64,000 bases of DNA, taken from positions 7,711 through 71,710 of the forward strand of contig JALHPE010000001.1 of assembly GCA_022842645.1 (NCBI GenBank). The letters are read 5' to 3'. A program made the position numbers and the translations under genes. Shown here piece by piece: positions 1 to 64,000 of this stretch. Under the pieces are notes generated by a model. That model was not told the origin of the DNA. It made no database searches and worked only from the letters and a program-made list of their open reading frames with translations. Every line of letters starts with the position of its first letter. Positions within the stretch are counted from its first letter, which is position 1. Source of the DNA: Minisyncoccota bacterium (GTDB lineage: Bacteria > Patescibacteriota > Minisyncoccia > Phycocordibacterales > UBA2100).

Positions 1-2
1 GC

Positions 3-389
3 GCGGTTACCGGAAGCACAATCCCGCCAACGAAACTTAATACGGTCATCGTACATCAACTCAAGACGATGTTTGGCCTCATACACGCACACCTAAAAAC
101 ACTGAAACGCGACCGTCTTCTTCCTGCGGGAATTGTGCTCACCGGCGGTGGCGCTTCTCTTGGAGCAGCAGTGGATGTTGCCCGCTCGACACTGAAGCTC
201 CCTGCTCAAATTGGACTACCCGCCATGTCCGCGCGCGTATCTCCCCTTGACGCCGCATGGGCCTCAGCGCTTGGCCTGTGTCGATGGGGATATGCCGAGG
301 CGCGCATGAGCACGCAACGCCCGCTTGGCGACCTTTCGCGCGCCATGATGGACGGTATCCGATCGCTGTTCCGTTCGTTCCTTCCATAA
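3..389 (+). CDS. ftsA: Cell division protein FtsA, C-terminal fragment (gene starts upstream of the window)
   Basis: Frame is open from the window edge. The C-terminal motif GIVLTGGGASLGA is typical of the actin-like FtsA C-domain. It lies immediately upstream of ftsZ, the conserved ftsA-ftsZ order. Confidence 0.65.
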   Translation, partial: AVTGSTIPPTKLNTVIVHQLKTMFGLIHAHLKTLKRDRLLPAGIVLTGGGASLGAAVDVARSTLKLPAQIGLPAMSARVSPLDAAWASALGLCRWGYAEARMSTQRPLGDLSRAMMDGIRSLFRSFLP

Positions 390-464
390 CTCACAAAGCG
401 CGAATCGGGAATGCGTTCCCGTCAAGATAGGCACGCGTGCGAGTCATGCTACTATGCCTTCAAC

Positions 465-1691
465 ATGGCAAAGCAAGTACGACCAGATGTGGAATCCTTT
501 GCGCGAATTCGTGTCGTTGGCGTTGGCGGCTCTGGTGGTAACACCATTAACCACATGGTCTCGTCGCATGTGATTGGCGTCGACTTTCTCGCAGTCAACA
601 CTGACGCACAGGATCTCGCAAAATCAAAAGCAAAACGCAAGATTCATATTGGTAGAAACCTTACACGCGGCCTCGGAACCGGCATGGATCCCGATTTGGG
701 AAAGCAAGCAGCTGAAGAGACACGCGAAGAGATCCAGGAAGCACTAAAAGGTTCTGACATGGTGTTTGTTACCTGCGGTATGGGCGGCGGCACTGGAACC
801 GGCGCAGCACCCGCTGTCGCAAAAATTGCACGTGAGCTTGGAGCCCTTACTGTCGGTGTTGTAACAAAGCCTTTTAGTTTTGAAGGCGCTCAACGCGGAC
901 GTCTTGCAGAGCAAGGTATTATGGAGCTCCGCAAATCAGTCGATGCAATCATCATCATTCCCAACGACAAACTCCTCTCCGTTGTCGCAAAAGAAACGGG
1001 CATTAAAAATGCGTTTGCGATGTGCGACGATATCCTGAAACAAGCTGTTGAGGGTATTTCAGATCTCATCACGACGACCGGTATCATCAACGTCGACTTT
1101 GCTGATGTACGTTCAATCATGCACAACGCTGGTTCCGCACTCATGGGTATCGGTATGGCAATCGGTGAGAAACGCGCAGAAACAGCCGCGCGTCTTGCCA
1201 TCAACTCCCCACTTCTTGAAGTGTCCATCAACGGCGCAAAGGGTGTACTCTTTTCTGTCGCAGGTGGTGATGATCTCTCTATGCTCGAAGTGCAAGAAGC
1301 GGCAAATGCGATTACTGAAGCTATTGACCCCGAGGCAAAGGTTATTTTTGGCGCCGTAACAGACGAAACTCTCAAGAAAGGACAAATCAAAGTTACTGTT
1401 ATCGCAACAGGATTCCCAGAAAATGTTGGCGGGCGTGTAGCATATCCGGCACAACCAATGCCTGCACGACTCGCAAAACGTGAGCCCGAAATGCCTCCAG
1501 TAAGAAAAATGGAGCAACCGACCCAAGCTCCTGCATCGACACCCATGCCAGCTCCTCAGATAATAAAAGAATCGACACCCCCCGTGAAAGATCAACAGAA
1601 ACCCCGCGAACTCGCGCCCCAACAAAAGCAGGATGTGAATGAAGAAGATGATATCTGGGGAGGCTTTCCTTCATTTCTTCGCAGGAAATAG
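465..1691 (+). CDS. ftsZ: Cell division GTPase FtsZ
   Basis: Tubulin/FtsZ signatures [14 protein letters not shown] and [10 protein letters not shown], and a C-terminal Pro/Gln-rich tail. The ORF track begins at 411; the ATG at 465 (MAKQVRPD...) gives a canonical N-terminus. Confidence 0.95.
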
Positions 1692-1771
1692 TCTGTAGAC
1701 TATAGTTTGTAGTCTGTAGTAAAATATAGAGACTTTTTGTTTACTACAAACTACAGTCTACACACTAAAAA
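1691..1771. repeat. Heptad-array palindromic element, copy 1: (NNNGTAG)x4, 25-nt spacer, (CTACNNN)x4, ending 3 nt before the trxB ATG
   Basis: Read directly: gtctgtag actatag tttgtag tctgtag, then a spacer, then ctacaaa ctacagt ctacaca ctaaaaa. The same architecture and long exact matches occur at 62150-62240 and 23488-23524. Confidence 0.6.
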
Positions 1772-1773
1772 CT

Positions 1774-2700
1774 ATGTATGATCTCGCAATTGTTGGTGGT
1801 GGCCCAGCTGGAATATCGGCGGCCGTCTACGCTGCGCGCAAGCGCCTTAAAACAGTGTTGATTACTGATGACTGGGGCGGGCAAAGCACGGTCTCCCCCG
1901 AAATTCAAAATTGGATCGGGGATCCTTCTATCTCTGGTGCTGATCTTGCAAAGAAACTTCGCGGACACGTCGAGAGTTATAAAGGCGAGTGGCTGGAAAT
2001 CGTCTCGCCCCACCGCGCACAAAGTGTTAAGGAAGTTGAAGGAGGTGTCGAAATTTCGTGCACCGATGGCTCAACGCACACTGCTCGCACACTCCTTGTC
2101 GCAAGCGGCTCAAATCGCCGTAAACTTGAGATCCCAGGTGCCAAAGAGTTTGATAACAAAGGCGTCACCTACTGCGCTTCATGTGATGGCCCTCTCTTTG
2201 CTGATATGGATGTTGCGGTAGTGGGAGGCGGAAACGCGGCATTTGAAACCGCTATGCAGCTCCTCGCATATTGCAAAAGTGTCTCGCTCTTTAATCGTTC
2301 CGATGTATTCCGCGCTGACGAGCTCACTGTCGAGAAGGTTTTGAAGCATCCAAAGATGAAAACGTTCACCAACACACAACTGGTTGCGATTGAGGGGGAA
2401 AAGTTCGTCTCTGGCCTGCGCTATAAAGACGCGAACAGTGCAGAGCAGGTACTCCCTGTTGCTGGCATCTTCGTAGAGATTGGACTCGTCCCTAACACTG
2501 CGTGGCTTGGGAGTATCGTAAAAATGAACGAATACAATCAAGTCATTGCCGACCCGTACACCCAGCGCACTTCACACTCTCGTCTCTGGGCAGCGGGAGA
2601 TTGTACCGACGGCAGATATCATCAAAACAACATCGCCGCCGGTGATGCTGTCAAAGCACTCGAAGACATTTACGCTTTTGTGCACAAAGAAAAGAATTAG
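1774..2700 (+). CDS. trxB: Thioredoxin-disulfide reductase
   Basis: FAD motif GGGPAG, redox-active CASCDG, NADPH motif GGGNAA. The 308-aa length fits low-molecular-weight TrxR. Confidence 0.85.
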   Translation: MYDLAIVGGGPAGISAAVYAARKRLKTVLITDDWGGQSTVSPEIQNWIGDPSISGADLAKKLRGHVESYKGEWLEIVSPHRAQSVKEVEGGVEISCTDGSTHTARTLLVASGSNRRKLEIPGAKEFDNKGVTYCASCDGPLFADMDVAVVGGGNAAFETAMQLLAYCKSVSLFNRSDVFRADELTVEKVLKHPKMKTFTNTQLVAIEGEKFVSGLRYKDANSAEQVLPVAGIFVEIGLVPNTAWLGSIVKMNEYNQVIADPYTQRTSHSRLWAAGDCTDGRYHQNNIAAGDAVKALEDIYAFVHKEKN

Positions 2701-2721
2701 ATTCTCCTGCTGAGATATGAG

Positions 2722-2756
2722 AAAAAAGACCCGGCTCTAAGGCCGGGTCTTTCGTT
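2722..2756. terminator. Bidirectional rho-independent terminator between trxB and the convergent channel gene
   Basis: GC hairpin agacccggc-tctaa-ggccgggtct, flanked by A-run and T-run. Confidence 0.6.
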
Positions 2757-3513
2757 ATCGTGAACTCATCAACTTTGTAAGTTCATCGATTTTATCTTCG
2801 AGACTTCGTAACCGTTCACTCGTTGTGTCTTCTTGCATGGCGTTCGCGGCAATACCTACGATCACACTCAGAAGGAGGAAGACTGTGGTCGCAATAAAGA
2901 ACACGAACAGAAGCCATGACCACGGATACACTTCCATGACAGGTCGAGCGACGTCAGACCATGCGTCAAGCGTCATAATCTGAAAGAACGTAAAGAGCGA
3001 TATGAAGAGGTTGCCGAACTTCTCAGGAAACGCTTGGCCAAACATCTGGGATGCCATCACTGCTGCAACATAGTGCAGTAAGACGAGTACGCCAAGTACA
3101 GCTGCGAATCCTCCTATGGCACGCCCAATGCCCGTAACCACATTGCGAAGTGCCGGTACAACAGAAACAAGTCGCAGCGCACGAAGAATACGCAGTGTTC
3201 GTAGTGCCGAGGCGTTTTCAACAAACGGCGCCATGGTCAGCGCGACGATGATGAAGTCGAACCAGTTCCAGCCCTGTTTCCAGTGGAAGAACGCTGCGCG
3301 GTGAACATAGATCCTAAGACTTAGTTCACCCACGAAAAAAACAATAAACGCGAGATCTATTGCGCGCAACAGCGTGCCGTGAGTTTGCATGACGCTGGGG
3401 AAAGTTTCTATTCCTAGCACAAGTGCGTTTAAACAAATCACGGTAATAACCGTTCGTTCAAAGCGCGGATCTTCAATTATCGCGGATATACGTGTAGTCA
3501 TGCGAATCTCCAT
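2755..3513 (-). CDS. Single-domain voltage-gated cation channel (NaChBac/NavAb-like)
   Basis: S4 voltage sensor LRTLRILRALRLV with Arg every third residue. Pore/selectivity filter FFQIMTLDAWSDV (TLxxWSx signature). Six predicted TM segments in 252 aa. Confidence 0.8.
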   Translation of the reverse strand: MEIRMTTRISAIIEDPRFERTVITVICLNALVLGIETFPSVMQTHGTLLRAIDLAFIVFFVGELSLRIYVHRAAFFHWKQGWNWFDFIIVALTMAPFVENASALRTLRILRALRLVSVVPALRNVVTGIGRAIGGFAAVLGVLVLLHYVAAVMASQMFGQAFPEKFGNLFISLFTFFQIMTLDAWSDVARPVMEVYPWSWLLFVFFIATTVFLLLSVIVGIAANAMQEDTTSERLRSLEDKIDELTKLMSSR

Positions 3514-3577
3514 TACCTGCTACCCCAATGGATATATCACGCGCGACCCGAATCTACAACGTATGTGATTGTGGGGG

Positions 3578-3604
3578 GTTATTTTGAGGAGAGGGAGAGA
3601 TTCG
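3578..3604. repeat. Direct duplicate of the 3' end of tRNA-Ser(CGA), copy at 3751-3777; inverted partial copy at 3695-3712
   Basis: ttattttgaGGAGAGGGAGAGATTCG here versus ttatttttgcGGAGAGGGAGAGATTCG at the true tRNA 3' end. The intervening 145 nt carry perfect hairpins (aattcttgtg..cacaagaatt and gcccaacacatgtgttgggc). Confidence 0.5.
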
Positions 3605-3759
3605 GTCACAAATAATTCTTGTGCCGACGCACAAGAATTTCCGCGACCCCGACTCGGCGACCCGCGTGCTCGCGGGTACCCCGCCTCCGTCTTTCGAATC
3701 TCCCCCTCTTCCTGCAAAAATATAGTCGCCCAACACATGTGTTGGGCTCGTTATTTTTG

Positions 3760-3844
3760 CGGAGAGGGAGAGATTCGAACTCTCGAGGCCTTGCGACCTG
3801 GCGGTTTTCGAAACCGCTCGTTTCAACCACTCACGCACCTCTCC
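3760..3844 (-). tRNA. tRNA-Ser (anticodon CGA), type II with long variable arm
   Basis: Folded by hand: acceptor GGAGAGG/CCTCTCC, D-stem CGT/ACG, anticodon stem GCGGT/ACCGC with loop TTCGAAA, variable arm AGGTC-GCAA-GGCCT, T-arm GAGAG-TTCGAAT-CTCTC, discriminator G. Confidence 0.85.
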
Positions 3845-4093
3845 GTAGGCACGATACTAACAGAACATAGGCCTTTTGCACACTTCAAGTTGTTTCCGAT
3901 GGTAAATCCATTTTTCCGGGATGAGAAGTAAGCGCCTCTAGAATGGCGCGACGCAACTTCTCTGCCCCGTCTTCAGGACGGGGTAAATGTTCAAAAGATT
4001 CTTTCACCTTTTAAGCATACCACGTCCTTTAATCCGCCCCCTCCCATACCCTCTTCATAAGTGCCAAAAAGTGTTGTAGTATGCGCCGCGTAA

Positions 4094-4165
4094 GGCCTCA
4101 TCGTCTAACGGCTAGGACAGCGCCTTTTCAAGGCGTTAATCGGGGTTCGATTCCCCGTGAGGTCA
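4094..4165 (+). tRNA. tRNA-Glu (anticodon TTC)
   Basis: Acceptor GGCCTCA/TGAGGTC, anticodon stem GCGCC/GGCGT with loop TTTTCAA, T-arm CGGGG-TTCGATT-CCCCG, 72 nt. Confidence 0.85.
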
Positions 4166-5870
4166 AAGACAGAGATTTATCAACCTTGAATTGTTCAGAA
4201 AGCCTGAAAATAGGCTGTAATTTTGGTGTTCCATTAAGGATTTCGTGGTAGGTTGGTGTTTTCTCAAAAAACAACGACATTAAAGCCCTTCGAGACTGTA
4301 AATCATCAGCCTTTTCGAGTATTTCAGCAGGGTGTTCCATTACGCGCTTTGCGTAACGAATAAAGCCCTTGATTCCTTTTTCGTTTACCTCAATCGTGCC
4401 ACGCTTACTCTCCGCATCTTTGATCTGTACGTCGAGCGCTTCAATCTCTCTTTCAAGCATCTTTCTCGTAATGATGCTTTCTGCAACTTCAAACGCTTTT
4501 AGTTTCTGGGCTTGCTCTGCCTTAAGTTCGCTTACACTCCTGCTGATTGCCGATGACATTTCAACAATGTCTTTCTCTTTCGAGCGATATTTGCGTACCA
4601 ACTTCTCTTCAAGTTTCTCCAAAAAACCCTTTTCAAAGCGAAGATTATCAATGTAGTTTTTAACACACTTCTCAAGATCTGCTTTTCTAACTCTGAATCC
4701 AGAGTGTGCTCGCTTTCCGTTTTTCACTCCTCCACAATGATACGCGGGAAAATGCTTACCTGACTTTCCGCGAGGTGCACTACCCAAAAGTTCCGAGGTG
4801 CAGAATGGGCAAGTAATCACTTTCCACGGATAGTCTGGATTGTTACGTAAACGTTTGGTTTTACCCCACGGAGAATAGTTATAAAGTACCTCCACGCTCC
4901 CATCCCCATGCTCCTTAACGAAAACTTTGCCGCGATTTGCTCGATTAAAAAGATCAACCGAAACCAGTCCATTGAATTCTCGTAGTCGTACTGGTTGATG
5001 CTTTGTCCACGACTCACAAACAATGCCTGCATATTCTGTTTGCGTAATACGTCTTTGTAATTGTTTAACAGTAAGTAATTTGCCGCCCTTCTTTCCAACT
5101 ACGGTCGGATGCTCTTTATTACTCCGATCCCAGCGTCGAGTCGTTAAGGTGCGATATCCCATTGCGTTTATGGTTTTAACAATCTCATTGTCATCAACGC
5201 CAGCCGCGCGCATCTCAAATATTTTTACCCAGTAATGTGATCGCTCTGGATCAGTCGCGCGAATCACACGGTCTTTTCCATCATAGAAAAATCGCTTATT
5301 AATCATTCCGTCTGGCGCACGACGAGTTGCCCATCCTTCTCTGGCATAGCGAATTTGTGCACCAATCATTCTCGTTAAAATCTGTCTTACTTCTTGCTCA
5401 CCATTATAGGCTGTTATCATTTCAGCCGATTCACTTGGGTAGTATTCACTCCACTTATATTTAACCCCAAGGTGTTCAAGTGTGTTACGTTCAGGCTGAA
5501 TTATTCCATATACGTCGCACATTTGAACACCTAATTCAGCAAGTTCGCGCTTCATCCTCTCGTAAACCACATAACCTGCCCTTGTTGCACGATCAATACA
5601 TTTGATAATGTATTTTTTAATGGGCTTATCAGTGTGTATTCGACTACGGATGTACATTTTTACTTCCTCAAAATCTTGTCTTTCTTTAGTGGTTCCGGAA
5701 TGCGGTTTCTTGAAAACCTCTGCAACGATCCAACCACTACGTTCGGCAAACTGTCTTCCAAGTTTTTCCTGATCATCCAAACTGTCGCCCTTAAGTTGGG
5801 AGGGGTCGCTTACACGGCAATCAATTACGCAGTATGTAGGTCTTTCAGTCATACTCCTACATTTTAACAA
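4128..5870 (-). CDS. Large serine recombinase (phage-type integrase)
   Basis: N-terminal resolvase catalytic domain (YCVIDCRVSDPSQ...DQ with the catalytic Ser, ...IDRATRAG), Cys-rich zinc-ribbon (CPFCTSELLG...HFPAYHCGG) and a C-terminal coiled-coil. The 3' end overlaps tRNA-Glu. Confidence 0.85.
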   Translation of the reverse strand: MLKCRSMTERPTYCVIDCRVSDPSQLKGDSLDDQEKLGRQFAERSGWIVAEVFKKPHSGTTKERQDFEEVKMYIRSRIHTDKPIKKYIIKCIDRATRAGYVVYERMKRELAELGVQMCDVYGIIQPERNTLEHLGVKYKWSEYYPSESAEMITAYNGEQEVRQILTRMIGAQIRYAREGWATRRAPDGMINKRFFYDGKDRVIRATDPERSHYWVKIFEMRAAGVDDNEIVKTINAMGYRTLTTRRWDRSNKEHPTVVGKKGGKLLTVKQLQRRITQTEYAGIVCESWTKHQPVRLREFNGLVSVDLFNRANRGKVFVKEHGDGSVEVLYNYSPWGKTKRLRNNPDYPWKVITCPFCTSELLGSAPRGKSGKHFPAYHCGGVKNGKRAHSGFRVRKADLEKCVKNYIDNLRFEKGFLEKLEEKLVRKYRSKEKDIVEMSSAISRSVSELKAEQAQKLKAFEVAESIITRKMLEREIEALDVQIKDAESKRGTIEVNEKGIKGFIRYAKRVMEHPAEILEKADDLQSRRALMSLFFEKTPTYHEILNGTPKLQPIFRLSEQFKVDKSLSLTSRGIEPRLTP

Positions 5871-6113
5871 CTTTTCTTCTTGTAGAAACTATATTCTTCT
5901 CACGAATCCACATATCTAACAGCGTATCTGCAAGATGATCTAACAATATATCCACATTAACATTTAAGTTGTTATCTGACGGATTAGATTTTGTAGCGGT
6001 CAACTGTTGGAGGAAGTTATCTTGACCCGAACTCATAAAGTTCAGGTTCGTGTGTTATGACTCGTTGCGCAAACGAATGTACAAGTTTCTAAAATTCAGT
6101 AAAAAATAAAAGT

Positions 6114-6169
6114 CGGCTATATAGCCGGATAATTTTTTTACGTTTTTTATGAAATCGGCTATATAGCCG
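6114..6169. repeat. Two copies of the perfect 14-bp palindrome cggctatatagccg (6114-6127 and 6156-6169), each followed by a T-run
   Basis: Read directly. They lie in the integrase upstream region of the element. Either tandem terminators or operator sites. Confidence 0.5.
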
Positions 6170-6484
6170 ACTTTTAACTTATCCCCAACATATGGACTTA
6201 TTCATGACAACACAAAGCGGAACCTTAACCGTCAAGAGTTGTTGTGTTGAGCGTACGAAGCAAGTAAACTGTCTACGTTCGCCCTCAAAGCGAACATTTC
6301 AAAACAAAGACCTAAACCCTCGCTTCGGCGGTGGCATGGTCTAAAAGTCGGATGGAGCGTAGGAACCCCGTCATGTGGTTGCTTCATCCGCCGTATCGGG
6401 AAACCGGTGCGTTCGCGTAAGCGAAGACCCGTGGCGGGTTTTGTGTTTTCTAAAATTCCGCCTTTACAAGAAAAGTGAACACAT

Positions 6485-6613
6485 ATGGACTACGATGATC
6501 TGACAAACGAAGTGGAAGAACTTAAAGCGCAAATCTATAAACTGCGTAGTGAATTAAACTTCTTTGCCACATGTTTTGGATTTGTAGTGCTTATGATCCT
6601 GATATGGAAATAA
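6485..6613 (+). CDS. Small hypothetical protein (43 aa) with a C-terminal transmembrane helix
   Basis: ATG..TAA ORF (MDYDDLTNEVEELKAQIYKLRSELNFFATCFGFVVLMILIWK) below the ORF-track cutoff and inside the mobile element. No homology support. Confidence 0.25.
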   Translation: MDYDDLTNEVEELKAQIYKLRSELNFFATCFGFVVLMILIWK

Positions 6614-6623
6614 CTAAACTCCT

Positions 6624-6866
6624 ATGCAATATCTAACCCTCACAATACTCGCAGTCGCTTTCTTTGCAGGGCAAGCGTTTTTAACTCTCACTCTCCAACA
6701 AAAAGAAAGTAACGAGGAGTTTGCAAAACACGTTCAAGAAAAGATCTTTGATGATTGTTTCGACTACTACGCGGCAACCTCACGAGAAAGAGGTATTGAT
6801 AAAACCACAATTCAGACATGCGTAGACAAGACGAGCGATTGGATGAAGTCTATAAACAATCTGTAA
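6624..6866 (+). CDS. Hypothetical small secreted protein (80 aa, N-terminal signal-like helix)
   Basis: ORF-track ORF; hydrophobic N-terminus LTLTILAVAFFAGQAF. Confidence 0.4.
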   Translation: MQYLTLTILAVAFFAGQAFLTLTLQQKESNEEFAKHVQEKIFDDCFDYYAATSRERGIDKTTIQTCVDKTSDWMKSINNL

Positions 6867-6889
6867 ATTTATTCCGCGCGGAATGAGAA

Positions 6890-7276
6890 TTAAGCAAACT
6901 CGGCTTTATCCTCCTCGGCAGGTTCCAACATTTTTGACTGCAACATATCAAGCCGCTCCTGTGCGAGAGTGAGTTCAAACCCTCGCGCATTCCTCCCAAA
7001 TTCGTCTGGACAGCGTTTTTCCAAGTATCGCATGGCAAGATGCGGGTCTCGCTCTAAATTGTCTACAACGGTCTTTTTTGCCTTTAAAATGGGGTTCAGT
7101 TTCCACCTCGCTTTTTGCTCCACAAAGTCTGGGGTTGCCGTCTGATAGTTATACAGCGTTTGTGGTGCAATTTTGGCTGAATTACAGGCTTCTTCGTCTG
7201 TTGCCCCTATCTGAAAAGCGTCTTCGAGTTTTTGGAGTACGCGAGGAGTGATTTTTTTGGGTCTGCCGAGTGTCAT
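6890..7276 (-). CDS. Phage-like HTH DNA-binding protein (terminase-small-subunit-like N-terminus)
   Basis: N-terminus MTLGRPKKITPRVLQKLEDAFQIGATDEEAC resembles the GRPxKYTPE HTH of phage TerS/Nu1-like proteins. Acidic C-terminus. Confidence 0.4.
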   Translation of the reverse strand: MTLGRPKKITPRVLQKLEDAFQIGATDEEACNSAKIAPQTLYNYQTATPDFVEQKARWKLNPILKAKKTVVDNLERDPHLAMRYLEKRCPDEFGRNARGFELTLAQERLDMLQSKMLEPAEEDKAEFA

Positions 7277-7311
7277 ATCACTATTTTACCGGAAATAAAC
7301 ACGCTGATACA

Positions 7312-8598
7312 ATGCTGTCCAATCTACCCACCATGTCTGGATTCCTGAAAACACGAGAAGTCTTTGAAGAAACGTATCGCGTTGACGATTTGTTGGATTT
7401 TTCGAGTGAAATCAATCGTCTTGATTCGGTAATTCAGCAAGCACCTTACTCGGCGTTGGTTGGATACGTGGGACGTTTTGGCTCTGGAAAGAGCACGGCT
7501 ATTTACCAATTGCGTAAACAGTATGAGCAAGCAAAAAAATCTAAGTGGTTTGAGTTTGATGCATGGAAATATCCCGAACGTCGTGATCTGTGGGAGGGCT
7601 TTGTACTCGATATCGCAGATCAAATGGGGAGCAGAAAGAGAGTGAAGAAGCAGATTGACGGCGATACGAAAACATCGAAAACAGTTGGTGCGATCTCTGA
7701 AATCGCACAAGGGCTTGCCGCTTTCACTGGTCTTTCCTACCTCGTCAGCAAATTTGCACACCTATTCGATAAACAACCCATTGAGCGCGTTTTTGAGTTG
7801 CAAGAGATCCTTGTTGCGATGTTCGGCGCAGTAAAAGAAAAAGACATTTTCATTGTGGTCGAGGATATAGATCGATCAGGTGATGCGGGGCAATATTTCC
7901 TGGAAACACTGCGGCAATTTATTAAGAATAACCTCGCTGAAAAGCGCATCGTTATTCTCGTGCCTATCGGCTCAGAAATTTACGACAAAGAAGACGATCT
8001 TCACGACTCCTTGCAAAAAGTACTCGATTACCAGGTGCATTTTGAACCTCGGTCGGTGAAATACTCAAAGTTCCTGGATTATTTTGATGAAAGTACGTTT
8101 CCTGCAACTCACACCGTGCAAGCGAACGTGCAGGATAAATCTCTTTGGCGAGAGCATATTGAAGACTGGTTTGCTCTTGCGGCTCGTAATGGTCTAAACA
8201 TACGAAAGATTAAATCCGCTGTTCGTGAAGCAAACGCCGCCTTTATTGATCTCCGAGCAAAAGAATTTAAACCCGATCCTCGAATTGTACTCGCAATCAC
8301 TCTGCTTAATTATGTTTACACAGAAGGAAAGAAACGATGGGTAACGCGACTTGAAACCAAGCATGATATTACGAGTAATTGTCCTATTTATAATTATCTG
8401 CAAGTTGTCGCGCGTAACCAGCGACTGTCAGAATACCCAGGGCACTGGAGACCAGGAGCAACGCATTTTGTTGAGGATCGAGAGTTAATCCTTCCGGCGT
8501 ATGTGACTGATTCTAGAGCGCCGAACGGAGAGCCGACAGGAAGATTTTGGCTCTCGGATTTTTACTTAATTCCCTTTGGTAGAAATACCCAAGGATAG
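7312..8598 (+). CDS. KAP-family P-loop NTPase
   Basis: Walker A GRFGSGKST followed by the KAP-diagnostic FEFDAWKYPERRDLWEGF, and Walker B IVVEDIDR. The ORF track starts at a GTG at 7270, overlapping the upstream gene; the ATG at 7312 is preferred. Confidence 0.75.
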   Translation: MLSNLPTMSGFLKTREVFEETYRVDDLLDFSSEINRLDSVIQQAPYSALVGYVGRFGSGKSTAIYQLRKQYEQAKKSKWFEFDAWKYPERRDLWEGFVLDIADQMGSRKRVKKQIDGDTKTSKTVGAISEIAQGLAAFTGLSYLVSKFAHLFDKQPIERVFELQEILVAMFGAVKEKDIFIVVEDIDRSGDAGQYFLETLRQFIKNNLAEKRIVILVPIGSEIYDKEDDLHDSLQKVLDYQVHFEPRSVKYSKFLDYFDESTFPATHTVQANVQDKSLWREHIEDWFALAARNGLNIRKIKSAVREANAAFIDLRAKEFKPDPRIVLAITLLNYVYTEGKKRWVTRLETKHDITSNCPIYNYLQVVARNQRLSEYPGHWRPGATHFVEDRELILPAYVTDSRAPNGEPTGRFWLSDFYLIPFGRNTQG

Positions 8599-8794
8599 TA
8601 GATAATATAGTTCGATAGATCATTGGGTACATAAAATTCAGTGCTTCTATTGCTCAAATACCTTGTTTTATGTGACAAATTCAGTACCCGATGATCCAAT
8701 ACGTACAAGGCTAAATACCTGATTCCAGTGCAAAACAGTATTTTCTATAGTGTTCCAGTCAAAGTACAATGGGCTCAAATCGAACGAAGTGAGG

Positions 8795-8811
8795 TTTGAC
8801 CTCACGGGGAA
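8795..8811. repeat. Inverted exact 17-nt copy of the tRNA-Glu 3' end, within hairpin gtgaggtttgacctcac
   Basis: tttgacctcacggggaa is the reverse complement of ttccccgtgaggtcaaa at 4151-4167. Candidate distal boundary of the integrated element. Confidence 0.5.
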
Positions 8812-8846
8812 GAAAGGGGTCGGGAAAACATTCTGTTTTCCCGTGG
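8812..8846. repeat. Hairpin motif GAAAGGGGTCGGGAAAAC-N4-GTTTTCCCGTG (second copy at 23754-23786)
   Basis: Near-identical 33-35 nt hairpins at two unrelated loci. Confidence 0.5.
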
Positions 8847-8865
8847 AGGAAGGATTGGGAAAACC

Positions 8866-9645
8866 GTGGGTTTCCCAGAACCCCGTTGTGGTCAAAATTC
8901 ATGCCGATGCCTTAACGCCTGGTACAATGTCTCCATGCGAGAAAAGATACAAGTACCGTCGTCTGCTGAATCCTCCGAAGTCACGGTACCGCTGGCAGAG
9001 GACAAGATTCTTCACCGACTTCACCAATGCACAAACCCCGGCGCAAATTGCTCGCCCGAAGATGAGGAAGAACTACAGAAAGACCTTGAACGCTGTGAGG
9101 TTTTCGAGATGTACAATGCCTATATCGAGAGTCGTGTACCAACCCTCCCTCTCTTGGGGAAGAACATCACTGACTTAATCGAAAGAATCCCCAATAAACT
9201 ACGCAATGACCCAGAAACAATTTCTATTGTTAATTATTTGAAGGGGCGACACGCGTCGATTGGTCACGATCTCCGAGCTTATGTTACGCTTGTTATTAGA
9301 TTTGTAACGCTTGAGCAATCAACTCTGAGATTCAGAGATTATGAAAAATACATCGATCAAATAAAAAAAGTTGACGCTGATCGCCGAAGAATGCACGACA
9401 ACCTCTTAGCTTCCTTGGATATGCTCCGCCAAAAAATGGAAGAGGTGTATGATTTGGGATTGTGCGAGAAGAATGATTTTTATGTTTGGTCGCCAGGTGA
9501 GACACGTGAGATTCCCATAAACGCAGTGCCGGTTTTCGCCTCCACAGCAATTGCGAATCGAGACCTTATTAAAAATTGGGCGCTTGCCGCGGACTTTGCA
9601 GAACATTTTGAGAAACTATCGCAACTGCTGGCAGAAAAAAAATAG
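8866..9645 (+). CDS. Hypothetical protein (259 aa); alternative start at 8935 (MREKIQ...)
   Basis: Long ORF with no recognisable motif; followed by a hairpin terminator. Confidence 0.45.
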   Translation: MGFPEPRCGQNSCRCLNAWYNVSMREKIQVPSSAESSEVTVPLAEDKILHRLHQCTNPGANCSPEDEEELQKDLERCEVFEMYNAYIESRVPTLPLLGKNITDLIERIPNKLRNDPETISIVNYLKGRHASIGHDLRAYVTLVIRFVTLEQSTLRFRDYEKYIDQIKKVDADRRRMHDNLLASLDMLRQKMEEVYDLGLCEKNDFYVWSPGETREIPINAVPVFASTAIANRDLIKNWALAADFAEHFEKLSQLLAEKK

Positions 9646-9668
9646 GCATCCTGTGGTTACAGGACGCC
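9645..9668. terminator. Hairpin ggcatcctgt-ggtt-acaggacgcc between convergent genes
   Basis: Stem-loop directly after the stop of the 8866-9645 ORF, preceded by an A-run. Confidence 0.45.
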
Positions 9669-9955
9669 TACTGATTGGCTCGATTTGCCTCTGCTTTTAC
9701 GACAATACAGTAGCAGAGCTTGAGAGCAAACGCCGCATACGCAAGATCGTCATCAGGTAGTGCCAGCGCACTGCGGTGTGATCGCAAAAGATCATAGAGA
9801 TCCTTGCAACGAACATCCGTCCGAACTATTTCTGCTTGCTCATGAGGGTTGTATCCATGCAAAGCTTCACAAGAAGGCAAAACAAGACTGAGAATGTGCG
9901 TTGCTTCTTGCGGATGCGTTTGTGTAAATTTTTTCCAACGACGGAGCTGGCTCAT
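9668..9955 (-). CDS. Hypothetical protein (95 aa)
   Basis: ORF only. Confidence 0.3.
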   Translation of the reverse strand: MSQLRRWKKFTQTHPQEATHILSLVLPSCEALHGYNPHEQAEIVRTDVRCKDLYDLLRSHRSALALPDDDLAYAAFALKLCYCIVVKAEANRANQ

Positions 9956-9999
9956 GTGCCACCTTCCTTTCCTACTGCACTATAACACAGATGTACAAT

Positions 10000-10620
10000 T
10001 TATGCAAAACTTTTTTCGCTCCCTACTGAAATCACCCCCTCCCGCAACACCTGAATATTTCCCTCACTCACATCCACAATCGTCGAAGGCAATCGCTCCG
10101 GAAGCTCACCCGCATCAATCACAAGGTCGATGAGCTTGGCTCGCGCACCCAGTTGCGCGAGTATTTTCTCCGGAGAGCGGTCTGGTTGCATGCCCGCAAG
10201 ATTGGCGCTCGTCGTCGTATAGGGTCGCCCAAACGCACGCGCCAGCTCGAGACAAAATTGAGTGTCTGGCATGCGGAATCCGAATTCATCCCTTCCCTCG
10301 CACATTGCAATAACCGCATCGGCACGCTTTCGGAGAATGAGCGTGAGCGGCCCCGGCATATACGCACTCGCGAGCGCAAGCGCCATCTCGTTCACTTCCC
10401 CATACTCGGCCGCCATGTGTAAATCGGCGACAATAGCGTGTATAGGCTTTCCCTCTTCTCGTCCCTTAATTTCTCGCACTTTTGCAAGTGCCTCATTCGA
10501 AAGCGCATCTGCACCCAGGCCATACAGAGTGTCTGTGGGATACAAAACAACACCTCCACTACGAAGAGCTGTGACACTCTTCGTGATTGCTTCCGGACTC
10601 TTTATGGAGATGATTTCCAT
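10000..10620 (-). CDS. tsaC: L-threonylcarbamoyladenylate synthase (TsaC/YrdC/Sua5 family)
   Basis: YrdC fold signature LYPTDTLYGLGADA. The 206-aa length fits the single-domain TsaC. Confidence 0.85.
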   Translation of the reverse strand: MEIISIKSPEAITKSVTALRSGGVVLYPTDTLYGLGADALSNEALAKVREIKGREEGKPIHAIVADLHMAAEYGEVNEMALALASAYMPGPLTLILRKRADAVIAMCEGRDEFGFRMPDTQFCLELARAFGRPYTTTSANLAGMQPDRSPEKILAQLGARAKLIDLVIDAGELPERLPSTIVDVSEGNIQVLREGVISVGSEKSFA

Positions 10621-10623
10621 CGG

Positions 10624-10695
10624 TGCGCGCTGAGGGGATCGAACCCCCGACCCTCTTCACGTCAAGAAGATGCTCTACCACTGAGCTAAGCGCGC
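10624..10695 (-). tRNA. tRNA-Val (anticodon GAC)
   Basis: Acceptor GCGCGCT/AGCGCGC, anticodon loop TTGACGT, T-arm GGGGG-TTCGATC-CCCCT, discriminator A. Confidence 0.85.
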
Positions 10696-10725
10696 TTGCG
10701 GCCGAGTATAGCAGAAACCGGTATT

Positions 10726-12498
10726 TTATTCATCCTGCAGGAACCCTCCCGCTTGATGTTGCCAGAGCGTGGCGTAGAGCCCTCTTTTCGCGAGAAGTTC
10801 TTGGTGTGTCCCCTCTTCCGCAATTCGTCCATCATCAAGAGCGATGATGCGATCCATTTTCATGATGGTCGAAAGACGATGCGCGATAACCAGTACCGTC
10901 TTCCCACTCATGAGCTTTGCAAGTGCATCTTGAATTAAAACCTCTGACGCTGAATCCAGGCTCGCCGTTGCCTCATCGAGAATAAGAATCGGGGCGTTTT
11001 TAAGGATTGCACGCGCAATCGCGACGCGCTGACGCTCGCCCCCAGAAAGCTTCACACCACGCTCGCCCACATACGTCTCATACCCATGAGGAAGTGCTGC
11101 GATAAATTCATGACAATGCGCCTTCTTCGCGGCGGCGATTACCTCTTCATCACGTGCATCACGGTTGCCGTAGCGAATATTTTCCATGAGGGTACGATGA
11201 AAAAGAATCGGCTCTTGCGGCACAAAACCTATCGCGCTCCGCAAACTTTCTTGTGTCACCGCCGCAATGCTCTGCCCGTCAATCTCGATACTGCCCGATT
11301 TCACGTCGAAAAGGCGCAGGATGATTTTGGTAATGGTGGATTTCCCAGCACCCGAAGGTCCGACGAATGCTACCTTCTCGCCACCTCGAATCGTCAGATT
11401 AAAATCTGTAAAGATGGCGCGCTCGGAGTGAAAGGTGAAATCAACATTCTTAAATTCGATAAGGCCCTTTGAGACACGAAGCGGTTGGGAACCGGGAATG
11501 TCGCGAATTTCGTGCTCTGTTGCCAAAAGCTCCGACATTTCTGCAGCGTCCGCAAGCGCATCGTAAAATCCGCGAAGCTGAAACGCGATACTGCTCAAAA
11601 GCCCGAACGTCCCTACAAGATAGGTTTGTATGAGGACAAAATCTCCTATAGTAAGCTCGCCCCGTTGCCAAAAAATCACCGCCCCGTAAAGGAGTCCGAC
11701 GTTAATAGAAACCATAAGGAGTCCCTGAACACCCCAAATCGTCGTCATGATAAACCACGCCTTCCATTGCGCGTCACTCCAAGTCTCAACAAGTCGTGAG
11801 AAACGTTTTTCTTCGTGCCTCTCTCCAGAAAATAAGGTGACTGCATTTTGATTACCGATCACATCCGAAAGCCCCCCAACCATCTTGCTGTCGGCCTCGG
11901 AACGAAGGAGACGATAGGGACGATGAAAACGAGACAGTACTATTTGAACGATAATAAAAAGTACCGTCCACAGGGCGAGCACGATACCGAGCGTGCGATT
12001 GTGTGTGAAAAGAATTCCCGCCGCACCGACCACAAACACCGCCGCGGGGAGAAAGGAAGTCATGGCGGTATCAAAAATGGTCTCAAACGCGCCCGCATAT
12101 TTACTGACGCGACGAGTAAGGGTGCCACTAAACTGCGATGCGAAAAATGTATGCGAATGCCGGATAAGATATTCAAATGAAGCGCGATAGAGCTGCGCCA
12201 TGGCACGGTTCTCTATCACCATTTGCGCGAGCGCGCTTATGCGTCCGAAAAGCCACTGGAGGAAATAAATACCAGCAATGATGCTGACAACACCCAGAAT
12301 GTACTCCACGAGCTGAGTACTCCTGTCACTTGATGCGAGCGCATTGAAAATTTCACGCAAATAGAGCGGTGCTATTAATCCGGCAACCTGAAATGCAACT
12401 TGCCCCACGATGACCACAAAAAGCATCCATGGTGAATGAAGTGCCTCACGCACGTATGCTCGCGGAATATATCCGTCACGCCGCCGAGGGGATTGCAT
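10726..12498 (-). CDS. ABC transporter, fused permease/ATP-binding protein (MsbA/exporter type)
   Basis: Six-TM permease domain, Walker A GPSGAGKST, ABC signature LSGGERQRVAIARA, Walker B ILILDEATASLD. The start at 12498 is chosen to avoid overlap with divergent tsaD; the ORF track extends to 12585. Confidence 0.9.
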   Translation of the reverse strand: MQSPRRRDGYIPRAYVREALHSPWMLFVVIVGQVAFQVAGLIAPLYLREIFNALASSDRSTQLVEYILGVVSIIAGIYFLQWLFGRISALAQMVIENRAMAQLYRASFEYLIRHSHTFFASQFSGTLTRRVSKYAGAFETIFDTAMTSFLPAAVFVVGAAGILFTHNRTLGIVLALWTVLFIIVQIVLSRFHRPYRLLRSEADSKMVGGLSDVIGNQNAVTLFSGERHEEKRFSRLVETWSDAQWKAWFIMTTIWGVQGLLMVSINVGLLYGAVIFWQRGELTIGDFVLIQTYLVGTFGLLSSIAFQLRGFYDALADAAEMSELLATEHEIRDIPGSQPLRVSKGLIEFKNVDFTFHSERAIFTDFNLTIRGGEKVAFVGPSGAGKSTITKIILRLFDVKSGSIEIDGQSIAAVTQESLRSAIGFVPQEPILFHRTLMENIRYGNRDARDEEVIAAAKKAHCHEFIAALPHGYETYVGERGVKLSGGERQRVAIARAILKNAPILILDEATASLDSASEVLIQDALAKLMSGKTVLVIAHRLSTIMKMDRIIALDDGRIAEEGTHQELLAKRGLYATLWQHQAGGFLQDE

Positions 12499-12532
12499 TT
12501 GACCAAGAATAGCATGATGGTATACATGGCTG

Positions 12533-13723
12533 ATGCGCATCCTTGCCATAGAAACCAGCTGCGACGAAACGGCTGTCTGCATCATCGAAGCAGAAGGAGA
12601 GGGGTTAGGTGTTAGGTTCCAGGTGTTAGGGAATGCCCTTCTTTCGCAAGCAGTCCACGCACAGTATGGCGGAGTTTTTCCGAGCCTAGCCCGGAGAGAA
12701 CATGAACGGAATCTTGTTCCCCTCTTCCAGAAAGCACTGGAGGAAGCGAAGTTGTTGAAGTCGGCACATAATCAAGGCGACACATCGTTGATAGAGAAGG
12801 TTTTACATCGCGAAAACGATCTGCGCCCGCAACTTGTCGCATTTTTGAAAGAGCATGGAAAACCCGATATTGATTGCATTGCGGTGACGCATGGCCCGGG
12901 GCTTGAACCAGCTCTTTGGGTTGGCGTTAATTTTGCACGCGCGCTTGCACATGCGTGGAATCTACCCGTTGTTCCGGTGAATCATATGGAAGGACATCTC
13001 ATCTTGTCGGCTTTAGCCGGACAAGATGAGAAGTATCAAGTATCAAGTATCAAGTATCAAACAAAACACAAAGTCCAATTTCCACTTCTCGCACTTCTTA
13101 TTTCTGGAGGGCACACGGAACTTGTTCTTGCGCGCGAATGGATGAAATATGAACTTCTGGGACAAACGCGTGACGATGCTGTGGGCGAGGCGTTTGATAA
13201 GGTAGCGCGCCTGCTTGATCTTCCCTACCCTGGCGGACCGGAAATAGATAAACTCGCCAAACGCGCCCGTGATGTGGGACTTACGAAGTCCCACATTGAA
13301 TTGCCGCGACCGATGATTGATACAGATGATTATGATTTCTCTTTCTCCGGGCTCAAAACCGCTGTTCGCCGCCTCGTTGAATCGAAACAACCACTGTCAG
13401 AACAAACGAAGATGGAGATTGCGCGGGAGTTCGAGGAGGCGTGTGCGGATGTGCTTGTGGCAAAGACACTCCGTGCCATTGAGGAGTACAATATCGAATC
13501 GCTGGTCGTTGGCGGCGGCGTTTCGGCAAATGAGTACATTCGCGAGCGCCTTGCGGAGAGTATTAAGAGCTATGGCTTGAGTACGAAACTGCTTATTCCC
13601 CCACGCGAGCTTGCAACCGATAATGCACTTATGATCGCACTCGCAGGCTATTTCCGTGCCCTTAACAAGGAATGCGCTGAACCAGAAACGATTCGAGCGA
13701 ATGGGAATTTGAAGTTGGTATAA
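12533..13723 (+). CDS. tsaD: tRNA N6-adenosine threonylcarbamoyltransferase TsaD (Kae1/Gcp)
   Basis: N-terminus MRILAIETSCDETAVCI, metal-binding HMEGH, and LISGGHTELV. Contains two short in-frame insertions built from simple repeats (see findings). Confidence 0.9.
   Translation: MRILAIETSCDETAVCIIEAEGEGLGVRFQVLGNALLSQAVHAQYGGVFPSLARREHERNLVPLFQKALEEAKLLKSAHNQGDTSLIEKVLHRENDLRPQLVAFLKEHGKPDIDCIAVTHGPGLEPALWVGVNFARALAHAWNLPVVPVNHMEGHLILSALAGQDEKYQVSSIKYQTKHKVQFPLLALLISGGHTELVLAREWMKYELLGQTRDDAVGEAFDKVARLLDLPYPGGPEIDKLAKRARDVGLTKSHIELPRPMIDTDDYDFSFSGLKTAVRRLVESKQPLSEQTKMEIAREFEEACADVLVAKTLRAIEEYNIESLVVGGGVSANEYIRERLAESIKSYGLSTKLLIPPRELATDNALMIALAGYFRALNKECAEPETIRANGNLKLV
12603..12632 (+). repeat. 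GGTGTTAGG-type repeat (ggttaggtgttaggttccaggtgttagg) inside the tsaD N-terminal coding region; related copy at 51461-51490
   Basis: The two loci share a 14-nt exact core taggtgttaggttc. Confidence 0.55.
13031..13058 (+). repeat. Perfect tandem (AAGTATC)x4 inside the tsaD coding sequence
   Basis: Read directly: aagtatcaagtatcaagtatcaagtatc. The 7-nt unit is not a multiple of 3. It encodes KYQVSSIKYQ, an insertion relative to canonical TsaD before the ALLISGGHT motif. Confidence 0.8.
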
Positions 13724-13727
13724 AAAT

Positions 13728-13756
13728 AAACTCGCCTATGGAGGGGCGAGTTTATG
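13728..13756 (+). terminator. Rho-independent terminator after tsaD
   Basis: Hairpin ctcgcctatggaggggcgag followed by TTTAT. Confidence 0.6.
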
Positions 13757-14048
13757 TGCAGTAGAAAACGGGGGTTGTCTCTCTAGACAACAATCCTACG
13801 CTTATGCGACCGTCTTCTTAAGTTTAGTTCCCAATCTACAACCCTGCGCGAACAGGAGATCTATACATGAGGTCCATAAGGGCCTCTCCCGACAACACTC
13901 ATGTATATTGCTCTTTGACGAGCGGATCCAGATTGGATACCCACGAAGAAGCCTCTGCACTTGCTACATTCGTGTCTAGAGCCATAATAAACTATTTTAT
14001 AATTTTGTCAAGTCCTGCCCTTTTTCCAAATCATGCTACGATGGCGAA

Positions 14049-16274
14049 ATGTCAAAAGACGGCTCAAAACCTAGCCACATTCGCAATGACGCGGGTATTC
14101 CCGAGGCGTTTCTTAAACCCTACAACCCCGCCGAAGAGGAGTTGAAGACGCGGGCGCTATGGGATGAAAGTGGCTACGCTAACCCCGACAAAATGATCGC
14201 AGACGGACTTACCGCCCCCGATGCGGAACCGTACTCCATCGTCCTTCCCCCACCGAATGTGACGGGGACGCTCCACATGGGACACGCCGCGATGCTCGCG
14301 ATTGAAGACATCCTCATTCGCTACGCGCGCATGAATGGAAAAAAGACGCTCTGGATTCCTGGCACTGACAGCGCGGCTATTGCCACACAAGCGAAAGTGG
14401 AAACCGATATTTATAAAAAAGAAAAGCAGACGCGGTATGACCTCGGCCGTGAAGAACTCATGAAGCGTATCGATGAGTTTACTGAGGAGAGTAAGGCGAC
14501 CATTATCAATCAAGTGCGGACGATGGGAGCAAGTCTCGACTGGAGCCGCTACGCTTACACGCTCGACGAGACGCGCTACAAGGCGGTGATGGAGGCTTTT
14601 GTGCGCATGTATGATGCAGGGCTCATCTACCGCGGAAATCGCATCGTGAACTGGGATCCAAAATTGCAGACGACCGTTTCGGACGACGAGATCGAATATC
14701 TGGAACAAAAAGATCCCTTTTACTATTTCAAGTATGGCCCGTTTGTCATCGGCACCGTACGCCCAGAAACAAAATTTGGCGATAAGTATGTGGTAATGCA
14801 TCCGAACGACGAGCGGTATGCTGGGTACAAGCACGGACAAACAATTGATCTTGAGTGGATAAATGGACCCATCACGGCAACCGTAATCAAAGACGAAGCT
14901 GCGAACATGGACGTTGGCTCTGGTGTCATGACGATCACCCCAGCCCACTCGGGTGTGGACTTTGAGATTGCACAAAGACATGGGCTGGATATCGAACAAG
15001 TGATCGATGAACGCGGTATCCTCCTCCCCATCGCGGGAGAGTTTGCCGGACAACACATCAAGAAAGCCCGCTCTCTTATCGTGGAAAAGCTCACCGCAAA
15101 AGGACTTGTTGAGAAAATCGATGAGAATTATGTGCACAATGTCGCCACCAATAGCCGTGGCGGCGGCCTGATTGAACCCCAGATAAAAAAGCAGTGGTTT
15201 GTGGCAGTGAATAAAGAATTCACCATCTCCCACTCTGAAATGAGCGGCATCCCTACCGGAACGATGACGACGCTCAAGAAGCTTATGCGCCACGTGGTTG
15301 AGACGCAGCAAGTAAAAATAGCACCCGAGAGATTCGAGAAAATCTACTACCACTGGATAGACAACCTCCGTGACTGGAATATCTCGCGGCAAATATGGTT
15401 TGGACATCGTATTCCTGTGTGGTATCGAAGCGACGAGGTCTATTGCGGCACCGAGGCGCCTGGGGGCGATGGATGGGAGCAGGATCCGGATGTGCTCGAC
15501 ACCTGGTTCTCGTCGGGCATATGGACTATTTCTACGCTCGGCTGGCCGGAAGAAACTGCTGACCTGAAGACTTTCCACCCGACCGCGGTACTCGAGACCG
15601 GCTACGACATTCTCTTTTTCTGGGTAGCACGCATGGTCTTGATGTCGGGCTTCTTGGTGGGACAAGTACCCTTCAAGCAGGTATACCTGCACGGGCTTGT
15701 GCGCGATGGACAGGGGCGCAAGATGTCGAAATCCCTCGGGAATATCATTGACCCACTCGACATGATTTCAAAATACGGGGCGGATGCGACGCGACTCTCC
15801 CTCATCATTGGTGCCGCGCCGGGGATGGATATCAAACTCTCGGAAGATCGTGTACGCGGCTACAAACACTTTGCGAATAAACTCTGGAACATCACACGTT
15901 TCGTGCTTGAAAGCACGCACGATATAGATGTGGATGCGAAACTCTCTGAAACTGACGCGAAACTCGTTACTGAAGCGCACGAATTGGTGAAAAACGCCTC
16001 GAAAAACATTGATGCATTCCGCCTCGACCTTGCAGCTGATGAGATTTACCACTTTGTGTGGGATAGGTTTGCCGCTGAGATCATCGAGGAGTCAAAGCCG
16101 ATACTCAAAGAACCTGGAGAGGCTCGGGCTTCACGACAGCGTATGCTGCATAAGATTCTCATCATTTCTCTTAAAGCACTCCACCCGTTTATGCCTTACG
16201 TCACAGAAGCTGTTTGGCAAAAGCTGCCCCAGAAAGATGCGGAGCTCCTTATGGTTGCAAAGTGGCCTAAGTAG
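14049..16274 (+). CDS. valS: Valine--tRNA ligase (compact form lacking the C-terminal coiled-coil)
   Basis: Class I motifs PPPNVTGTLHMGHA (HIGH) and KMSKSLGN. WNISRQIWFGHRIPVWY matches the ValRS WCISRQ..WGHRIP motif rather than IleRS or LeuRS. Confidence 0.9.
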   Translation: MSKDGSKPSHIRNDAGIPEAFLKPYNPAEEELKTRALWDESGYANPDKMIADGLTAPDAEPYSIVLPPPNVTGTLHMGHAAMLAIEDILIRYARMNGKKTLWIPGTDSAAIATQAKVETDIYKKEKQTRYDLGREELMKRIDEFTEESKATIINQVRTMGASLDWSRYAYTLDETRYKAVMEAFVRMYDAGLIYRGNRIVNWDPKLQTTVSDDEIEYLEQKDPFYYFKYGPFVIGTVRPETKFGDKYVVMHPNDERYAGYKHGQTIDLEWINGPITATVIKDEAANMDVGSGVMTITPAHSGVDFEIAQRHGLDIEQVIDERGILLPIAGEFAGQHIKKARSLIVEKLTAKGLVEKIDENYVHNVATNSRGGGLIEPQIKKQWFVAVNKEFTISHSEMSGIPTGTMTTLKKLMRHVVETQQVKIAPERFEKIYYHWIDNLRDWNISRQIWFGHRIPVWYRSDEVYCGTEAPGGDGWEQDPDVLDTWFSSGIWTISTLGWPEETADLKTFHPTAVLETGYDILFFWVARMVLMSGFLVGQVPFKQVYLHGLVRDGQGRKMSKSLGNIIDPLDMISKYGADATRLSLIIGAAPGMDIKLSEDRVRGYKHFANKLWNITRFVLESTHDIDVDAKLSETDAKLVTEAHELVKNASKNIDAFRLDLAADEIYHFVWDRFAAEIIEESKPILKEPGEARASRQRMLHKILIISLKALHPFMPYVTEAVWQKLPQKDAELLMVAKWPK

Positions 16275-16292
16275 AGCTGGTACAATAAGAGC

Positions 16293-16982
16293 ATGTTCGC
16301 GCTTGAATCCTTCGCGATTGCTATTTTGGGAGGGATTTTCCCTGCACTTGCGTGGCTTTGGTTTTGGCTCAAAGAAGACACTCACCCCGAACCACGCCGC
16401 TTGATCGCACTGGCCTTTATTGGCGGCATGCTCACGGTTCTTCTTGTTGTACCTTTACAAAAATTCGCGGCGGGTATCCTCGTCACACAAACCGCCATGT
16501 TTGCGGCGTGGTCAACCATCGAGGAGTTTGCAAAATATGCCGTTGCGTGGCTTCTCGTCCTCCATCGCCGCGAGAACGACGAGCCGATAGACGCGGTTAT
16601 TTACATGGTTGCCTTGGCCCTTGGCTTCGCAGGGCTCGAAAACGCACTCTTCCTCCTCTCGCCCCTTGCCGGGGAGACTCTTGTGCAGACTGTGATTACA
16701 GGGAACCTTCGCTTCATTGGCGCAACGCTTTTGCATGTGTTCTCATCGGCAGTTGTAGGACTCTTTCTTGCGTATGCATTTTACAAATCCGTACTGGTAC
16801 GAGAACTCTACACAGCGGCAGGGGTTATCCTCGCCTCCCTTTTGCACATCGCCTTCAACTTACTTATACTCAACACGGCAGAGGAGCATCTGTTGCGTAC
16901 TTTTGCCGGAGTGTGGGTTGGCGTTATTATCGTTCTCTTTGCACTCGAATTCGTGAAGCGAATTAAGCCACGAATGCGTTAG
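16293..16982 (+). CDS. PrsW-family intramembrane metalloprotease (putative)
   Basis: Polytopic membrane protein with an EExxK motif (IEEFAKY) and a HxxxN motif (LLHIAFNLL). Confidence 0.6.
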   Translation: MFALESFAIAILGGIFPALAWLWFWLKEDTHPEPRRLIALAFIGGMLTVLLVVPLQKFAAGILVTQTAMFAAWSTIEEFAKYAVAWLLVLHRRENDEPIDAVIYMVALALGFAGLENALFLLSPLAGETLVQTVITGNLRFIGATLLHVFSSAVVGLFLAYAFYKSVLVRELYTAAGVILASLLHIAFNLLILNTAEEHLLRTFAGVWVGVIIVLFALEFVKRIKPRMR

Positions 16983-17001
16983 TTACTTAATTATCTTTTC
17001 C

Positions 17002-17508
17002 ATGAGCAAACAATCGTTCTTTTCTCGCCTCACTGGCTCCGACGACAACTACGACGACTTTCTTGATGATCCACGCGCAAATCGTGTTTCTTTCTCGCCG
17101 CAACAAGGCTCAGAGCGCCACGCGAGTATTCCCGTGCAGACATCCACACCAAGCCGTTCCGCCTCTACTCCTCAACCAGAAGGCGAACTTGCAGTGGATG
17201 TGTACCAAACACCTGATCATATCGTGATAAAAGCGTTGATTGCTGGGGTTCAGCCGCAAACTATCGACATTTCCCTCACCCGCGAGATGCTCACCATTTC
17301 CGGCGTACGCACAGATGAGCGCGAAGTAGAAGAAGATAATTACTTCCAACGAGAACTTTATTGGGGATCATTTTCTCGCACCATTCTTCTGCCGGAAGAG
17401 GTGGATGTGGATGCGGCCGAAGCCTCAGAAAAACATGGCATTCTCATGATTCGTCTCCCAAAAATCAACAAACGACGCGAAACGAAGCTGAAAGTGCGAG
17501 CACGTTAG
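17002..17508 (+). CDS. Small heat-shock protein, Hsp20/alpha-crystallin family, with a disordered Ser/Pro-rich N-terminus
   Basis: Alpha-crystallin domain pattern (AVDVYQTPDHIVIKALIAGV...ISLTREMLTISG...FQRELYWGSFSRTILLPEEVD). Confidence 0.8.
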   Translation: MSKQSFFSRLTGSDDNYDDFLDDPRANRVSFSPQQGSERHASIPVQTSTPSRSASTPQPEGELAVDVYQTPDHIVIKALIAGVQPQTIDISLTREMLTISGVRTDEREVEEDNYFQRELYWGSFSRTILLPEEVDVDAAEASEKHGILMIRLPKINKRRETKLKVRAR

Positions 17509-17578
17509 TTTGCATATACGCTCCACTCCTGTACTCTTCTTTCTAGGCGGATGATCCGCATAAAGGGAGGAAAAGCTA

Positions 17579-18151
17579 ATGGTTCGATACATACCGACCG
17601 CTCTTACATTGGCGCGATTCCCATTAGGGATCGCGTTTGCGTACTGTTATTTTTATGACTTAACTTACGCAGCGCTTGTGTTCGCAAGCTTAGGGTGCAT
17701 CACCGATTATCTCGACGGATACTTGGCTCGACGGTGGAATGTGTGCACAAAGTTCGGCAAGATCATGGACGCCTATGGCGATAAGTGGATGTGTTGGATC
17801 ATGACGATCGTCGCGTTCGATATCGTGGGCCCGCACGTTACGCTTATTGCTTTAACGATCATTATTCTTGCCTATGACCTGGGGTTAAGCTTCCTCAGAT
17901 ACATTCTCGGCCATCGGCATATTACAGTCTCGTGGTACGCCAAGTGGAAAACAACGCTTCTTATGCTTGGGCTTCTGATCATTTACGTCGATTGGACACT
18001 CGGATACCCAGGACAAGGACTCATGACACTTGGTGCACTTTGGTTCGTCTTGCCTAGTGCCGCGGTAGTCGCCCTTCTTTCAATCGGTCGATATTTGCGA
18101 GAATATCAGCTCGAGTGGCTAATTCCCTATCCCGTGAGGCTGATCTTTTGA
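17579..18151 (+). CDS. CDP-alcohol phosphatidyltransferase (PgsA-like)
   Basis: CAPT signature D-G-x2-A-R-x8-G-x3-D-x3-D, seen as DYLDGYLARRWNVCTKFGKIMDAYGDK. Confidence 0.75.
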   Translation: MVRYIPTALTLARFPLGIAFAYCYFYDLTYAALVFASLGCITDYLDGYLARRWNVCTKFGKIMDAYGDKWMCWIMTIVAFDIVGPHVTLIALTIIILAYDLGLSFLRYILGHRHITVSWYAKWKTTLLMLGLLIIYVDWTLGYPGQGLMTLGALWFVLPSAAVVALLSIGRYLREYQLEWLIPYPVRLIF

Positions 18152-18226
18152 ATACGAACACCCGACTCCCCCAGGAGCCGGGTGTTCTCTTAAAATAAAA
18201 GAGGTACTATGCTATAGTTTTCGGAC

Positions 18227-18299
18227 GCTTGGGTAGCTCAGTTGGTAGAGCATTCCCCTGAAGAGGGAAGGGTCACCGGTTCGACCCCGGTCCCAAGCA
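18227..18299 (+). tRNA. tRNA-Phe (anticodon GAA)
   Basis: Acceptor GCTTGGG/CCCAAGC, D-loop AGCTCAGTTGGTAGAGC, anticodon loop CTGAAGA, T-arm CCGGTTCGACCCCGG. Confidence 0.9.
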
Positions 18300-18313
18300 C
18301 TTGAGTGTAAGTA

Positions 18314-18349
18314 AACAAAGCGACCCCCTTGAGGGGTCGCTTTGTTTTT
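18314..18349. terminator. Bidirectional rho-independent terminator
   Basis: aaagcgacccc-ctt-gaggggtcgcttt, flanked by A-run and T-run. Confidence 0.7.
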
Positions 18350-18366
18350 CAACGACGGCGAAATAT

Positions 18367-18678
18367 TTATTGCCCTCCGAAATACTGCGGGAATTGGGTG
18401 CGGATCTTGTCGAACGCTGCCTGCATGTTGCTGAATTGTTCCTGAGTCGCTGAGCCAGTGCCCTGTATCTGCTGCATAGCAGCCATGGTGCTCTGCATAA
18501 CAGGAGCTACATACTGCATGTAGAGCCAGAGTGGAATGATGATTAAGGCAATCCACACTGCAAAACGCACAATGCCCCCAATAAAGGCGTTGCGGCGCAT
18601 GGCGTGCAACATACGATTATTCTCACGTGTGAGACGGAGTATGTCGTCGAGTTTGTCGGCGTCGTATTCAATACCCAT
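18367..18678 (-). CDS. Hypothetical membrane protein (103 aa)
   Basis: One central TM helix and a Gln/Met-rich C-terminus. No motif. Confidence 0.4.
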   Translation of the reverse strand: MGIEYDADKLDDILRLTRENNRMLHAMRRNAFIGGIVRFAVWIALIIIPLWLYMQYVAPVMQSTMAAMQQIQGTGSATQEQFSNMQAAFDKIRTQFPQYFGGQ

Positions 18679-18681
18679 GGA

Positions 18682-18906
18682 CTACATGTGCCCAGTAGTG
18701 TCGCACGTCGCACAACCCTTACAATCAAGCTTGATTGGCGTCGCAAGCACCCCGAGAACCAGTGCGTTCCAGAGGAAAAAGAGTGGATCAAAGCGACCAA
18801 TCGGTGCCTGCATAAGAACACTAATCCACGCAAGGATAAACGCGAGAGCCGAGAGAACCCACAAACCCTTCCACAACCAACATTTCATAAGGTGTTTATT
18901 CATCAT
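18682..18906 (-). CDS. Small two-TM membrane protein (DUF378-like) with a C-terminal CxxCxxC cluster
   Basis: The hydrophobic pattern resembles DUF378, but this is low-confidence. Confidence 0.35.
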   Translation of the reverse strand: MMNKHLMKCWLWKGLWVLSALAFILAWISVLMQAPIGRFDPLFFLWNALVLGVLATPIKLDCKGCATCDTTGHM

Positions 18907-18958
18907 AGAAAAACGAGTTATTTCGTAAGTAGACTCATAATACAGTGTTCCTCGTCAC

Positions 18959-19975
18959 TCAAGGAGTCCTATCCACAGGGGCCTCAAGCCCCAAACGCTC
19001 AAAGATAAGTCCCCTCTTTTCTTCGGCAAGACGAGGGCGAGCATATTCTTCTATTACTACCGGATAGTACGCGGTTGAGAGTACCGCGTCTTTGCCAAAT
19101 ATCACCTCGAGCATGAGTCCCGTTCGAGTCTCCTCAGACCACATCTGGTCGAACACGAAATTACCGAGACTGTAGAAGATCGGCTTTCCCTGGTATATTT
19201 CCGCGCTTTGTACAACATGCGGGTGGTGGCCTATGACAATATCAGCACCCGCGTCGATTGCTGCGCGCGCGAATGCAATCTGCATTTCGTTTGGCTCAAG
19301 TTCGTATTCGTTCCCTGAATGCATGGATACAATCACGATGTCGGCGAATGTGTTTGCGCCCGCTACAGCCGCCTTCATGCGCTCTAAGCGCATGAAGGCG
19401 GCGCCAGGACGCCCCTCCCCCGCTTCGCGCCCCGAGAAACGCTGATCAGTGTACGCAAGAAACGCAAACTGAATACCGTTTGCATTCACAAACATCGGCT
19501 GCCCTGCCTCGGTATCATCTTTGCCAGCGCCGACGTGCATAATTCCCTCCGCATCGAGCGCTGAAAGCGTGTCCAGTAAACCCTTTTCACCAAAATCAAA
19601 CGTATGGTTATTTGCGAGCGAAAGCACGTCAAAACCAGCGTCTTTCAAAGCCCGTGGCGCATGCGCGTCGGCACGAAAGCGCATTTCAAAAGCCTCGACA
19701 GGGTCTCCCTCGGTAATCGTCGTCTCAAGATTCCCAAATGCGATGTCTGCGCGCCGAATAATGTCTGTCGTGCTTCCAAACGGAAAATCCGCTCCATGTT
19801 GGAGCATTTTCTTAGCAACGGTTCTCGAGAGCATGATGTCACCCACAAATACAATACTCACCTGCGGCGGAGGTGTGGGTCGCGCATACTCAAGAATTCG
19901 CTCTGGTACACCAGGGATAGTGAGGGGTGCGACCGCAAGAAGAGCGCCGACAAAAAATATGCGGAATGTACGCAT
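18959..19975 (-). CDS. CapA/PGA_cap family metallophosphatase-like protein (poly-gamma-glutamate capsule synthesis family), with signal peptide
   Basis: VSMHSGNEYELEP and IDAGADIVIGHHPHVVQ motifs. Confidence 0.8.
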   Translation of the reverse strand: MRTFRIFFVGALLAVAPLTIPGVPERILEYARPTPPPQVSIVFVGDIMLSRTVAKKMLQHGADFPFGSTTDIIRRADIAFGNLETTITEGDPVEAFEMRFRADAHAPRALKDAGFDVLSLANNHTFDFGEKGLLDTLSALDAEGIMHVGAGKDDTEAGQPMFVNANGIQFAFLAYTDQRFSGREAGEGRPGAAFMRLERMKAAVAGANTFADIVIVSMHSGNEYELEPNEMQIAFARAAIDAGADIVIGHHPHVVQSAEIYQGKPIFYSLGNFVFDQMWSEETRTGLMLEVIFGKDAVLSTAYYPVVIEEYARPRLAEEKRGLIFERLGLEAPVDRTP

Positions 19976-20070
19976 GTGCCCTCGTCCGGAATCGGACCGA
20001 AATCGTACCCTTAGGACGGGTCTGCACTATCCATTGTGCTACGAGGGCAGGCGCCCCCACTTTAGCATGA

Positions 20071-20310
20071 CTAGAGCTCGAGAAGGGTGCGAAGTTCTGG
20101 TTCGTCAAAGCCAACCACAAGATTGTCGCCCACAGTAATTACTGGCACGCCCATTTGTCCTGATTTCTCAATCATGACACGGCGCTGCTCGAGATCGGCA
20201 GCAACATCGTGCTCGGTGTATTCGACATTATTCGCCTTGAAAAACTCCTTCGCCATGCCACAGAAGTGGCAAGTTGGGGTCGAGTAAATGGTGACGGGTG
20301 CTGTTGTCAT
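20071..20310 (-). CDS. Glutaredoxin-like protein (NrdH/Grx family)
   Basis: Thioredoxin-fold protein of 79 aa with CHFC active site (TIYSTPTCHFCGMAKEF). Confidence 0.8.
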   Translation of the reverse strand: MTTAPVTIYSTPTCHFCGMAKEFFKANNVEYTEHDVAADLEQRRVMIEKSGQMGVPVITVGDNLVVGFDEPELRTLLEL

Positions 20311-20371
20311 ATCGCCATGCGCTTAGATATAAGGACATGCATTGTATCACACTCTTTATATGCGATATAAA

Positions 20372-20398
20372 AAGACGCGAGCTTAGGCTCGCGTCTTG
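20372..20398. terminator. Rho-independent terminator
   Basis: aaagacgcgagc-ttag-gctcgcgtctt. Confidence 0.6.
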
Positions 20399-20404
20399 GG
20401 CTTT

Positions 20405-20938
20405 CTAGTTCAGGAGCATCGGCTCATCATTGAGTCCAGGCTCCTCCCATGATAAGGCAGTCTGTGGAGCGAACGTGACGCTCGCCAGGATCTTTATATA
20501 GTTATCCAGAAAGATTTGAGAATCCCTCGGAATTCGGTGGATCGAATCCACAAGTGCAATGAGCCAATCAAGAGGATCGATCCTACAAGGCTTTTTCCCT
20601 GGAAAGAACCCGACGTATAAAGACGCGTCGGTATCTCCAAAGTATGCCCAGACGCCGTCCATGATCGACTGTTGGATACCCATGGCTTTTTTGATCCTGG
20701 CCACGTGACCAGAGGGATCATGGATCGAACTACTCCCGATTTCTTGAACAAACACTCCTTCCCTTCGAGACTGCTCAATATGATTTACCAATTGAACCAA
20801 CCCATGTAAGCCTCGCTGCATAAATGCACGGCGAAGTCGATAGATTTTCTTTTTTTGTTTCACTAGATCCTCCTTACCTTGTCTGTAAGGCACAGTACAA
20901 AAACAAAACATATCTGTAAAGACAGCTGTTTTTCTCAC
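20405..20938 (-). CDS. Hypothetical protein (177 aa, GTG start)
   Basis: ORF only; basic N-terminus. Confidence 0.4.
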   Translation of the reverse strand: MRKTAVFTDMFCFCTVPYRQGKEDLVKQKKKIYRLRRAFMQRGLHGLVQLVNHIEQSRREGVFVQEIGSSSIHDPSGHVARIKKAMGIQQSIMDGVWAYFGDTDASLYVGFFPGKKPCRIDPLDWLIALVDSIHRIPRDSQIFLDNYIKILASVTFAPQTALSWEEPGLNDEPMLLN

Positions 20939-20944
20939 CGTTTG

Positions 20945-21015
20945 TGCGGGATAGGAGAATCGAACTCCTATCTACTGCTTGGGAAGCAGTCGTTCTGCCA
21001 CTAAACTAATCCCGC
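20945..21015 (-). tRNA. tRNA-Gly (anticodon CCC)
   Basis: Acceptor GCGGGAT/ATCCCGC, anticodon stem ACTGC/GCAGT with loop TTCCCAA, T-arm GGAGTTCGATTCTCC. Confidence 0.85.
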
Positions 21016-21061
21016 CTTTTCGAACACAAGCGATTTTACCTAAAAATCCAGCCTGAAGCGA

Positions 21062-21181
21062 GACGAAAGTGGGGCGCAAAATGCTTCACGAGGGACCCCG
21101 CAGCTGGCGAGGATCTGCCTGTTTTTCAGCAGGAAAAACAGGTCTGCCCGAGGGAAGCATTTTGCGCCCCACTTTCGCGAG
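21062..21181. repeat. Nested inverted repeat: 24-nt arms cgaaagtggggcgcaaaatgcttc and gaagcattttgcgccccactttcg enclosing the palindrome cctgtttttc-agc-aggaaaaacagg
   Basis: Read directly. About 120 nt, adjacent to tRNA-Gly. MITE-like or a structured RNA. Confidence 0.5.
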
Positions 21182-21372
21182 CGCCCCCTGTCACACATAA
21201 ATTGCTGCTGCAATTTTGCGCGATCCTTACAGGATCAGTACACTCTGAGGATTTTCTTTTCGCGAGCACGCTCAAAAAAACCTCTCAGAGTCTTGCGAGG
21301 CTCCAGGTGTTCGCCTCTCACCCGCCTCGCAGCCAAGCTGCTCCGGCCTTGCAACGGGGCCCCACCCCCGTC

Positions 21373-21759
21373 TCACCACCAAAACCACCCCCTAACCCGC
21401 TCCAAATTCGTCGGGGCTGGAGGAGGTTCTGAAGACGGTGGTTCGACGATAACAACCACCCCTTCGTGATCTTTTCCGAGATCAAAACGCTCACGCAAGA
21501 CCTGCTCCATACCTCTCTCGGTCGAAAGAGATGAAATATCGCTGTGAAGCTCGGCCTCTCGGATCCGAAGGTCCCGCAATTCCGCCTCTGCCTCTTCCCG
21601 CAAAGCGCGCGATTCTCGCTCTTTTTGATAGACCCCCCAGACACCCTGTAGAACAACCACCAGAAGTGCACAAAATATGAGTATGAAGAGTCGGCGCCAC
21701 ATGAGGCGCACAGGATCGCGCTTGTGCCGGACGAATGCCATGTGGTACGATTCTAACAC
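21373..21759 (-). CDS. Septum formation initiator (FtsB/DivIC-like), GTG start
   Basis: N-terminal TM helix, coiled-coil (REEAEAELRDLRIREAEL), and a C-terminal motif RERFDLGKDHEGVVVI resembling the FtsB ARxxLG..GE.V motif. Confidence 0.55.
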   Translation of the reverse strand: MLESYHMAFVRHKRDPVRLMWRRLFILIFCALLVVVLQGVWGVYQKERESRALREEAEAELRDLRIREAELHSDISSLSTERGMEQVLRERFDLGKDHEGVVVIVEPPSSEPPPAPTNLERVRGWFWW

Positions 21760-21779
21760 TTTAGAAACGCCTCAAACCT

Positions 21780-21905
21780 ATGAACTTCCTCTTCCACCAC
21801 AAAACAAAAAAGGTCCTCAACTTTGTCTGGGGTATCGTTGCCGTCCTCATCATCGTAAGCATGGTGCTCTTCTTTGCGCCAGGGCTCGTGGAGTTGTTTA
21901 TCTAA
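21780..21905 (+). CDS. Small hypothetical membrane protein (41 aa)
   Basis: ATG..TAA ORF MNFLFHHKTKKVLNFVWGIVAVLIIVSMVLFFAPGLVELFI with one clear TM helix; below the ORF-track cutoff. Confidence 0.25.
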   Translation: MNFLFHHKTKKVLNFVWGIVAVLIIVSMVLFFAPGLVELFI

Positions 21906-21916
21906 GCGACCAAGGT

Positions 21917-23713
21917 TTACTCATCTCCTCCGCGCACCACCTTCAGAAACACCTCGTGAGGGATATCAACCTTCCCGCGTGCAAGCATTTTCTTCTTGCC
22001 TTTCTTTTGCTTTTCAAGAAGCTTCATTTTACGTGTGATGTCGCCGCCGTAGAGGTACCCGGTTACGTCTTTGCGCATCGCTGACTTCCTGCGCGATGCG
22101 ACGATCTTTCCATCGCATTTTGCTTGAATTTTGAGCTCGAAGAGCTGTTTCGGAAGAAGCTTTTCGAGCCGCTCAACAAGCGCTTCGGCTTCGTGGCCAA
22201 CGCGTCGTTTTGAGACGATGCGCGCAAATGCAGGCACGAGCTCGTCGGCAACAAGAATGTCCAGTCGAACCACATCCGCACTCCTCAGTCCCAGCAACTC
22301 ATATGAGAGCGATGCAAAGCCTGAAGAGACGCTTTTTAGGCGATCAAAGAAGCCTCGCATAAGCTCGCGCAGCGGCATCTCAGCTGCGAGCTTTACCTTG
22401 CCGTCGGGAAGTGTTTCTGTCTCCCCCACTACCGCTTCATGATCGAATAGAATCTGCGAAATACCGCCGAGATAACTCGGGGGTGTAATGATATCAATTG
22501 CCGCCCATGGCTCGCGCACTGATTTAAGCGTGCCGTCATCAGGAAAACGTGCAGGATTATAAATTTCCTCCACACGCCCGTCTTGGAGTGTAATCTCGTA
22601 CACAGTTGTGGGACTTGTGACCACAAGCGGTAAATCAAATTCGCGCTTCAACCGCTCGATAACAATCTCGAGATGAAGCATCCCGAGAAATCCACACCGA
22701 AATCCTTTCCCCATGACACCAGAGGACTCTTCTTCGTACGAAAGTGAAGAATCGGAGAGGCGCAGACGCTCAAGCGCCTGGCGGAGCTGTACTAAATCGT
22801 CTTGCGACTCTGGGTACACAGACGCCCAAATAACAGGCGCTGGAGCCCTGTAACCGCCGAGCGGAGCGCCACTCATGCGCGCAGAGAGCACTGTGTCGCC
22901 CACAGAGGCAATACCCGGCTTTTTAATGCCAGTCACGATGTAGCCGATTTCCCCTTCCCTAAGCTCATCGCGCGGGGTTTCGTCGGGCGTGAGGACTCCC
23001 ACTTCAAGTGCCGTAAACGAGGCGTTTGCTGCTGCAAGCTTGAGTGAATCTCCCTTTGAAACGCGCCCGCCAAAGAGTCGACAATAAATGATGACGCCGC
23101 GATGGTCGGAATATGAAAAGTCATAAACGAGTGCCTGCATTTTCTCTCCCGAGCTTCGGGGCGGAGGAATACGCTCAACAACCGCGTTCAAGAGTTCTGT
23201 AACACCAACACCTGTCTTACCTGAAGTAAGAATCACGTCGCGCTCGTCACATCCAAGCAGCATAGTGAGTTCTGTCTTCACGTCATCAACACGTGCGTGT
23301 GGTGCGTCTATTTTATTTACTACGGGGATGATCACCCTCTTCAATTCGCGCGCCGTCGAGAGAACCGAAAGTGTCTGCGCCTCAACCCCCTGTGTGGCGT
23401 CCACGAGGAGCACAACCCCTTCAACGGCCGAGAGTGCACGTGAGACTTCGTAGGCAAAATCAACGTGGCCGGGAGTATCGATCAGATTTAGTGTGTAGTT
23501 TGTAGACTGTAGTTTGTAGTTCATCCGGACGGGAGCCATTTTAATGGTGATGCCACGCTCGCGCTCGAGATCCATACGATCCAAGACCTGTTCTTTCATG
23601 GCTCGCTTTTCGATCGTGCCGGTGAGCTCGAGCATGCGATCGGCCAGGGTGGATTTCCCGTGGTCAATGTGCGCGATTATCGAAAAGTTTCTAATGTGTG
23701 AAGACATATTCAT
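21917..23713 (-). CDS. lepA: Elongation factor 4 (LepA); likely true start at the second ATG (23707)
   Basis: IRNFSIIAHIDHGKST G1 motif, DTPGHVDF, and the LepA-specific C-terminal domain ending KKGKKKML..; 598 aa. Confidence 0.95.
   Translation of the reverse strand: MNMSSHIRNFSIIAHIDHGKSTLADRMLELTGTIEKRAMKEQVLDRMDLERERGITIKMAPVRMNYKLQSTNYTLNLIDTPGHVDFAYEVSRALSAVEGVVLLVDATQGVEAQTLSVLSTARELKRVIIPVVNKIDAPHARVDDVKTELTMLLGCDERDVILTSGKTGVGVTELLNAVVERIPPPRSSGEKMQALVYDFSYSDHRGVIIYCRLFGGRVSKGDSLKLAAANASFTALEVGVLTPDETPRDELREGEIGYIVTGIKKPGIASVGDTVLSARMSGAPLGGYRAPAPVIWASVYPESQDDLVQLRQALERLRLSDSSLSYEEESSGVMGKGFRCGFLGMLHLEIVIERLKREFDLPLVVTSPTTVYEITLQDGRVEEIYNPARFPDDGTLKSVREPWAAIDIITPPSYLGGISQILFDHEAVVGETETLPDGKVKLAAEMPLRELMRGFFDRLKSVSSGFASLSYELLGLRSADVVRLDILVADELVPAFARIVSKRRVGHEAEALVERLEKLLPKQLFELKIQAKCDGKIVASRRKSAMRKDVTGYLYGGDITRKMKLLEKQKKGKKKMLARGKVDIPHEVFLKVVRGGDE
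23488..23524 (-). repeat. Half-copy of the heptad-array element inside the lepA coding sequence (encodes MNYKLQSTNYTLN)
   Basis: In the lepA sense strand, ctacaaa ctacagt ctacaaa ctacaca ctaaat. Its first 19 nt match the right arm of copy 1 (1744-1762) exactly. In plus orientation, 24 nt (agtgtgtagtttgtagactgtagt) match the left arm of copy 3 (62156-62179) exactly. Confidence 0.6.
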
Positions 23714-23719
23714 CGAAGA

Positions 23720-23905
23720 CTAAAATGAGAGAATTTGAGGGCGCACATTGTAGGAAAGGGGTCGGGAAAACTCTAGTTTTCCCGTGTCGGAGAGCAGGTC
23801 GGCGAGCGAAGCGATGCCGACCGTTGAGAACCGAGGGTTCTCAAGGAGCGACCCAGACGCGACAATGGGTGCGATTATGGAGAAATTACGGATGTGAGAC
23901 GACAT
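23720..23905 (-). pseudogene. Degenerate, synonymously recoded duplicate of the lepA 5' end (61-aa ORF, MSSHIRNFSIIAP...)
   Basis: The first 12 codons encode the same residues as lepA (MSSHIRNFSIIA) but differ at 8 wobble positions. Homology is then lost. Confidence 0.5.
23754..23786. repeat. Second copy of hairpin motif GAAAGGGGTCGGGAAAAC-N3-GTTTTCCCGTG
   Basis: Compare 8812-8846. Confidence 0.5.
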
Positions 23906-23916
23906 GCCGTCTTATC

Positions 23917-25632
23917 CTACGTTGATTGCTCCCCCGAAGCAATCGGTTCCACATCACGCCAGATACGACGTCGAAGCGCGAGTGCATTCTCGGCGTATTC
24001 CCTGCTTCCAAGAAAATGGTAGGCGAGCGCAGCAGCAGCAACACCCACACCGCCCGCGAGAAGCGCCTTAAAGAGCACCGAGGCAAGAGTCGAGAGCAGT
24101 GTGATGTCTCCTATCACTTGCAGTGTTGCGTATGCAGCACATCCGGCTACAAACGCAGCAGTGAGCGCATGCCAAAATGAACGTTTAATCTGAGAAACGA
24201 ATCCGCCAAAATGCCATTCAATTGAAACCACGAGTAGAAAGGCGCCCATAATGGAAGCCACTGAAAACGCAAACGCGAGTACCACAACGTCGGTTCCCAC
24301 TAGGTTATCAATGCGCAGCAGTGCTTCAAGAAAGCTTGCGACGTCTGCATTTTGCACACTGCGTAGATACGTGTGCGCAAGAATAAGAGTGGTGAGGGCT
24401 GTCACGCCAGATATGGCAAGTGGAATAAGCGTTCTCCCCGCTGCATACCATGCACGAATGAGAAGAAGAGAAACACCTTGGCTGGCGAGAGAAAGCGAGA
24501 AGAGTGCGAGTGCTGCAGCGGTAAGGCGCGTGTCGGTCCAATCAAACGCGCCCGAACCAAGCGCAGCGCGTACAATATGCGCGCGAAGCACGATGACGAG
24601 CGCGAGCGCAGGGAGCGACCAGAAAAACATTTGACGAACGGCGAGCGCCGCATGCGCCAAAAACGCGTGTGTTGCACCGCGCGCATGCGCCTCGGCAAGG
24701 AGTGGGAATGCGGCTGTTGCATAGCTTGCGCCAATCACAGAAAGCGGAACTCCCTGCAGATTGTAGGCAAACATAAATACCGCGATTGAGCCCGCGGGGA
24801 GTGCCGCAGCAAGCGAGAGAAGGCCAAAGAACGCAAACTGACCAAAGGAGAGCGCCAGTGCGCGTGGAAGTGAAATGCGAACAGTAGCCAAAAAGCTGCG
24901 CCATTCAGGAAGTGATGCCATCTCTCTACCAAGACCTTCGCGCAAGAGTGGTGGCAATTGAATACCTAAATGAAGTACTGCACCAATCACAACGCCATAG
25001 GCAAGTCCCATAAGTCCCTGCGATGGAACTAACACTAACGCACCGTAAATGATGCCGAGATTATAGACAATCGGCGAGAGTGCATAGAGTGCGTATCGAT
25101 GTCTAAATTGTGTGAGGCCCGCAGCAATATTTGAAAAGCCCAGAAGCACCGCTTGTATCAGGAGTATACGTGTGAGGAGCACCAACTCTTCCTGTGCATA
25201 GGAAAGCGCGGGGAAAAATGTTGCAAGAATTGAGGGAGCAAACACTGCAGCACCACCCGCAACAAGTGCAACCAATGCACCAAAACACACAATGAGGCCG
25301 TCTATGTACCGCCGTTGCGCCGCCTCATCACGACGTGCAAGTTCTGGTATGAGCACGTACGCAGAAACCAGCGCCCCTACGCCGATAAACACGAGATCCG
25401 GTACGCGGAACGCTGCGTAATAGACGTCGAGCTCGGCTCCTGCGCCAAAGAGATGTGCGAGCACACGGTCACGCACGAGCGCGAGGAGCGACGAGGCGAG
25501 AGATGAAAGTGCGAGAATATACGCGGCCGCCTGAAGCCCGCGCACCTCAAGAGAAAGATAGGACAAAGCCCATCCCGCTCCGCTGTAAGTCTTTTCAAGC
25601 GTCGTGCGCCCGCTTTTAAGAAAACGAATCAT
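23917..25632 (-). CDS. murJ: Lipid II flippase MurJ (MviN)
   Basis: Polytopic membrane protein of 571 aa. N-terminal motif LVRDRVLAHLFGAGAELDVYYAAFRVP matches the MurJ RD..A..FG.G...DAF..AFRIP signature. Confidence 0.85.
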   Translation of the reverse strand: MIRFLKSGRTTLEKTYSGAGWALSYLSLEVRGLQAAAYILALSSLASSLLALVRDRVLAHLFGAGAELDVYYAAFRVPDLVFIGVGALVSAYVLIPELARRDEAAQRRYIDGLIVCFGALVALVAGGAAVFAPSILATFFPALSYAQEELVLLTRILLIQAVLLGFSNIAAGLTQFRHRYALYALSPIVYNLGIIYGALVLVPSQGLMGLAYGVVIGAVLHLGIQLPPLLREGLGREMASLPEWRSFLATVRISLPRALALSFGQFAFFGLLSLAAALPAGSIAVFMFAYNLQGVPLSVIGASYATAAFPLLAEAHARGATHAFLAHAALAVRQMFFWSLPALALVIVLRAHIVRAALGSGAFDWTDTRLTAAALALFSLSLASQGVSLLLIRAWYAAGRTLIPLAISGVTALTTLILAHTYLRSVQNADVASFLEALLRIDNLVGTDVVVLAFAFSVASIMGAFLLVVSIEWHFGGFVSQIKRSFWHALTAAFVAGCAAYATLQVIGDITLLSTLASVLFKALLAGGVGVAAAALAYHFLGSREYAENALALRRRIWRDVEPIASGEQST

Positions 25633-25644
25633 AGAAACACGATT

Positions 25645-28041
25645 CTAACGTGCTCCTTCGATTCCAAGAAAAGGATCCTTCCCACCACGCACATTCTCAA
25701 TGAGTTGTGGAATCCATGTTTCTGATGTATTAAGCTGCGCAACACGTCCCAAGACGATAAGCGCATCATTGGTGCGACCAACCTGATTATAGGAAAGCCC
25801 CAGGATGAAGAGTGCATTGGCATAATCTGGTGCAAGAGTCCCTGCACGTTCAAGCGCTTGTGCCGCCTCAGCATATGCGCCACCAGCGTAGAGTATGTAC
25901 CCCAAGTTAAACCAGCCAAGCGGATCTTCTTGTACGAGCTGTACCGCCTGCGCCGCCGCCGTGACAGCAGCGTCGCCATTCCCTGCCGACGCCTCAACTT
26001 GAGAGAGTAAATAATATGCGATTGCGAGATCGGGTTTGAGAGCGATTGCCTCCTGGAGATATGTCCTGGCACGCTCTACATTTCCCGTCGCAATAGCAAT
26101 CTGTGCCAAGCGCACTTTCGGCACCGGATTCGTCGGCTGCACCTCAAACGCACGCTCGTACGAAGAGACAGCACTTTCAAGCGCCCCATCGACATTTGCT
26201 CCTGCAAACTCTCCGTATATCTGCGCGAGCGTCAGCCAGTTTTGGTAGTTGTTTTCAAGCTCAACGGCGGTCAAACCATGCCCGATGGTGCGCTCGAGTG
26301 TTGCCTGCAGCGTTGCACGAGCCGCCTCATCGTTTGCTCCACTTTGTGCAAGCGCCGCAAGCTGCACCACGCCAAGCTCGGCAGCAGCACGGTGTGCGCG
26401 GTCATTTTTAGGTGAGATTGTGAGCGCCGTTTGAATGAAAGAGCCCGCGCGCGCAAGATCGCTGGTGTCGCGGTACGTGAATGCTGCGCGATTTACGAGC
26501 GCGTTGGAAGCCACCTCGCGCACAGCTGTTCCGGCTGAAAAGACAACGCCGACACAAAGAATGAGCATGAGTACTGCACAAAGAACTTCGGGCACCTTCG
26601 CAATACCAATACGGAATGAGCGTGGCGATGCGTCGCCAGCCGCACACACAGCAAGAAGAGCTAGAAAGAGGAATGTGACCCCTGTAAGCGCGACACCTGG
26701 GGTGTAGATCATGTGGTACCCAACAAGATAGATGGTGCCTACGAGCGCAATACCAAAGAGCGCCCTGCCGCGCACAAGCGGCCGCACTTCCCGAGTGAAG
26801 CGCACAAAGAAAAAGAGAATCGCAATAATGATGCTCGCCCACGCAATGAGACCAAGTGCGCCGACCGCAAAAATAGAGGTAGGAATGATGCCGACACCAG
26901 TATTGAAATCGGAATTCCAGAATGGTGTGAGATTGACTTCTTGAGGCTTGTAGAGGCCCCACTCGCGGATGAATGAGTTGGGACCCGCGCCAAACACAAG
27001 ATCGCGCGGTGCGCCGAGAGACTGCCTTGCAACGTCAAACGTCCCCTGCCATGACGGACGCACTTCCACCTCGTTAATTTGAATGCGCGATGGCAAGCGT
27101 TCCGCAAACTGTACATTAAAGAATCCGAGAGCGATAAAAAGGATGGCACCTACTGCCCACGGCGCGCCACGCTTTACACTTTCAAGAAGCGATACACCAT
27201 CCACTTTAAGTGCACTCCGTACGACGCCAAGAAAACCAAGGAGCAAAAGTGCGCCCGCCCCCCAGAACACGTCTTTAAAGTGAATAATGAGCACGATAAA
27301 AAGCGCGGAGAGACCAAGCGGAATAAGCACGAGTCTCTGAGCGCCCTGCATGAGCCCACCAACAAAGAGTGCTCCCGAAAGAAAAAGCGCGAGGCCGGCG
27401 AGAATGCCAAGGTCATGCCACGATCCAAAAAGGTTCGCCGTCGGCGTTTGGAGCACACCGAACGAGAACACCGAGGGAACGATGACGTAGAGTACTTGAA
27501 AGACGAGGAGAACGGTGAGTCCGTAGGCAAAGGCTCGAACAGCACGGGTAATCGTCGGACGATGGTCGGTGAGGATGAGTGTTGCGAGTACGAAAATTGC
27601 ATACCAAAGTATGACGGCCACTAATGTATCCTGCTCAACACCCGCGCCCACGATCGACGACATACTCCAGCCTGAAGCGGCGGAGGAAACAAGATAGGCA
27701 AGGGGCAAGAGCCCCAAGAGCGGAATAAGTATTGTACGAGACACACGCACTTCTCCCTCAGCAAATCGTGCGACCGTCCAGAAAAATGCGGTGAGGATAA
27801 CAAACACACTCGCAAGAAGCACCTTCCCCTGCCCTACACCAGCCCACGCGACGGGGATGAAAAGAACGGGAAGTAGTGCAAAGAGTGCTATGAGCAAGAA
27901 ACGAGAGACGGTGTCACCCCAGTGTGTAAAACCCCGTTCATGCTGTGATGCTCGTTCTTCAGTGCGCGGAACATGCTCGGTTTTTTCTGGTGCTGATATG
28001 TGCTCTGACATAGTCGAGATGTGCAGGGGTTTTTGATCCAT
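25645..28041 (-). CDS. O-antigen-ligase/Wzy-like polytopic membrane protein with C-terminal TPR repeats
   Basis: About 12 TM helices in the N-terminal 450 aa. The C-terminal roughly 300 aa show TPR-like A/L/Y/G periodicity. Confidence 0.7.
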   Translation of the reverse strand: MDQKPLHISTMSEHISAPEKTEHVPRTEERASQHERGFTHWGDTVSRFLLIALFALLPVLFIPVAWAGVGQGKVLLASVFVILTAFFWTVARFAEGEVRVSRTILIPLLGLLPLAYLVSSAASGWSMSSIVGAGVEQDTLVAVILWYAIFVLATLILTDHRPTITRAVRAFAYGLTVLLVFQVLYVIVPSVFSFGVLQTPTANLFGSWHDLGILAGLALFLSGALFVGGLMQGAQRLVLIPLGLSALFIVLIIHFKDVFWGAGALLLLGFLGVVRSALKVDGVSLLESVKRGAPWAVGAILFIALGFFNVQFAERLPSRIQINEVEVRPSWQGTFDVARQSLGAPRDLVFGAGPNSFIREWGLYKPQEVNLTPFWNSDFNTGVGIIPTSIFAVGALGLIAWASIIIAILFFFVRFTREVRPLVRGRALFGIALVGTIYLVGYHMIYTPGVALTGVTFLFLALLAVCAAGDASPRSFRIGIAKVPEVLCAVLMLILCVGVVFSAGTAVREVASNALVNRAAFTYRDTSDLARAGSFIQTALTISPKNDRAHRAAAELGVVQLAALAQSGANDEAARATLQATLERTIGHGLTAVELENNYQNWLTLAQIYGEFAGANVDGALESAVSSYERAFEVQPTNPVPKVRLAQIAIATGNVERARTYLQEAIALKPDLAIAYYLLSQVEASAGNGDAAVTAAAQAVQLVQEDPLGWFNLGYILYAGGAYAEAAQALERAGTLAPDYANALFILGLSYNQVGRTNDALIVLGRVAQLNTSETWIPQLIENVRGGKDPFLGIEGAR

Positions 28042-28065
28042 CTCGCTATAGTACCACCGAGACGT

Positions 28066-28098
28066 CGAAAATCCCCACCTGTTGGGTGGGGATTTTCA
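28066..28098 (-). terminator. Rho-independent terminator of the RNase P RNA gene
   Basis: In the RNA sense, AAAAUCCCCACC-CAACA-GGUGGGGAUUUUCG. Confidence 0.6.
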
Positions 28099-28432
28099 TG
28101 TCTACACCGTTAAGCCGGATTCTGTCGAGGGCAGTCATGTATCTGGGATGATTGTTGCCAACCACCTCAAGCGGTTCTCCGTTCAGTTTTTAGGCTGGAC
28201 GACACGACCTTGCACGCAGGTAGGAATTTTGCCGTTGCACCTCTCACGTTTCCATGAGAGCTACTCCTTGCGGAGCCTCTCACCTCTCGGCTCGAGCGTC
28301 TCTGTTCGCATCCCTTGGATTCCGCCAGCTGGCGGACCAGGCGGGCGTTACCCGCTACCATTTGAACTTAATCACGCGTGTCCGGACTTTCCTCTAGGAC
28401 TTTCGTCCCAGCGACTGCCTAGTGCAGATTTG
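28098..28432 (-). ncRNA. rnpB: RNase P RNA (bacterial type A)
   Basis: Reverse complement contains the universally conserved AGGAAAGTCCGGAC (P4 5' strand) and GGTAACGCC. The 3' segment ACAGAATCCGGCTTAACGGTG matches the conserved ACAGAAcCCGGCTTA P4 3' strand. The 5' CAGGCAGTCGC resembles E. coli CAGACAGTCGC. Length about 335 nt. Confidence 0.85.
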
Positions 28433-28465
28433 CATTATCCCACACCTGAATTTTTTAGCAAATCA

Positions 28466-28747
28466 CTAGTTTCCAGTACCCTCCACAGGTTTGGCTTGGA
28501 TAGGACTCACCATCGGCTCGTTGGGAAGGCGTCCATCAATCACAATGTTGTTTTTCTTTTCTATTTCTTCCACCTGAGCTGCAAGACCACGAGAGAGCTT
28601 CTTTGTAAGATCAAGCGGAAGCGTGAAGGCGTGTTTCTTCTCGCCAGACGTAAACACAATTTGCAGAAGCCCGTTCAAGATGCGCGCATGAAATCCTTCA
28701 ATAAAAATCTTGTCCCCTCCCTTCCCGAAATCGTATTGTGGTTCCAT
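28466..28747 (-). CDS. Hypothetical protein (93 aa)
   Basis: ORF only. Confidence 0.35.
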   Translation of the reverse strand: MEPQYDFGKGGDKIFIEGFHARILNGLLQIVFTSGEKKHAFTLPLDLTKKLSRGLAAQVEEIEKKNNIVIDGRLPNEPMVSPIQAKPVEGTGN

Positions 28748-28975
28748 ACCTCTATTCTACTCCCTCTCAGGCCTGAGCCAAGAACTGGTTCATTTGGCGC
28801 CATTTGAGCCAGTTGCCAACCAACCCCTCACCAAGGAGCATGGAGGGGTGACGACATGGTTTTGAGGGTCTTCGCAGGCGCGACGGCGCCGAGACTGAGC
28901 GCTGGGCGAGCACGCCCAGATAGCGACCCGAAAAGCCATGTCGGCAATCCGACTTGCTCTGCCCCTCCCCCTCTT

Positions 28976-29953
28976 CTAATGCTTGCCCGAATCCACCTCG
29001 TAGTTCGTATTCTGCGCCTCGAAGAAGTTCACGAGTTCGAAGACGTCGGTTGAGGTTGTCATCCACTTTGCCGGGTTCGTCACATTGTAGTGCTTAGGAA
29101 GTCCAAGCTCTTCCAAGCGACGATCTGCAACATATTGCACATATTGATTTACGTAGTCGGCATTGAGTCCGAGGATACCGTGTGGGAAGAGATCTTTGTT
29201 GTAGGCAGTTTCGAGATTCACGCCCTCAACGATAATACCTGCAATCTCCTGCGCGAAATCCGCGCTCACGAGCTCTGCATTTTCCTCAAGAATGTTGTGA
29301 ATGAGGTTGATGCCAAACTTCAGGTGGAGGGATTCGTCGCGAATGACCCAGTTGATCATGGAACCGAGGTTACGAAGCTGATTACGCTGACGGAATGAGA
29401 GCGCGACCATGAAGCCCGAGTAGAACCAGATGCCTTCCATCACGATGTTCGTCGCAACGAGGTTTCTAATGAAGTCCTTCTTCCCTTCTGGCGTCTCGAT
29501 ATCGAGCGAATCCTCCATCATGCGCTTCATGTACTTGTTGATGTATGCCTCTTTTGCAAGCATTGAAGGCGTCTGGAGATGAATCGCAAAAACTTCATCG
29601 CGGTTGAATGGAAACGTCTGCAAGACATACTCAAACGCGACGCAGTGATTTGCCTCCTCCCACATTTGCTTTGCGAGATAGAGATGGCACTCGGCAGATT
29701 TGAGATAGGGATAGACCCCAAGTGCGATCGAGCGATTTACGATGAGTTCCGCCGGGTTGAAGAACGCCATCAGGAACTTCACCGCATGACGCTCGTCATC
29801 GGTCATTTTCTGCCAGTCATCAAGATCTTCTTTCAGAGCGATTTCGTGCGGGAACCATGTGTTACGCACGGCCTGGTTGTAGAGATCATACGCCCATTGA
29901 TACTTAATGGGGTGCAAATTCATGTCATCCGGCGTTGCTTTTCCTACGAGCAT
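28976..29953 (-). CDS. nrdB: Ribonucleotide reductase class I beta subunit (ferritin-like diiron/tyrosyl radical)
   Basis: Ferritin-like helices with conserved Glu/His ligand pairs (EANHCVAFEY, ...EGIWFYSGF), 325 aa, directly downstream of nrdA. Confidence 0.9.
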   Translation of the reverse strand: MLVGKATPDDMNLHPIKYQWAYDLYNQAVRNTWFPHEIALKEDLDDWQKMTDDERHAVKFLMAFFNPAELIVNRSIALGVYPYLKSAECHLYLAKQMWEEANHCVAFEYVLQTFPFNRDEVFAIHLQTPSMLAKEAYINKYMKRMMEDSLDIETPEGKKDFIRNLVATNIVMEGIWFYSGFMVALSFRQRNQLRNLGSMINWVIRDESLHLKFGINLIHNILEENAELVSADFAQEIAGIIVEGVNLETAYNKDLFPHGILGLNADYVNQYVQYVADRRLEELGLPKHYNVTNPAKWMTTSTDVFELVNFFEAQNTNYEVDSGKH

Positions 29954-30013
29954 AGAGTTATGTGAAGTTTAATTTAGATAAGTTCTACTTTCTGGATTTT
30001 TAATTTCCGCAGA

Positions 30014-32827
30014 CTACTGACAGGCATCGCACTGTGCGCGCTCTGCCGGATCAACGGGACACACGAACGCCTTTTTTGCCTGCACTGGTGCTTGCGCGAG
30101 CGCGGGAGCGGGAGTCGCAGGTTCTGAAACCGAAGCTTCTCCAACTGTGGCAAAACCCATGCGCGATACTTCTTCTGTGGGAGCCACCGCAAGAGCAGTA
30201 ACAGCTCCTACCGCAAGAGCAGTTGGGGCGGATGAAGGGCTCGATGCCGTAACTGGGAGTACTTCTTGCATGGCGGGTGTTATAGGAAGTGCGCCTTGGT
30301 CCGCCACAGCAGCAAAGCCTCGTGTTGCAGGTTGTGGCACCTCCGTCGAAACCGCTTCAGCCTTCACTGGAACCATTTCTGGCACCTGCACAGGACTCAT
30401 CTGGATAGGCGAAGCAACGGGCTCCTCGTTGGCAAAGACTGGCTGTGCGACCACGTTCGCGAAGCCGCGCTTGCCGGTTATTGCCATCTTATTCACAGAG
30501 GTTGTTGATTGCTCCGCAGTATGGCGTGGCTTCATGTGGAGGTAGTAAGTGGTCTTCAGTCCCTGCTTCCACGCTGCCATGTAGACGTTTTTCATTTCGT
30601 TCATGTCACGGCTTTCAAGATACATGTTGCGTGAGAGTGCCTGATCCACCCACTTCTGCGCACGTGCAGCAACCTCGATGAATGCGTAGGGCGAAGTGCT
30701 AAACGAGGTTTTGTAGATCTGCTTCAGATACGACGGAATTTCAGGAATACTAGAGATATCGCCCTGCTGTTCCACAATCTTTTCTTTCACCTCGTCCCAG
30801 ATCCCCATGTTCTTAAGATCTTTTACGAGGTTGTGGTTGATATCCATGTATTTACCGGAGATTTTGTTTCGTGAGAAGACCTGGGCGAAACGTGGGTCGA
30901 TGCCTGGCGTCGTGCCTGCAACAAGACCAATGTTTGCGTTCGGCGCAACAGCCATAAGCGTCGCGTTGCGCATGCCGCCCTTCACTTTTTCACGAAGGGC
31001 ATCCCAATTGAGCTGTTTATTCCTTGACTCACGCTTCATACCGGTCGAGATGCCACGATCTTCTTCGAGCGCTGCGATGGAATCCACGGGCACCATACCC
31101 TTTGACCAACGCGAACCTTCGAAGTGCTTGTAGACGCCGCGCTCGCGTGCAAGATTGGCACTCTCATCAATTGCCATGTAGCTCACGAATTCGAATACGC
31201 GATCAGAAAAATCTGCCGCATGTCCGCTCTCATACGCCATGCCAAGTTGTTCTAGGGCATCTGCAAAGCCCATGACACCCAGTCCAATCGCGCGATTCTC
31301 CTGATCCCCTTTGACTGCTTCTGGAATAGGGAGTGTGTTTATGTCGATGAGGTTGTCGAGCTGACGAATGGCAAGGCGCACACTCTCTTCAAGCTTGTGC
31401 CAGTTGAGCTGACGGCCCTCGATGTGCCCTGCGAGGTTGAGTGAGGCAAGGTTACAGACCGCAACACTGTCTTTGCTCTGCGGAAGACAGATCTCCGTGC
31501 AAAGGTTCGACATGTGAATGGTGCCGGTGTTGTTGTTGAGGGCACGGAGGTTGATTGGATCTTTCCACGTGAGCCATGGATGCGATGTGGATTGAAGTGC
31601 AGTGAGAATCTGGTGCCACTGCTCGGTTGCCGGCACTTTCTTCCACATGCGGAGCTCGCCTCGCTTTGCCATTTCTATATATTCGGCATAGCGCTTTGCA
31701 AATTCTTTGCCGTAGAGCTCATTCAGATCCGGCGTTTCCTTGGGATCAAACATGTACCAATCTTCCTGCTGCTCCACTCGACGCATAAAATCGTCGGAGA
31801 GGTAGACGGCGGTGTTTGCCGTGCGCATGCGAAGGTAGTCATCGCCTGCATTGTGCTTCCAGTCGATATATTCGGGAAAATCATAATGCCAGTTTTCCAT
31901 GTAGAAGCAGAGTGCTCCTTTCTTCTTGCCGCCACGCTGAACAGCGCGGATTGCAGTGTCCATAATCTTTGCGAACGGCGTGGGACCAGAAGAGACTGTG
32001 TTTGATGATTTGAGAGGAGAACCCGCGGCACGAAGCTTGGTGACAGAAACACCGATGCCACCCGATGCTTTTGATAGCTTCAAGACATCTGCCACCGATT
32101 TTGCGATGTGGTCCATGTCATCATGTACTTCAAGGAGGAAGCAGTTGGAGAGTGCGGGGCGCGGTGTGCCTGCCGCAAGATTTGTGGAGCCACCTGCGAC
32201 GTACAGGTGCTGCGACATGCGGTCGTAGAACTTCTGCGCCATTTCTGTTGGATTAGCCTCGTTGTACGCAAGACCCATCGCGATACGCATGAAGAAATAC
32301 TGTGGCGTCTCGGCAGGCTTCTGCTTCGTATTCTTCAAGGCATAGCGATCGAGAAGTGATGAGAGTCCAGCGTAGGTGAAGATCTCGTCGCGCTCGATCA
32401 TGAGAGATGCGGCAAGTGCCTCGAGGTCGTATTTTTCCGCCATGCGGGTATCGAGGAGGCCGCTCGCGATACCTTCGCGCACGTATTCGGCGAACCGCGT
32501 GCGGTACTTTGCCGCAAGTTCAGTCGGGTTGTCGTTATATTCGCCTATCACGCGACGATATACTGTCTTCAAAAGAAGACGCACAGCCACTTTGTCGTAC
32601 TCAATGTCTTCTTTAATGTTTTGCACCGCGGCGTTGATGGTCGCAATATCCATCTCTTCCGTGGTGATTCCGTCGTAGAGCGTGAGCTGCGTCTCGCTCG
32701 CGATCTGGGTCACCATCGAGATGGGGTCAGTGAGCCCTTGGCACGCTCGTTCAATCGAACGATTAATTTTGTCCGCGTTGAACTGTTCGCGCGCACCGTC
32801 GCGCTTCGTAATGGTCAGATTCACCAT
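30014..32827 (-). CDS. nrdA: Ribonucleotide reductase class I alpha subunit with an unusual roughly 190-aa low-complexity C-terminal extension
   Basis: N-terminal ATP-cone (VTKRDGAREQFNADKINRSI), catalytic core NLCTEICLPQ, and terminal redox Cys pair (CPVDPAERAQCDACQ). Confidence 0.9.
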   Translation of the reverse strand: MVNLTITKRDGAREQFNADKINRSIERACQGLTDPISMVTQIASETQLTLYDGITTEEMDIATINAAVQNIKEDIEYDKVAVRLLLKTVYRRVIGEYNDNPTELAAKYRTRFAEYVREGIASGLLDTRMAEKYDLEALAASLMIERDEIFTYAGLSSLLDRYALKNTKQKPAETPQYFFMRIAMGLAYNEANPTEMAQKFYDRMSQHLYVAGGSTNLAAGTPRPALSNCFLLEVHDDMDHIAKSVADVLKLSKASGGIGVSVTKLRAAGSPLKSSNTVSSGPTPFAKIMDTAIRAVQRGGKKKGALCFYMENWHYDFPEYIDWKHNAGDDYLRMRTANTAVYLSDDFMRRVEQQEDWYMFDPKETPDLNELYGKEFAKRYAEYIEMAKRGELRMWKKVPATEQWHQILTALQSTSHPWLTWKDPINLRALNNNTGTIHMSNLCTEICLPQSKDSVAVCNLASLNLAGHIEGRQLNWHKLEESVRLAIRQLDNLIDINTLPIPEAVKGDQENRAIGLGVMGFADALEQLGMAYESGHAADFSDRVFEFVSYMAIDESANLARERGVYKHFEGSRWSKGMVPVDSIAALEEDRGISTGMKRESRNKQLNWDALREKVKGGMRNATLMAVAPNANIGLVAGTTPGIDPRFAQVFSRNKISGKYMDINHNLVKDLKNMGIWDEVKEKIVEQQGDISSIPEIPSYLKQIYKTSFSTSPYAFIEVAARAQKWVDQALSRNMYLESRDMNEMKNVYMAAWKQGLKTTYYLHMKPRHTAEQSTTSVNKMAITGKRGFANVVAQPVFANEEPVASPIQMSPVQVPEMVPVKAEAVSTEVPQPATRGFAAVADQGALPITPAMQEVLPVTASSPSSAPTALAVGAVTALAVAPTEEVSRMGFATVGEASVSEPATPAPALAQAPVQAKKAFVCPVDPAERAQCDACQ

Positions 32828-33040
32828 AATTTTTTCCTATAAAAGTTAATAAATTCCCCGATTACTAACTACTTCCTCTCCTCTTCGCGCCATACGCCAG
32901 GGGGCAGAAAACACGCTCGTCGCGCTTGAAGCGACAAGTTTTCTACATCCCGGGCGTACGCACGCTCAGTTGACTTAAAGTAACACACGCCCTCTTTGTA
33001 GGGACTTTTTCCACAGCTGTGGATAACCCGATTTATGGCT

Positions 33041-33496
33041 TTATAGAGAGAGATTTTGAGGGAGGGTTGCGCGATCACCAATTTTAATGCGATGTGTGTC
33101 GGAAAATCCAGCGGGAACTTCGAGCACGAATCTCGCGGGTTTCGGAGGGGCAAAAGAGGTTGGGTAACTCTCGGGAGAGGCAGATTTTTCTATATGCACT
33201 ACTTCTCCCTCTTTAGAAAACCAAAGAATGTCGATCGAAATCAACATATCCTTCATCCAAAACGTATGAATGCCCTCTTCCTCAAAGACAAAGAGCATAC
33301 CTTCGTTTGATCCGAGCGATGAGACGCCACTCAAGCCCTGCGTTCGTGCGGCTGGTGAATCTGCAAGCATGACGCGCACGTCTACCCCACCAATACGGAC
33401 GACGCCGGAAGGGGTTATAACCCCTTCCGGCGTCGAAAACCACACACTGAAAGCAAGAATCGCAAAAAAACCAAGAGTAATACTCGCCCACTTCAT
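33041..33496 (-). CDS. DUF192 (COG1430) family protein with signal peptide
   Basis: Matches the DUF192 signature: GLSGV..GMLFVF...FWMKDMLISIDILWF...ARFVLEVPAGF. The start at 33496 (MKWASI) overlaps the upstream stop as TAATG. Confidence 0.75.
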   Translation of the reverse strand: MKWASITLGFFAILAFSVWFSTPEGVITPSGVVRIGGVDVRVMLADSPAARTQGLSGVSSLGSNEGMLFVFEEEGIHTFWMKDMLISIDILWFSKEGEVVHIEKSASPESYPTSFAPPKPARFVLEVPAGFSDTHRIKIGDRATLPQNLSL

Positions 33497-33906
33497 TAGG
33501 CAAAGAGTACCAGAATGAGGGCCATTACGATAAACGAAACGAGCCAGTATCCAGCGGTGATAAAGAAGTATTTCATTGGCTTCATCTCCCAGAGAACCGA
33601 GCCTAGAAGCACTGGTGCCGTAAAGCCGACCCACGACCAGATACCAAGCTCAATCGCGCCAATCCAGTCATAGACACCCCATGCAATCCCGAAATGCGCC
33701 ATGACCCATGCCGCAACGACAGCTGCGAGAAATGCGAGAAATGCCATCATCGGCATTTTTTTCTTCCCTTCTTCCATTTTGCTCATATCGAGCCCTGCGG
33801 CTTTAGCCCAAGAATCACCGAATACTTTCGGGTGATACCATGCCATTCCAAGAATGACATTTGCAATACCGGCTAGGAGAATAGGAACGAGTGTGACTTC
33901 AAACAT
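33496..33906 (-). CDS. DUF1761-like small membrane protein
   Basis: Four TM helices; N-terminal pattern ILGMAWYHPKVFGDSWAKAAGL is typical of DUF1761. Confidence 0.5.
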   Translation of the reverse strand: MFEVTLVPILLAGIANVILGMAWYHPKVFGDSWAKAAGLDMSKMEEGKKKMPMMAFLAFLAAVVAAWVMAHFGIAWGVYDWIGAIELGIWSWVGFTAPVLLGSVLWEMKPMKYFFITAGYWLVSFIVMALILVLFA

Positions 33907-34015
33907 AGTAAAAAGTAGCTAGGTGTATAAATCCCCGTTCCTCTATCGTAGCTCCCCGCGCCCCGCGCGCCAGTGGGGGCTGTGTGCAACTTCTCTCTTA
34001 CTAGCATATGAGTTG

Positions 34016-34100
34016 CGGAGGCGGTGAGATTCGAACTCACGGTACCTTGCGGCACGCCGACTTTCCAAGTCGGTGGAATAAACCACTATCCGACGCCTCC
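34016..34100 (-). tRNA. tRNA-Ser (anticodon GGA), type II
   Basis: Acceptor GGAGGCG/CGCCTCC, D-stem GGA/TCC, anticodon stem CCGAC/GTCGG with loop TTGGAAA, long variable arm, T-arm GTGAGTTCGAATCTCAC, discriminator G. Confidence 0.85.
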
Positions 34101-34138
34101 TTTTACCACAAACTACAAAGATAGCCGAAATACAGCAC

Positions 34139-34843
34139 CTAGACAACCGAAGCTTTAAATCGTCTGTCAGGCACCTTCGCTTCTTTCCACGATTCGTATA
34201 GGCCGGAAATTCTGGGATTCGATGTTCCAAAGACACGCAAATACGATTCCACTGCACGCGCACTACAAAGATAGATTCTGGTGTTTTGCGCGATTATGTG
34301 GGGTTCGATATCATTTTGACGAAAGACGTCTGCTACTTGTCGGATAAGTTCTCCTGATTCGCTAGTAAAGCAAAGTCCGATGTTTTGGTACTTGTTGCCA
34401 AGAGTCGTGTGTCGATGAATATACAAACAACCATCAGTATCCATTAAGCCACGAACGCATGTAGTTCTGTATGAAAAATTTGCAAGAACCCATGATGGAA
34501 TTCGAAGACCTTTTTCAAGTTTATTCCCACTCGACAATCCTTGGGAAATTAAAAAATCTACAACTGTCGTACTATTTAGGACAAGGACGAGCGCATTAGT
34601 ATGTTGCCGCTTGCGTGAGGTGGGACGAATACCGAAAAGATGATCACATAAATCAGAAATATACTCAGCATACTGTGCGTCTTTTTCGGCATTCATTGTG
34701 ATACTCAATTGCCAGGGATTTCCAATACCTCCATCCCCGAGCATAATGCCAAAAAACTCGGCAAGCTTAGATGACTTCTCAGGCAATCGTACAATTTTTC
34801 TGTGACTTTTTGCCGGGTAGCGTAATGTAGCTACTGAACTCAT
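34139..34843 (-). CDS. LAGLIDADG homing endonuclease (double-motif, free-standing)
   Basis: Two LAGLIDADG motifs, LAEFFGIMLGDGGI and VRGLMDTDGCLYI, about 100 aa apart; 234 aa. Confidence 0.8.
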   Translation of the reverse strand: MSSVATLRYPAKSHRKIVRLPEKSSKLAEFFGIMLGDGGIGNPWQLSITMNAEKDAQYAEYISDLCDHLFGIRPTSRKRQHTNALVLVLNSTTVVDFLISQGLSSGNKLEKGLRIPSWVLANFSYRTTCVRGLMDTDGCLYIHRHTTLGNKYQNIGLCFTSESGELIRQVADVFRQNDIEPHIIAQNTRIYLCSARAVESYLRVFGTSNPRISGLYESWKEAKVPDRRFKASVV

Positions 34844-34952
34844 AACACCATTGTAACAAGTGTTTTCGAGCTTACATTTTTTGATTTTTTATCCAGACAT
34901 GTGATATATATCAGTTAGCAGCATCCGAGCTCAAAAGAAAGGAAGTGGACCG

Positions 34953-35147
34953 ATGTCGAAAGAGTGTTTTTGGTTTGTGGCGAGTGCCTGTCTTGTGCTC
35001 ATCCTTCTACCAGGATGTTCGACTGAGGTTAGGCGGCAAAGTGATAAGGAAGAGGTGAAACCACCTCCTCCCCCAGCCCACCGGCCAACGCCTGTACTGG
35101 CACAACCGCCGTCATGTCCTGACGAACGGCGCGCATACTGCGCATGA
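34953..35147 (+). CDS. Small putative lipoprotein (64 aa) with a Pro-rich tail
   Basis: Signal peptide ending in a lipobox-like LLPGC. Confidence 0.35.
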   Translation: MSKECFWFVASACLVLILLPGCSTEVRRQSDKEEVKPPPPPAHRPTPVLAQPPSCPDERRAYCA

Positions 35148-35153
35148 AGTTCT

Positions 35154-35184
35154 TAACAGCCGCATACTCTGCGGCTGTTTTTAT
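35154..35184. terminator. Bidirectional rho-independent terminator
   Basis: acagccgcat-actc-tgcggctgt followed by TTTTAT. Confidence 0.65.
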
Positions 35185-36074
35185 ACCTGCATCTGCGACA
35201 GTGCACTGATACGCTCTTCTACAGGCGGATGTGTTGCAAAAAGCTTTGCAACAAACCGCCCCATGTCGTGCGCACCAAAAGGATTTGAAATGAAGAGATG
35301 CGCTGTTGCGTGATTGGCGCGCTCCATCGGCGCTTCGTGGGAGGAAATCTTTACGAGCGCAGAGGCGAGCGCATCTGGATAGCGCGTAAGGAGCGCGCCC
35401 GAGGCATCGGCGAGGAACTCTCGGCGGCGCGATATGGCGAGTTGAATGAGTTGCGCGGCAATCGGCGCAAGAAGAATGCCAATAAATCCAACAGCCATGA
35501 GAATGATATTTGCTCGCGCATCCCTGTCCCCCGCACCATAAAACGACGCGCGGAGAAAGAAGTCGGCGAGCATTGCAACAAAACCAGCAAGCACGACGGC
35601 AACCGTCATCACGAGAATGTCGCGGTTCCCGATGTGTGCGAGCTCGTGCGCTACCACGCCCTCAAGCTCGCTTCTGTCGAGTCGCTCTAAGAGACCTGTT
35701 GTCACCGCAACGACCGAGTGCTTCGGGTTTCTCCCTGTTGCAAAGGCGTTCGGTGCCGGATCATTCACGATGAAGACGCGCGGCTTGGGAAGCCCTGCAG
35801 TAATCGCAAGATTTTCGACAATGCGATGGAGTTCGCGGTAGGTGTTCGGATCCGCCTCGACTGCTCCCGTGGAAGACAGCGCCACTTTATCCGAAAACCA
35901 ATAGGCCGAGATATTCATGAAAAGCGAGAATGCGACCGCAACCCACAAAATCCCCGGCTGTTGTAAATACCACGCCGTCACATACCCAATAGCTACAACA
36001 AAGACGAGAAACCCGCCCATAAGGAGCCAGGTGCGACGGATGTTTGCTGCCTGATGCGTGTATAAACTAGCCAT
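35181..36074 (-). CDS. htpX: Zinc metalloprotease HtpX (M48 family)
   Basis: HEXXH seen as VVAHELAHIGNRD, four TM segments, 297 aa. Confidence 0.9.
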   Translation of the reverse strand: MASLYTHQAANIRRTWLLMGGFLVFVVAIGYVTAWYLQQPGILWVAVAFSLFMNISAYWFSDKVALSSTGAVEADPNTYRELHRIVENLAITAGLPKPRVFIVNDPAPNAFATGRNPKHSVVAVTTGLLERLDRSELEGVVAHELAHIGNRDILVMTVAVVLAGFVAMLADFFLRASFYGAGDRDARANIILMAVGFIGILLAPIAAQLIQLAISRRREFLADASGALLTRYPDALASALVKISSHEAPMERANHATAHLFISNPFGAHDMGRFVAKLFATHPPVEERISALSQMQV

Positions 36075-36115
36075 ATCTGTTAGCCTATCTTCAAAAAAAC
36101 CAAAATCAAGTGTAT

Positions 36116-36676
36116 TTAGAACTTCACTGGAACCGGCTGACGCGCGGCCTCCTCACTTTCCGCAAGCGCAAAGAATTCGCTCGGCTTGAAGCCAAATGCG
36201 GAACCGATGATGTTTGAGGGAACTTGTTCGAGCGCGTTTTTCAATTCCTGCACGACGGAATTATAAAAGCGGCGTGCGGCTTGGATTTTATTCTCCGTGT
36301 CGGAGAGCTCACGCTGAAGCTCGAGGAAGTTGGTATTTGCCTTCAAGTCTGGGTAGCTCTCTGCGACAGCAAAGAGTGATTTAAGAGCACCCGTAAGCAT
36401 GTTTTCCGCGGCGGCATGTTCTTCCACGGTGCCCGCATTCATCGCCTGTGTGCGCATCTCCGTCACTTTCGCGAGCGTCTCTTTTTCGTGCGTCGCATAA
36501 CCTTTCACCGTTTCAATAATGTTCGGGATGAGGTCGTAGCGGCGTTTGAGTTGCACATCAATATCAGCCCATGCTTCCTGCACACGATTAGTAAGCGCAA
36601 CGAGGCGGTTGTAGCCCAGAATCGCCCAGAGGACGACGGCTGCAACAACACCGAGAATTATGTATAGGATTGTCAT
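36116..36676 (-). CDS. lemA: LemA family protein
   Basis: N-terminal TM helix plus the conserved LemA region (YNRLVALTNRVQEAWADIDVQLKRRYDLIPNIIETVKGYATHEKETL). The htpX-lemA pairing is common. Confidence 0.85.
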   Translation of the reverse strand: MTILYIILGVVAAVVLWAILGYNRLVALTNRVQEAWADIDVQLKRRYDLIPNIIETVKGYATHEKETLAKVTEMRTQAMNAGTVEEHAAAENMLTGALKSLFAVAESYPDLKANTNFLELQRELSDTENKIQAARRFYNSVVQELKNALEQVPSNIIGSAFGFKPSEFFALAESEEAARQPVPVKF

Positions 36677-36701
36677 GTCTCCATTTTATCACACGACTAT
36701 C

Positions 36702-39700
36702 TTATCTCAACCCGCCCGGAGGAACCGCGCACCCGGCAGGATTTGGTTCGGCTTCGCAGAGGCATTGGATGAACGAATTGATTGGTTGTTCTGGCTCGCA
36801 GGTGCGCACGTCCTCTGGCGTAGGGTTTCCACTTTGCCCGCTGGACCCGCCCCCTCCTCCATTTCCACTGCCCGAACCGCTTCCGCCTGTGCCTACGGGC
36901 GTGCTCTGACTTCGCGCGATTTCTTCCGGCGTGAATATACGCTCCGGATCAGAATCGTCGCCACGCACACGCACCAGTGTCTCATGCAGAAGTTTATCGG
37001 TTGTATTCTTCGTGTTGCACACCAAGCCAAAACGAGTCGATTCGGTGATTGTTGGCGAACTGATAGATCCGTTCTGAGGGCCACGATGGAAGACTTTGAA
37101 GTCTGCGCTTATAACAGCGCACGTTGAGCTTCCGACATCGGTCCCGACACTCGACCACGAAAGCGTTGTTGTGGATCCAGAAGTTATGAACGAGGGATTA
37201 GCAACAATTGCACCCACGATAACCACCGGCTGCGGAGTGGATTGCGGCTCAGTCGGTGGTCGAGGAGGCTCTTCCTCCCCTCCTCCACCAAAATCAAAGA
37301 ACGCAAATAAGCCCTGGAGGAGTCCTTGCAAAACACTCATCCCACCGCGAGAGAATCCGCCCGAGCCACTGCCAGAAGAAGGAGGACTGCCGGGCACATC
37401 TCCAGAAGCAGAATCTTCAGGGGTGGAATCCCCCGGCGCACGACCATTTGTTTTTCCACTAGAACCAGAATCTGCATTGGCGCCAGGAGCACCACCTTGT
37501 CCGCCACGATCGCCGTTTGCACCCCCATCTGCAACAGATCCTACGCCGCCTCCGTCTCCTCCTGTTGCATCTTGTTGTGCCTTCTCTTCTTCTCCACTTT
37601 CACCTGGCGTAGCGGGTGCAACTCCTTGTGGCTCACCACTTTGCGATTCAGAGGGGGGCGCATCTCCAGGAGGCGTAGAAGTAAGAACACCACTATTCTG
37701 ATTTTGAATGGTCGTGTCGGGAGTAGATGGCGCTTCTGACGTAGCAGGAGTTTCTAAAGGCTCTTCTCCCCCAGGCATAATCGCATACACCCCCGCGCCA
37801 CCTAATAACATACTGACCGCCGACAAACATGAACGGAAGCCTGTACACATATCCCACGCTCTGCGTGCAACAGACGTTTGATTAGAGGGTGTATTTTGGG
37901 GCGATGCCGTGTTTACCCCTGCTCCCGAGCCGCGTGCTTGCGCCTCAGCCGTAGCCCCCCTTGCGTAATCATCAAGCGCACCTCGTGCAAGCGCGAGCAC
38001 TTGTGGATCATCTAGCTTGGCACCGTTTGCAAGTGCCCCATCAACGTCATCGAGCTTGCGTGCAGCATTGTCATACAACCCGGAAGCTGAAGTACCCTTC
38101 GTTATTACAGCCTTTTCGATCGCTACATCGCGAAGGAATTTAATCTCTGCAATCTGTGCTTCGCGCGCAGCTTGTGCGCGCGACCACTCATCAAGGCGTT
38201 TTATAAAATCATCGTTAATTGGAGCCACATCCCTACTAACTGGAGCTACAGCCTCAGGAACCACAGCGGCTGGAGGAGTGTCTGGAATGGGCGGTGGGGT
38301 TGGGGTGGTATCGCGCGGAATCGGAGGCGGCGTTTGCGGGAGCGGAGGTGGAACCGCATCAACAATCGGCGCACGTGGAAGATTTGCATTAGGCAGTGGT
38401 GACGGCGTTGTGGCTGGTACGTCTGGAAGTGCATCTCGAGCCAGGGCACCTGTGGGTAAAACGTCTCTTGTAAACCACCCACGTAACGATTGAGCTGCGT
38501 CTCCGATCGATGATCGAAGAGATGTCAAAGAGAAACCTTCCGAAACAGGCACAAGCGCATCCGCTCGATCCGGTACAAATGCACCAGCTTCTCCTAACGA
38601 ACCTTTTATTTCTTTTTCCTTTTGCCCCGGACGGAACGTGAATGGCGAAGGGGGAATGGACGGTGGAGTAGTCACTTGTGTATTTGGCGGTGGCGCAATG
38701 TCTGCAGCTACGACAGGCGCAGCAGATGGCGGGCGTGGCGTATCGCGGACAAGAGCAACAAAACTCGGTGACTCCGGAAGAGTTGGTGCAGGTGTGCCAG
38801 GCGAGCGTGGAGTTGTGGGCACAGGCACTGCCGGTGCCTCAGCCACAGCAGGAGTGTTGTCGGCAACAGTAATTACAGAAGGAGTTGGTATATCCTCCAC
38901 ATCAACTGCTCGAACAACTACATCAAAAGAACTATTCGCGATCACGGTTGGAGCAGAGATAGTATCAAAAATCGCGAGGGCAGTTACAACTTCTCCATGA
39001 GATAACGATTGGACGGTCGGGATATCTACAGCGGAGACTGTACGAACTTCCGGAATAGTAGAAACTTTTGCTAATAATGTATTTATTTCGATGACCGCAT
39101 TCTCAACTTTTGCTCCCTGAGAAGCGATTCTTGCTTTGAATTGAGCTTGGTTCGCGGCTTTGCTAAAAATATTACGTGCATAAAAGTTATCAACCTCCTG
39201 AGCCAAACTGCTCACATTTGTGCGCGCTATTTTCGCCTGCTCCAATAATCCTTCTCGAACATCACTGGGCACGAGAGGATTTTTGGCGACATTCTCTGCT
39301 GCGTCCGCTAATCTACCGACACCTGAACGCAAAGAGGGAGATGTGTTTTTTAATATCTCAAGGCCATCTAAACCTCCGATTTGCCTTGCTCGCAATAGTT
39401 CTTCCTGCATTACCTTTAAACGTCTAATACTCGGGGGTATAGCAACTTGTGCTTTTGCCAAATCTGCTTCTGCGGCAGCCACTAATTCTTTTCGAGGATT
39501 CGGTGCTATTGGCGGGTTTGTCTCAGAAACCAACATTGAAGTAGGAGAAGGGGGCGGGAGACTCTCTTCTGCTGCTCGGCGTGCACGTGCGGCAATCTCT
39601 GACAAATCGGCCAAAACAGTCGCTTGATCGGGGGAGGAACCGATGCCGGCGCGCCACACTTCGTCCATGGCAGCAAGTTGTTTACGCAAAATTTCCGTCT

Positions 39701-42700
39701 CCCCAAGTGGTAAACTTTCTCGACGAAGATCTGCAACGAGGTTCTCACGTAATACCTTCGTAGCTTGTTCTTCAGCACGACGTGCAATCTCATTCGGATC
39801 GCCTTGTATTCTACTGCGCCCGATCCCCTCTTGGTACTGCCGATTTGCAATCTCAATCGCACGCCGATTTGCTTCGACGGAGACATTTTGATTCGCAACC
39901 TCTCGAGTGGCTTCGGGACTTGGCGGTTGGTTTCCTCGAACAAAATTCCTCACGTTATTCATAAGACCTTCGATACGATTTCCTGCTGCAATGACACCCT
40001 CCGTCACACCGTATAGAATCGCATTCTGTATACCCGCACCCGAAGTCTCATTACCCACCGAATTCATAGCAGGGGTATCCCCGCTTTGAGGAACATTTGC
40101 AACAACTGTCGGGCCATCCAGAGCTTGAGGAGCATCCGCAACTACAGGTCTCGCAGCTGGTGTTGGTTCGTTTATCAATTTTGGTTCTGTGGATATCTGC
40201 GCCACATACGTCTCTGTCCTTGAAAAATCCGGACTTATAGGGCGTGTTGCGGCGATGATGGGATTATCTTGATTAACAATTGGCGTTGCCCTAACATCCA
40301 GCGGCGAAGGAACATCTGAATAGACTTGAGCAATTTGCGCTTCTACTGCTGCTTCCCTTCCTAACGCGGCCTTCATCAGACCTCCTAACCCACGATCGCC
40401 AATAGGGATTTCTGACACAACGCTCTGATCCGGCCTAAGGATAAAGGGTGATCTGCCACCATCAAGATCCTGCGCTATACGGGGAGCATCCGGAGAGACT
40501 GCGGATTCGGGCACCTGGGCAATCTGCGTACGTGGCAACTTCGCCACGGCATCGATATCTGCCTGAATAACAACATCTGCTGCCGTCATCTCTGCAATCG
40601 TAGGCTCGGTTCCCAGATCAGGGCGGCCTGCTATATTTTTTGCAAGGGCACTTTGGTATCGCTTGTATGCTTTTGTGTCTTCAAACCCAGCCTGTTTCAG
40701 TGCCGAAGCGATTGAGCGATTATATGCAAGAGAAGTTGCTACATCCGGATTCGGAGTAATTGGGTCAAGCGTGCGAGCACCGATTATCATTTTTGCCGCC
40801 TCACGTTCGCGCTGGGCAAGTTGTATTTTCGCTAGATCTTCGCTGGCTCTCGCTGGCAGACCTCCCGCCGGTGCACCCAAAGACGCTTCACGGAAGTTTG
40901 CAAACCCCGCGAGCACGTCCGCCTCACCAGTCTGGTGATTTACAATACGGATATTCGGATTCCATGCGCGAGCGGCATCAGCCATAATGAGACTGCCCAG
41001 TACCTGCCCACCATCAGGCAAATCCCCTTTTTGCATGACGGTCTCCACACCGATACCCCGGTGACCAAACTGGCGAGCATGGGCGTAGTATTCATCAAAA
41101 GGAGTGAGTATGCCTATATCCACCACTTTCTCACCGGCAATATTTGTCTGGGTTCTTCCTAGGTACGCTGACACATACACGCCTGAGCCTCTTCCGTTGT
41201 TTGCATTTGACTCAAGGATTTTGAACATATCGTATGTATTTGCACGTGTCTCGTGAAATACCAATAAGTCTCTCTGTGCAGGAGTACGGACCCTACCAAC
41301 GTTCTCACGATTAGCCCAAACGTCGTTCATATACCACAATCGAACTGTGTATGTCTCTCCATTAAATGGAATTTTTTTAACCGCAACTGAAACATCTACC
41401 TCACCTTTTCGCGCCGTCCTGACTTTCAGTGTTTGCATGGTTGCATCCGGCAATATAGGCAAACTTGATGGATTAATAGTTGCCCCCGTGCTGCACATTT
41501 TTGCGTCAGTGCAGACAGCGGTTGCAACCGCATCGTTACTCGCAGGGACAGGTGCTGTTGTATTTGTGGGCTCTGAAGTTGGGTTACTGGGAGGAACTTC
41601 GCCGTCTCCTGAGCGCACAACCGGGTTCGCGACCTCCGGAGGAGTATTTACTGCTCCCTGATTCGCATTCGGCACCTCAGCAATTGCAGTAGGCCTTGAT
41701 GTTTGAGCGTACCACTGAGCCGCTGGTTCTGAGCCGAATACTTTTGCAAGACCGTCACGTAACGCCTCATTTGTAATGGGATCCTCGATTCCATATCTTG
41801 CCAGTGCTGGATATTCTGCTTTAAAGATTCCCTTCGTTAGAGCCGCCCGAGCAGCAAGATCGTTGCGCGCAATGGGTGTAGTAAGTGTAAGTCCCCCTGT
41901 TTCTGCATGGCGCAAACGAGACAAATCATCAAAGGAACCGTTGATCACATCAGTACCAACCCACAACTTAACCACATCGTTATAAGTTTTTGCATTTACG
42001 TACGCTGGTTGGTAATCCAATTTTGCTGAAACCATAGCCGCAGCGTCTGCGTGAGAGGCAAAACATGCGTATGGAGCGTTGCAAGATATGATATTTATTT
42101 TCTCGGGCACAACCTTTGTTAAGTCAGGCTTGCCATTGACAATTGGGACATCGTTGAAAAGCTCTGGTTTGATTTTCTGTACTTCGCGCACACCTTCCCA
42201 TTTCATTCCCCCGAGATTGTTTAATTCTTTAGCAGCGGCAACATGCCTCGAACGAACGTCGACATTTCTCCATTGAGTTTGATTTCCTAAAAAACTTACC
42301 CTACTGGTATCACTACCATCGCGACCAAAAGAAAGAGTGACGGGGCTTTTCTCCCCCGTAACCACACTAGCTGACACAGAGTCTCCTGCTTGCGCAAGAC
42401 CAATCGAAGAACCTTCCGGCATAAAAAGAGAAAATGGAGGGAGCGCGGCGGGATTCGGAGTGGCTGCAAGTCCAACGATGACAGCCGCTTGCTTTAATAC
42501 ACGACCAACTGGCGTCTCGCCTATTCGAGACAAGACTGTAGGGGCGGATGGTATCAAACGATCGACTCCTGCTCCGCCTACAAGAGAATCTATCCCACTT
42601 CCCCCACTTGGAACATTTGATGGGGCATTTGAAGCGCGCATAACTGGGGGAGGTTGGATATTGCGAAGCGGAATACTCTCCACGTTATTGATTCCAGACA

Positions 42701-45700
42701 CACTTGGCACCTCGACAGCACGCCCCCTTGAAGGGATTGCCGCAGGAATCGCATCGGACACGGGCGTAATCGGCGGCTCATATAATACAAGTGCTCTACT
42801 TGGCGGAAGCGGTGCGTCTGGGCGAATACCGCTGAGTGCAGCTCTTACTTCTTGCGCATCAGGTCGCAGATCAAGCTCAGGATGGTATACACGATCCGCA
42901 AAACGTTGCGCAGCAACTGTCTCAAACTCTGAAGCGGTACCCGACCATCTTCCAGCAGTAATTTCATGGTTGAGTCCGCTAGTGACGGAGCGACCCATGC
43001 GATCCGCAAGAACCGCAGCATCAGTACTTAAACCTGCAGTTGGAGGACGAAATACCCCTGAAGCAATGGCGTAATCGTCGCGCGCAACGTCGAGAGCGAA
43101 ATTACCCAAACCCCTTCCTATGGCTCCCGCTTGTTTAAAAGTGACAATACCAAGAGGTCCGACGTATTGTGTCGAATCAACAATAAAAGCTCCAAGTGCA
43201 GAACGGGGGCTGCGCGCGAGTCCAGCGATTTGCACATCCGTGACCGGAGTAACTCCAAATATAGACGAGACGTTAGAAGCCCCATCCCACAGACTTTTCA
43301 TGACACCTCCACCAAAAAGTTTCGGGTAATTCCCCTCACGCCACGCATTTTGTACAACTTCGCCCCAATAATCTGAACGCTCCTGCAGCCACTGAGGAGG
43401 AGCTTCAGTACCTGTAATGGTATTAATTCTTTGTTGCAGAGAAGCATCGGTGACTTTGCCCTGAAGGATTTGATCAATCCGAGCGTTTGTGAGGGTCAGA
43501 TTACCCTGCGGATCGTACCATCCAGGACCTTCTGTGCCGGCGATGCCTTCCAACGTGAATGGAGTAAGCGCTGATTCAAGCATGACTCTTCCCAAACTCA
43601 TGTCCCCACGCTGATACGCATCAATCATTTCAGAGAAACTCAAATTGCTCTGGAGAGCATCTTGTTTCTGCTGAATGAGTTGCGGTAGTATTTCTCGCAT
43701 TGCAAGTTCCTCGCGCGTCATGGTCGCCGGGTCACGCTTCATAAACGCTACATAATCCGACGCACGCGGGTCGTTCGTTAGAAATCCTAGAGTATTACGG
43801 CTCGTATTAATATCGCCCTCAACGTCTGAAAGTTGTGCTCCTAGCGAAGCAATCTCCTGACGTCTATCGTAAAGAAGTCCTGTATCTCTAGGAGAAATCG
43901 CGACATCATTCAGGGCATCTATTTCAGAGCGCAACTGAAGTGCGCGCAGATTTGCTTTATCAAGCGCGCTCTGAGCGCGATACCGCTCGTCTAAGACACT
44001 TTGCACGGGATCGCTGATGCGCTCCTGATATTCCCGATTAACTTCCGCAAAACGAGCACGAGCTGCTTCAAGGTTATTTACAGCCTCAAATCGCTCTTTC
44101 TGCAACGTATCAAGTGGCGCTGCAACAGAGCTAAAGTTCGCCAGGGCTTCTTGTTGTACCCGTGCTGACGCATTTGCTTCCGCAATCGCAACGCTCCGCT
44201 CTTGGAATAATGCACCCCTCTTTGCATCAACCGATGAAAACGTCTTCGTCAAACGATCATTATCGGTATTGAATGCTTCGCGAAGTCCGTTATGTTCATT
44301 CGCTAGACTTTGATACCGTTGAAAATCTGCTTGGCTTAATTTTTTTCCATTTGCCTCCGCTTTTGCGTCCAGTGCGGAGAGCTCTGTGCGTATGGCATCC
44401 ATCCGCGCGATTCGCGCCTCTTGTTCGGGATACGTACGAACCCGCGCGATCACATCCTCCGTTTTGCTGGTCATTGCCCCCACTGTGTTTGTCTCGACTG
44501 TTGTTTTAAACGTGCGTTCCGCCATGACGCATCCGTTTGTTTGCGCACACAATGACTCTTCTGCGGCATTCTGCGCTGCAATCGCTGTATTTTTCTCCTG
44601 AATCGCGGCCTGACTACGAGCTTCTGCCTGCGCGGCATCTCGCACAACCGCCTCGCGCGCCGCCCTCATTCTTAAAACCTCCTCTTCACTCCGCCCCCCT
44701 GAAATAGATCCGTTTTGCGAAAGATTTAATTGCGTATTCTCACTATTTTTTAGAACGTCTTGCAAACGCCTCTCCGCCTGAACGACATCTTGCGCCGCTT
44801 CGATGCGATCGCGCTCGATGCGTAAGAACGTTTTGTCTGTTTCGCCAGTTTGAGTGCCTTTTTCTCCTGCAAATGTATCAATACCAACTCGAGATCCTTC
44901 GGACACCCCGGTGCTATACCCTGGCAAACCCTGTTTTCTAAATGCATCGTCGCTAGGTCCGCTTGGGGAGTTCTTAAGACCCGCCTGTTCATTAGCCGCG
45001 ATTGTGGGGTTGATCTGGTTTAGGGGATCCTGCACACCACTCGGTCCCCCGGCGTTCTGCGCAAGATACCGAAGACTCTCCTGTCGACTCGCTTCTCTCT
45101 CTACTCCGTCCAGCGCCGCAATCGCTTGGGCACGATCAGATAACTGAAGCCCCAGCGAGTCACCAAGTTTTGTAAACCATGCACGATTGTCTGGTTGTTC
45201 TTCCACCGCCGCCTTGAGCGCAAGCGCCTCGCCTGAGGATATGAGTTCCCCTCGCGCCTGTTTTTCGAGTACATATTCAGCAACTCCCTTCTGAAATTGC
45301 TCCGGCGTCACACCTTCGAATTGTTTTATAACATCTTCTATTGAAGCAAGGGAATCTAGGTTCGATTCTTCTGGGCGACTTCCCATGCTGTCGAGAATTG
45401 CTTTGCTTGTTACCAACTCCCCACTATTCACATCAACTATTTCCGCTTCTCCGAATGGGCTCTCTGTAAATTCGGTTGTGTTTAATGTGGGGTCAACGGA
45501 ACCGGTGGCTAATGTTTTCAACCCGGCCCACGCCTCTGCCGCAGTTGCTTTCGCGGTTTGCCACATTCCATTCAAGCCATCCGCAAGAGTTGAAACTGTT
45601 GACGGCCGAGATGTCGGAAGAGCAAAAGGATCAGGAGATCCTGTATTGCTGAAAGTTCCTGTCGGGCGAACAAGATCACCCAACCCCTGATAAAACGAAC

Positions 45701-46565
45701 TTCCACCGTTTGCAGCGGAGACTGAGTCTACGTACTGCTGGTATGGTGATGGACTGAAAGTCCCTGAATTATTAGCAGTGGGTAATTCAGATAAGTCGAA
45801 AGTATTTCTGCCACTCCCTTGCAGATATTCGTATAATTGCGAAGGATTGATACGCCCCTGATCGATGAGTTTTTGATAATTTGCGACGTCCCCCAAACTA
45901 CCAGTGGTATTTATTGGGGGTCGTACCGTGCCTGCCTGTACTGCATTATTAAAATTAATGTTTTGGTCTATAAGCGCCTGTTCGTAACTTGAGAGATTAG
46001 GATTTAGTGCCCTATTCATACTCTCATTCAACTGCATTTGACTTTCGTTGGGACCGAATAACTGATCCCAATAATCACCTAATTTCCCTCCTAGGGACTG
46101 CGAATCTGCAGAAACACCACTTGGAGTTCCGGGCTGACCTTGCACAATATTTTTTCCCCCAGACATCGCTTCTATTGCTTTTTGCTGCAAATCTTGGCAG
46201 GTTGTAGCTCCTGAAGGAACGGTGCAGGACTTTTCTTCGACGCCTCCACGAATACCTTGCTTCCAACATGTTTGCACACCACCGCTTAAGCCAGTAAGGT
46301 TTGCTTTGTCACACTCGATGGCCTTGGCAGCGCTTGCATCTTTATTTGTGTTAGAAGAAACAGAATTTTCTTTTTCTCCAGCTGAGACATTGTTTTGTTG
46401 TTGCGCGGGACACTTTTCAGGACACACATTTACAATAGCTCCATTCAACGCGCAATTAATCTTGCGAGCATTACCAGCACATTGTTCCTGCGCGAAAGAA
46501 GGACTAGGGATTAACAAAAGGACAGAGGAACAAATAGCAAAAAACGTGACGTGTGCACGATTCAT
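36702..46565 (-). CDS. Giant secreted/cell-surface protein (3287 aa)
   Basis: Signal peptide, Cys-rich N-terminal region, long coiled-coil stretches, Pro- and Gly-rich linkers, and a C-terminal module shared with the 869-aa protein (GGM..FF amphipathic segment, Ig-like TTTLSWSSVG domain, terminal VRTCEPEQPINSFIQCLCEAEPNPAGC). The many antisense ORFs within it are low-complexity artefacts. Confidence 0.8.
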   Translation of the reverse strand: MNRAHVTFFAICSSVLLLIPSPSFAQEQCAGNARKINCALNGAIVNVCPEKCPAQQQNNVSAGEKENSVSSNTNKDASAAKAIECDKANLTGLSGGVQTCWKQGIRGGVEEKSCTVPSGATTCQDLQQKAIEAMSGGKNIVQGQPGTPSGVSADSQSLGGKLGDYWDQLFGPNESQMQLNESMNRALNPNLSSYEQALIDQNINFNNAVQAGTVRPPINTTGSLGDVANYQKLIDQGRINPSQLYEYLQGSGRNTFDLSELPTANNSGTFSPSPYQQYVDSVSAANGGSSFYQGLGDLVRPTGTFSNTGSPDPFALPTSRPSTVSTLADGLNGMWQTAKATAAEAWAGLKTLATGSVDPTLNTTEFTESPFGEAEIVDVNSGELVTSKAILDSMGSRPEESNLDSLASIEDVIKQFEGVTPEQFQKGVAEYVLEKQARGELISSGEALALKAAVEEQPDNRAWFTKLGDSLGLQLSDRAQAIAALDGVEREASRQESLRYLAQNAGGPSGVQDPLNQINPTIAANEQAGLKNSPSGPSDDAFRKQGLPGYSTGVSEGSRVGIDTFAGEKGTQTGETDKTFLRIERDRIEAAQDVVQAERRLQDVLKNSENTQLNLSQNGSISGGRSEEEVLRMRAAREAVVRDAAQAEARSQAAIQEKNTAIAAQNAAEESLCAQTNGCVMAERTFKTTVETNTVGAMTSKTEDVIARVRTYPEQEARIARMDAIRTELSALDAKAEANGKKLSQADFQRYQSLANEHNGLREAFNTDNDRLTKTFSSVDAKRGALFQERSVAIAEANASARVQQEALANFSSVAAPLDTLQKERFEAVNNLEAARARFAEVNREYQERISDPVQSVLDERYRAQSALDKANLRALQLRSEIDALNDVAISPRDTGLLYDRRQEIASLGAQLSDVEGDINTSRNTLGFLTNDPRASDYVAFMKRDPATMTREELAMREILPQLIQQKQDALQSNLSFSEMIDAYQRGDMSLGRVMLESALTPFTLEGIAGTEGPGWYDPQGNLTLTNARIDQILQGKVTDASLQQRINTITGTEAPPQWLQERSDYWGEVVQNAWREGNYPKLFGGGVMKSLWDGASNVSSIFGVTPVTDVQIAGLARSPRSALGAFIVDSTQYVGPLGIVTFKQAGAIGRGLGNFALDVARDDYAIASGVFRPPTAGLSTDAAVLADRMGRSVTSGLNHEITAGRWSGTASEFETVAAQRFADRVYHPELDLRPDAQEVRAALSGIRPDAPLPPSRALVLYEPPITPVSDAIPAAIPSRGRAVEVPSVSGINNVESIPLRNIQPPPVMRASNAPSNVPSGGSGIDSLVGGAGVDRLIPSAPTVLSRIGETPVGRVLKQAAVIVGLAATPNPAALPPFSLFMPEGSSIGLAQAGDSVSASVVTGEKSPVTLSFGRDGSDTSRVSFLGNQTQWRNVDVRSRHVAAAKELNNLGGMKWEGVREVQKIKPELFNDVPIVNGKPDLTKVVPEKINIISCNAPYACFASHADAAAMVSAKLDYQPAYVNAKTYNDVVKLWVGTDVINGSFDDLSRLRHAETGGLTLTTPIARNDLAARAALTKGIFKAEYPALARYGIEDPITNEALRDGLAKVFGSEPAAQWYAQTSRPTAIAEVPNANQGAVNTPPEVANPVVRSGDGEVPPSNPTSEPTNTTAPVPASNDAVATAVCTDAKMCSTGATINPSSLPILPDATMQTLKVRTARKGEVDVSVAVKKIPFNGETYTVRLWYMNDVWANRENVGRVRTPAQRDLLVFHETRANTYDMFKILESNANNGRGSGVYVSAYLGRTQTNIAGEKVVDIGILTPFDEYYAHARQFGHRGIGVETVMQKGDLPDGGQVLGSLIMADAARAWNPNIRIVNHQTGEADVLAGFANFREASLGAPAGGLPARASEDLAKIQLAQREREAAKMIIGARTLDPITPNPDVATSLAYNRSIASALKQAGFEDTKAYKRYQSALAKNIAGRPDLGTEPTIAEMTAADVVIQADIDAVAKLPRTQIAQVPESAVSPDAPRIAQDLDGGRSPFILRPDQSVVSEIPIGDRGLGGLMKAALGREAAVEAQIAQVYSDVPSPLDVRATPIVNQDNPIIAATRPISPDFSRTETYVAQISTEPKLINEPTPAARPVVADAPQALDGPTVVANVPQSGDTPAMNSVGNETSGAGIQNAILYGVTEGVIAAGNRIEGLMNNVRNFVRGNQPPSPEATREVANQNVSVEANRRAIEIANRQYQEGIGRSRIQGDPNEIARRAEEQATKVLRENLVADLRRESLPLGETEILRKQLAAMDEVWRAGIGSSPDQATVLADLSEIAARARRAAEESLPPPSPTSMLVSETNPPIAPNPRKELVAAAEADLAKAQVAIPPSIRRLKVMQEELLRARQIGGLDGLEILKNTSPSLRSGVGRLADAAENVAKNPLVPSDVREGLLEQAKIARTNVSSLAQEVDNFYARNIFSKAANQAQFKARIASQGAKVENAVIEINTLLAKVSTIPEVRTVSAVDIPTVQSLSHGEVVTALAIFDTISAPTVIANSSFDVVVRAVDVEDIPTPSVITVADNTPAVAEAPAVPVPTTPRSPGTPAPTLPESPSFVALVRDTPRPPSAAPVVAADIAPPPNTQVTTPPSIPPSPFTFRPGQKEKEIKGSLGEAGAFVPDRADALVPVSEGFSLTSLRSSIGDAAQSLRGWFTRDVLPTGALARDALPDVPATTPSPLPNANLPRAPIVDAVPPPLPQTPPPIPRDTTPTPPPIPDTPPAAVVPEAVAPVSRDVAPINDDFIKRLDEWSRAQAAREAQIAEIKFLRDVAIEKAVITKGTSASGLYDNAARKLDDVDGALANGAKLDDPQVLALARGALDDYARGATAEAQARGSGAGVNTASPQNTPSNQTSVARRAWDMCTGFRSCLSAVSMLLGGAGVYAIMPGGEEPLETPATSEAPSTPDTTIQNQNSGVLTSTPPGDAPPSESQSGEPQGVAPATPGESGEEEKAQQDATGGDGGGVGSVADGGANGDRGGQGGAPGANADSGSSGKTNGRAPGDSTPEDSASGDVPGSPPSSGSGSGGFSRGGMSVLQGLLQGLFAFFDFGGGGEEEPPRPPTEPQSTPQPVVIVGAIVANPSFITSGSTTTLSWSSVGTDVGSSTCAVISADFKVFHRGPQNGSISSPTITESTRFGLVCNTKNTTDKLLHETLVRVRGDDSDPERIFTPEEIARSQSTPVGTGGSGSGSGNGGGGGSSGQSGNPTPEDVRTCEPEQPINSFIQCLCEAEPNPAGCAVPPGGLR

Positions 46566-46636
46566 TACGAGTAATTATACGTATATAAAAGTAACAAAAA
46601 TGGGATTTCCCCATTCATACAAAAAAGTGACCCGAA

Positions 46637-47044
46637 TTACTCCGGGTCACTTGATGACGTGGTCGTGGCTCGCGCCTCTTGGATGCGCATGTCCGCCAAA
46701 AGCCCTCTTACGAGATAGCTCGGCATCATATCGCTCAAGTCGCGTACGTATGCGACCGTGTATTTTCCTTCCGGAAACACACCGGCAACATGGCGCACAT
46801 CAGGCACACATTGCCGAAGCCCAATAACGAGCTCTTCTTTGGGGGTTTGTACTCCCGAGAAGTACTTGGCCAGTATTTCAGCCGAAAACCGATCTGAGCA
46901 GAAATAGCCTTCCACTTGACCAGACTCGACTGTGCCAACTACCGGAATATCGGGATCTTTGAGATCAACCGTGACCTCTTCCCATCCGAGAGCTGCGCTT
47001 CCGAAGATGCCAACGAACACGAACGTCAAGACTGTACTTTTCAT
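46637..47044 (-). CDS. Small secreted protein (135 aa) between the two large surface-protein genes
   Basis: Signal peptide MKSTVLTFVFVGIFGSAALG; two Cys. Confidence 0.45.
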   Translation of the reverse strand: MKSTVLTFVFVGIFGSAALGWEEVTVDLKDPDIPVVGTVESGQVEGYFCSDRFSAEILAKYFSGVQTPKEELVIGLRQCVPDVRHVAGVFPEGKYTVAYVRDLSDMMPSYLVRGLLADMRIQEARATTTSSSDPE

Positions 47045-47134
47045 GACAAAAGCGTCCTTCGGCGCTACTACAGTTTTGATCTGGATTGTTTATACACGAA
47101 AAAAGTAAATAAGTCAAGTTTCTGCTGGGGACAG

Positions 47135-49744
47135 CTACATCCCCCTTGGAGAAACAGAACATCCCGCGGGGTTGGGTTCGGCCTCACAAAGACATGCAAT
47201 GAATGCGTCGATCGATTGTTCGGGATCACAGGTGCGGACGTCTATGGGAGCTACTGATGATTCGCCGCTGGCACTTGTTCCACCTGTTCCAGAAGAAGAG
47301 ACTGCGCTCGAAGCGCGGCCGGAATTAGAGAAGAGGGGCGGCGTGGTGGAAGCACTGCCCTCCACGCGCACCAACACTTCGTTAATGAATTTGTCTTCCC
47401 CACGCTCGATGTCACAAATAACCGCGAAACGTGTTGTCTCGGAAATGAGTGGTGATTGCACTTTTCCATTTGCGCCGCGCGCAATCACGCGCGAGAGCGC
47501 ATCGACAACTGCGCAAGACTGCGCACCCACACTCGACCACGAAAGCTGCGTGGTTTTGCCCGAAGCGATTTCAATCGGATTTGCAGTAATCGTCGCAACA
47601 GGTGTCGTACGCGGCTCAACTTTCGCAGGAGATGGATTTGCTGAATTCGCACCCGGAGGAGTGAAGAATGAAGCCAGGGCTTTTATAAGCGTGCCCATTA
47701 TTTGCATTCCTCCCTGTATAAATCCTGAGTTTGATTGCTGTGCACTCGCCCGAGGCTCTGGTGGAGTTTCTGATGCGGGTGGTGTCTCACTTTGCGCCGG
47801 AGGCTTCGGGGGGGAATTCGCCTTCGCCTCCTCAGTTTCTGGCGCAGAAGGCAGCGAGTCTTGAGGTTCCGACACAGAAGGAGGTGGTGTTGGCACTGGA
47901 GGTGGTGGTGTGGGTGCGGTTGGAATTGAAGGAGGTGGTGGAGGAACCTCGGCAACTTGGGTTGGAATCTCTACCCGAGACGCGCCAGGAAAGTTGAAAC
48001 GCTCCTGAATATTCCCAAAAACTTCTCTCACGTTCTGTGCGATTGCTGAAAGGCCTGAAAGCAGCCCTTCTCCGGGTGTGACTACCTCAGGAACTTCTTG
48101 TGGTGGTGTCTCTGATTCAAATCCAAGTGCCGAGCGTATTCGTTCTGCAACTAACCCACTGAGCGTGCCCGGGCCTGTGCCGAAGACGCTAATTGCATTT
48201 GCTTCGTCAAACTCAAATTCCGGCTCCGCGGCTTCAAGTTCACCTGCGTTTGCGCGGAGTCTCACGAGTCCTTCCGCCTCGCTGAGTACGCGCTGCTCAG
48301 AGCGCGCATCTTGCAGCGCGCGATACTCGTTTGATTTTATGAAATCGGGAAGCCAAGGAGTCCTGTCAATCCATTCTCGAAACGGGAGCGCGCGTGTTTC
48401 GTATGCAAGATCGAGCGCATACTCTGCTCGCGCAACATCCTCCTCAAGAATACGTCGCGCTGTCGCAACTTCCGGATCATCTGCACCGATGCGCCCACCA
48501 ACAAGTCCACTGAACGCCCCCTCAACTGCAATCGTACGTGCACGCTCGAAGCTTTTCGCAACAGGAAGTCCCTGCTCAAGACCTTCTGCAAAACGATTTG
48601 GAAGAACAGTACCTTCATCCCACCACAAAGGATACTGGGGGAGTTTCGGTGATACATCAGAAACAGTGCCTGTATCTATTTCTGCGGTTACGATATCAAC
48701 TGAAGGAAGTATCTCTTCTTCGGGAGGTGACTTAGGTGGCGTAAAAGGGTTTACATCATATGGCGGACGAATGGGGTTGCCTATGTCGTTGGGCGGATTA
48801 TCTGTCACCGGCTGCGCAGGACCGCCGCTCAGAGACGGAGCTTTTGGTGGAGGCGTTTGTGGATTGTTACTCGCAACAACCGGCCCGGGACGAGGAACGC
48901 TAGTATTCCCTCCGTTTCCTCCGGAAAATCCTGGCGCAGAGTTTATGCCAAAGAGGTTACCAAAAAAATCTATGACGCTCGGGAGAAGTCCTGAAAATAC
49001 ACTCCCCACCACGGGAGAAACAATAGTGCTAGAGATACCAGAAGCTCCAAATGTCGTGAGATGTTCAAATGGATTTCCACCACTAAATACCCCACCTTCG
49101 CCAAAGGTGCTTGCGGGGCGCTTGGGTTCGAGCACTGACGGTTTTCCCGTGGGAACTTGAGGCTTGGTTTGTGTCGGTGACGGAGCTTGTGGAGTCACCA
49201 CCTCAACTTCTGGTAGCACTACACTACCATCCGGATTGACCGCGGCACCACCGGTTGGATCAACAGATCCGCCCGGGAGAGGTTCCCCACTTGGAGGTTC
49301 AAACGCATCGAGCGGATCACTTCCAGAAGGCAATGTGCCACCCGAACCACCCGATGAACCTGAACTTCCCGAGCTACCCGCGCCACCACTCGGAGGATTG
49401 GTGGTGCCGCTGTCGGGCACGTCAGGAGCCCCGGTCAGAGGCTTTCCGTCGCAGCCTATTTTTGCCAAACACTTCGACGCGTCACATTTCGAAATTACCA
49501 CCGGGTTTGCTATCCCATCACATTCAAGTCCAAGTGCTTCGTTGTCGCCGACTGGTGTGCGCATGCATTCTGCGCCTTGCGGCAATGCATCTGGATGATT
49601 AGGCTCGGTAACACCCAGACCACAACGAATATCAGCATACTGAATCGAGCCCTTCAATTGAGCGTGCGTAATGAACGGCGCCGTTACAGAAGAAGCAACC
49701 CCGAACACTATGGTAAACACTAAACGAACGGTCATCCCTACCAT
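47135..49744 (-). CDS. Secreted Pro/Gly-rich surface protein (869 aa) sharing the C-terminal Ig-like plus CLCEAEPNPAGC module with the giant protein
   Basis: Signal peptide, Cys-rich N-terminal region, PPPP linkers; the C-terminal roughly 230 aa align to the giant protein C-terminus. Confidence 0.7.
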   Translation of the reverse strand: MVGMTVRLVFTIVFGVASSVTAPFITHAQLKGSIQYADIRCGLGVTEPNHPDALPQGAECMRTPVGDNEALGLECDGIANPVVISKCDASKCLAKIGCDGKPLTGAPDVPDSGTTNPPSGGAGSSGSSGSSGGSGGTLPSGSDPLDAFEPPSGEPLPGGSVDPTGGAAVNPDGSVVLPEVEVVTPQAPSPTQTKPQVPTGKPSVLEPKRPASTFGEGGVFSGGNPFEHLTTFGASGISSTIVSPVVGSVFSGLLPSVIDFFGNLFGINSAPGFSGGNGGNTSVPRPGPVVASNNPQTPPPKAPSLSGGPAQPVTDNPPNDIGNPIRPPYDVNPFTPPKSPPEEEILPSVDIVTAEIDTGTVSDVSPKLPQYPLWWDEGTVLPNRFAEGLEQGLPVAKSFERARTIAVEGAFSGLVGGRIGADDPEVATARRILEEDVARAEYALDLAYETRALPFREWIDRTPWLPDFIKSNEYRALQDARSEQRVLSEAEGLVRLRANAGELEAAEPEFEFDEANAISVFGTGPGTLSGLVAERIRSALGFESETPPQEVPEVVTPGEGLLSGLSAIAQNVREVFGNIQERFNFPGASRVEIPTQVAEVPPPPPSIPTAPTPPPPVPTPPPSVSEPQDSLPSAPETEEAKANSPPKPPAQSETPPASETPPEPRASAQQSNSGFIQGGMQIMGTLIKALASFFTPPGANSANPSPAKVEPRTTPVATITANPIEIASGKTTQLSWSSVGAQSCAVVDALSRVIARGANGKVQSPLISETTRFAVICDIERGEDKFINEVLVRVEGSASTTPPLFSNSGRASSAVSSSGTGGTSASGESSVAPIDVRTCDPEQSIDAFIACLCEAEPNPAGCSVSPRGM

Positions 49745-49756
49745 TATACGAAGCGC

Positions 49757-49785
49757 GGCCGCCCTTCGGGCGGCCGCGCACGCAT
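49757..49785. terminator. Perfect GC hairpin gcgcggccgccc-ttcg-ggcggccgcgc between the surface-protein operon start and the groEL end
   Basis: Read directly; the U-tract is weak. Confidence 0.5.
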
Positions 49786-49806
49786 TTCTGTTGAGAAGTC
49801 TTGGGG

Positions 49807-51459
49807 TTACATGTCGTCCATACCCATACCACCTCCCATAGCAGGAGCATCCTTCTTCTCTTCTGGCTCATCTGCAATCGCGGCTTCAGTGGTAAGAAGC
49901 ACAGCGGCGGCAGATGCAGCGTTTGCCACACCGGAGCGCGTCACCTTCACCGGATCGATAATACCAGCTTCGAAAAGATCGATGATAGACACTTCCTCAC
50001 TCTCGCTTGCGGCATCAAAACCAAATGCGCCACCTTTCTTTATGACTTCTTGTAGGAGGACAGCGCCGTCTTCTCTGCCACAATTCTTTGCGATCTGGAG
50101 AAATGGCGCGGAAAGTGCCGCAACAAGAATACGATACCCGATGGTGTATTCATCGTGCGCCTTTGCATCAATTTTTTTACTCAGCTTATCTCCCACTTTT
50201 GCAAGTGCTGCACCACCACCAGGAACCACACCCTCTGCAATCGCGGCTTTTGTTGCATTCACCGCATCTTCGATCTTATCTTTGAGGTATTTCATTTCAG
50301 TTTCTGTCGCGGCACCAACACGAATCACCGCAACGCCGCCAGAAAGTTTTGCAACACGCTCATCAAGCTTCTCGCGATCAAACTTTGAATCTGTGTTTTC
50401 TGCTTGCTTTCTGAGCTGTGACACGCGCGATTCGATGTCGCTCTTCTTGCCCTTGCCACCGACGATAACCGTTGAGTCCTTCGTTGCAACAACACGCTGC
50501 GCTTTGCCGAGCATGCTCACCTCTGCGTTTTCGAGTTTGATACCGAGATCTTCTGAGACCGTCTGTGCACCGACGGTAATCGCAATGTCTTGGAGCATAT
50601 CCTTCTTGCGATCGCCATAACCCGGGGCTTTGACCGCAAGCACATTGAATGCGCCACGAAGTTTGTTCACCACAAATGTTGCAAGTGCTTCACCGTCGAC
50701 ATCATCAGCAATGATGACAAGGTCTTTCTTGCCGCTTTGTGCAAGTTTCTCAAGGAGTGGGAGAATTTCCTTAATGGTTGAAATCTTTCTGTCGGTGATC
50801 AAGACGGGCACATCCTTTGCCACGGCCTCCATGCGCTCTGCATTCGTAATCATGTAGGGCGAGACATAGCCCTTGTCGAATTCGAGACCTTCAACGTAAT
50901 CGGTTTCGATACCAATTGATTGCGATTCTTCCACCGTTACCACGCCGTCTTTACCAACCTTCTCAACAACATCCGCAATCTTCTCGCCAAGTTCTTTGTT
51001 TTCTGCAGAAATAGAGGCGACGTATTGAATGTCTTTCTTCCCCTTCACCTCACGCGCCATTTTCTTAAGTTCTGTAACCGCATCCTTCGCTGCCGCTTCA
51101 ATACCGCGACGAATCATCATGGCATTCGCGCCCATTGCTGTGCGCTTCAAGCCTTCATGCACAAGCGCTTGTGTGAGGACAACGGCTGTTGTTGTGCCAT
51201 CCCCCGCTTTGTCATTCGTCTTCGTGGCAACTTCCTTCACGATACCAGCGCCCATGTTCTCAAATTTGTCTTTAAGTGTGATTTCTTTTGCGATGGAAAC
51301 GCCATCGTTCGTGATGGTCGGTCCTCCCCAGGAGCGATCGATTGCAACGTTCCTGCCGCGAGGCCCAAGCGTGACGCGCACAGCACCCGCAACAATGTCC
51401 ACCCCTCGCTTAAGGGCGCCACGTACTTCAGAGTCGAAAATAACTATTTTTGCCGACAT
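49807..51459 (-). CDS. groL: Chaperonin GroEL (Cpn60)
   Basis: AAVEEGIVPGGG-type motifs and the GGM-repeat C-terminus (GGGMGMDDM); 550 aa. Confidence 0.95.
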   Translation of the reverse strand: MSAKIVIFDSEVRGALKRGVDIVAGAVRVTLGPRGRNVAIDRSWGGPTITNDGVSIAKEITLKDKFENMGAGIVKEVATKTNDKAGDGTTTAVVLTQALVHEGLKRTAMGANAMMIRRGIEAAAKDAVTELKKMAREVKGKKDIQYVASISAENKELGEKIADVVEKVGKDGVVTVEESQSIGIETDYVEGLEFDKGYVSPYMITNAERMEAVAKDVPVLITDRKISTIKEILPLLEKLAQSGKKDLVIIADDVDGEALATFVVNKLRGAFNVLAVKAPGYGDRKKDMLQDIAITVGAQTVSEDLGIKLENAEVSMLGKAQRVVATKDSTVIVGGKGKKSDIESRVSQLRKQAENTDSKFDREKLDERVAKLSGGVAVIRVGAATETEMKYLKDKIEDAVNATKAAIAEGVVPGGGAALAKVGDKLSKKIDAKAHDEYTIGYRILVAALSAPFLQIAKNCGREDGAVLLQEVIKKGGAFGFDAASESEEVSIIDLFEAGIIDPVKVTRSGVANAASAAAVLLTTEAAIADEPEEKKDAPAMGGGMGMDDM

Positions 51460-51460
51460 A

Positions 51461-51490
51461 AGGTTTTAGGTTCTAGGTGTTAGGTTCTAG
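51461..51490. repeat. GGTGTTAGG-type repeat (aggttttaggttctaggtgttaggttctag) in the groES-groEL spacer
   Basis: Shares a 14-nt exact core with 12603-12632. Confidence 0.55.
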
Positions 51491-51493
51491 TAA

Positions 51494-51817
51494 CTACTGT
51501 ATGATCGCGAGAATGTCAGACTCGTGAATGAGGAAATATTCAGTGTCGTCTCCTTCGAATTTCACCTCATTGTCCCAGCCGGAATTGAAGTAGACCTTCA
51601 TTCCCTTCTTAACAGTCATGGGGATAAGCTCGTTATCGTCACCGTGTTTGCCGGGGCCGACAGCGATCACCACTCCGCGCTTGGATTTCTCCTTCTGCGC
51701 CGTGTCGGGAATGTAGATGCCTCCGGGAGATTTCGTTTCCTCCTTGTCTTCGCGCTTAACGAGCACACGATCGTGAAGCGGCTGAACCGATACTTTTGTA
51801 CCTGTGTTGTTACCCAT
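51494..51817 (-). CDS. groS: Co-chaperonin GroES (Cpn10)
   Basis: LHDRVLVKR...GGIYIPDTA mobile-loop region; about 100 aa; upstream of groEL. Confidence 0.9.
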   Translation of the reverse strand: MGNNTGTKVSVQPLHDRVLVKREDKEETKSPGGIYIPDTAQKEKSKRGVVIAVGPGKHGDDNELIPMTVKKGMKVYFNSGWDNEVKFEGDDTEYFLIHESDILAIIQ

Positions 51818-51948
51818 ACAAAAAGAGATTAGTGATTAAAGCGGTCGCATTATATGTGAGCGAGGGGGCGTTCGCAAGAAAAAGTACCCCTTACACAGGG
51901 GGTAGGAGGCGCTTTGACTTACCCTCCCTCTTTTGCTATCCTCTCGCT

Positions 51949-52179
51949 ATGGAACTCTCGGGTTTACTGCCGTACGTGCAGATAGCCCTCTCGGTCCTCC
52001 TCATAGTTGCGATACTCTTGCAACGCACGGGAGCGTCACTCGGAGGTGCATTCGGAGCTGATAACTTCAGCACCGGTTTTCACACGCGCCGTGGCTTTGA
52101 AAAAGTTCTCTTCAATTCTACGATCGTGCTTGGTATACTGTTTGCACTCTCCGCGCTCGCGCACCTCTTTATCGGTTAA
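51949..52179 (+). CDS. secG: Preprotein translocase subunit SecG (putative)
   Basis: 76 aa with two TM helices separated by a Gly-rich loop (ILLQRTGASLGGAFGADNFSTGFHTRRG), matching the SecG LLQ.GKGA..G.AFG pattern. Confidence 0.6.
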   Translation: MELSGLLPYVQIALSVLLIVAILLQRTGASLGGAFGADNFSTGFHTRRGFEKVLFNSTIVLGILFALSALAHLFIG

Positions 52180-52229
52180 TACTGGCCAGACGGCCTTCGC
52201 GCGAGACGGGTTACCTCGTCTTATACTCC

Positions 52230-53930
52230 ATGTTCGGCTCGATTCCACTTGTTCGTCGTTTGTACGACACACTCCGCACCTTCTCACCATTTGAGAGGCT
52301 ACTTCTCTATGTCTTATCTCTCGCGCTCGCACTCTCTGCGGGCTGGATGCTCATTTCCCTCAGCGCTGTATTTTCAACGCAAATCCCTGCGCGTGGCGGC
52401 TCATTTGTAGAAGGTGCTGTTGGCACCGCACGCTTTGCGAACCCGCTTCTTGCCTCCTCTCAAGCAGATCACGACCTTACCGCACTCGTGTACTCAGGAC
52501 TCACACGACAAGAAGGAGGCACCTTTGTGCCCGACCTTGCCGAACGTGTGAGCGTCTCTGAAGACGGCACTGAATACACGTTTACACTTCGTGATGCAAC
52601 ATTTCATGATGGAGAGCCGGTGACCGCGGAGGATGTTGCGTTCACTGTTGCACTTGCGCAAGACCCCGCAACAAAAAGCACTCGTCGCGCGAACTGGGAA
52701 GGGGTTGAAGTACACGTCGATGATCCGCGAACCGTGCGCTTCACACTACCGAACGCGTACGCACCTTTCATTGGAAACACAACGCTCGGCATTCTTCCAA
52801 AACACTTGTGGAAAGATGTTTCGGCAGACGAGTTTTCCTTCACCTCTTTGAACACAGTCCCCGTGGGGAGTGGCCCTTTCAAAATAAAGGATGTCTCGCT
52901 CGACCCTGTCGGTGCGCCAACAGAATATGTGCTCGAATCGTTTGCAGATTTTACACTCGGCGAACCGCATCTGCGCCGAATTACCTACCGCTTCTACCCA
53001 GATGATGACGCACTCTTCGAAGCGTTTCTTGCGGGAGATATTGATAGTTTTCTATCACTTTCGCCAAAAACACTCTCTAATGAAATTACACAAAATGCAC
53101 GTCTAGTAGAACTGCCACTCACGAGAGTGTTCGCCGTGTTCTTTAACCAAAATCATGCATCTTTCTTAGCAAATACCGCAGCTCGTCAAGCGCTCGCAGC
53201 GAGCGTTGAAAGAAGCGCGCTCATTGATCGAGTACTGGGAGGCTTTGGAGAGCCTCTTACAGGTCCAATACCATCCGACATATTATCGCTCGCCGCGACT
53301 ACAACCGAAACCTCTGCAGCGTCGAAAATTCTTGAAGATGGTGGGTGGTCGCTTGAGACAGCAAGCACCAGTGAGGCGCGGCCTTTGTGGAAACGGAAGG
53401 ACGCCACACTCTCCTTTTCGCTTGCGACCGCAGACACCCCCGAACTAGTTGAAACAGCGCAACTGATTGCAGAACAGTGGCGCGCACTCGGTATTGATGT
53501 GAGACTCGAAACATATCCACTATCCGATTTCAATCAAACAGTACTCCGCCCACGCGCGTATGATGCAATTCTTTTTGGAAAGGTGCTCACGCGCCCACTC
53601 GACCTGTTTGCCTTCTGGCATTCATCGCAGCGCAACGACCCTGGACTCAATCTCGCGCTCTACGCAAACACATCTGCCGATAAACTTCTGGCCGAGGCGC
53701 GTTCCGAAAACGACACGGATGCGCGACGCGAACTTTATAGAACATTCACAACACTCGTTGCAGAAGATGCGCCCGCTGTGTTTCTCTACACGCCAAGCGC
53801 ACTCTATGTTGCACCAGCACACATCACAGGCCCTGCAAAAATGACCGTCACCTTCCCTGCCGAACGATTCCTTGCCGCTCACACGTGGTATCGCGATATC
53901 GAATATGTGTGGCAAATTTTCACCAAGTAA
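52230..53930 (+). CDS. ABC transporter substrate-binding protein, family 5 (peptide/nickel, OppA-like)
   Basis: N-terminal TM/signal anchor, SBP_bac_5 pattern (LVYSGLTRQEGGTFVPDLAERVSVSEDGTEYTFTLRDATFHDGEPVTAEDV), 566 aa. Confidence 0.8.
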   Translation: MFGSIPLVRRLYDTLRTFSPFERLLLYVLSLALALSAGWMLISLSAVFSTQIPARGGSFVEGAVGTARFANPLLASSQADHDLTALVYSGLTRQEGGTFVPDLAERVSVSEDGTEYTFTLRDATFHDGEPVTAEDVAFTVALAQDPATKSTRRANWEGVEVHVDDPRTVRFTLPNAYAPFIGNTTLGILPKHLWKDVSADEFSFTSLNTVPVGSGPFKIKDVSLDPVGAPTEYVLESFADFTLGEPHLRRITYRFYPDDDALFEAFLAGDIDSFLSLSPKTLSNEITQNARLVELPLTRVFAVFFNQNHASFLANTAARQALAASVERSALIDRVLGGFGEPLTGPIPSDILSLAATTTETSAASKILEDGGWSLETASTSEARPLWKRKDATLSFSLATADTPELVETAQLIAEQWRALGIDVRLETYPLSDFNQTVLRPRAYDAILFGKVLTRPLDLFAFWHSSQRNDPGLNLALYANTSADKLLAEARSENDTDARRELYRTFTTLVAEDAPAVFLYTPSALYVAPAHITGPAKMTVTFPAERFLAAHTWYRDIEYVWQIFTK

Positions 53931-53949
53931 CCACTTTATTAATTATTAA

Positions 53950-55830
53950 TTGTTAATCACAGAAAGATCTATGTTCAGTCCTACAGAACCCACCCGAGGA
54001 GGTGGAGCACCAAGGAGAGGGCCACACCCACTCGGGCCTCGAGGTCCGCGACCCGGCGGAATGCGACACTCACGTCCACGACCACCACGTCGAGGCTCCG
54101 TGCGTGTTGAGCACTCATCTCCCGCGCCGCGCCGCGAAAATGCAAAAGTCCCACCAATTAGCACCGACACTGTGCGCATCATTCCACTTGGCGGTGTGGA
54201 AGAAATTGGCCGCAACATGACAGCCGTTGAAGTTGGTGATGATATTTATGTCCTCGATTGTGGCTTCCAGTTTAAGGAAGACGACACGCCGGGCATTGAT
54301 TACATCCTTCCAAACACTGGCTACTTGGAGCAGAACCGCCACAAAGTGCGCGGCATGCTCATCTCTCACGGTCACCTAGACCACATCGGTGGCATTCCCT
54401 ACATCCTCGACAGGATTGGTAATCCAATGATCTACACCCGCCGCCTCACGGGCATGATGATCAAAAAGCGTCAAGAAGAATTTGTGGGGAGTAGCCCAAT
54501 TCAAATTCGCGAAGTTGAAAAAGGTGAGACCATAAAACTTGGCAATCACACGGTGCGCTTTTTTGGCGTGACTCACACCGTGCCGGATTCCATGGGTATT
54601 ATTATCGAGACTCCATGGGGCGATGTCGTTTTCACTGGCGACATTAAGCTCAACCATACGGATGGTACGCCATCCGAGGAAGAACAGCGTGAGTTCGCTA
54701 TCTTCAAAGACCGCAACGTCTTAGCACTTCTCATGGACTCCACGAACGTCTGGCAGCCAGGCTTCTCGATTCCGGAGGTAAATGTCTACACCACTCTCCA
54801 GCGCATCATTACGGAAACGAATGGCCGCCTCATTATCGCGATGTTCGCCTCGCACCTTGAACGCCTCATCCGTGTCATGCAGTTTGCGGAAGAAAATGCG
54901 AAGAAGGTGGTGATCGACGGCCGCTCAATGCGCACCAACATCGAAATTGCGCGCGAACTTGGTCTCATCAAATACAAGGATGACACAGTCATCCAGGTAG
55001 AAGACATCGATCGCTTCCCTCCTGAGAAAGTGGTAATTCTTGCAACGGGTGCACAGGGTGACGAATTCGCCTCTCTTGCCCGTATCGGCAACAAATCACA
55101 CAAATATTTGCGCCTCAAACCGACTGACACCATTGTGCTCTCGTCGTCGGTCATTCCGGGAAACGAACGTGCGGTGCAAAAGCTGAAAGACAACCTCTCG
55201 CGTCAAGGCGCACGCATCATCACCTACCACGCGTCCGATGTGCACGCTTCGGGACACGGCAACCGTGAAGAAGCAGTATGGATTCACAAACAAGTGCGTC
55301 CAAAATTCTTCGTGCCCGTGCACGGCTATCACTATATGCTCCGCGTGCATGGCGACGTTGCTGAAGAGCTCGGCATGCCACGCGCGAACATTATCATTCC
55401 TGATAACAGCGCAGTGGTTGAGATTGTGAATGGCGAAAAAATTGGTGTGCATCCAGTCAAAGCTCCCAACGAACTCCGTGTTGTTGAGGGACACACCGTT
55501 TCTGAACTCTCTGATGTCTTAATGCGCGACCGCAAGGCACTCGGACAGGAGGGATTCTGTGTTGTCGTGGCAACGGTTGATCGTCGTACTGGAAAACTCC
55601 ACAAATCTCCCGATATTATTTCTCGCGGATTTGTGTACCTCCGAGACAACAAAGACCTCATGGATCAAACGCGACTGATTGTGCGCAAGAGCGTTGAGAC
55701 TGCAATGCGCAATCCTCGTGCAGCAGACCTTGATAGTGCACGCGATGACCTCGCGGAAGATGTTGCTCGTTTCCTCCTTCTCAAAACACAGAAGCGACCG
55801 ATTGTAATTCCCGTGATCGTAAGTATCTAA
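53950..55830 (+). CDS. rnj: Ribonuclease J (metallo-beta-lactamase / beta-CASP) with a basic Arg/Pro-rich N-terminal extension
   Basis: HxHxDH motif MLISHGHLDHIGG, beta-CASP and C-terminal domains, 626 aa. Confidence 0.9.
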   Translation: MLITERSMFSPTEPTRGGGAPRRGPHPLGPRGPRPGGMRHSRPRPPRRGSVRVEHSSPAPRRENAKVPPISTDTVRIIPLGGVEEIGRNMTAVEVGDDIYVLDCGFQFKEDDTPGIDYILPNTGYLEQNRHKVRGMLISHGHLDHIGGIPYILDRIGNPMIYTRRLTGMMIKKRQEEFVGSSPIQIREVEKGETIKLGNHTVRFFGVTHTVPDSMGIIIETPWGDVVFTGDIKLNHTDGTPSEEEQREFAIFKDRNVLALLMDSTNVWQPGFSIPEVNVYTTLQRIITETNGRLIIAMFASHLERLIRVMQFAEENAKKVVIDGRSMRTNIEIARELGLIKYKDDTVIQVEDIDRFPPEKVVILATGAQGDEFASLARIGNKSHKYLRLKPTDTIVLSSSVIPGNERAVQKLKDNLSRQGARIITYHASDVHASGHGNREEAVWIHKQVRPKFFVPVHGYHYMLRVHGDVAEELGMPRANIIIPDNSAVVEIVNGEKIGVHPVKAPNELRVVEGHTVSELSDVLMRDRKALGQEGFCVVVATVDRRTGKLHKSPDIISRGFVYLRDNKDLMDQTRLIVRKSVETAMRNPRAADLDSARDDLAEDVARFLLLKTQKRPIVIPVIVSI

Positions 55831-55836
55831 AAAGAG

Positions 55837-55863
55837 AAAGCCCGGAAAAAATCCCGGGCTTTC
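55837..55863 (+). terminator. Rho-independent terminator after rnj
   Basis: aaagcccgg-aaaaaat-cccgggcttt. Confidence 0.7.
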
Positions 55864-55878
55864 GAGTATGAGGCGACG

Positions 55879-56340
55879 CTAGTGGATAGTGTGCTCATCA
55901 GAAAAACCGATGGCACGCACGACAAGCGTCATCATGCATGCGATAAGCATGACAATCCAAAGCGCGCCTAAGGCCGTCGTGAACCCATGCTCGATGAAAA
56001 AAAGTAGCATCGAGAATGCACACGATGCCGACAGTGCACGACGTTCCCATTCAGACATAGGATCAAGGAAACGCCAGATGAGCGCAAGAGTGGTGCCGAA
56101 CAACATGACGGTTACCGGCACCATCAAACCGAAAGCAAGATGCAGATATGCACACACGATCTGCAAGCTCCCGAATACAATTGCGCGCCTAAAGAACTGA
56201 CTGGTTGCCCAAACAAAACGCATGGAGAGGACCTGATTCAACACAATATGCGCCGTATCAGAGCCTTGAATGCGAAGAACGCCCAGCTTTCCAAGCATAG
56301 TACCTCCAGATGGGGATGATCCCCGTGGGCGACTATACAA
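55879..56340 (-). CDS. Hypothetical membrane protein (153 aa or less)
   Basis: Three or four TM helices; no motif. Confidence 0.4.
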   Translation of the reverse strand: MYSRPRGSSPSGGTMLGKLGVLRIQGSDTAHIVLNQVLSMRFVWATSQFFRRAIVFGSLQIVCAYLHLAFGLMVPVTVMLFGTTLALIWRFLDPMSEWERRALSASCAFSMLLFFIEHGFTTALGALWIVMLIACMMTLVVRAIGFSDEHTIH

Positions 56341-56349
56341 TGAAAATAT

Positions 56350-57141
56350 CTATTCTGCAATACACCACGAATTTTTAGTCCTAGCAATCATTCCCTCTCG
56401 TTCGAGGGCGACCAACGCGGGTACACAACGCTCATCACCAAGAAGGGGTTGTAATGATTGGCGCTCTGTCAGAGCCCGTAGAATAGCACCTCGCATTTCC
56501 CGGGTAGAGCCAGAAAAAGATTTTTGACGCACATGATGACGACTTCGGCGAGAAGGATTCGGGTGTTGTTTTTTGATATGAGCACCGTAATCCATTAACG
56601 CCGCATACCACTCCCGAGGATTGCGCGTGCGCATCACACACGTTCTGAGAATGGGTATTAGTTTCGTATCAGGAACCGACCGCGAGCGCGGAAAGAAATG
56701 ATGAATAAGTGCAGCGCGAATATTAGTTTCAATAAAAACGTCTGATTCGTTGAAGGCGAACGCGCGTATTGCACCCGCAGTGTAAGAGCCAACACCAGGG
56801 AGAGATTCGAGTGCAGTGCGATCCTTGGGGAGCGCTCCACCGTATTGCGTCACTATCGCTTTTGCACATTCGTGGAGCATTTTCGCACGCCGATTATAGC
56901 CAAGCCCACTCCATTCTCTGAGCACACGCGAAAGTGGTGCTTGTGCCAGTGAGTGTGCAGTAGGAAACATACGCATCCACCGTTCAAAATATGGAACGAC
57001 ACGATCAACTTGTGTTTGTTGTAGCATGATTTCAGACACGAGAATGGCGTAAGAGTCGCGAGTCTTACGCCAAGGCAGCGTGTGGCGTCCGTACTTTCGG
57101 TAGTGCATCAAAACAACTCGACGAAATGTAGTGCTTGTCAT
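56350..57141 (-). CDS. HhH-GPD base-excision DNA glycosylase (MutY/Nth-like, no NUDIX domain)
   Basis: N-terminus YRKYGRHTLPWRKTRDSYAILVSEIMLQQTQVDRVVPYFERW matches the MutY/endonuclease III HhH-GPD N-terminal region. Confidence 0.65.
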   Translation of the reverse strand: MTSTTFRRVVLMHYRKYGRHTLPWRKTRDSYAILVSEIMLQQTQVDRVVPYFERWMRMFPTAHSLAQAPLSRVLREWSGLGYNRRAKMLHECAKAIVTQYGGALPKDRTALESLPGVGSYTAGAIRAFAFNESDVFIETNIRAALIHHFFPRSRSVPDTKLIPILRTCVMRTRNPREWYAALMDYGAHIKKQHPNPSRRSRHHVRQKSFSGSTREMRGAILRALTERQSLQPLLGDERCVPALVALEREGMIARTKNSWCIAE

Positions 57142-57842
57142 GGCAATACCTTTTGCACCTCTTCAAACCAGAGCGCATACCCTTCTCCCGATGGGTGGAG
57201 CATATCGGCAGAATAGTAGTGCTTTGGATCTTTCGTGAACAAATCCTCTTCACGTGACTTGTAGAGATTGACATACGTTGTGCCGGTCTCTCCTGCAATA
57301 CGCGCAAACTCTGCATGGTAACGAAGGGTGGCGCGATGATAATACGGATTCAGGAACCAAGGGAAAAATCGTGTGCGTCCCACGTCCCCTGCGGTCAAAA
57401 ATATAACGTGAGGAGAGAGTTTTTTTGCCTCGCTCAAATATGCGGAGAGCTCTCTCGCCGCATCCCCTGCCTGGCGAAAGCGGATAATGTCGTTCGCACC
57501 AATGTGGATGAGTATGAACGCATATTCACTTCGCTTTACCTCAGCAAGTTGTGCAGGAAGATCCGCAATACGCGCACCAGAAACAGCATGATTCTCAATA
57601 GCGTTTTGTGGATAGAGTGACCCAAGTCGACCAGCAATACTCTCCTCAAGTTTTTCTGCCCCCACACCAACCCCTAGAGAGTCACCAAGTATCAGAATGA
57701 CGGGATGCCCCGTGGGACGTTCGAAAGGTAGTGCTATACGCACCAATGATTCGCTAGTTATGCGAAGTGATTGAAAGCGCGCATATGCATACCCAAGGTA
57801 TGAAAATGACGCCGCAAGAGCGACAAGCATGAGTATCTTCAT
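57138..57842 (-). CDS. SGNH/GDSL hydrolase family protein with signal peptide
   Basis: GDSL block ILILGDSLGVGVGA and a C-terminal DxxH region. Confidence 0.7.
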   Translation of the reverse strand: MKILMLVALAASFSYLGYAYARFQSLRITSESLVRIALPFERPTGHPVILILGDSLGVGVGAEKLEESIAGRLGSLYPQNAIENHAVSGARIADLPAQLAEVKRSEYAFILIHIGANDIIRFRQAGDAARELSAYLSEAKKLSPHVIFLTAGDVGRTRFFPWFLNPYYHRATLRYHAEFARIAGETGTTYVNLYKSREEDLFTKDPKHYYSADMLHPSGEGYALWFEEVQKVLP

Positions 57843-58531
57843 ACTTCGTACACCACATCCTTACGTTCCACTATCACCTTCCACCCTTCGCGCTGCGCAT
57901 GGCGATACAGCTTCATGTTTGGATTGAAACAAATAGGGGTTTCGACAAGTTCAAGAAATGGTATGTCGCTTTCAGTATCTCCTACACCGATTGAGCCCTC
58001 GAGCGTCAATCCCTCTTTCTCAACTGCGCGGTGCACGATTGCAGCTTTATTGAAAATAAGATGCTCATCAACAATCTTTCCCGTAAAGGCTCCTTCGCCG
58101 CCTGTTTCGTAGATCGTGCCGTACACCTTATCGAACCCGAGGTGTGGACAAAATTTGTCGAGAATGGTTTTTGGAGAGTGCGAGACGGCAAGAAGAAAAA
58201 AGTCGTCCTGCTTTAGTTGTTTGAGCAGATCGCGTGTATAGCGATACACGCGCTTCGAGTGCTCTTCGACGACATGCTCTGCTGCATCGGCAAGAACCTG
58301 ATATTTGACTCCTTTCAAGTGTCGCAAAAACGCTTGCACAACTGCGTGAATGTATGCCTCGTAACCACCCTCGCGATTGAGCCACCGCTCGTGCTCAAAC
58401 TCAAACTCGTCGCGCGCCTCTTCTGGAAACGCTCCAACAAAGATAAGACGATCAACGATTTCTATTAAAAGCGACGAGCGGAAAATGGTGCCATCGACGT
58501 CAAAAATAGCTACTTTCTTGTTTTCGGACAT
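57839..58531 (-). CDS. HAD-superfamily hydrolase (HAD-IB/phosphoserine-phosphatase-like)
   Basis: Motif I VAIFDVDGTI and later HAD motifs (GVGDTESD). Confidence 0.75.
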   Translation of the reverse strand: MSENKKVAIFDVDGTIFRSSLLIEIVDRLIFVGAFPEEARDEFEFEHERWLNREGGYEAYIHAVVQAFLRHLKGVKYQVLADAAEHVVEEHSKRVYRYTRDLLKQLKQDDFFLLAVSHSPKTILDKFCPHLGFDKVYGTIYETGGEGAFTGKIVDEHLIFNKAAIVHRAVEKEGLTLEGSIGVGDTESDIPFLELVETPICFNPNMKLYRHAQREGWKVIVERKDVVYEV

Positions 58532-58609
58532 GCACCCATACTACATGATGGGGACTTGGCTAAGAAGCGGATATGAGTATAGTGGTGCAAGCCCCGGCGA
58601 ATCGGGGAC

Positions 58610-58888
58610 ATGACGGTAAAGGAGATGGATATGTCGAAAACAAGCGATGCCATTTCGGCTTCTGTGCTCTCGCATCTCAAATCAGTTACCAAGGAATGCC
58701 AGTTTCGTGAATGGCTCCAGGTAATCCTCCAAGAAGACATCTCTAAATACCAAGATGAAATTACGATGGCGATTCAAGCGGCAGTGGAACGGCTTGGATT
58801 GAAACATTCCTGCGATGAAAACCTCGTCGAGCAGGCGCTTGAAAAACTGCAGGAATCGTCTCTTGTGAGAGAACCTGCCCATCTATAA
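58610..58888 (+). CDS. Hypothetical protein (92 aa)
   Basis: ORF only. Confidence 0.3.
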   Translation: MTVKEMDMSKTSDAISASVLSHLKSVTKECQFREWLQVILQEDISKYQDEITMAIQAAVERLGLKHSCDENLVEQALEKLQESSLVREPAHL

Positions 58889-58889
58889 T

Positions 58890-59558
58890 TCACGCTTGTG
58901 GCCATCTGCTTCCTGCAGGTGGCCACAGTTTTGTAAGTGCATGAGCAGAGCAGTCGTGTTTTCGCGCCTTACACACATACCGCCCGTAGAGCACGAGCCC
59001 GTTGTTTACATATTTCCAATCTTTTTTCGGAATAAGAGATTCAAGGTCGTGAGAAATCTTTTTAAGGTCGGTGTGGTTAGTTAAATCAAACTTGCGTGCA
59101 AAACGCTTCACGTGTGTGTCGGTTGGTATCCCCTCCCAAGTCTCATACAGTTCTCCGAGGATAACGTGTGCTGTTTTATAACCGACGCCCGGGAGTTTCT
59201 GGAGCTCCTGTGCCGTCCGTGGGACTTTGCCACGAAATCCGCCGGGCGGCGGAGCTGCGACGATTTTTGCGGCCAGGCGTATATGCCGCGCTTTGTTGCG
59301 GAAAAACGGAATCGTTGAAAGTTCTTTTTCAAATTGACGAGGGTCTGCATCTGCGAAATTTTTTGCAGTCTTATATTTTCTAAACAATGTTACAGTCACT
59401 TTATTTACCGCCTTATCGGTACACTGTGCAGAGAGTACAACCGCAACAAGAAATTGAAACGGTGTTTTGTAGTAGAGTTCGGTTTTGGGTGCTGGGTAAG
59501 TCTTTTTTAAAAAGCGTACAAGCGCACGTGCGCGCATCTCACGAACTGACACTCGCAT
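58890..59558 (-). CDS. nth: Endonuclease III (Nth), HhH-GPD family
   Basis: HhH motif LQKLPGVGYKTAHVILGEL and a C-terminal Cys cluster. Confidence 0.8.
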   Translation of the reverse strand: MRVSVREMRARALVRFLKKTYPAPKTELYYKTPFQFLVAVVLSAQCTDKAVNKVTVTLFRKYKTAKNFADADPRQFEKELSTIPFFRNKARHIRLAAKIVAAPPPGGFRGKVPRTAQELQKLPGVGYKTAHVILGELYETWEGIPTDTHVKRFARKFDLTNHTDLKKISHDLESLIPKKDWKYVNNGLVLYGRYVCKARKHDCSAHALTKLWPPAGSRWPQA

Positions 59559-59563
59559 ATCGT

Positions 59564-59941
59564 TTAGGCAGTGACATTACCCCCGGAACTTTCCTCCCAA
59601 CGCTTTTTTAGAATGGGTTCCAAATCGCGAATCTTTTTTTCGATATCTTGAGGCAAGGTATCGGTTTTATTGAGGATGTGCTCTGCAATATCCACCAAGC
59701 GCAGTGCATCCCTTCGTATCAGAGGGGCGTTCAGTTTGTCTGCGACCAGAAGAAGATTAATAGAATTGTATACCTCATAAAAATCTTTGGATGTGATATT
59801 TGCATTTTCTTCTGCTTGCCGCATCGCCACCAGCTCATCCAACACCGCCGGCGCAACAATTTCTTCTATACGCCTGAGAGACTCCGCCCGCTTGCTTTTC
59901 CTTCGCTCAGCACCAAGATCTACAATCTTACCTTCTTCCAT
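59564..59941 (-). CDS. Hypothetical protein (125 aa)
   Basis: ORF only. Confidence 0.35.
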   Translation of the reverse strand: MEEGKIVDLGAERRKSKRAESLRRIEEIVAPAVLDELVAMRQAEENANITSKDFYEVYNSINLLLVADKLNAPLIRRDALRLVDIAEHILNKTDTLPQDIEKKIRDLEPILKKRWEESSGGNVTA

Positions 59942-59947
59942 ATGTTA

Positions 59948-60412
59948 TTAGCGAATGATAATAGGAATAGAAACTGACGCGGCGTTTTCAGGAAGCCCGG
60001 ACGCATTATCGTTTTTCAAAACTAACGTAGCAGGGCCAACATATCCTGGTATTGATACCGTGAATGCGAATGGTACGAACTCTGGTGTCATCCACTCCCC
60101 CTCTGCGGTTACAGGACCTTCTGCGATCAAGGCACCATTTACATCGAGTACTTCGTATGGAAAGTTTGCTTCAAAGTACCACCCGCCACGCGCCTCACCC
60201 TGCACACTGAAGACTGAAGACACAACCGCGCCCGGAAGCGGTGTGTCAACACGAATCCGATTGGTGTCTGCATTCTCGTAAACCGCTTGCGCTCGAGGAG
60301 TACTGTCTTGCTCTTCAATCGGCGTCGGCTCAGGCATTACAAAACCACCCATATACCATACGCCCGCCCCAAAGGAGACGATTGCGATGAGGAGCATGAC
60401 GATATATTTCAT
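59948..60412 (-). CDS. Gmad2-like immunoglobulin-like domain protein with signal anchor (putative)
   Basis: W.FEANFPYEVLD.NGALIAEGPVTAEGEWMT.EFVPF pattern typical of Gmad2 Ig-like domains; start at MKYIVML. Confidence 0.45.
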   Translation of the reverse strand: MKYIVMLLIAIVSFGAGVWYMGGFVMPEPTPIEEQDSTPRAQAVYENADTNRIRVDTPLPGAVVSSVFSVQGEARGGWYFEANFPYEVLDVNGALIAEGPVTAEGEWMTPEFVPFAFTVSIPGYVGPATLVLKNDNASGLPENAASVSIPIIIR

Positions 60413-60840
60413 GCCCCTAGTGTACCTCGTATACGTCGCTCGACAACGGCCGCAAGAAACACCGAAAGCGGGAGAAGTAATGTCATTTGTATAAGCGGCG
60501 AGACGGGAAGTCCCCAAATAAGGGGCATGGCGTCCGTATATTCCCAGCGCCCGAGCGCCATCGCTTTATATTCAACAAAAAGGGCAATCCAGAGCCCGAT
60601 GAGTGCAAGGCCTATTATTTCTCGAGGTTCGACCTTGAAAAACCAGGTGAGGGACCCCTTAAAGAGAGCAACGAGCCCAACAGCACCAAACGTATAGACA
60701 ACATCACCGATTGTCGCAAACACAAAGACCGGTAACACTCCCTCCATCGCCTCATATCCTGTATAGAGAACTATGTGGGAGCGCTCCCAAATGACGTGCA
60801 GCACGAACGCGGTGAGAACAAGTAGTGCGTACAAGCGCAT
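60409..60840 (-). CDS. Hypothetical polytopic membrane protein (143 aa)
   Basis: Four TM helices; no motif. Confidence 0.4.
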   Translation of the reverse strand: MRLYALLVLTAFVLHVIWERSHIVLYTGYEAMEGVLPVFVFATIGDVVYTFGAVGLVALFKGSLTWFFKVEPREIIGLALIGLWIALFVEYKAMALGRWEYTDAMPLIWGLPVSPLIQMTLLLPLSVFLAAVVERRIRGTLGA

Positions 60841-60842
60841 AG

Positions 60843-61814
60843 CTAGAGCTTTGCAAGAACTTTGGCAAGCTTCTGCGGACTATGACGAATAAAGGAGCGT
60901 TGCAACACGTCTCCCTTTGCTTTCTTGGCAACACCATCAGCAAGCACATCGACTCCGATGTACTTTCGTGGATGTGCAAATGCGTTTTTATCAAAGCGAA
61001 CAGGCGTGCCTTCATCAGCGTATTTTTTGATAAGCGTAGCCGATGGCATTTTCGTGTTGTAAACAACGGTGTCAAAAACACCTTCTTTCCCGATTGTTGC
61101 CTCAAGAGCTCGAACATAATCGGCGACCGTAAAGTCGTCGGTGTGGCCGTGTCTATTCATAAGATTAGCGACATATACTTTTCGCGCTTTCGATTTTACA
61201 AACGCTTCGCTAAACCCTTGTACAAGGAAGTTGGGTATGAGCGACGTATACAAATCCCCTGGGCCTACAATGATGACATCTGCTTCTTTGAGAGCCGCGA
61301 GTGCCTTGGGGTGTATCTTTGCTTTCGGTTTGAGTGACATCTTCTTTACGCCAAACTTCGAAACCAACTGATACTCACCGAGAGCGTCTTCACCGGTGAT
61401 AACTTTTCCGTTTTTAAGTTCAGTTACAAGCTCCGCAGTGTCTAATGTCACAGGAATAACTTTCCCTTTGATGTTGAGAATGGTGCCAACAATCTCAAGT
61501 GCCTTATCAATAGATCCACTAATCTTCTCGAGCGTTGAAATGAAAATATTTCCAAAGTTGTGTCCCTCAAGACCACCGTTTTGATAGCGGTGACTGAAGA
61601 GTTTGCGCATTAAGGTTCCGCTCTCGCCGAGTGCGATGAGAGACTGGCGAAGATCCCCAGGAGGAAGCACCCCGAGTTCGTCGCGCAGGCGCCCGGTCGA
61701 GCCGCCGTCATCAAACATAGTTACGATCGCTGAGAGCTCAACGGGATAGCGCTTCAAGCCCAAAAGGACGGGAAATCGCCCCGTGCCACCCCCTATAGTG
61801 ACCACCTTTTTCAT
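60843..61814 (-). CDS. YvcK/CofD-like gluconeogenesis-factor family protein (UPF0052)
   Basis: N-terminus VVTIGGGTGRFPVLLGL...MFDDGGSTGRLRDELGVLPPGDLRQ is diagnostic of the YvcK/CofD family. Confidence 0.85.
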   Translation of the reverse strand: MKKVVTIGGGTGRFPVLLGLKRYPVELSAIVTMFDDGGSTGRLRDELGVLPPGDLRQSLIALGESGTLMRKLFSHRYQNGGLEGHNFGNIFISTLEKISGSIDKALEIVGTILNIKGKVIPVTLDTAELVTELKNGKVITGEDALGEYQLVSKFGVKKMSLKPKAKIHPKALAALKEADVIIVGPGDLYTSLIPNFLVQGFSEAFVKSKARKVYVANLMNRHGHTDDFTVADYVRALEATIGKEGVFDTVVYNTKMPSATLIKKYADEGTPVRFDKNAFAHPRKYIGVDVLADGVAKKAKGDVLQRSFIRHSPQKLAKVLAKL

Positions 61815-62014
61815 CCCGTTAGAAGTCGGGCGCGAACGAAAGACCGTCGCTCCAGACTTGGCTATGAATAATGAAATTTACGTGCATATGATATGTCTGT
61901 CTCCCGTCTGTCCACGACTTCTAACGGGATTCATCCGGCCACTATACCTGTGCATAACGCTCTGCGCCACCCTTGCATCAAATACGTTAGTTGCTATGCT
62001 CTCTATACACCCCC

Positions 62015-62120
62015 AATACATCAAGAGTGCGGTGAAGGTTCTGGCCTTTCGATCCGCCCCCAACCCCTCTTCCGAGGACGGTGGGAAACCAGTCCTTCGG
62101 GCAGATGCACTATTTAGATG
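62015..62120 (+). promoter_or_regulatory. SAM-I (S-box) riboswitch-like leader of metK
   Basis: CATC-AAGAG-TGCGGTGAAGG-CTGGCC...CCCCCAACC...GGTGGGAAACC...GCAGATG resembles the S-box consensus (AAGAG, GGnGGAGGGA, CTGGCCC, GCAACC, GGTGCnAAnnCC, P1 closing GATG). Followed by a terminator hairpin. Canonical position upstream of metK. Confidence 0.5.
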
Positions 62121-62146
62121 TCTCCCGTATGGGAGCTTTTTATTTA
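62121..62146 (+). terminator. Expression-platform terminator (tctcccgtatgggag plus TTTTTATTT)
   Basis: Hairpin plus U-run directly after the riboswitch-like element. Confidence 0.5.
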
Positions 62147-62149
62147 CCA

Positions 62150-62240
62150 GTCTGTAGTGTGTAGTTTGTAGACTGTAGTCGAGAAATTCCTCGCAACGCA
62201 CATACTACAAACTACAATCTACTTTCTACAAACTATTCAT
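62150..62240. repeat. Heptad-array palindromic element, copy 3 (gtctgtag tgtgtag tttgtag actgtag, 25-nt spacer, ctacaaa ctacaat ctacttt ctacaaa ctattcat) ending at the metK ATG
   Basis: Read directly; 24-nt exact match to the lepA copy. Confidence 0.6.
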
Positions 62241-63293
62241 ATGTTGCATTTACTGAACACCTATACAACTGAAAGCGTTACCAGTGGCCACCCTGACAAA
62301 GTGTGCGACCAGATTTCTGATGCAATTCTTGACGCATGCCTCGCGCAGGATCCAAAATCGCGTGTTGCGGTCGAGACGTTTGGCTCGCACGGAACTCTCA
62401 TGATTGGCGGCGAAGTCACCACGAACGCGAAGGTTGATATGAAGAAAATTGCAAACGAGGTATACAAATCCATCGGCTATACGCAGAAGTTAAAGATTCT
62501 TAACACCGTTGCGCGACAATCAAACGATATAGCACAAGGGGTGGACACCGGAGGCGCAGGTGACCAAGGCATCATGTATGGCTACGCAACCGACGAAACG
62601 AAAGAAATGCTCCCCCTCGGAGTTGTGCTTGCGCACGGACTTGCGCGCCGTCTCGAAAAACTTCGTCGTGACAAAACGCTTCCCTGGGCGCGCCCTGATG
62701 GGAAGACACAAGTGACTATCAAAAACGGAAAAGTGATAAACGCACTCTGCTCAACCCAGCACGCAAAAAACATTTCTCAAGAAGATATTCGCAAAGACCT
62801 CGTCAAACATCTCTTCAAGCCGATTCTGGGCAATTTGAAAGACATTGAAATCTTAGTCAATCCGACTGGAAAATTCGAGGTGGGAGGCTTTGAGGCGGAC
62901 GCTGGGCTTACGGGGAGAAAGATTATGGTTGATACGTATGGCGGACTCATGCCGCACGGTGGGGGCGCCTTCTCTGGAAAAGACGCGACAAAGGTAGATC
63001 GTTCAGCAGCCTACATGTGCCGCTTTGTTGCAAAAAACCTAGTCGCCAATGGCTACGGAAAGAAGGTATTAGTGACAGTCGCCTATGCAATTGGTCGCGT
63101 TGAACCGGTGATGGTGGAAGCGTTCAATGAGAAAGGAAAAGATCTTTCTAAGATCGTACAGAAGCACTTTGACTTCCGCCCACGCGCGATCATTGAACGC
63201 CTCGAACTTCGAAAGCCAGTATTCCGCGAAACCGCTGCCTATGGTCACTTTGGTGTCACAGGACGCTCGTGGGAGAAAATTGAGAAGATATAA
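62241..63293 (+). CDS. metK: S-adenosylmethionine synthase (short form)
   Basis: GHPDKVCDQISDAILDA N-terminal motif, GGGAFSGKD P-loop-like motif, DRSAAY; 350 aa. Confidence 0.9.
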   Translation: MLHLLNTYTTESVTSGHPDKVCDQISDAILDACLAQDPKSRVAVETFGSHGTLMIGGEVTTNAKVDMKKIANEVYKSIGYTQKLKILNTVARQSNDIAQGVDTGGAGDQGIMYGYATDETKEMLPLGVVLAHGLARRLEKLRRDKTLPWARPDGKTQVTIKNGKVINALCSTQHAKNISQEDIRKDLVKHLFKPILGNLKDIEILVNPTGKFEVGGFEADAGLTGRKIMVDTYGGLMPHGGGAFSGKDATKVDRSAAYMCRFVAKNLVANGYGKKVLVTVAYAIGRVEPVMVEAFNEKGKDLSKIVQKHFDFRPRAIIERLELRKPVFRETAAYGHFGVTGRSWEKIEKI

Positions 63294-63313
63294 TCCTCTA
63301 AAACCGAGGATGA

Positions 63314-63340
63314 AAAAGACTCCCTATTGGGAGTCTTTTT
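63314..63340. terminator. Bidirectional rho-independent terminator after metK
   Basis: aaaagactccc-tatt-gggagtcttttt. Confidence 0.7.
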
Positions 63341-63704
63341 CATGGGATATCCCTTCTTTACTTGGTAGAAACGCAAGAGCGAGTGTTGCTGCGGTGAGAC
63401 CAAGATCGCGGACACCGATTGCGGTCGCGCCGATCTCTACGGTGATTACGAGAAGGTGGAGCGCGAGCGTGAGCGCGACCCAGCGCGTCCAGATATTGAG
63501 CGCAAGAAGCGCGCCGGCAATTACTTCAAATAAACCGTTCGCGAGCACAATAAATGCGGGAGGAATATTGAGGAAATTGACCGCCCACTCAGGAACCCAC
63601 GAGACCCAATTGAGTCCATCAAAAAGCTGAGAGAATCCAAACCACAGAAACACTACTGCAAGTCCGTATCGAAGAATGGCAAGACCGAGGCGTTCGTGTG
63701 TCAT
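63324..63704 (-). CDS. DoxX-like small membrane protein (putative)
   Basis: Four TM helices; LRYGLAVVFLWFGFSQL resembles the DoxX N-terminus. Confidence 0.4.
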   Translation of the reverse strand: MTHERLGLAILRYGLAVVFLWFGFSQLFDGLNWVSWVPEWAVNFLNIPPAFIVLANGLFEVIAGALLALNIWTRWVALTLALHLLVITVEIGATAIGVRDLGLTAATLALAFLPSKEGISHEKDSQ

Positions 63705-63707
63705 ACA

Positions 63708-64000
63708 CTATTGCGCAAGAGCACCAATTTTAAAACCAAAGAGCATCTTTTCTTTGGCAGAATCGCCACCGTGCTGTCGATTGAATTTCAGACTACCATC
63801 TGTGCCACAGATCTGGAGAATTGCCTGTTCTCCACCGGGGTGCTTCGGAATCCATGAAGTGAGGTCATAGACGTTTCCATTTACTATAGACCAACAACTC
63901 GCACGCGTGCCATGCTGCGCCACGAGGGCGGCAGTCATGCCCGAGGGCGCAGGAGGAGGGTTTGCGGCAGTTTCTGAGCCGGCATTGGTATCGTCGCTTT
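63708..64000 (-). CDS. Cytochrome b5-like heme-binding domain protein (N-terminus beyond the window edge)
   Basis: HPGG heme-ligand motif (IPKHPGGEQAILQICGTDGS). The frame is open to the window end. Confidence 0.5.
   Translation of the reverse strand, partial: SDDTNAGSETAANPPPAPSGMTAALVAQHGTRASCWSIVNGNVYDLTSWIPKHPGGEQAILQICGTDGSLKFNRQHGGDSAKEKMLFGFKIGALAQ

Follow-up and report, generated by a model that had tools for sequence, protein, structure and literature searches.

The closest precedents for the arrays described here are the TAACTGA and other heptamer repeats and the GTAG-tagged REPs, of which the present arrays are a variant with TAG/CTA palindromes. TAACTGA heptamers form direct repeats of 2–6 tandem, mostly intergenic copies in Beggiatoaceae, Cyanobacteria and Bacteroidetes (MacGregor 2015, PMC4679880). 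They terminate about 1 nt upstream of start codons with no ribosome-binding site, carry stops in all three frames in one orientation, have few intragenic copies, which are in frame and in the stop-free orientation, and in some cases overlap the stop codon of the upstream gene, their function being unproven (PMC4679880). Like these repeats, the arrays in the 64,000-nt stretch of DNA analysed here (the window) consist of 7-nt tandem units that stop within a few nt of start codons without a Shine-Dalgarno sequence (2 nt at trxB, 1 nt at metK and 2 nt at groEL), overlap an upstream stop and include an in-frame intragenic copy. Unlike them, the units are N4TAG/CTAN4, TAGAACC, AAGTATC and TTATTAA; two-arm palindromes are formed, upstream of trxB (copy 1) and metK (copy 3), only one inverted case having been reported for TAACTGA (PMC4679880); the ATG-side arm is in the stop-free orientation; and the host is a Patescibacteria genome that is apparently largely leaderless.

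Rehm 2015 (PMC4692102), citing a 2007 survey, presents heptameric simple-sequence repeats as over-represented in bacteria, with polymerase slippage as the proposed cause. Examples include the STRR of heterocystous cyanobacteria, GGGAATC of Xanthomonas and GGGGAYT of Nostoc (Rehm 2015, PMC4692102); such repeats are mainly intergenic, vary in length and sequence at one gap between close relatives, and some occur as inverted pairs (PMC4692102). With them the present arrays share head-to-tail 7-nt units in at least three copies and a preponderance of period 7 over neighbouring periods, both in the window and in Patescibacteria loci. The heptameric repeats of the literature, however, are G-rich and discussed as quadruplex formers (PMC4692102), whereas the units here are TAG/CTA-cored or AT-rich and the arms form one compact palindrome filling the stop-to-start gap. 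A REP is a unit of 20–40 bp in which a 6–13-bp stem with its loop lies beside one unpaired GTAG (Di Nocera 2013, PMC3733652; Bertels and Rainey 2011, PMC3116915); inverted pairs can form a larger hairpin, and the TAG of the tag is often the stop codon of a flanking gene (PMC3733652, PMC3116915). The GTAG motif, the foldable inverted pairs, the stop-codon TAG, the in-frame intragenic copies and, among relatives from other phyla, the preference for tandem and convergent gaps are all reminiscent of GTAG REPs, but here GTAG recurs every 7 nt, four times per arm, and makes up the stem itself, being paired in the predicted fold.

A 7-nt period is also inherent to the sites of HutP, a Bacillales protein, in which XAG triplets are spaced by 4 nt. 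In the Bacillus subtilis hut leader, this protein has two XAG-rich binding regions (PMC2425495). In-phase UAG triplets 4 nt apart likewise occur here, five in copy 1 (including the ftsZ stop) and four in copy 3; however, whereas both HutP sites are on one RNA strand, the second arm here reads CUA, and we regard this resemblance, an analogy, as a lead only.

Each of the two palindromes, roughly 80–90 nt long, consists of two arms of tandem heptads separated by a spacer (Table 1). The elements and the genes beside them proved to be what the first-pass annotation of this DNA had claimed: ftsZ (ORF 411..1691), a thioredoxin-reductase family gene (trxB) and metK were all confirmed, and the arms are conserved beyond chance, with 12 matches to GTAGNNNGTAGNNNGTAG at ≤1 mismatch in the window versus 0.09 expected, and with exact words of 13–14 nt common to copies 1 and 3. 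The proposed scheme of four NNNGTAG and four CTACNNN heptads describes copy 3, which has a degenerate fifth unit in addition, but not copy 1, in which one 5′ unit is ATAG and the last 3′ unit is CTAA. The spacers are, as predicted, about 25 nt long and unrelated in sequence, and their own stems comprise at most 4–5 bp. Copy 2, left unplaced by the same annotation, is a single arm within the lepA coding sequence. Altogether, the window contains 7 period-7 arrays, whereas shuffled sequences contain 0; periods 8 and 10–12 are without any array in the window; TRF assigned a period of 7, with 4.6–5.1 copies, to each palindrome arm. Across 564 kb of Patescibacteria loci, 47 arrays had a period of 7, compared to 16, 9, 3 and 2 with periods of 6, 9, 5 and 8, respectively.

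Table 1. Heptad arrays of the window and the features adjoining them
Feature	Position	Strand	Description
ftsZ stop codon	1689..1691	+	TAG in phase with the copy 1 5′ arm, serving as its first TAG core
Copy 1, 5′ arm	1692..1719	+	Four N4TAG heptads: TCTGTAG ACTATAG TTTGTAG TCTGTAG
Copy 1, spacer	1720..1743	+	24 nt; −10-like TAAAAT (1720–1725); −35-like TAGACT (1696–1701, upstream of the spacer); promoter scan
Copy 1, 3′ arm	1744..1771	+	Four CTAN4 heptads: CTACAAA CTACAGT CTACACA CTAAAAA
TTAGGTG-family array	12605..12632	+	Inside tsaD
AAGTATC array	13031..13060	+	Perfect, 4.3 copies, inside tsaD
Copy 2	23485..23519	−	Single array of five units, no second arm, in frame within lepA
TAGAACC-family array	51461..51490	−	Gene strand TAGAACC TAACACC TAGAACC TAAAACC
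TTATTAA array	53936..53957	+	Three copies, between an ABC substrate-binding gene and RNase J
SAM-I riboswitch aptamer	62015..62111	+	Rfam match of 44.2 bits versus gathering score of 44.4; E = 8e-9
Riboswitch terminator	62122..62135 (stem)	+	Stem plus T-run, block to 62145; terminator scan; directly upstream of copy 3
Copy 3, 5′ arm	62151..62178	+	Four N3GTAG heptads: TCTGTAG TGTGTAG TTTGTAG ACTGTAG
Copy 3, spacer	62179..62204	+	26 nt; no relation to the copy 1 spacer
Copy 3, 3′ arm	62205..62239	+	CTACAAA CTACAAT CTACTTT CTACAAA (to 62232) and a degenerate fifth unit, CTATTCA

Copy 1 spans the gap from the ftsZ stop codon to 2 nt ('CT') short of the trxB ATG (1774). An 18-mer of its spacer, GTAGTCTGTAGTAAAATA, is identical at the orthologous site of L150, and a TAnAAT column is present in the alignment of orthologous ftsZ-trxB gaps; from the sequences we infer that the conserved −10-like box is a promoter. 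Copy 3 extends from the riboswitch terminator to 1 nt ('T') short of the metK ATG (62241), and no convincing promoter was found in its spacer; the SAM-I aptamer and terminator are kept in orthologous metK leaders. The two palindromes are predicted to fold into long hairpins (copy 1: −31.4 kcal/mol, z-score −4.8; copy 3: −28.5 kcal/mol, z-score −4.7), with the hairpin foot exactly 6 nt from the AUG in both. The long hairpin proposed earlier for both 5′ UTRs holds as far as folding strength is concerned, but a trxB transcript from the putative spacer promoter would contain the 3′ arm alone, without a fold, and this arm by itself is unstructured as RNA (z-score +0.4). Against Rfam 15, at gathering and E-value thresholds, either palindrome yielded only generic microRNA-model hairpin matches, far under threshold, the SAM-I riboswitch upstream of copy 3 being the one genuine match in the vicinity. 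A function as intrinsic terminators was rejected: the palindromes are followed by CTAAAAACT and CTATTCAT, with no U-tract, and the terminator scan called just the riboswitch terminator and one site within ftsZ.

The remaining arrays show that the palindromes have company in the window. Copy 2 is read as CTAN4 in lepA and encodes NYKLQSTNYTLN in a hypervariable loop; a 25-mer is identical in this array and the copy 3 arm at metK, and a 20-mer in this array and the copy 1 arm at trxB. The N3GTAG family was found at three loci in about 84 kb of genome sequence (the window and about 20 kb of flanks). The TAGAACC-family array occupies the entire groES-groEL gap, and a 23-mer of it is identical to the trxB-upstream array of L146, at a non-orthologous locus. 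Within tsaD, the AAGTATC array falls in an insertion of 12 residues (36 nt) that a near relative lacks, and in the TTAGGTG array the sole unit with a would-be in-frame TAG has CAG instead; like the lepA array with its CTAN4 reading, the arrays within coding sequences avoid stop codons. Members of the class would be spread over the tiny genome of this Kaiserbacterium (Candidatus Kaiserbacteria) and, differing in unit sequence, over Patescibacteria at large.

Comparison with relatives revealed both turnover and persistence. L215, with 92% MetK identity, lacks the metK element, its terminator being followed directly by the ATG, and relative to L215 the element is a clean ~91-nt insertion (block about 62147–62240) without target duplication; at the same site, L216 has a different TAG/CTA heptad palindrome, L217 a single array and L218 none. 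Among MetK database entries, several are extended N-terminally by as many as 55 residues, with an array read through in at least one. No array was found upstream of the trxB orthologs nearest in identity (78–80%). Compared with a genome of 93% LepA identity, the lepA array replaces a stretch of equal length and the tsaD array falls in the 36-nt insertion; the corresponding tsaD site of this relative reads AAGGTTTCG, which is no more than suggestive of the array having been seeded locally from one AAGTATC. At ftsZ-trxB, relatives with as little as 61% TrxB identity retain the in-phase TAG/CTA cores, the other four positions being variable, and the architecture in relatives flanks the conserved −10 box and ends with CT-ATG. 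Such persistence of the cores looks more like constraint than neutral filler. Since 'CT' before the ATG is also common in trxB orthologs (18/61), even those free of arrays, the shared TAG/CTA phase may only reflect local seeding. Arms match within an element while units differ by lineage, with TGTAG/CTACA here and CGTAG/CTACG in L148; among the matches listed from other genomes, the free NN positions of the two arms are complementary in 90/124 palindromes, compared to about 8 by chance. The upstream regions do not differ between 12 independent assemblies of this population, and copy number is constant among them, indicating that the arrays are not hypermutable on the population time scale; a contingency locus or phase variation was rejected on the same grounds.

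The reading that we favour, and to which we would give slightly less than an even chance, is that the trxB and metK palindromes are members of a set of fast-evolving, slippage-made and template-copied heptanucleotide arrays that are tolerated, or of slight use, in gaps between stop and start codons. It is unlikely that they serve as a dedicated start-codon signal, because they belong to a 7-base repeat family that fills gaps as well as protein loops. Arrays would arise and grow by period-7 replication slippage, and templated events (ectopic gene conversion or strand switching, for instance) would copy or homogenise them between loci and between arms, leaving identical 20–25-mers at unlinked sites and keeping the arms complementary while the units drift; slippage alone does not explain the frequency of inverted arms. 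In favour of this reading are the period-7 excess, the arrays outside start-codon contexts, the turnover between relatives, the long words shared by different loci, the matching arms, the general lack of Shine-Dalgarno sites, the −10-like box in the trxB spacer and the unstructured 3′ arm; against it are the constant copy number among the 12 assemblies, the persistent cores at ftsZ-trxB, the G-poor sense strand of start-codon-adjacent arrays and the frequency of arrays upstream of trxB, which by a rough estimate is several times that in other gaps of the same loci. The sites of survival would be stop-to-start gaps, promoter- or terminator-to-start gaps and protein surface loops, the last only in frame and in the stop-free reading. 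As a by-product, the TAG arm would close all three frames right after the upstream gene, the ftsZ stop being the first TAG, and the CTA arm would provide a G-poor, unstructured leader up to the ATG, without a Shine-Dalgarno site. The main trxB transcript would carry the 3′ arm only, with the hairpin forming solely in read-through transcripts from ftsZ. At metK, the whole palindrome, lying between terminator and ATG, would form a hairpin of −28 kcal/mol with its foot 6 nt from the AUG, which probably damps or tunes initiation or protects the mRNA.

Several observations argue against the element dedicated to the start codon or to initiation that the first-pass annotation had put forward. Placement at start codons is correct insofar as arrays end 0–13 nt before the starts of genes in many Patescibacteria, but others lie inside genes, the same 25-mer recurring in lepA and further heptad arrays in tsaD. 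The nearest relatives of both genes are without the element. A Shine-Dalgarno sequence is indeed missing at trxB and metK, yet this is the rule in the genome rather than a distinction, such a site being present in 7/50 ORFs of the window, and many genes are apparently leaderless, TAnnnT being found exactly 6 nt before the ATG of 8/47 genes, versus roughly 1–2 at most other spacings. Furthermore, the −10-like box in the trxB spacer splits the arms across the candidate promoter, and palindromes of this kind in other phyla are twice as often located in convergent as in divergent gaps.

A cis-acting translation element is a somewhat unlikely alternative, under which CUA-N4/UAG-N4 repeats would be a platform for the ribosome (e.g., protein S1) or for a putative oligomeric RNA-binding protein, allowing or tuning initiation without a Shine-Dalgarno sequence where a cistron is leadered or internal, the rest of the genome being geared to leaderless mRNAs. 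In its palindromic form, the element would bring the upstream stop beside the downstream AUG and might serve to link termination with re-initiation or as the mark of a processing site. In favour of such a role, arrays ending close to start codons recur across many Patescibacteria loci, and their units are unrelated in sequence among the orthologs concerned (many of trxB, two of metK). With 33 G against 109 C, the arrays are poor in G on the strand that the downstream gene reads, and among start-codon-adjacent arrays on the sense strand, G<C in 14 and G>C in 3, which suggests selection at the RNA level. The in-phase cores and CT-ATG retained at ftsZ-trxB and the predicted hairpin foot at 6 nt from the AUG in both copies point in the same direction, as do the same role published as a proposal for TAACTGA repeats (PMC4679880) and the binding of HutP to XAG-rich regions (PMC2425495). 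However, the element is absent in the closest relatives of both genes, the same array lies within lepA, only about 4 of the roughly 50 genes of the window have an upstream array, 'CT' precedes the ATG of array-free trxB orthologs too, and a role of this sort needs no 5′ arm.

A more far-reaching proposition, which we consider quite unlikely, is that UAG-N4/CUA-N4 arrays constitute a widespread undescribed class of cis-elements, perhaps frequent in Patescibacteria and found in many further phyla as well, that would be read by a putative oligomeric RNA- or single-stranded-DNA-binding protein or by the ribosome. The arrays would then allow translation of internal or leadered cistrons in a leaderless-adapted genome, the hairpin, with the upstream stop at one foot and the downstream AUG at the other (6 nt away in both window copies), would link termination with re-initiation or steer processing towards an mRNA almost without a leader, and the persistent TAG/CTA cores and G-poor sense strand would reflect function rather than mutation bias.

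It is also improbable that the palindromes are REP- or REPIN-like miniature mobile elements of the GTAG-tagged superfamily, with the heptads being reiterated GTAG tags and a putative RAYT-type (Y1) transposase moving them through recognition of GTAG beside a hairpin. The GTAG core of the units (with the ATAG and CTAA exceptions in copy 1), the clean metK insertion without target duplication and the 20–25-mers identical at unlinked loci would fit such an origin, as would the ftsZ stop as first TAG and the in-frame intragenic copies, both of which have parallels among GTAG REPs (PMC3733652). Among the matches listed from other genomes, TGTAG-heptad palindromes of many other phyla fall into dispersed families, each multi-copy and with its inner stem conserved. 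By gap type, 60 of the matches listed are tandem, 22 convergent and 11 divergent, a preference that agrees with that of REPs (PMC3733652), although these positions are based on crude longest-ORF calls, and the 13 cases scored as inside an ORF are not trustworthy. Yet a REP body, that is, a 6–13-bp stem-loop next to one unpaired GTAG, is missing, the arms being the tags themselves, and GTAG-free arrays behave alike (AAGTATC, TTATTAA, TCATTAT and the CGAAATC palindrome in L214). Viral contigs showed no specificity for the TGTAG core, with 7 such palindromes compared to 10, 5 and 31 for the control cores.

Finally, an operator array, on which a putative dimeric or oligomeric DNA-binding protein would occupy inverted heptad arrays flanking a −10 box and control transcription, is highly improbable: the trxB arms are symmetrical about the −10-like box, and three heptads amount, by general reasoning, to 21 bp or two helical turns, but the metK copy lies downstream of the riboswitch terminator with no convincing promoter in its spacer, the lepA copy is intragenic and has one arm only, the copy 1 and copy 3 spacers are unrelated, unit sequences differ among orthologous sites, and copies in coding sequence and in a transcribed riboswitch leader fit such an operator poorly.

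To our knowledge, translation start in Patescibacteria (CPR) is essentially unstudied. The window suggests a largely leaderless genome without Shine-Dalgarno sequences, in which the few leadered or internal genes often have heptad arrays up to the ATG. Should the arrays have a role, they would give access to non-canonical initiation in bacteria that are uncultured and make up a very large share of the bacterial tree. If instead they are only mutational filler, they would still supply protein-loop insertions at a fast rate, tsaD and lepA being examples, alter leader sequences and mislead gene callers. The occurrence of TGTAG-heptad palindromes in many phyla connects the hitherto separate literatures on heptameric simple-sequence repeats, TAACTGA repeats and GTAG-tagged REPs.

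The possibility that the heptads are tandem −10 boxes (TAnnnT) was dropped as a general explanation, since neither CGTAG (L148) nor TAGAACC (groEL) units fit this pattern; window units that do fit it include TAGTCT, TAGACT, TACAAT and TACAGT.

The first-pass annotation described heptad palindromes placed exactly at the start codons of trxB and metK, and proposed for them a dedicated regulatory or initiation function. Re-reading both sites bore out the description of the palindromes themselves: copies 1 (between ftsZ and trxB) and 3 (5′ of metK) share a common layout of two inverted arms of 7-nt units separated by a spacer, with gene identities from NCBIfam matches. The heptad pattern is far from chance, with 12 matches to GTAGNNNGTAGNNNGTAG (at most one mismatch) in the window against 0.09 expected. 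The anticipated long hairpins were recovered by RNA structure prediction for both regions (-31.4 and -28.5 kcal/mol; z-scores -4.8 and -4.7), and an Rfam search of both palindromes matched no family.

Heptad arrays and associated features (window positions)
Feature	Position	Strand	Remark
ftsZ stop codon TAG	1689-1691	+	start point of copy 1
Copy 1, 5′ arm	1692-1719	+	four N4TAG units
Copy 1, spacer	1720-1743	+	24 nt
Candidate -10 box TAAAAT	1720-1725		
Copy 1, 3′ arm	1744-1771	+	four CTAN4 units, then CT
trxB ATG (thioredoxin reductase family)	1774	+	after copy 1 and CT
Array of the TAGAACC/TAACACC family	12605-12632		within tsaD
AAGTATC x4.3 array, perfect	13031-13060		separate site within tsaD
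Copy 2, single arm of copy 1/3-type units	23485-23519		in frame within lepA
TAGAACC/TAACACC array (gene strand)	51461-51490		whole groES-groEL gap, to 2 nt before groEL ATG
TTATTAA x3 array			5′ of RNase J
SAM-I aptamer	62015-62111		
Riboswitch terminator	62122-62145		between aptamer and copy 3
Copy 3, 5′ arm	62151-62178	+	four N3GTAG units
Copy 3, spacer	62179-62204	+	26 nt
Copy 3, 3′ arm	62205-62239	+	four CTACNNN units and a degenerate fifth, then T
metK ATG	62241	+	after copy 3 and T
ORF starts with TAnnnT 6 nt upstream (examples)	14049, 16293	+	
ORF starts with TAnnnT 6 nt upstream (examples)	7276, 28041, 34843, 36676, 58531	-	

The two-site family is real but not confined to trxB and metK, since lepA, the groES-groEL gap, tsaD and the RNase J upstream region also carry arrays. 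The excess of arrays in the window is specific to period 7: seven such arrays were found against none in shuffles, and the same tandem-repeat count yielded none with periods of 8 or 10-12. Translated in its stop-free orientation (CTAN4), copy 2 encodes NYKLQSTNYTLN in a hypervariable hairpin loop of LepA; a 25-mer of it recurs unchanged in the 5′ arm of copy 3, and a 20-mer in the 3′ arm of copy 1. In the tsaD array of the second unit family, the sole unit whose TAG would be in frame reads CAG instead. Both tsaD and lepA, which carry their arrays in frame, are essential genes. The 23-mer TAGAACCTAACACCTAGAACCTA is identical in the groES-groEL gap and upstream of trxB at L146 (555-580), a locus from another genome; these are non-orthologous loci in two different lineages, which speaks for arrays having been copied or transferred, and against separate slippage events.

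Arrays in coding sequences turn over among close relatives. None of the three arrays in the orthologous part of the window is present in a near relative with 93% LepA identity; compared with it, the AAGTATC array lies within a 36-nt insertion (the 12-residue TsaD segment EKYQVSSIKYQT is missing from the relative), and in lepA the array replaces a loop of equal length. At the same LepA loop, the Candidatus Kaiserbacteria homolog P0101 bears an insertion of ~20 residues (...NQESRIKNRDSAFDIRDS...), whose peptide sequence resembles a translated AATCAAG heptad array.

At metK, the leader holds a SAM-I riboswitch aptamer scoring just below the Rfam gathering score (44.2 versus 44.4 bits; E = 8e-9), its core visibly conserved in four orthologous metK leaders. 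Copy 3 lies between the terminator and the ATG and would therefore be transcribed whole. The same interval is empty in L215 (MetK 92%; ...TTTTTTAACC directly before ATG), relative to which the window element is thus a clean ~91-nt insertion, and in L218 (86%); L216 (89%) has a different TAG/CTA heptad palindrome, and L217 (81%) a single array, CTACAAG CTGCCAG CTAATAA CTACAAG CTATTCT. Turnover at this site is high. The trxB and metK upstream regions were identical in all 12 assemblies examined, and the same contigs recur in a series of metagenomes. Database calls of the MetK homologs P0123, P0141, P0155, P0164, P0190, P0210 and P0221 have N-terminal extensions of 30-55 residues into the leader, an artefact of gene calling due to stop-free arrays; that of P0190, at least, reads through a CTACAAG-type array (…NYYKLPANNYKLFY-MFH…).

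In nearly all of 80 TrxB loci from a metagenome scan, the ATG follows an extended -10-like box at a distance of 15-45 nt. In the window, a promoter scan paired TAAAAT with TAGACT 18 nt upstream, and this box, within an 18-mer identical to the orthologous L150 site, may be the trxB promoter. If so, trxB mRNA would have only the 3′ arm, which is predicted to be unstructured by itself, and the hairpin would be limited to ftsZ read-through transcripts. Arrays are absent from the closest TrxB relatives (78-80% identity) but occur in several that are less close. In L148, the stretch between the ftsZ stop codon and a point 3 nt short of the ATG is taken up by a complete palindrome, (NNCGTAG)x4 ... 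(CTACGNN)x4; palindromes of other units occur at L138 and L146, and decayed versions at L144 and L145. In still more distant Patescibacteria, single arrays of unrelated units (CTAACAA, ATTTACT, TCATTAT, TACAATC) often lie between the -10 box and the trxB ATG.

A TRF survey of 564 kb of Patescibacteria loci (at least three copies) found 47 period-7 arrays, against 16, 9, 2 and 3 with periods of 6, 9, 8 and 5, respectively. By crude ORF calls, 8 are in coding sequence and 39 intergenic, most of the latter ending 0-13 nt before a start codon or beginning at a stop codon. The L214 palindrome (CGAAATC ... GATTTCG) has no TAG at all. Start-codon-adjacent arrays are G-poor on the sense strand (33 G versus 109 C; 14 arrays versus 3), many of them being non-independent trxB orthologs. 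In Patescibacteria bacterium H51-bin041 (L058, 501-593), a palindrome with almost the same units as here (TTTGTAG TGTGTAG ACTGTAG TCAGTAG ... CTACAAA x4) fills the gap between genes whose translations look pilT-like and pilC-like, from the stop codon to 7 nt before the ATG.

Scanning 185,579 species genomes for TGTAGNNTGTAG N15-45 CTACANNCTACA returned at least 119 loci, against ~17 matches expected by a rough uniform-composition estimate for the whole collection. The matches listed include Acidobacteria, Hydrogenedentes, Bacteroidota, Gammaproteobacteria, Nitrospira, Planctomycetota, Chloroflexi and Cyanobacteria, as well as Peribacteria and other Patescibacteria. These are genuine heptad palindromes: of the 124 listed, 95 carry three or more in-phase TAG units in an arm, and 90 have arms whose free NN positions complement each other (~8 expected). 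Within a genome, the listed palindromes make up dispersed families whose inner stems are conserved; many lie directly against stop codons, and crude gene calls put 60 in tandem, 22 in convergent and 11 in divergent gaps. The architecture is therefore not tied to start codons in general. The TGTAG core did not stand out in viral-contig counts (7, versus 10, 5 and 31 for control cores).

We tentatively favour, at somewhat less than even confidence, heptanucleotide repeats that arose by slippage, were copied or homogenised by templated events and would be retained at sites where the cost is low. Their side effects may bring minor benefits, namely stops in all three frames after the upstream gene and, for the next gene, a leader that is G-poor and unstructured. 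We infer these generating mechanisms, like the promoter, leaderless usage and expression effects, from sequence. Heptameric simple-sequence repeats are over-represented in bacteria (PMC4692102), and the closest published analogue is the TAACTGA repeats, which end ~1 nt short of start codons that lack a ribosome-binding site, provide stops in all frames and occasionally occur in frame within genes (PMC4679880). We found no description in the literature of palindromic TAG/CTA-cored heptad arrays in Patescibacteria.

That the arrays are a true translation or RNA-binding element seems rather unlikely. The aligned ftsZ-trxB consensus (stop-TAG, (N4TAG)x4, TAnAAT, spacer, (CTAN4)x4, CT-ATG) keeps the TAG/CTA cores and phase, with the remaining four positions varying in concert between the arms. 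This is the strongest argument for constraint, but it is weakened by the frequent CT before the ATG in array-less trxB orthologs (18 of 61), and the phase may simply be seeded by local sequence. The lack of a Shine-Dalgarno sequence at trxB and metK is true but not special to these genes, as just 7 of 50 long ORFs in the window have such a site upstream. In 8 of 47 genes, the ATG is preceded at a spacing of exactly 6 nt by a TAnnnT hexamer, versus roughly 1-2 at most other spacings; together with scarce Shine-Dalgarno sites, this suggests a largely leaderless genome. More doubtful still is a REP/RAYT-like mobile element: GTAG-tagged REPs share several traits with the arrays (GTAG, a donated TAG stop codon, intragenic copies and gap preference), but are stem-loops with one unpaired tag, unlike the palindromes here (PMC3733652). 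A DNA operator is very improbable.

LepA and MetK homologs assign the window to Candidatus Kaiserbacteria, a group of Patescibacteria. Elsewhere in the window, G+C dips to 0.43-0.45 at 4001-10000 (0.50-0.54 elsewhere) in a region that adjoins tRNA-Ser and tRNA-Glu, holds a KAP NTPase-like gene and a 580-aa minus-strand ORF (4128-5870; a shorter call of it gives a weak resolvase match), and may be an integrated element. A LOOT RNA (RF03000) lies at 6309-6425 (76.1 bits, well over the gathering score of 46.4), and a single ORF of 3287 residues spans 36702-46565 on the minus strand.

Follow-up and report, generated by a model that had tools for sequence, protein, structure and literature searches.

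The window analysed here, a 64-kb stretch of DNA, contains a tRNA-Glu gene that is followed by a segment of lower GC content and is entered, on the opposite strand, by the gene for a large serine recombinase. Within this window the sequence TTCCCCGTGAGGTCAAA occurs exactly twice, at 4151-4167 on the plus strand, overlapping the 3' end of the tRNA gene, and inverted at 8795-8811 on the minus strand; an exact search of the whole window agrees with an earlier note on this DNA, which had reported a single inverted recurrence. Is the second copy the far attachment site of an integrated element, produced by a secondary inversion or a non-canonical mechanism as that note had suggested? Or, does the element end elsewhere, so that the copy belongs to the neighbouring DNA? 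A chance match has nothing in its favour except the short length of the 17-mer and is a negligible explanation, as the earlier note had also judged: only about 0.02 matches are expected even with two mismatches allowed, and the same arrangement is seen in other loci.

Comparison with 79 related genome loci and one 6.1-kb circular relative upholds the proposal that a small, lower-GC integrative element with a large serine recombinase is inserted at tRNA-Glu. The locus is very probably an ordinary large-serine-recombinase insertion of 4.6 kb (about 4168-8779) at the extreme 3' end of the tRNA gene, with TCAAA junctions in direct orientation and an exchanged integrase tail, and with the 17-mer lying outside the element in a trailer fold. 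The features are collected in Table 1.

Table 1. Features of the tRNA-Glu locus, in coordinates of the window
Feature	Position	Strand	Basis or remark
Second module copy, behind tRNA-Ser(cga) (3759-3844), no recombinase	3578..3712	-	z = -9.9; covariance model R1, 101.6 bits
tRNA-Glu(ttc), target gene	4094..4165	+	ARAGORN; Rfam tRNA, 60.4 bits
Large serine recombinase (int), integrated form, 574 aa (P0001)	4128..5852	-	Pfam, homologues, AF2 model of relative
T-loop motif GTTCGATTC, proposed zinc-ribbon-domain motif of attB left half-site	4145-4153		Ends 14 nt before core end
attL core TCAAA, crossover within, common to attR	4163..4167	+	Longest block shared by tRNA end and far-end signature; family comparison
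GTGTTCCATT copy 1 inside int, NGTP encoded on other strand	4226..4235	+	Synonymous sites frozen
GTGTTCCATT copy 2 inside int, about 107 nt further in, MEHP in different frame	near 4332		
59-aa ORF directly upstream of int, candidate cofactor or directionality factor	5857..6036	-	Conserved position, shared motif
LOOT RNA (Rfam RF03000)	6309..6425	+	76.1 bits against gathering score 46.4; full-length model matched
Small-terminase-subunit-like protein (helix-turn-helix), 128 aa	6890..7276	-	phrog_4102, E = 6e-16
KAP-family P-loop NTPase, 421 aa, cargo	7333..8598	+	Pfam PF07693
Detached int 3' end, in frame after excision, tail SPLYFDWNTIENTVLHWNQVFSLVRIGSSGTEFVT (stop)	8668..8774	-	Reconstruction; tail conserved
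attR: family-conserved P arm and core TCAAA; right end of element	8729..8779	+	Comparison with related loci and circular relative
Inverted 17-mer, 5' strand of helix P1, outside element	8795..8811	+	
Three-way-junction module, host side of attR	8795..8901	+	Fold z = -3.6; covariance model R1, 37.5 bits, E = 4e-8

Extent and junctions of the element

Between the junctions defined here the element spans 4168-8779 (4612 bp). Its GC content is 42.6% against 51.0% in the remainder of the window, where the lowest equal-sized window has 48.0%. The AT-rich segment described earlier is therefore real, but its limit at 8.6 kb is less sharp than had been stated: GC is still intermediate (46.6%) over 8780-9955, so the right end is not fixed by composition alone. 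Direct repeats at both junctions and a GC content differing from the rest of the window are both as expected of an integrative element.

The right end was located through a far-end signature common to about 30 loci, the final 5-9 nt of which match the local tRNA terminus; the core accordingly measures 5-9 nt across the related loci. In the window the conserved P-arm sequence GTGTTCCAGTC is found at 8750-8760 and the core TCAAA at 8775-8779, in the same (direct) orientation as the TCAAA at 4163-4167. A 5-nt core is weak by itself, and the boundary rests on comparison across the family. Two related elements, L032 and L037, are near-identical, with rare mismatches, for 400 nt up to ...GAGCTCAC and unrelated past it, and L027 and L049 show the same pattern, diverging right after the core. 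A further related element was recovered from two samples as an identical 6107-bp circle, with zero mismatches after rotation. Its attP is made up of the left arm of the window's attR and the right arm of the window's attL, and both the tRNA and the trailer module are absent from the circle.

These comparisons bear directly on the inverted 17-mer, which starts 16 nt and ends 32 nt past the end of the attR core, on the host side. Being exact, unique and near the end of the low-GC stretch, it could be taken for the distal att boundary itself, reached through secondary rearrangement or non-canonical recombination. However, the conserved P arm and core stop 16 nt before it, the paired elements part exactly at the core, and no such copy is found in the attP of the circular relative. 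In addition, the pairing of an inverted with a direct copy recurs with each locus's own tRNA, including tRNAs that have no recombinase. That the 17-mer is the distal boundary, as proposed earlier, is therefore very improbable; the junction lies to its left. Neither inversion nor an unusual mechanism is necessary, because the junction core is direct, short and typical of serine integrases.

Equally hard to sustain is a palindromic site, attP or attR, with the 17-mer as a left half-site that mirrors the one derived from the tRNA. The orientation of the 17-mer would fit a mirrored arm, serine-integrase sites being pseudo-palindromic. Yet the 17-mer falls on the B' side, at a distance from the core that is about 60 nt in locus L012, and the inverted copy is missing after attR in many family members. 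The true P arm, moreover, is known, and doubles as the code for the integrase tail. The position of the 17-mer together with the circular attP led us to reject this arrangement, which keeps only a minimal probability.

The ordinary insertion also accounts for the spacing of the binding motifs. In serine integrases the outer motif of attB is closer to the centre by 5 bp than that of attP (PMC3783163). Across the family, all 17 clean cases show a difference of exactly 5 bp between the motif-to-core distances of attB and attP, and in the window the T-loop motif is at 14 nt and its attP counterpart at 19 nt, in agreement with the published rule (PMC3783163). The enzyme would thus recognise the tRNA T-loop as the outer motif in the left half-site of attB, and GTGTTCCAKTC, 5 bp further from the core, as the matching attP motif. 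The assignment of half-sites is partial, as the P' and B' right half-sites do not clearly mirror the motif of the left arm. Large serine recombinases cut both strands at a central dinucleotide and need a directionality factor for excision; here the geometry would put that dinucleotide at the TC of 4163-4164. The predicted attB is ...CCCCGTGAGGTCAAA / TCGAACGAAGTGAGGTTTGACC... and the predicted attP ...GTACAATGGGCTCAAA / GACAGAGATTTATC...; in attL the tRNA is continued by the right attP arm, which also codes for the integrase end, and in attR the family-conserved left attP arm is continued by host DNA. Nearly the whole tRNA is host DNA, which departs from the classic reconstituted att site suggested earlier.

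The recombinase 3' end overlaps a convergent tRNA in 64 of the 79 loci. Most often this is tRNA-Glu (39), followed by Lys (8), Trp (6), Arg (4), Gln (4), Ala (1), Tyr (1) and Asp (1), so that the family hits the last bases of eight tRNA species. The hosts are bacteria of the candidate phyla radiation and the elements are 4-10 kb long; our literature search returned no paper on serine integrases at tRNAs in these bacteria. Serine integrases are valued for genome engineering in that they need only short sites, and to our knowledge it is poorly understood how they gain new targets. The T-loop may be a universal anchor here, with a few core-proximal bases of the attP arm changing per tRNA, and these natural moves among at least eight tRNA species would provide a ready-made comparative data set on specificity.

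An empty tRNA-Glu site in a close relative and an excised circle of the window's own element were looked for and not found, and an unoccupied tRNA-Glu was seen only in a distant relative (L093). Metagenomes were scanned for the predicted attB joint and, by a generic pattern, for attP, and gave no matches. Homologues of a 236-aa protein likewise led to no empty site, as one locus is rearranged (L092) and L093 is too distant. Population heterogeneity was rejected, all Logan contigs with the integrase, the ion-channel gene or the 236-aa gene being colinear with the window; Logan contigs break inside the two modules. Viral contigs yielded two loci only and were uninformative.

The recombinase and its exchanged tail

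The int ORF (4128..5870, minus strand) encodes 580 aa from a TTG start, and gene callers prefer the ATG at 5852. The ORF shares the final 38 nt of the tRNA, on the opposite strand, which confirms the earlier report of a 580-aa recombinase gene ending inside the 3' half of tRNA-Glu. Its product is a large serine recombinase with a resolvase-type catalytic domain, a recombinase domain, and a zinc ribbon and coiled coil. The Pfam models Resolvase (PF00239, E = 5.7e-6) and Recombinase (PF07508) both pass their cut-offs, and R13 and S15, as well as C348, C351, H372 and C373, are invariant in a 23-sequence integrase alignment. The AF2 model of a relative integrase (P0044, mean pLDDT 85.8) has long helices at 406-485. 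In Foldseek, the AF2 model of a relative matched the integrases of SPbeta (9dxd, E = 2e-15) and Bxb1 (9iu2, E = 3e-12) over about 575 columns.

When int is joined to the DNA on the left of attR, its reading frame runs on into a tail, ..EWNT[IL]E..V[LI].WN.VF, that about 20 loci have conserved and that recurs in at least nine of the best 120 database homologues. Both this reconstruction and the attP of the circular relative place attP inside the integrase reading frame. In the integrated form the last 11 residues, TSRGIEPRLTP, are antisense tRNA, as are the C-termini (...LVTLRGIEPRF) of related integrases. With attP inside the ORF, integration swaps a conserved 36-residue tail for these 11 residues; the ORF enters the tRNA because the gene lost its own 3' end on integration, and antisense translation runs on to the first stop. 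After integration the last 36 int codons lie at the element's far end, and upon excision the integrase would regain its 598 residues. The exchange may alter the activity or directionality of the integrase, and if so the swap would be a simple route to self-limiting integration. An AF2 model of the attP-form integrase gives the tail a pLDDT below 50, and the 598-aa excised-form protein has no exact match in the protein collection.

The two copies of GTGTTCCATT inside int have their synonymous sites frozen across 41-48 loci. They were rejected as crossover sites: protein-coding selection acts on the region that separates the in-gene copy from the tRNA, and in the tail reconstruction the crossover falls at the tRNA terminus. 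Together, the tail exchange and the three frozen copies of the binding-type motif in int may mean that fully competent integrase comes from the circular form only.

A small ORF lies upstream of int in relatives too; in most listed loci and in the circular relatives these ORFs can be aligned and have a motif in common. The LOOT RNA also occurs in related elements and is a conserved companion, which gives this orphan RNA a genomic home. The KAP NTPase has weak PADLOC matches to PifA and PDC-S20.

The module behind the tRNA

If the 17-mer is outside the element, what is it part of? It would sit in DNA that already followed the tRNA before integration. The hairpin in which the earlier note had seen it embedded is present (GTGAGGT-ttg-ACCTCAC, 8789-8805). 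Further along, at about 8881-8899, the tRNA 3' end recurs in direct orientation in a degenerate form that had gone unnoticed, CCCCGTTGTGGTCAAAA, which departs from it by one indel and one mismatch. The 17-mer and this direct copy, 70 nt downstream, would close a three-way-junction fold in which 8795-8809 pairs with 8881-8896 (helix P1) and hairpins form at 8821-8843 and 8856-8877.

The inverted-then-direct arrangement recurs in independent loci, each matching its own tRNA, and copies of the module are found behind tRNA-Ser and, in relatives, tRNA-Val with no recombinase nearby. The copy behind tRNA-Ser has an orthologue in L092 with compensatory changes. In an alignment that was fitted to the model, the consensus fold has 27 pairs, 90% of its cells are paired against 35-42% in slid controls, and 22 pairs are changed on both sides. 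The conserved G-U pairs assign the fold to the tRNA-sense strand. On this sequence evidence the module is most likely an RNA transcribed with the tRNA or just after it.

An Rfam search with the module gave no match even at E = 1, which sets aside other known ribozymes and RNAs; the hammerhead was rejected by eye, as the junction strands misfit its core. The module would then be a structured element that Rfam lacks and that accompanies tRNA genes in bacteria of the candidate phyla radiation.

Could the module instead be an integrated miniature element that is non-autonomous, or a scar left by an earlier integration into the T-loop, and not a functional host RNA? Direct repeats of 20-27 nt, which start at the T-loop and extend beyond the end of the tRNA by a few bases, flank the insert, its presence among orthologous tRNAs is patchy, and L012 has tandem copies. 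Against this, the compensatory changes between the window and L092, and among the Ser, Val and Glu copies, indicate selection on the fold, and no known mechanism supplies an inverted copy matched to the target. We consider such an origin unlikely, although it has a real share of the probability.

For a functional trailer RNA, the class may be defined by a three-way junction in which the closing helix is formed by an antisense copy and a second, sense copy of the last 17-20 nt of the tRNA. The antisense copy could pair instead with the tRNA 3' end itself, and the module might therefore switch tRNA maturation. It is possible, and we propose it tentatively, that the locus joins an undescribed class of tRNA-trailer RNA (a switch on tRNA maturation or a miniature element homing to tRNA ends) to an integrase tail exchange that works as a built-in switch.

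Relation to known systems

The integrase has the same domain order as the large serine integrases of A118/LI, Bxb1, phiC31 and SPbeta, and its fold matches those of SPbeta and Bxb1. A short identical core is likewise common to these systems, as is an outer motif shifted by 5 bp (PMC3783163). Unlike them, it targets a tRNA 3' terminus with the T-loop as attB motif, its attP is inside the integrase ORF, two extra copies of the motif are frozen in the coding sequence, and the family is carried on 4-10-kb elements of candidate-phyla-radiation bacteria. The serine recombinase of phiRSM reportedly integrates at a tRNA-Ser gene and uses the tRNA end as attB, but is said to be a small, resolvase-like enzyme of a filamentous phage whose gene is not split; here the recombinase is a large one.

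Among bacteria, intP of Myxococcus phage Mx8 is a case of a self-disrupting integrase. The archaeal SSV-type 'suicidal' integrases also have the recombination site within the integrase gene, which is altered by integration (PMC8371274). Those, however, are tyrosine recombinases whose gene is split into inactive parts, whereas here 36 of 598 codons of a bacterial serine recombinase are exchanged. In bacteria, a serine integrase with a reading frame spanning attP would correspond to the self-disrupting integrases of archaea.

PICI/PICMI-like satellites are similarly small and combine an integrase with a small-terminase-like protein. Such satellites also redirect packaging and depend on a helper phage for their mobilisation. 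In the present family only 4 of 25 related elements have the TerS-like gene, and the likeness is one of size and gene content.

The module resembles integron attC sites and the CTX phage attP in having two inverted copies about 70-110 nt apart within a branched hairpin. In those systems the hairpin holds the crossover and travels with the element, whereas the module begins beyond the core, is not carried by the circular relative, and also occurs without any recombinase.

Ends and target of the island

An earlier note on this DNA had described a lower-GC element whose serine recombinase gene ends inside tRNA-Glu. The island and its recombinase are genuine. The open reading frame (ORF) of int, the recombinase gene, overlaps the final 38 nt of the tRNA, and its product scores above the Pfam cut-offs for Resolvase and Recombinase. 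The island has 42.6% GC against 51.0% elsewhere in the window, where a GC scan gave 48.0% as the lowest value of any equal-sized window. The 17-mer TTCCCCGTGAGGTCAAA, the tRNA-Glu 3' end plus 3 nt, does occur only twice in the window, once on each strand, with about 0.02 chance matches expected. What merits attention is a family of large serine recombinases (LSRs) that uses tRNA termini and, by sequence, truncates its own gene, its association with LOOT RNA, and a new tRNA-linked structured module.

The inverted 17-mer had also been taken as the likely distal boundary, its orientation as a sign of a secondary inversion or a non-canonical mechanism. This was mistaken: a conserved signature and the core TCAAA, the short block common to attL and attR, end to the left of the 17-mer, at 8779, the ends lie in ordinary direct orientation and the mechanism is canonical. 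To the right of the element GC stays intermediate until ~9.9 kb, and composition therefore leaves the right end undefined.

About 30 elements share the far-end signature, which in window orientation reads ...TTTCCAAG-GTGTTCCATT-CTAGGTACAATG-GGC-TCAC|AA and whose final 5-9 nt agree with the 3' end of the tRNA targeted at that locus. Its end reads, for instance, GCGGACAA (tRNA-Lys), GCCCGCA (tRNA-Trp), ACACCAA and GGCGCAC (two tRNA-Arg) and GTCCAC (tRNA-Ala). Two related loci (L032 and L037) are near-identical over 400 nt ending ...GAGCTCAC and then directly unrelated; another pair (L027 and L049) shows the same pattern, similarity stopping at the signature end. An int homologue, P0044, is carried by two contigs of 6137 nt that were assembled from different samples. 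Both have a 30-nt terminal overlap, and when closed they give the same 6107-bp circle, rotated but with zero mismatches. The attP of this circle, TTTCTATGGTGTTCCATTTTAGGTACAATGGGC-TCACCA-TTTGGGATTTATTTAC, joins the left-arm pattern of the window's attR to the right-arm pattern of its attL, and the circle carries no tRNA. Because the signature, the breakpoints in both pairs and the circle's attP agree, sequence comparison places the element at ~4168-8779, with directly oriented ends. Neither an empty site nor an excised form of the window's own element was found.

Features of the island and its surroundings (forward-strand coordinates of the window)
Feature	Position	Strand	Remarks
Module behind tRNA-Ser	3578-3712	-	fold z = -9.9; inverted copy 3693-3709, direct copy 3582-3604
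tRNA-Ser(cga)	3759-3844		
tRNA-Glu(ttc)	4094-4165	+	ARAGORN and Rfam
int ORF	4128..5870	-	580 aa from TTG; 574 aa from ATG at 5852 (gene-caller start)
17-mer, first copy	4151-4167	+	
attL core TCAAA	4163-4167		closes tRNA region
Element	~4168-8779		4612 bp
In-gene GTGTTCCATT copies	~4226-4235, ~4332-4341		same strand as P-arm copy
59-aa ORF	5857-6036	-	directly upstream of int
Perfect 21-nt inverted repeat TAAAAGTCGGCTATATAGCCG	6107-6127, 6156-6176		between small ORF and LOOT
LOOT RNA (RF03000)	6309-6425	+	Rfam, 76.1 bits
Stop codon of excised-form int	8668		
attR signature	8729-8779		GTGTTCCAGTC at 8750-8760, core TCAAA at 8775-8779
P-arm GTGTTCCATT copy	8750-8759		
17-mer, inverted copy	8795-8811	-	
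Window module, closing helix	8795-8809 with 8881-8896		internal hairpins 8821-8843 and 8856-8877; fold z = -3.6
236-aa gene	8935-9645	+	
95-aa gene	9668-9955	-	

A recombinase family directed to tRNA termini

Among scored candidates, int has 762 relatives with E <= 1e-3, mostly in Parcubacteria and Patescibacteria genomes. The C-terminus of most of these, ...LVTLRGIEPRF or a variant, is the tRNA acceptor stem and T-arm translated antisense. The recombinase 3' end overlaps a convergent tRNA in 64 of 79 genome loci retrieved using a family alignment, and a contig edge cuts several of the loci without such a tRNA. The targets are tRNA-Glu (39 loci), tRNA-Lys (8), tRNA-Trp (6), tRNA-Arg and tRNA-Gln (4 each), and tRNA-Ala, tRNA-Tyr and tRNA-Asp (1 each). 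Over ~575 columns, an AlphaFold model of P0044 (mean pLDDT 85.8) matches solved structures of the SPbeta and Bxb1 integrases (E 2e-15 to 3e-12), and by this modelled structure the window enzyme is a bona fide LSR. The family serves several kinds of mobile element, since attP-form integrases occur in two other settings: a 4268-nt contig (L099) with a Terminase_2 gene, LOOT, two tRNAs and a 24-nt terminal overlap, and a 28-kb contig (L100) with TraG/TrwB-like and ArdC genes.

Fusing the int ORF, at the core, with the sequence left of attR extends it in frame in ~20 loci and adds the conserved peptide ..(S)LEWNT[IL]E..V[LI].WN.VF... Differences in this tail stretch between two loci (L012 and L015), read by eye, are mostly synonymous, which indicates coding selection on it. 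Integrated int has 574 aa and ends ...DKSLSL-TSRGIEPRLTP; the reconstructed excised form has 598 aa and ends ...DKSLSL-SPLYFDWNTIENTVLHWNQVFSLVRIGSSGTEFVT. A tRNA-type tail is present in 91 of the best 120 database homologues and an attP-type tail in at least 9; P0044, on its circle, has the attP type. Tail pLDDT is below 50 in the AF2 model. By sequence, attP falls within the int reading frame, and this LSR family, in targeting tRNA termini, truncates its own gene upon integration. According to a review, self-gene-disrupting recombinases are known only from archaea, and there they are tyrosine enzymes (PMC8371274). The present system, in contrast, is bacterial and serine-type, and is a partial version of the same arrangement. 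At one tRNA-Arg locus (L055), three attR-like copies of the P arm (the left attP arm), all with an intact tail-coding frame, lie at ~3.5, 5.5 and 6.2 kb, measured from the start of the LSR, which suggests tandem elements or remnants at a single tRNA.

The tRNA T-loop motif GTTCGATTC ends 14 nt ahead of the core end, and its attR counterpart GTGTTCCAGTC ends 19 nt ahead. This difference is exactly 5 bp in 17/17 clean cases across the family, a set that leaves aside six other distance values, which are mismatched motif hits and not the exact GTGTTCCATT consensus. The shift equals the published rule for serine integrases, in which the zinc-ribbon-domain motif, 9 bp long and located at positions 16-24 of an attP half-site, lies 5 bp closer to the centre in attB (PMC3783163). 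By the published half-site numbering, the TC of the core would form the central dinucleotide. The geometry may explain how one family uses many tRNAs: the T-loop is universal, and the core-proximal P-arm bases vary with the target.

Two further copies of the 10-mer GTGTTCCATT lie 107 nt apart in the 3' region of int, on the strand of the P-arm copy. The three copies encode NGTP and MEHP (in-gene) and EWNT (P arm), each in a different frame. At the two in-gene copies, synonymous codon choice is frozen across 41-48 loci. At NGTP the codons are AAT (48/48), GGA (48/48) and ACA (44/48), against backgrounds in the same genes of 65%, 31% and 32%; at MEHP they are GAA (41/41) and CAC (40/41), against 65% and 43%. 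Because these positions are frozen while the neighbouring proline codon is free to vary at both sites, selection on the nucleic acid itself is indicated. The copies are perhaps extra integrase-binding sites; we know of no accessory sites of such kind described for serine integrases.

Cargo and the LOOT RNA

From attL, the gene order is int, the 59-aa ORF, the inverted repeat, LOOT, two small ORFs, a small-terminase-subunit-like (TerS-like) protein, a KAP-family NTPase in the right part of the element with weak PifA-like matches, and the detached int tail. Related elements span 4.1-10.4 kb and, besides int, have only the small ORF in common. The versions of this ORF from most listed loci and from the circular forms can be aligned and have the motif ..LAe.lFdmW.. 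in common; it is a candidate directionality factor or cofactor. The inverted repeat, both arms of which contain their own palindrome, may be an operator or origin.

LOOT RNA is a conserved companion of the LSR family. Rfam detects it in 6/7 integrated loci scanned and in 2/3 contigs with attP-form integrases, and a sequence profile finds it in 25/85 sources. Wherever the integrase was mapped there is a single LOOT copy, which always lies on the element side at 0.4-8.3 kb from int. Six related loci (L007, L009, L012, L015, L023 and L031) have LOOT, as do the 6.1-kb circle (L097) and L099.

A structured module behind tRNA genes

The inverted 17-mer lies in host-side DNA, starting 16 nt past the right edge of the attR core. 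By pairing with a second, degenerate copy of the tRNA end in direct orientation, it closes a fold. This fold belongs to a new kind of structured module linked to tRNA genes: an inverted copy, ~70-110 nt and a direct copy, each built from local tRNA sequence. Modules follow attR in L012 (twice), L015, L023, L031 and L006. They also occur with no recombinase nearby, behind tRNA-Ser(cga) in the window, behind the orthologous tRNA-Ser of a relative (L092), with compensatory changes, and at tRNA-Val in L006, L011 and L036. The circular relative lacks the module, which is not part of the element. Prior to insertion of the element, the inverted copy would have been located 16 nt past the tRNA, able to pair perfectly with the last 17 nt of that tRNA.

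Is the module a functional RNA, or does it represent a scar or a miniature element? An alignment of nine sequences yields a three-way-junction consensus with compensatory changes in 20/27 pairs, and a covariance model built from it has 14 good matches in 1.43 Mb. In an alignment of 17 matches, pairing extends to 90% of cells, compared with 35-42% in slid controls, and 22/27 pairs show changes on both sides, figures somewhat inflated by the fitting of that alignment to the model. The module has no Rfam match. Conserved G-U pairs point to the tRNA-sense strand, for which reason an RNA is the likeliest form. The module may be a functional RNA connected with the tRNA; the reading as a miniature element or scar seems rather improbable to us.

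The two tandem modules of L012 lie at 15915-16060 and 16085-16270 (reverse-complement coordinates); an inserted hairpin interrupts the inverted copy of the second one, as it does in L011. The 236-aa and 95-aa genes right of the window module (GC ~45-48%) are probably host DNA, since relatives L092 and L093 have the pair conserved as well; in L092 it is again downstream of a module, with a 107-aa ORF in between. Contigs from independent Logan assemblies of this organism break within both window modules (3606, 3645, 8793, 8862 and 8881), and outside these breaks the Logan contigs are identical to the window.

Follow-up and report, generated by a model that had tools for sequence, protein, structure and literature searches.

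A candidate anti-phage KAP NTPase carried as cargo by a mobile tRNA-Glu island of Patescibacteria

KAP-family P-loop NTPases were reportedly proposed as conflict proteins twenty years ago. They were validated as defences in 2026, when EF_KAP and three proteins from gut metagenomes, each a single-gene KAP NTPase whose C-terminal region has no known function, were shown to protect E. faecalis from phages; in the one examined further, protection depends on the C-terminal region as well as on the Walker B motif (PMC13552941). The view of the original prediction that no comparable defence system had been characterised is therefore outdated. The protein considered here is encoded in a stretch of 64,000 nucleotides from a Patescibacteria genome, hereafter the window. 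Judged by their description, the EF_KAP-type defences resemble it in that a region without known domain or structural relative comes after the KAP NTPase domain, and in both cases a serine recombinase accompanies the gene on a mobile island. However, EF_KAP has two transmembrane helices and a C-terminal region of 322 aa, whereas the window protein is predicted to be soluble and has an orphan C-terminal domain of ~100 aa. In addition, EF_KAP-type genes adjoin small serine recombinases in Firmicutes, whereas the window gene accompanies a large tRNA-targeting integrase of 574 aa in a Patescibacteria host. Judged by the gene neighbourhoods of its relatives, the window KAP NTPase is a candidate and most likely an anti-phage protein of this recently validated kind.

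Three further systems have a KAP-type or KAP-like component. PifA, the membrane-associated protein of F-plasmid exclusion of phage T7, has the KAP-type P-loop in common with the window family, and its PADLOC model is matched by all 77 family members (best E=1.3e-12). Nonetheless, PifA is much longer than the window protein, which matches only model positions 37-129 of 720 (E=8e-6), and the remainder has no similarity. QatA of QatABCD is also a KAP-type ATPase, with models matched by 58 of the 77 members (best E=9.6e-11); the window protein itself reaches E=0.02 with PADLOC and, with NCBIfam, 15 bits where the cut-off is 600. When the island ORFs were searched with Pfam and PADLOC profiles, no QatB, QueC-like QatC or TatD-like QatD was found near the KAP gene. 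PDC-S20, a KAP-like single-gene candidate in PADLOC, has a model of 464 positions and is thus close in length to the window protein. Its model is matched by 56 of the 77 members (best E=1.4e-12) and by the window protein over positions 13-192 of 464 (E=6e-6), with no match in the C-terminal half; we found no paper validating PDC-S20. To all three, PifA, QatA and PDC-S20, the similarity is weak and does not extend beyond the N-terminal P-loop.

The ORF listing of the window contains an uninterrupted forward-strand frame at 7270-8598, 442 aa from GTG 7270, and we confirm that it is a real gene coding for a KAP-family P-loop NTPase. The original prediction placed the gene at these coordinates, and the frame is indeed open throughout. 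Its start, however, is probably ATG 7333 and not GTG 7270, since all 76 aligned homologues (76/76) begin at the MSGF(L/I)K position. The gene would then occupy 7333..8598 (+) and encode 421 aa, which is the length of a database protein identical to the window NTPase; a -35/-10-like site at 7285-7313 is compatible with this start. Pfam KAP_NTPase (PF07693) matches residues 48-206 of the 442-aa ORF with 31.8 bits (gathering cut-off 20; E=1.2e-7), and a precomputed match to the same family is present in nearly all KAP homologues listed. As predicted, a Walker A motif, GRFGSGKST (residues 47-55 in 421-aa numbering, used from here on), is followed by the KAP-specific FDAWKY (residues 75-80, within FEFDAWKYPER). 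The Walker B motif, IVVEDIDRSGD, is also of KAP type, with EDIDR at residues 177-181. Across 77 aligned sequences, G47, G50, G52, K53, S54, F75, W78, P81 and R83 are invariant, as are E177, D178, D180, R181 and S182 of Walker B and R291, K294 and R298 of the lid helices.

Transmembrane helices inserted in the P-loop domain are common, though not universal, in prokaryotic KAPs, and the original prediction had described the family as often membrane-linked. This description does not fit the window protein, which has no transmembrane segment: averaged over 19 residues, its Kyte-Doolittle hydropathy peaks at 1.39, on the Walker B strand. The sequence is that of a predicted soluble, compact, non-membrane protein. 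The site where classical KAPs carry membrane helices is occupied by a variable insert (residues 112-146), which is modelled as disordered (pLDDT about 43). The C-terminal domain extends over about residues 326 to 421, and mean pairwise identity is 52-58% in the core segments, 22% in the insert and 19% in the C-terminal 96 residues. A C-terminal segment of 167 aa, modelled alone, reaches a pLDDT of 93; it has no Pfam match and no PDB sequence match, and its model has no fold match in PDB or BFVD, so that the C-terminal half, which the original prediction had singled out for inspection, shows no clear non-defence function. In a word-indexed search the C-terminal profile returned a single fragment, too little to be informative. 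The family has a fixed architecture, nearly always of 400-450 aa, and is rare (249 clusters at E<=1e-30). It is concentrated in the ultra-small episymbiotic Patescibacteria, where many lineages carry it, and its patchy spread also takes in Zixibacteria, Gammaproteobacteria, Bdellovibrionales and Bacteroidota.

The AF2 model of the whole protein has a pLDDT of 88.8, and in this model the NTPase core appears AAA+/STAND-like with a helical lid. Its best fold matches in the PDB are ORC/Cdc6, the RADAR RdrA rings, CED-4, TnsC and BrxC. The closest solved folds, RADAR RdrA and the ORC/Cdc6-type AAA+/STAND proteins, share the P-loop base and helical lid (Foldseek E=7e-7 to 1e-5; TM-scores 0.3-0.45; identity 10-16%), a resemblance that is structural analogy and not family membership. 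By that analogy, these folds suggest that the KAP NTPase may form rings or oligomers in a nucleotide-dependent manner. Unlike RADAR, with its RdrB-like deaminase partner, the window KAP NTPase has none. The best structural matches, replication initiators and a transposition ATPase, would also suit an involvement in DNA transactions of the element itself. The NTPase could then serve the element, as an ATPase of the ORC/Cdc6, TnsC or IstB kind that aids the recombinase in target choice or DNA loading, or in replication or partition of the excised circle. ORC/Cdc6 and TnsC being the best fold matches is in line with such service, but the sequence motifs are of KAP type and not those of the initiator or IstB clades.

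The gene lies in an arrangement that supports the island reading of the original prediction. A tRNA-Glu(UUC) gene, the integration target, is located at 4094..4165 (+) (ARAGORN; Rfam tRNA, 60.4 bits), and a large serine recombinase (integrase) gene at 4128..5852 (-) overlaps its 3' end, with the last 13 codons of the recombinase gene antisense to the tRNA. The 574-aa recombinase scores 26.9 bits with Pfam Resolvase (cut-off 23.3) and 21.6 bits with Recombinase (cut-off 21.1), while its Zn_ribbon_recom match falls below the Pfam cut-off; it also matches the phrog_95 integrases (E=4e-24), and more than 460 homologues were found at E<=1e-30. The proposed element is a mobile island of ~4.6 kb (roughly 4164-8795), which would have been inserted at the 3' end of tRNA-Glu(UUC) by its own recombinase. 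The recombinase gene with a small ORF upstream of it, a region that resembles an operator and a LOOT RNA would make up its backbone, and the KAP NTPase gene, the last of the island, would be exchangeable cargo.

The exact att sites were reconstructed from the window locus alone and are to be read as putative. The left site would lie in the tRNA-Glu 3' end, with a proposed shared core GTGAGGT at 4157-4163. Repeat search and sequence reading place the proposed right site at 8783..8811, where a direct copy of the core (8789-8795) follows the KAP gene and 17 nt at 8795-8811 repeat the tRNA-Glu 3' end (4151-4167) perfectly in inverted orientation, the only such match in the locus. A Logan contig from another sample begins at window position 8793. 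The empty attB junction is predicted to be GGTTCGATTCCCCGTGAGGTTTGACCTCACGGGGAAGAAAGG and the circular attP junction AAATCGAACGAAGTGAGGTCAAAGACAGAGATTTATCAACC. We treat the right site as inferred because the predicted empty site, TTCCCCGTGAGGT-N2-6-ACCTCACGGGGAA, had no match in JGI metagenomes; syntenic genomes hold a different island at this place, not an empty site. In the sister islands L013, L004, L059, L060 and L062, the distal ends were searched for repeats of the tRNA end, and nothing convincing emerged; in L013 there is only a gapped, weak direct resemblance 30 bp past the KAP stop codon. We also considered that the segment bounded by the 17-nt inverted repeats might invert, but do not favour this, since the integrase and KAP genes keep one relative orientation in each of the three islands that bear a KAP gene.

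Directly upstream of the recombinase gene, and in the same operon, the ORF listing contains a 59-aa ORF (5857..6036, -) that is called as a gene in independent assemblies. Profile searches gave it no family match, a 74-aa gene occupies the equivalent position in L005, and the product could be an excision or directionality factor. A divergent control region follows (6107..6176; repeat search and direct reading), in which the 14-bp palindrome CGGCTATATAGCCG occurs twice, at 6113-6126 and at 6156-6169, within a perfect inverted repeat of 21 nt; the two copies look like operator sites. Next is LOOT RNA (Rfam RF03000), a structured RNA matched over its full length at 6309..6425 (+) with 76.1 bits against a gathering threshold of 46.4, and a terminator-like hairpin is found after it at 6424-6442. 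LOOT RNA is also present in L004, L005/L013 and L062/L064 and is absent from about 35 other KAP loci; this orphan RNA belongs to the island backbone.

Between LOOT RNA and the KAP gene are a 42-aa ORF with a C-terminal hydrophobic segment (6485..6613, +), an 80-aa ORF with an N-terminal hydrophobic segment (6624..6866, +), both without family match and both called in independent assemblies, and a gene for a 128-aa HTH protein that is divergent from the KAP gene (6890..7276, -). The original prediction had named these neighbours correctly as a phage-like HTH protein and two tiny ORFs, each of which has one hydrophobic segment, although the smaller ORF has 42 aa and not 43. The 128-aa protein has no Pfam match and resembles the N-terminal domain of small terminases (phrog_4102, E=6e-16; phrog_309, E=4e-5). 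A 77-aa relative is encoded upstream of the KAP gene in L032, and the protein is probably a regulator or directionality factor. A small-terminase-like protein, an integrase at a tRNA gene, a divergent control region and small ORFs would also be features of a miniature phage satellite of the PICI type, in which the terminase-like protein hijacks a helper phage and the KAP gene interferes with it. We regard this as quite improbable: the small-terminase match covers only the HTH-containing N-terminal part of the protein, and the island, at ~4.6 kb, is far below the size of known satellites and lacks genes for replication, a primase or capsid remodelling. Scans of IMG/VR with the KAP family, the recombinase and the LOOT sequence pattern also returned no match and hence no phage-side counterpart, which is weak negative evidence because such scans depend on exact matches to peptide or DNA words.

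The case for the KAP gene as island cargo comes from sister islands. The same overlap between recombinase gene and tRNA-Glu 3' end is seen in L004, L005/L013, L059, L060, L062 and L064, so that the arrangement recurs in six other distinct islands, three with a KAP homologue and three with other cargo. The latter carry a type II restriction-modification (RM) system, an Old nuclease, or PDC-S06 plus DUF4238, and their recombinases belong to the same family (about 60% identity) and also sit at tRNA-Glu. The original claim that the KAP gene is cargo is strengthened because kindred recombinases at tRNA-Glu carry other defence cargo elsewhere. The KAP gene is absent from the syntenic loci of related genomes. 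In L005 a Baseplate_J gene near the KAP homologue raised the question of a prophage, a reading we rejected because this gene lies across tRNA-Glu and outside the island. The cargo of the sister islands also bears on the service role raised by the fold matches. In the closest clade (the window, L004 and L005) the KAP gene is always accompanied by the same recombinase and LOOT RNA, as a helper of the element would be. On the other hand, sister islands with the same recombinase and tRNA do without it and carry RM, Old or PDC-S06 genes instead, and most KAP homologues have no recombinase nearby, several of them lying inside type I RM operons. We therefore consider a service role improbable.

A census of the genes within 3 kb of 41 non-redundant KAP loci revealed neighbourhoods rich in defence genes. 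Type I RM subunits recur (HsdS six times, HsdR four times, HsdM four times), as do AAA_21/AAA_15 OLD-type ATPases, GmrSD/HEC-06, Shedu SduA_C, RhuM, Fic, Eco57I, Bro-N, HNH and serine or tyrosine recombinases, and tRNA genes adjoin many of the loci. In L006 the KAP gene stands between two tyrosine integrases and adjoins tRNA-Lys; on another contig two full-length KAP paralogues are direct neighbours and a third lies a few kb off, together with GmrSD and FRG-TPR genes. The KAP gene is located between hsdS and hsdR in L033, L035, L039 and L045, abutting or overlapping hsdR in all four and hsdS too in L033, and it follows hsdS in L037 and L044. PrrC, in which an ABC-type ATPase N-domain precedes a C-terminal anticodon-nuclease domain, is a known defence gene of this operon slot. 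TgvAB and RloF are known defence genes embedded in type I RM clusters (PMC11411939). Several KAP homologues thus resemble PrrC/Rlo-/TgvAB-type genes in occupying the hsdS-hsdR slot with abutting or overlapping frames, whereas the window copy lies outside any RM operon. The PADLOC PrrC model matched neither the window protein nor any of the 77 family members, and the window NTPase has neither an anticodon-nuclease nor a GmrSD domain.

Some KAP neighbourhoods consist purely of housekeeping genes (Clp protease, pyruvate kinase, TGT, GrpE/Hsp70), as would be expected of an ordinary housekeeping or orphan NTPase that happens to lie in a low-GC patch and plays no part in conflict. This explanation was already disfavoured, and we give it hardly any credence: the family is very small and patchily distributed, its genes are repeatedly found beside tRNAs, recombinases and restriction systems, and, as noted, the window gene is missing from syntenic loci. 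Exclusively housekeeping contexts, which would have spoken against the original prediction, are not what the 41 loci show. An anti-phage role is probable because KAP relatives sit among restriction and other anti-phage genes, and the candidate defence function put forward originally is well supported by context, that is, by these neighbourhoods and by the cargo of the sister islands, from which we infer defence by the window protein itself.

We propose that the KAP protein is a soluble single-chain NTPase switch that would protect the host, and hence the island, against phages or other invading DNA. Because the model combines a KAP-type P-loop core with an AAA+/STAND-like lid, the protein probably binds and hydrolyses NTP and changes its oligomeric state. 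Recognition of a phage-derived cue or target would most likely fall to its two fast-evolving parts, the disordered insert and the orphan C-terminal domain. The protein shows no sign of a nuclease, TIR, protease or pore domain, and for this reason we think it more likely that NTP drives it to bind or remodel a nucleoprotein or protein complex of the phage than that it destroys a target enzymatically. The protein would act alone and depend on NTP hydrolysis. Taken as a whole explanation, island cargo with an NTP-dependent single-protein defence has our moderate confidence. A more tentative version, possible but doubtful as it stands, is an effector-free immune NTPase in which a new C-terminal fold and the insert sense the phage and NTP-driven assembly itself blocks infection; a regulatory role of LOOT RNA in the island family is a separate conjecture of the same standing. 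To our knowledge, a block of infection by NTP-driven assembly itself has not been described for KAP proteins.

Because no effector domain is visible, the NTPase itself could also be the effector of a toxic, abortive-infection or addiction module, which would kill infected or island-losing cells by depleting NTP or blocking an essential process. The Tmn P-loop defence reportedly acts through ATP hydrolysis (cited in PMC13552941), and a role as repressor or antitoxin-like regulator is conceivable for the divergent HTH neighbour. However, EF_KAP, the one KAP defence so tested, protects equally at MOI 1 and MOI 10, which speaks against abortive infection (PMC13552941), and no conserved partner gene was found across the KAP family: a 399-aa hydrolase-like neighbour occurs at three loci only, where the adjacent KAP paralogues are longer. 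We consider such a module unlikely and prefer a single-protein defence that acts on the phage.

Phage resistance in Patescibacteria is little known because these bacteria have tiny genomes and cannot be grown alone. The findings on the KAP island do not overturn current ideas. They define a family of compact, predicted soluble KAP NTPases that has a confident model and is ready for biochemical work. The tRNA-Glu island family, with its fixed integration site and interchangeable defence cargo, offers a possible bait for further defence genes. In addition, LOOT RNA, a structured RNA without assigned function, gains a genomic home, and it may be a regulatory RNA of tRNA-Glu-specific serine-recombinase islands that shuttle defence cargo between Patescibacteria genomes.

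The KAP NTPase gene lies in a reading frame that is open without interruption from 7270 to 8598 (+), and the original prediction had placed it as candidate defence cargo in a small integrase-bearing island whose tRNA-Glu, recombinase, small ORFs and HTH protein were all located as described. tRNA-Glu occupies 4094-4165, and the 3' end of a gene for a large serine recombinase of 574 aa runs antisense into it. The island also holds small ORFs of 59, 42 and 80 aa and encodes a protein of 128 aa with matches to small-terminase HTH families; one alternative is that the island is a mini-satellite. G+C is 0.39-0.45 over about 4000-9500, compared with roughly 0.50 in the flanks. At 6107-6176, a perfect 21-nt inverted repeat contains the 14-bp palindrome CGGCTATATAGCCG in two exact copies 43 bp apart; these look like an operator pair and fall between the recombinase operon and the LOOT/small-ORF operon, where the two diverge.

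Overlap of the recombinase gene with the 3' end of tRNA-Glu is seen in the window and in every related locus examined. The core heptamer GTGAGGT at 4157-4163 occurs again at 8789-8795, followed by a perfect 17-nt inverted copy of the tRNA end (4151-4167 versus 8795-8811), and we propose 8789-8811 as the right end of the island. Joined, the outer halves read TTCCCCGTGAGGT-TTG-ACCTCACGGGGAA, a perfect palindrome with 13-bp arms, and such dyads are what a serine recombinase dimer binds. Under this att model the island would span ~4.6 kb, with the KAP gene as the final one. In another sample, a Logan contig begins at 8793, which hints at a branch point there. The predicted empty site had no match in the JGI metagenome scan, and the sister islands, which carry a related recombinase at tRNA-Glu, contain no repeat equivalent to that at the right end. 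Between the proposed right end and sua5, a low-G+C segment (8935-9955) encodes a 236-aa ORF (+) and a 95-aa ORF (-), neither of which matches a family of Pfam, PADLOC, NCBIfam or PHROGs; these may be left over from an older insertion, or the island itself may extend to about 9960. At the neighbouring tRNA-Ser(CGA), a 23-nt direct repeat of the tRNA 3' end (22/23 identical; 3582-3604 / 3755-3777), 173 bp from the tRNA, may be what a former integration and excision left behind. In other samples, several Logan contigs stop exactly at the tRNA-Ser boundary (3844).

The cargo of these islands differs from genome to genome. Recombinases 50% identical to that of the window occur in the Kaiserbacteria loci L005/L013, and others about 60% identical in L059, L060 (Vogelbacteria) and L062/L064, while L004 retains a 203-aa recombinase remnant at tRNA-Glu. 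Those of L059, L060 and L062 lie at the same tRNA-Glu and run antisense into it. L059 and L062 also share the chromosomal neighbourhood of the window, a conserved hotspot flanked by trxB and, on the opposite side, tRNA-Val; L059 further has ftsA-ftsZ, tsaD and valS in common with the window, and L062 sua5 and the ABC-transporter gene. The window, L004 and L005 carry a KAP NTPase, L059 (5481-10771) a type II RM pair (MTase_II 9e-130, REase_II 2e-73), L060 (about 900-10744) PDC-S06 with DUF4238 and L062 (about 4300-10747) an Old-family nuclease. Of the evidence for KAP as exchangeable cargo in a defence slot, this variation is the strongest. In one rival reading, the KAP protein would act in the DNA transactions of the element itself; its status as island cargo is, taken alone, very probable. 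Copper/metal-type genes (CsoR-like, DUF305) are also present in L060 and L062. L004 is the locus of the closest homologue that is not identical; there, an 8-nt overlap between the KAP stop codon and a 385-aa ORF (9277-10434) suggests that the two form an operon. Pfam gave no match for this ORF and PADLOC a marginal one (E2, E=3e-4), and the KAP gene of the window is followed by no counterpart.

A structured RNA without known function, LOOT (Rfam RF03000), lies at 6309-6425 (+) and scores 76 bits (gathering score, 46.4). Further copies, all on the (-) strand, were found in L004 (7802-7930), L005 (7796-7914), L013 (9787-9905) and the Old-carrying islands L062 (6838-6959) and L064 (3866-3987), with 59-79 bits across copies, so that 4 of the 6 distinct sister islands examined besides the window have LOOT together with either KAP or Old nuclease cargo. 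At the gathering threshold, LOOT was found neither in some 35 further KAP loci nor in L059 and L060. LOOT therefore appears to follow the island backbone and not the KAP gene, as a backbone element of this island family. In each case it stands at the 5' end of a same-strand gene run, and in the window it is followed by a terminator-like hairpin (6424-6442). In an alignment of three copies the fold is shared, and 14 of the 43 predicted pairs show compensatory changes.

KAP homologues elsewhere were sought in a GTDB scan, which returned 39 loci: most belong to diverse Patescibacteria, the remainder to Zixibacteria, Gammaproteobacteria, Bdellovibrionales, Bacteroidota and other groups. Genes were called at all loci and the neighbours clustered, and 217 proteins encoded no more than 3 kb from any of 41 non-redundant KAP genes were scanned against Pfam and PADLOC. 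Around these 41 genes we found type I RM families (Methylase_S six times, HsdR domains and N6_Mtase four times each), AAA_21 (five), AAA_15 (three) and Eco57I (three) and, twice each, GmrSD/HEC-06, Shedu SduA_C, RhuM, Fic, Bro-N, HNH and Resolvase, together with FRG-TPR proteins and the PADLOC candidates PDC-S13, PDC-S15 and PDC-S04. The contexts are thus mobile and of defence type, the enrichment being qualitative and drawn from raw neighbour counts. Housekeeping genes were also among the neighbours, as is expected for small islands in genomes of 0.5-1 Mb, and a housekeeping role for KAP is another of the rival readings. The KAP gene sits between hsdS and hsdR in L033, L035, L039 and L045, abutting or overlapping hsdR, and follows hsdS in L037 and L044; in L006 it lies between two tyrosine integrases, adjoining tRNA-Lys. 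A single 47-kb contig, L012, is a dense conflict island with an expansion of KAP paralogues (226-1306, 8587-11350 and 17023-18546): two tandem full-length copies, a third ~5.7 kb away and two fragments, interleaved with two GmrSD, two FRG-TPR, a pentapeptide-repeat protein and an Imm_superinfect-like gene. On the 220-kb contig L010 (700-2010, 7290-7950 and 9280-9340), a KAP homologue occurs in a run of MazG-like, RadC, N6/N4 methylase, DEAD/ResIII helicase, nucleotidyltransferase, SNase, ThyA and QueC genes separated by repeated 50-214-nt intergenic modules that include 40-nt perfect palindromes, which suggests a cassette-like array downstream of a tRNA-Glu. On a Nomurabacteria contig (L014), a group I intron (Rfam RF00028, 83.7 bits; 7712-7973 (+)) lies upstream of the KAP homologue at a distance of ~200 bp.

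By every sequence criterion tested, the window protein is a KAP NTPase (Pfam KAP_NTPase, 31.8 bits against a gathering score of 20), with GRFGSGKST as Walker A, FEFDAWKYPER as the KAP hallmark and IVVEDIDRSGD as a KAP-type Walker B. Translation likely starts at ATG 7333, since an identical protein in public assemblies (P0001) is annotated with 421 aa, 76/76 aligned homologues start at the MSGF(L/I)K position and a -35/-10-like site lies at 7285-7313 (TTTACC, 17-nt spacer, TACAAT, with TG just before). The family is rare and well delimited: when all of 1.84 billion representatives were searched with HMMER, 249 clusters reached E<=1e-30, nearly all of 400-450 aa and aligned end to end, a fixed architecture. 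The catalytic motifs are conserved, and invariant positions in 77 aligned sequences are G47, G50, G52, K53 and S54 of Walker A, then F75, W78, P81, R83 and W87, next E177, D178, D180, R181, S182 and G186 in and just after Walker B, and finally K229 and the basic triad R291/K294/R298. The AlphaFold2 model (pLDDT 88.8, pTM 0.84) is confident except at residues 112-146, where many KAP proteins have membrane helices and the window protein has none (top 19-residue hydropathy mean 1.39). Foldseek against the PDB matched ORC/Cdc6, RADAR RdrA rings, CED-4, TnsC and the N-terminal part of BrxC (E 1e-6 to 1e-4, TM-scores 0.3-0.45), and the predicted fold is therefore an AAA+/STAND-like base with a helical lid. 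At the start of a lid helix, R291/K294/R298 would form a putative nucleotide sensor and not an effector catalytic site. Modelled alone, the last 167 residues reach a pLDDT of 93.3 and have no relatives in Pfam, PDB sequences, or PDB/BFVD folds. Pairwise identity averages 52-58% over the two core segments, 22% over the insert and 19% over residues 326-421, indicating a conserved engine with two fast-evolving peripheral parts.

The PADLOC model for PifA matched 77/77 family members (best 1.3e-12), QatA 58/77 and PDC-S20 56/77. The likeness to known KAP defence proteins is shallow and, for the window protein, confined to the N-terminal part. The window protein is not PifA, does not belong to a Qat system and is not demonstrably PDC-S20. 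The nearest experimental precedent is a set of four single-gene KAP NTPases with unrelated C-terminal regions that protected E. faecalis (PMC13552941); protection by EF_KAP required the Walker B motif and the C-terminal region, and was equal at MOI 1 and MOI 10 (PMC13552941). A further rival reading is an abortive or addiction module. The window protein is set apart from this precedent by its solubility, small size and orphan C-terminal fold, by a partner serine recombinase of the large, not the small, type and by its Patescibacteria host range. As defence cargo, it would bind and hydrolyse NTP and, by analogy with its AAA+/STAND-like relatives, may switch oligomeric state; the variable insert and C-terminus would recognise the invader, which would be blocked without a separate enzymatic effector. 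We favour, with moderate confidence, the combined claim that KAP is defence cargo acting as an NTP-dependent switch, and place much lower confidence in any specific molecular target. The tRNA-Glu recombinase could itself act as bait for further defence genes of Patescibacteria.
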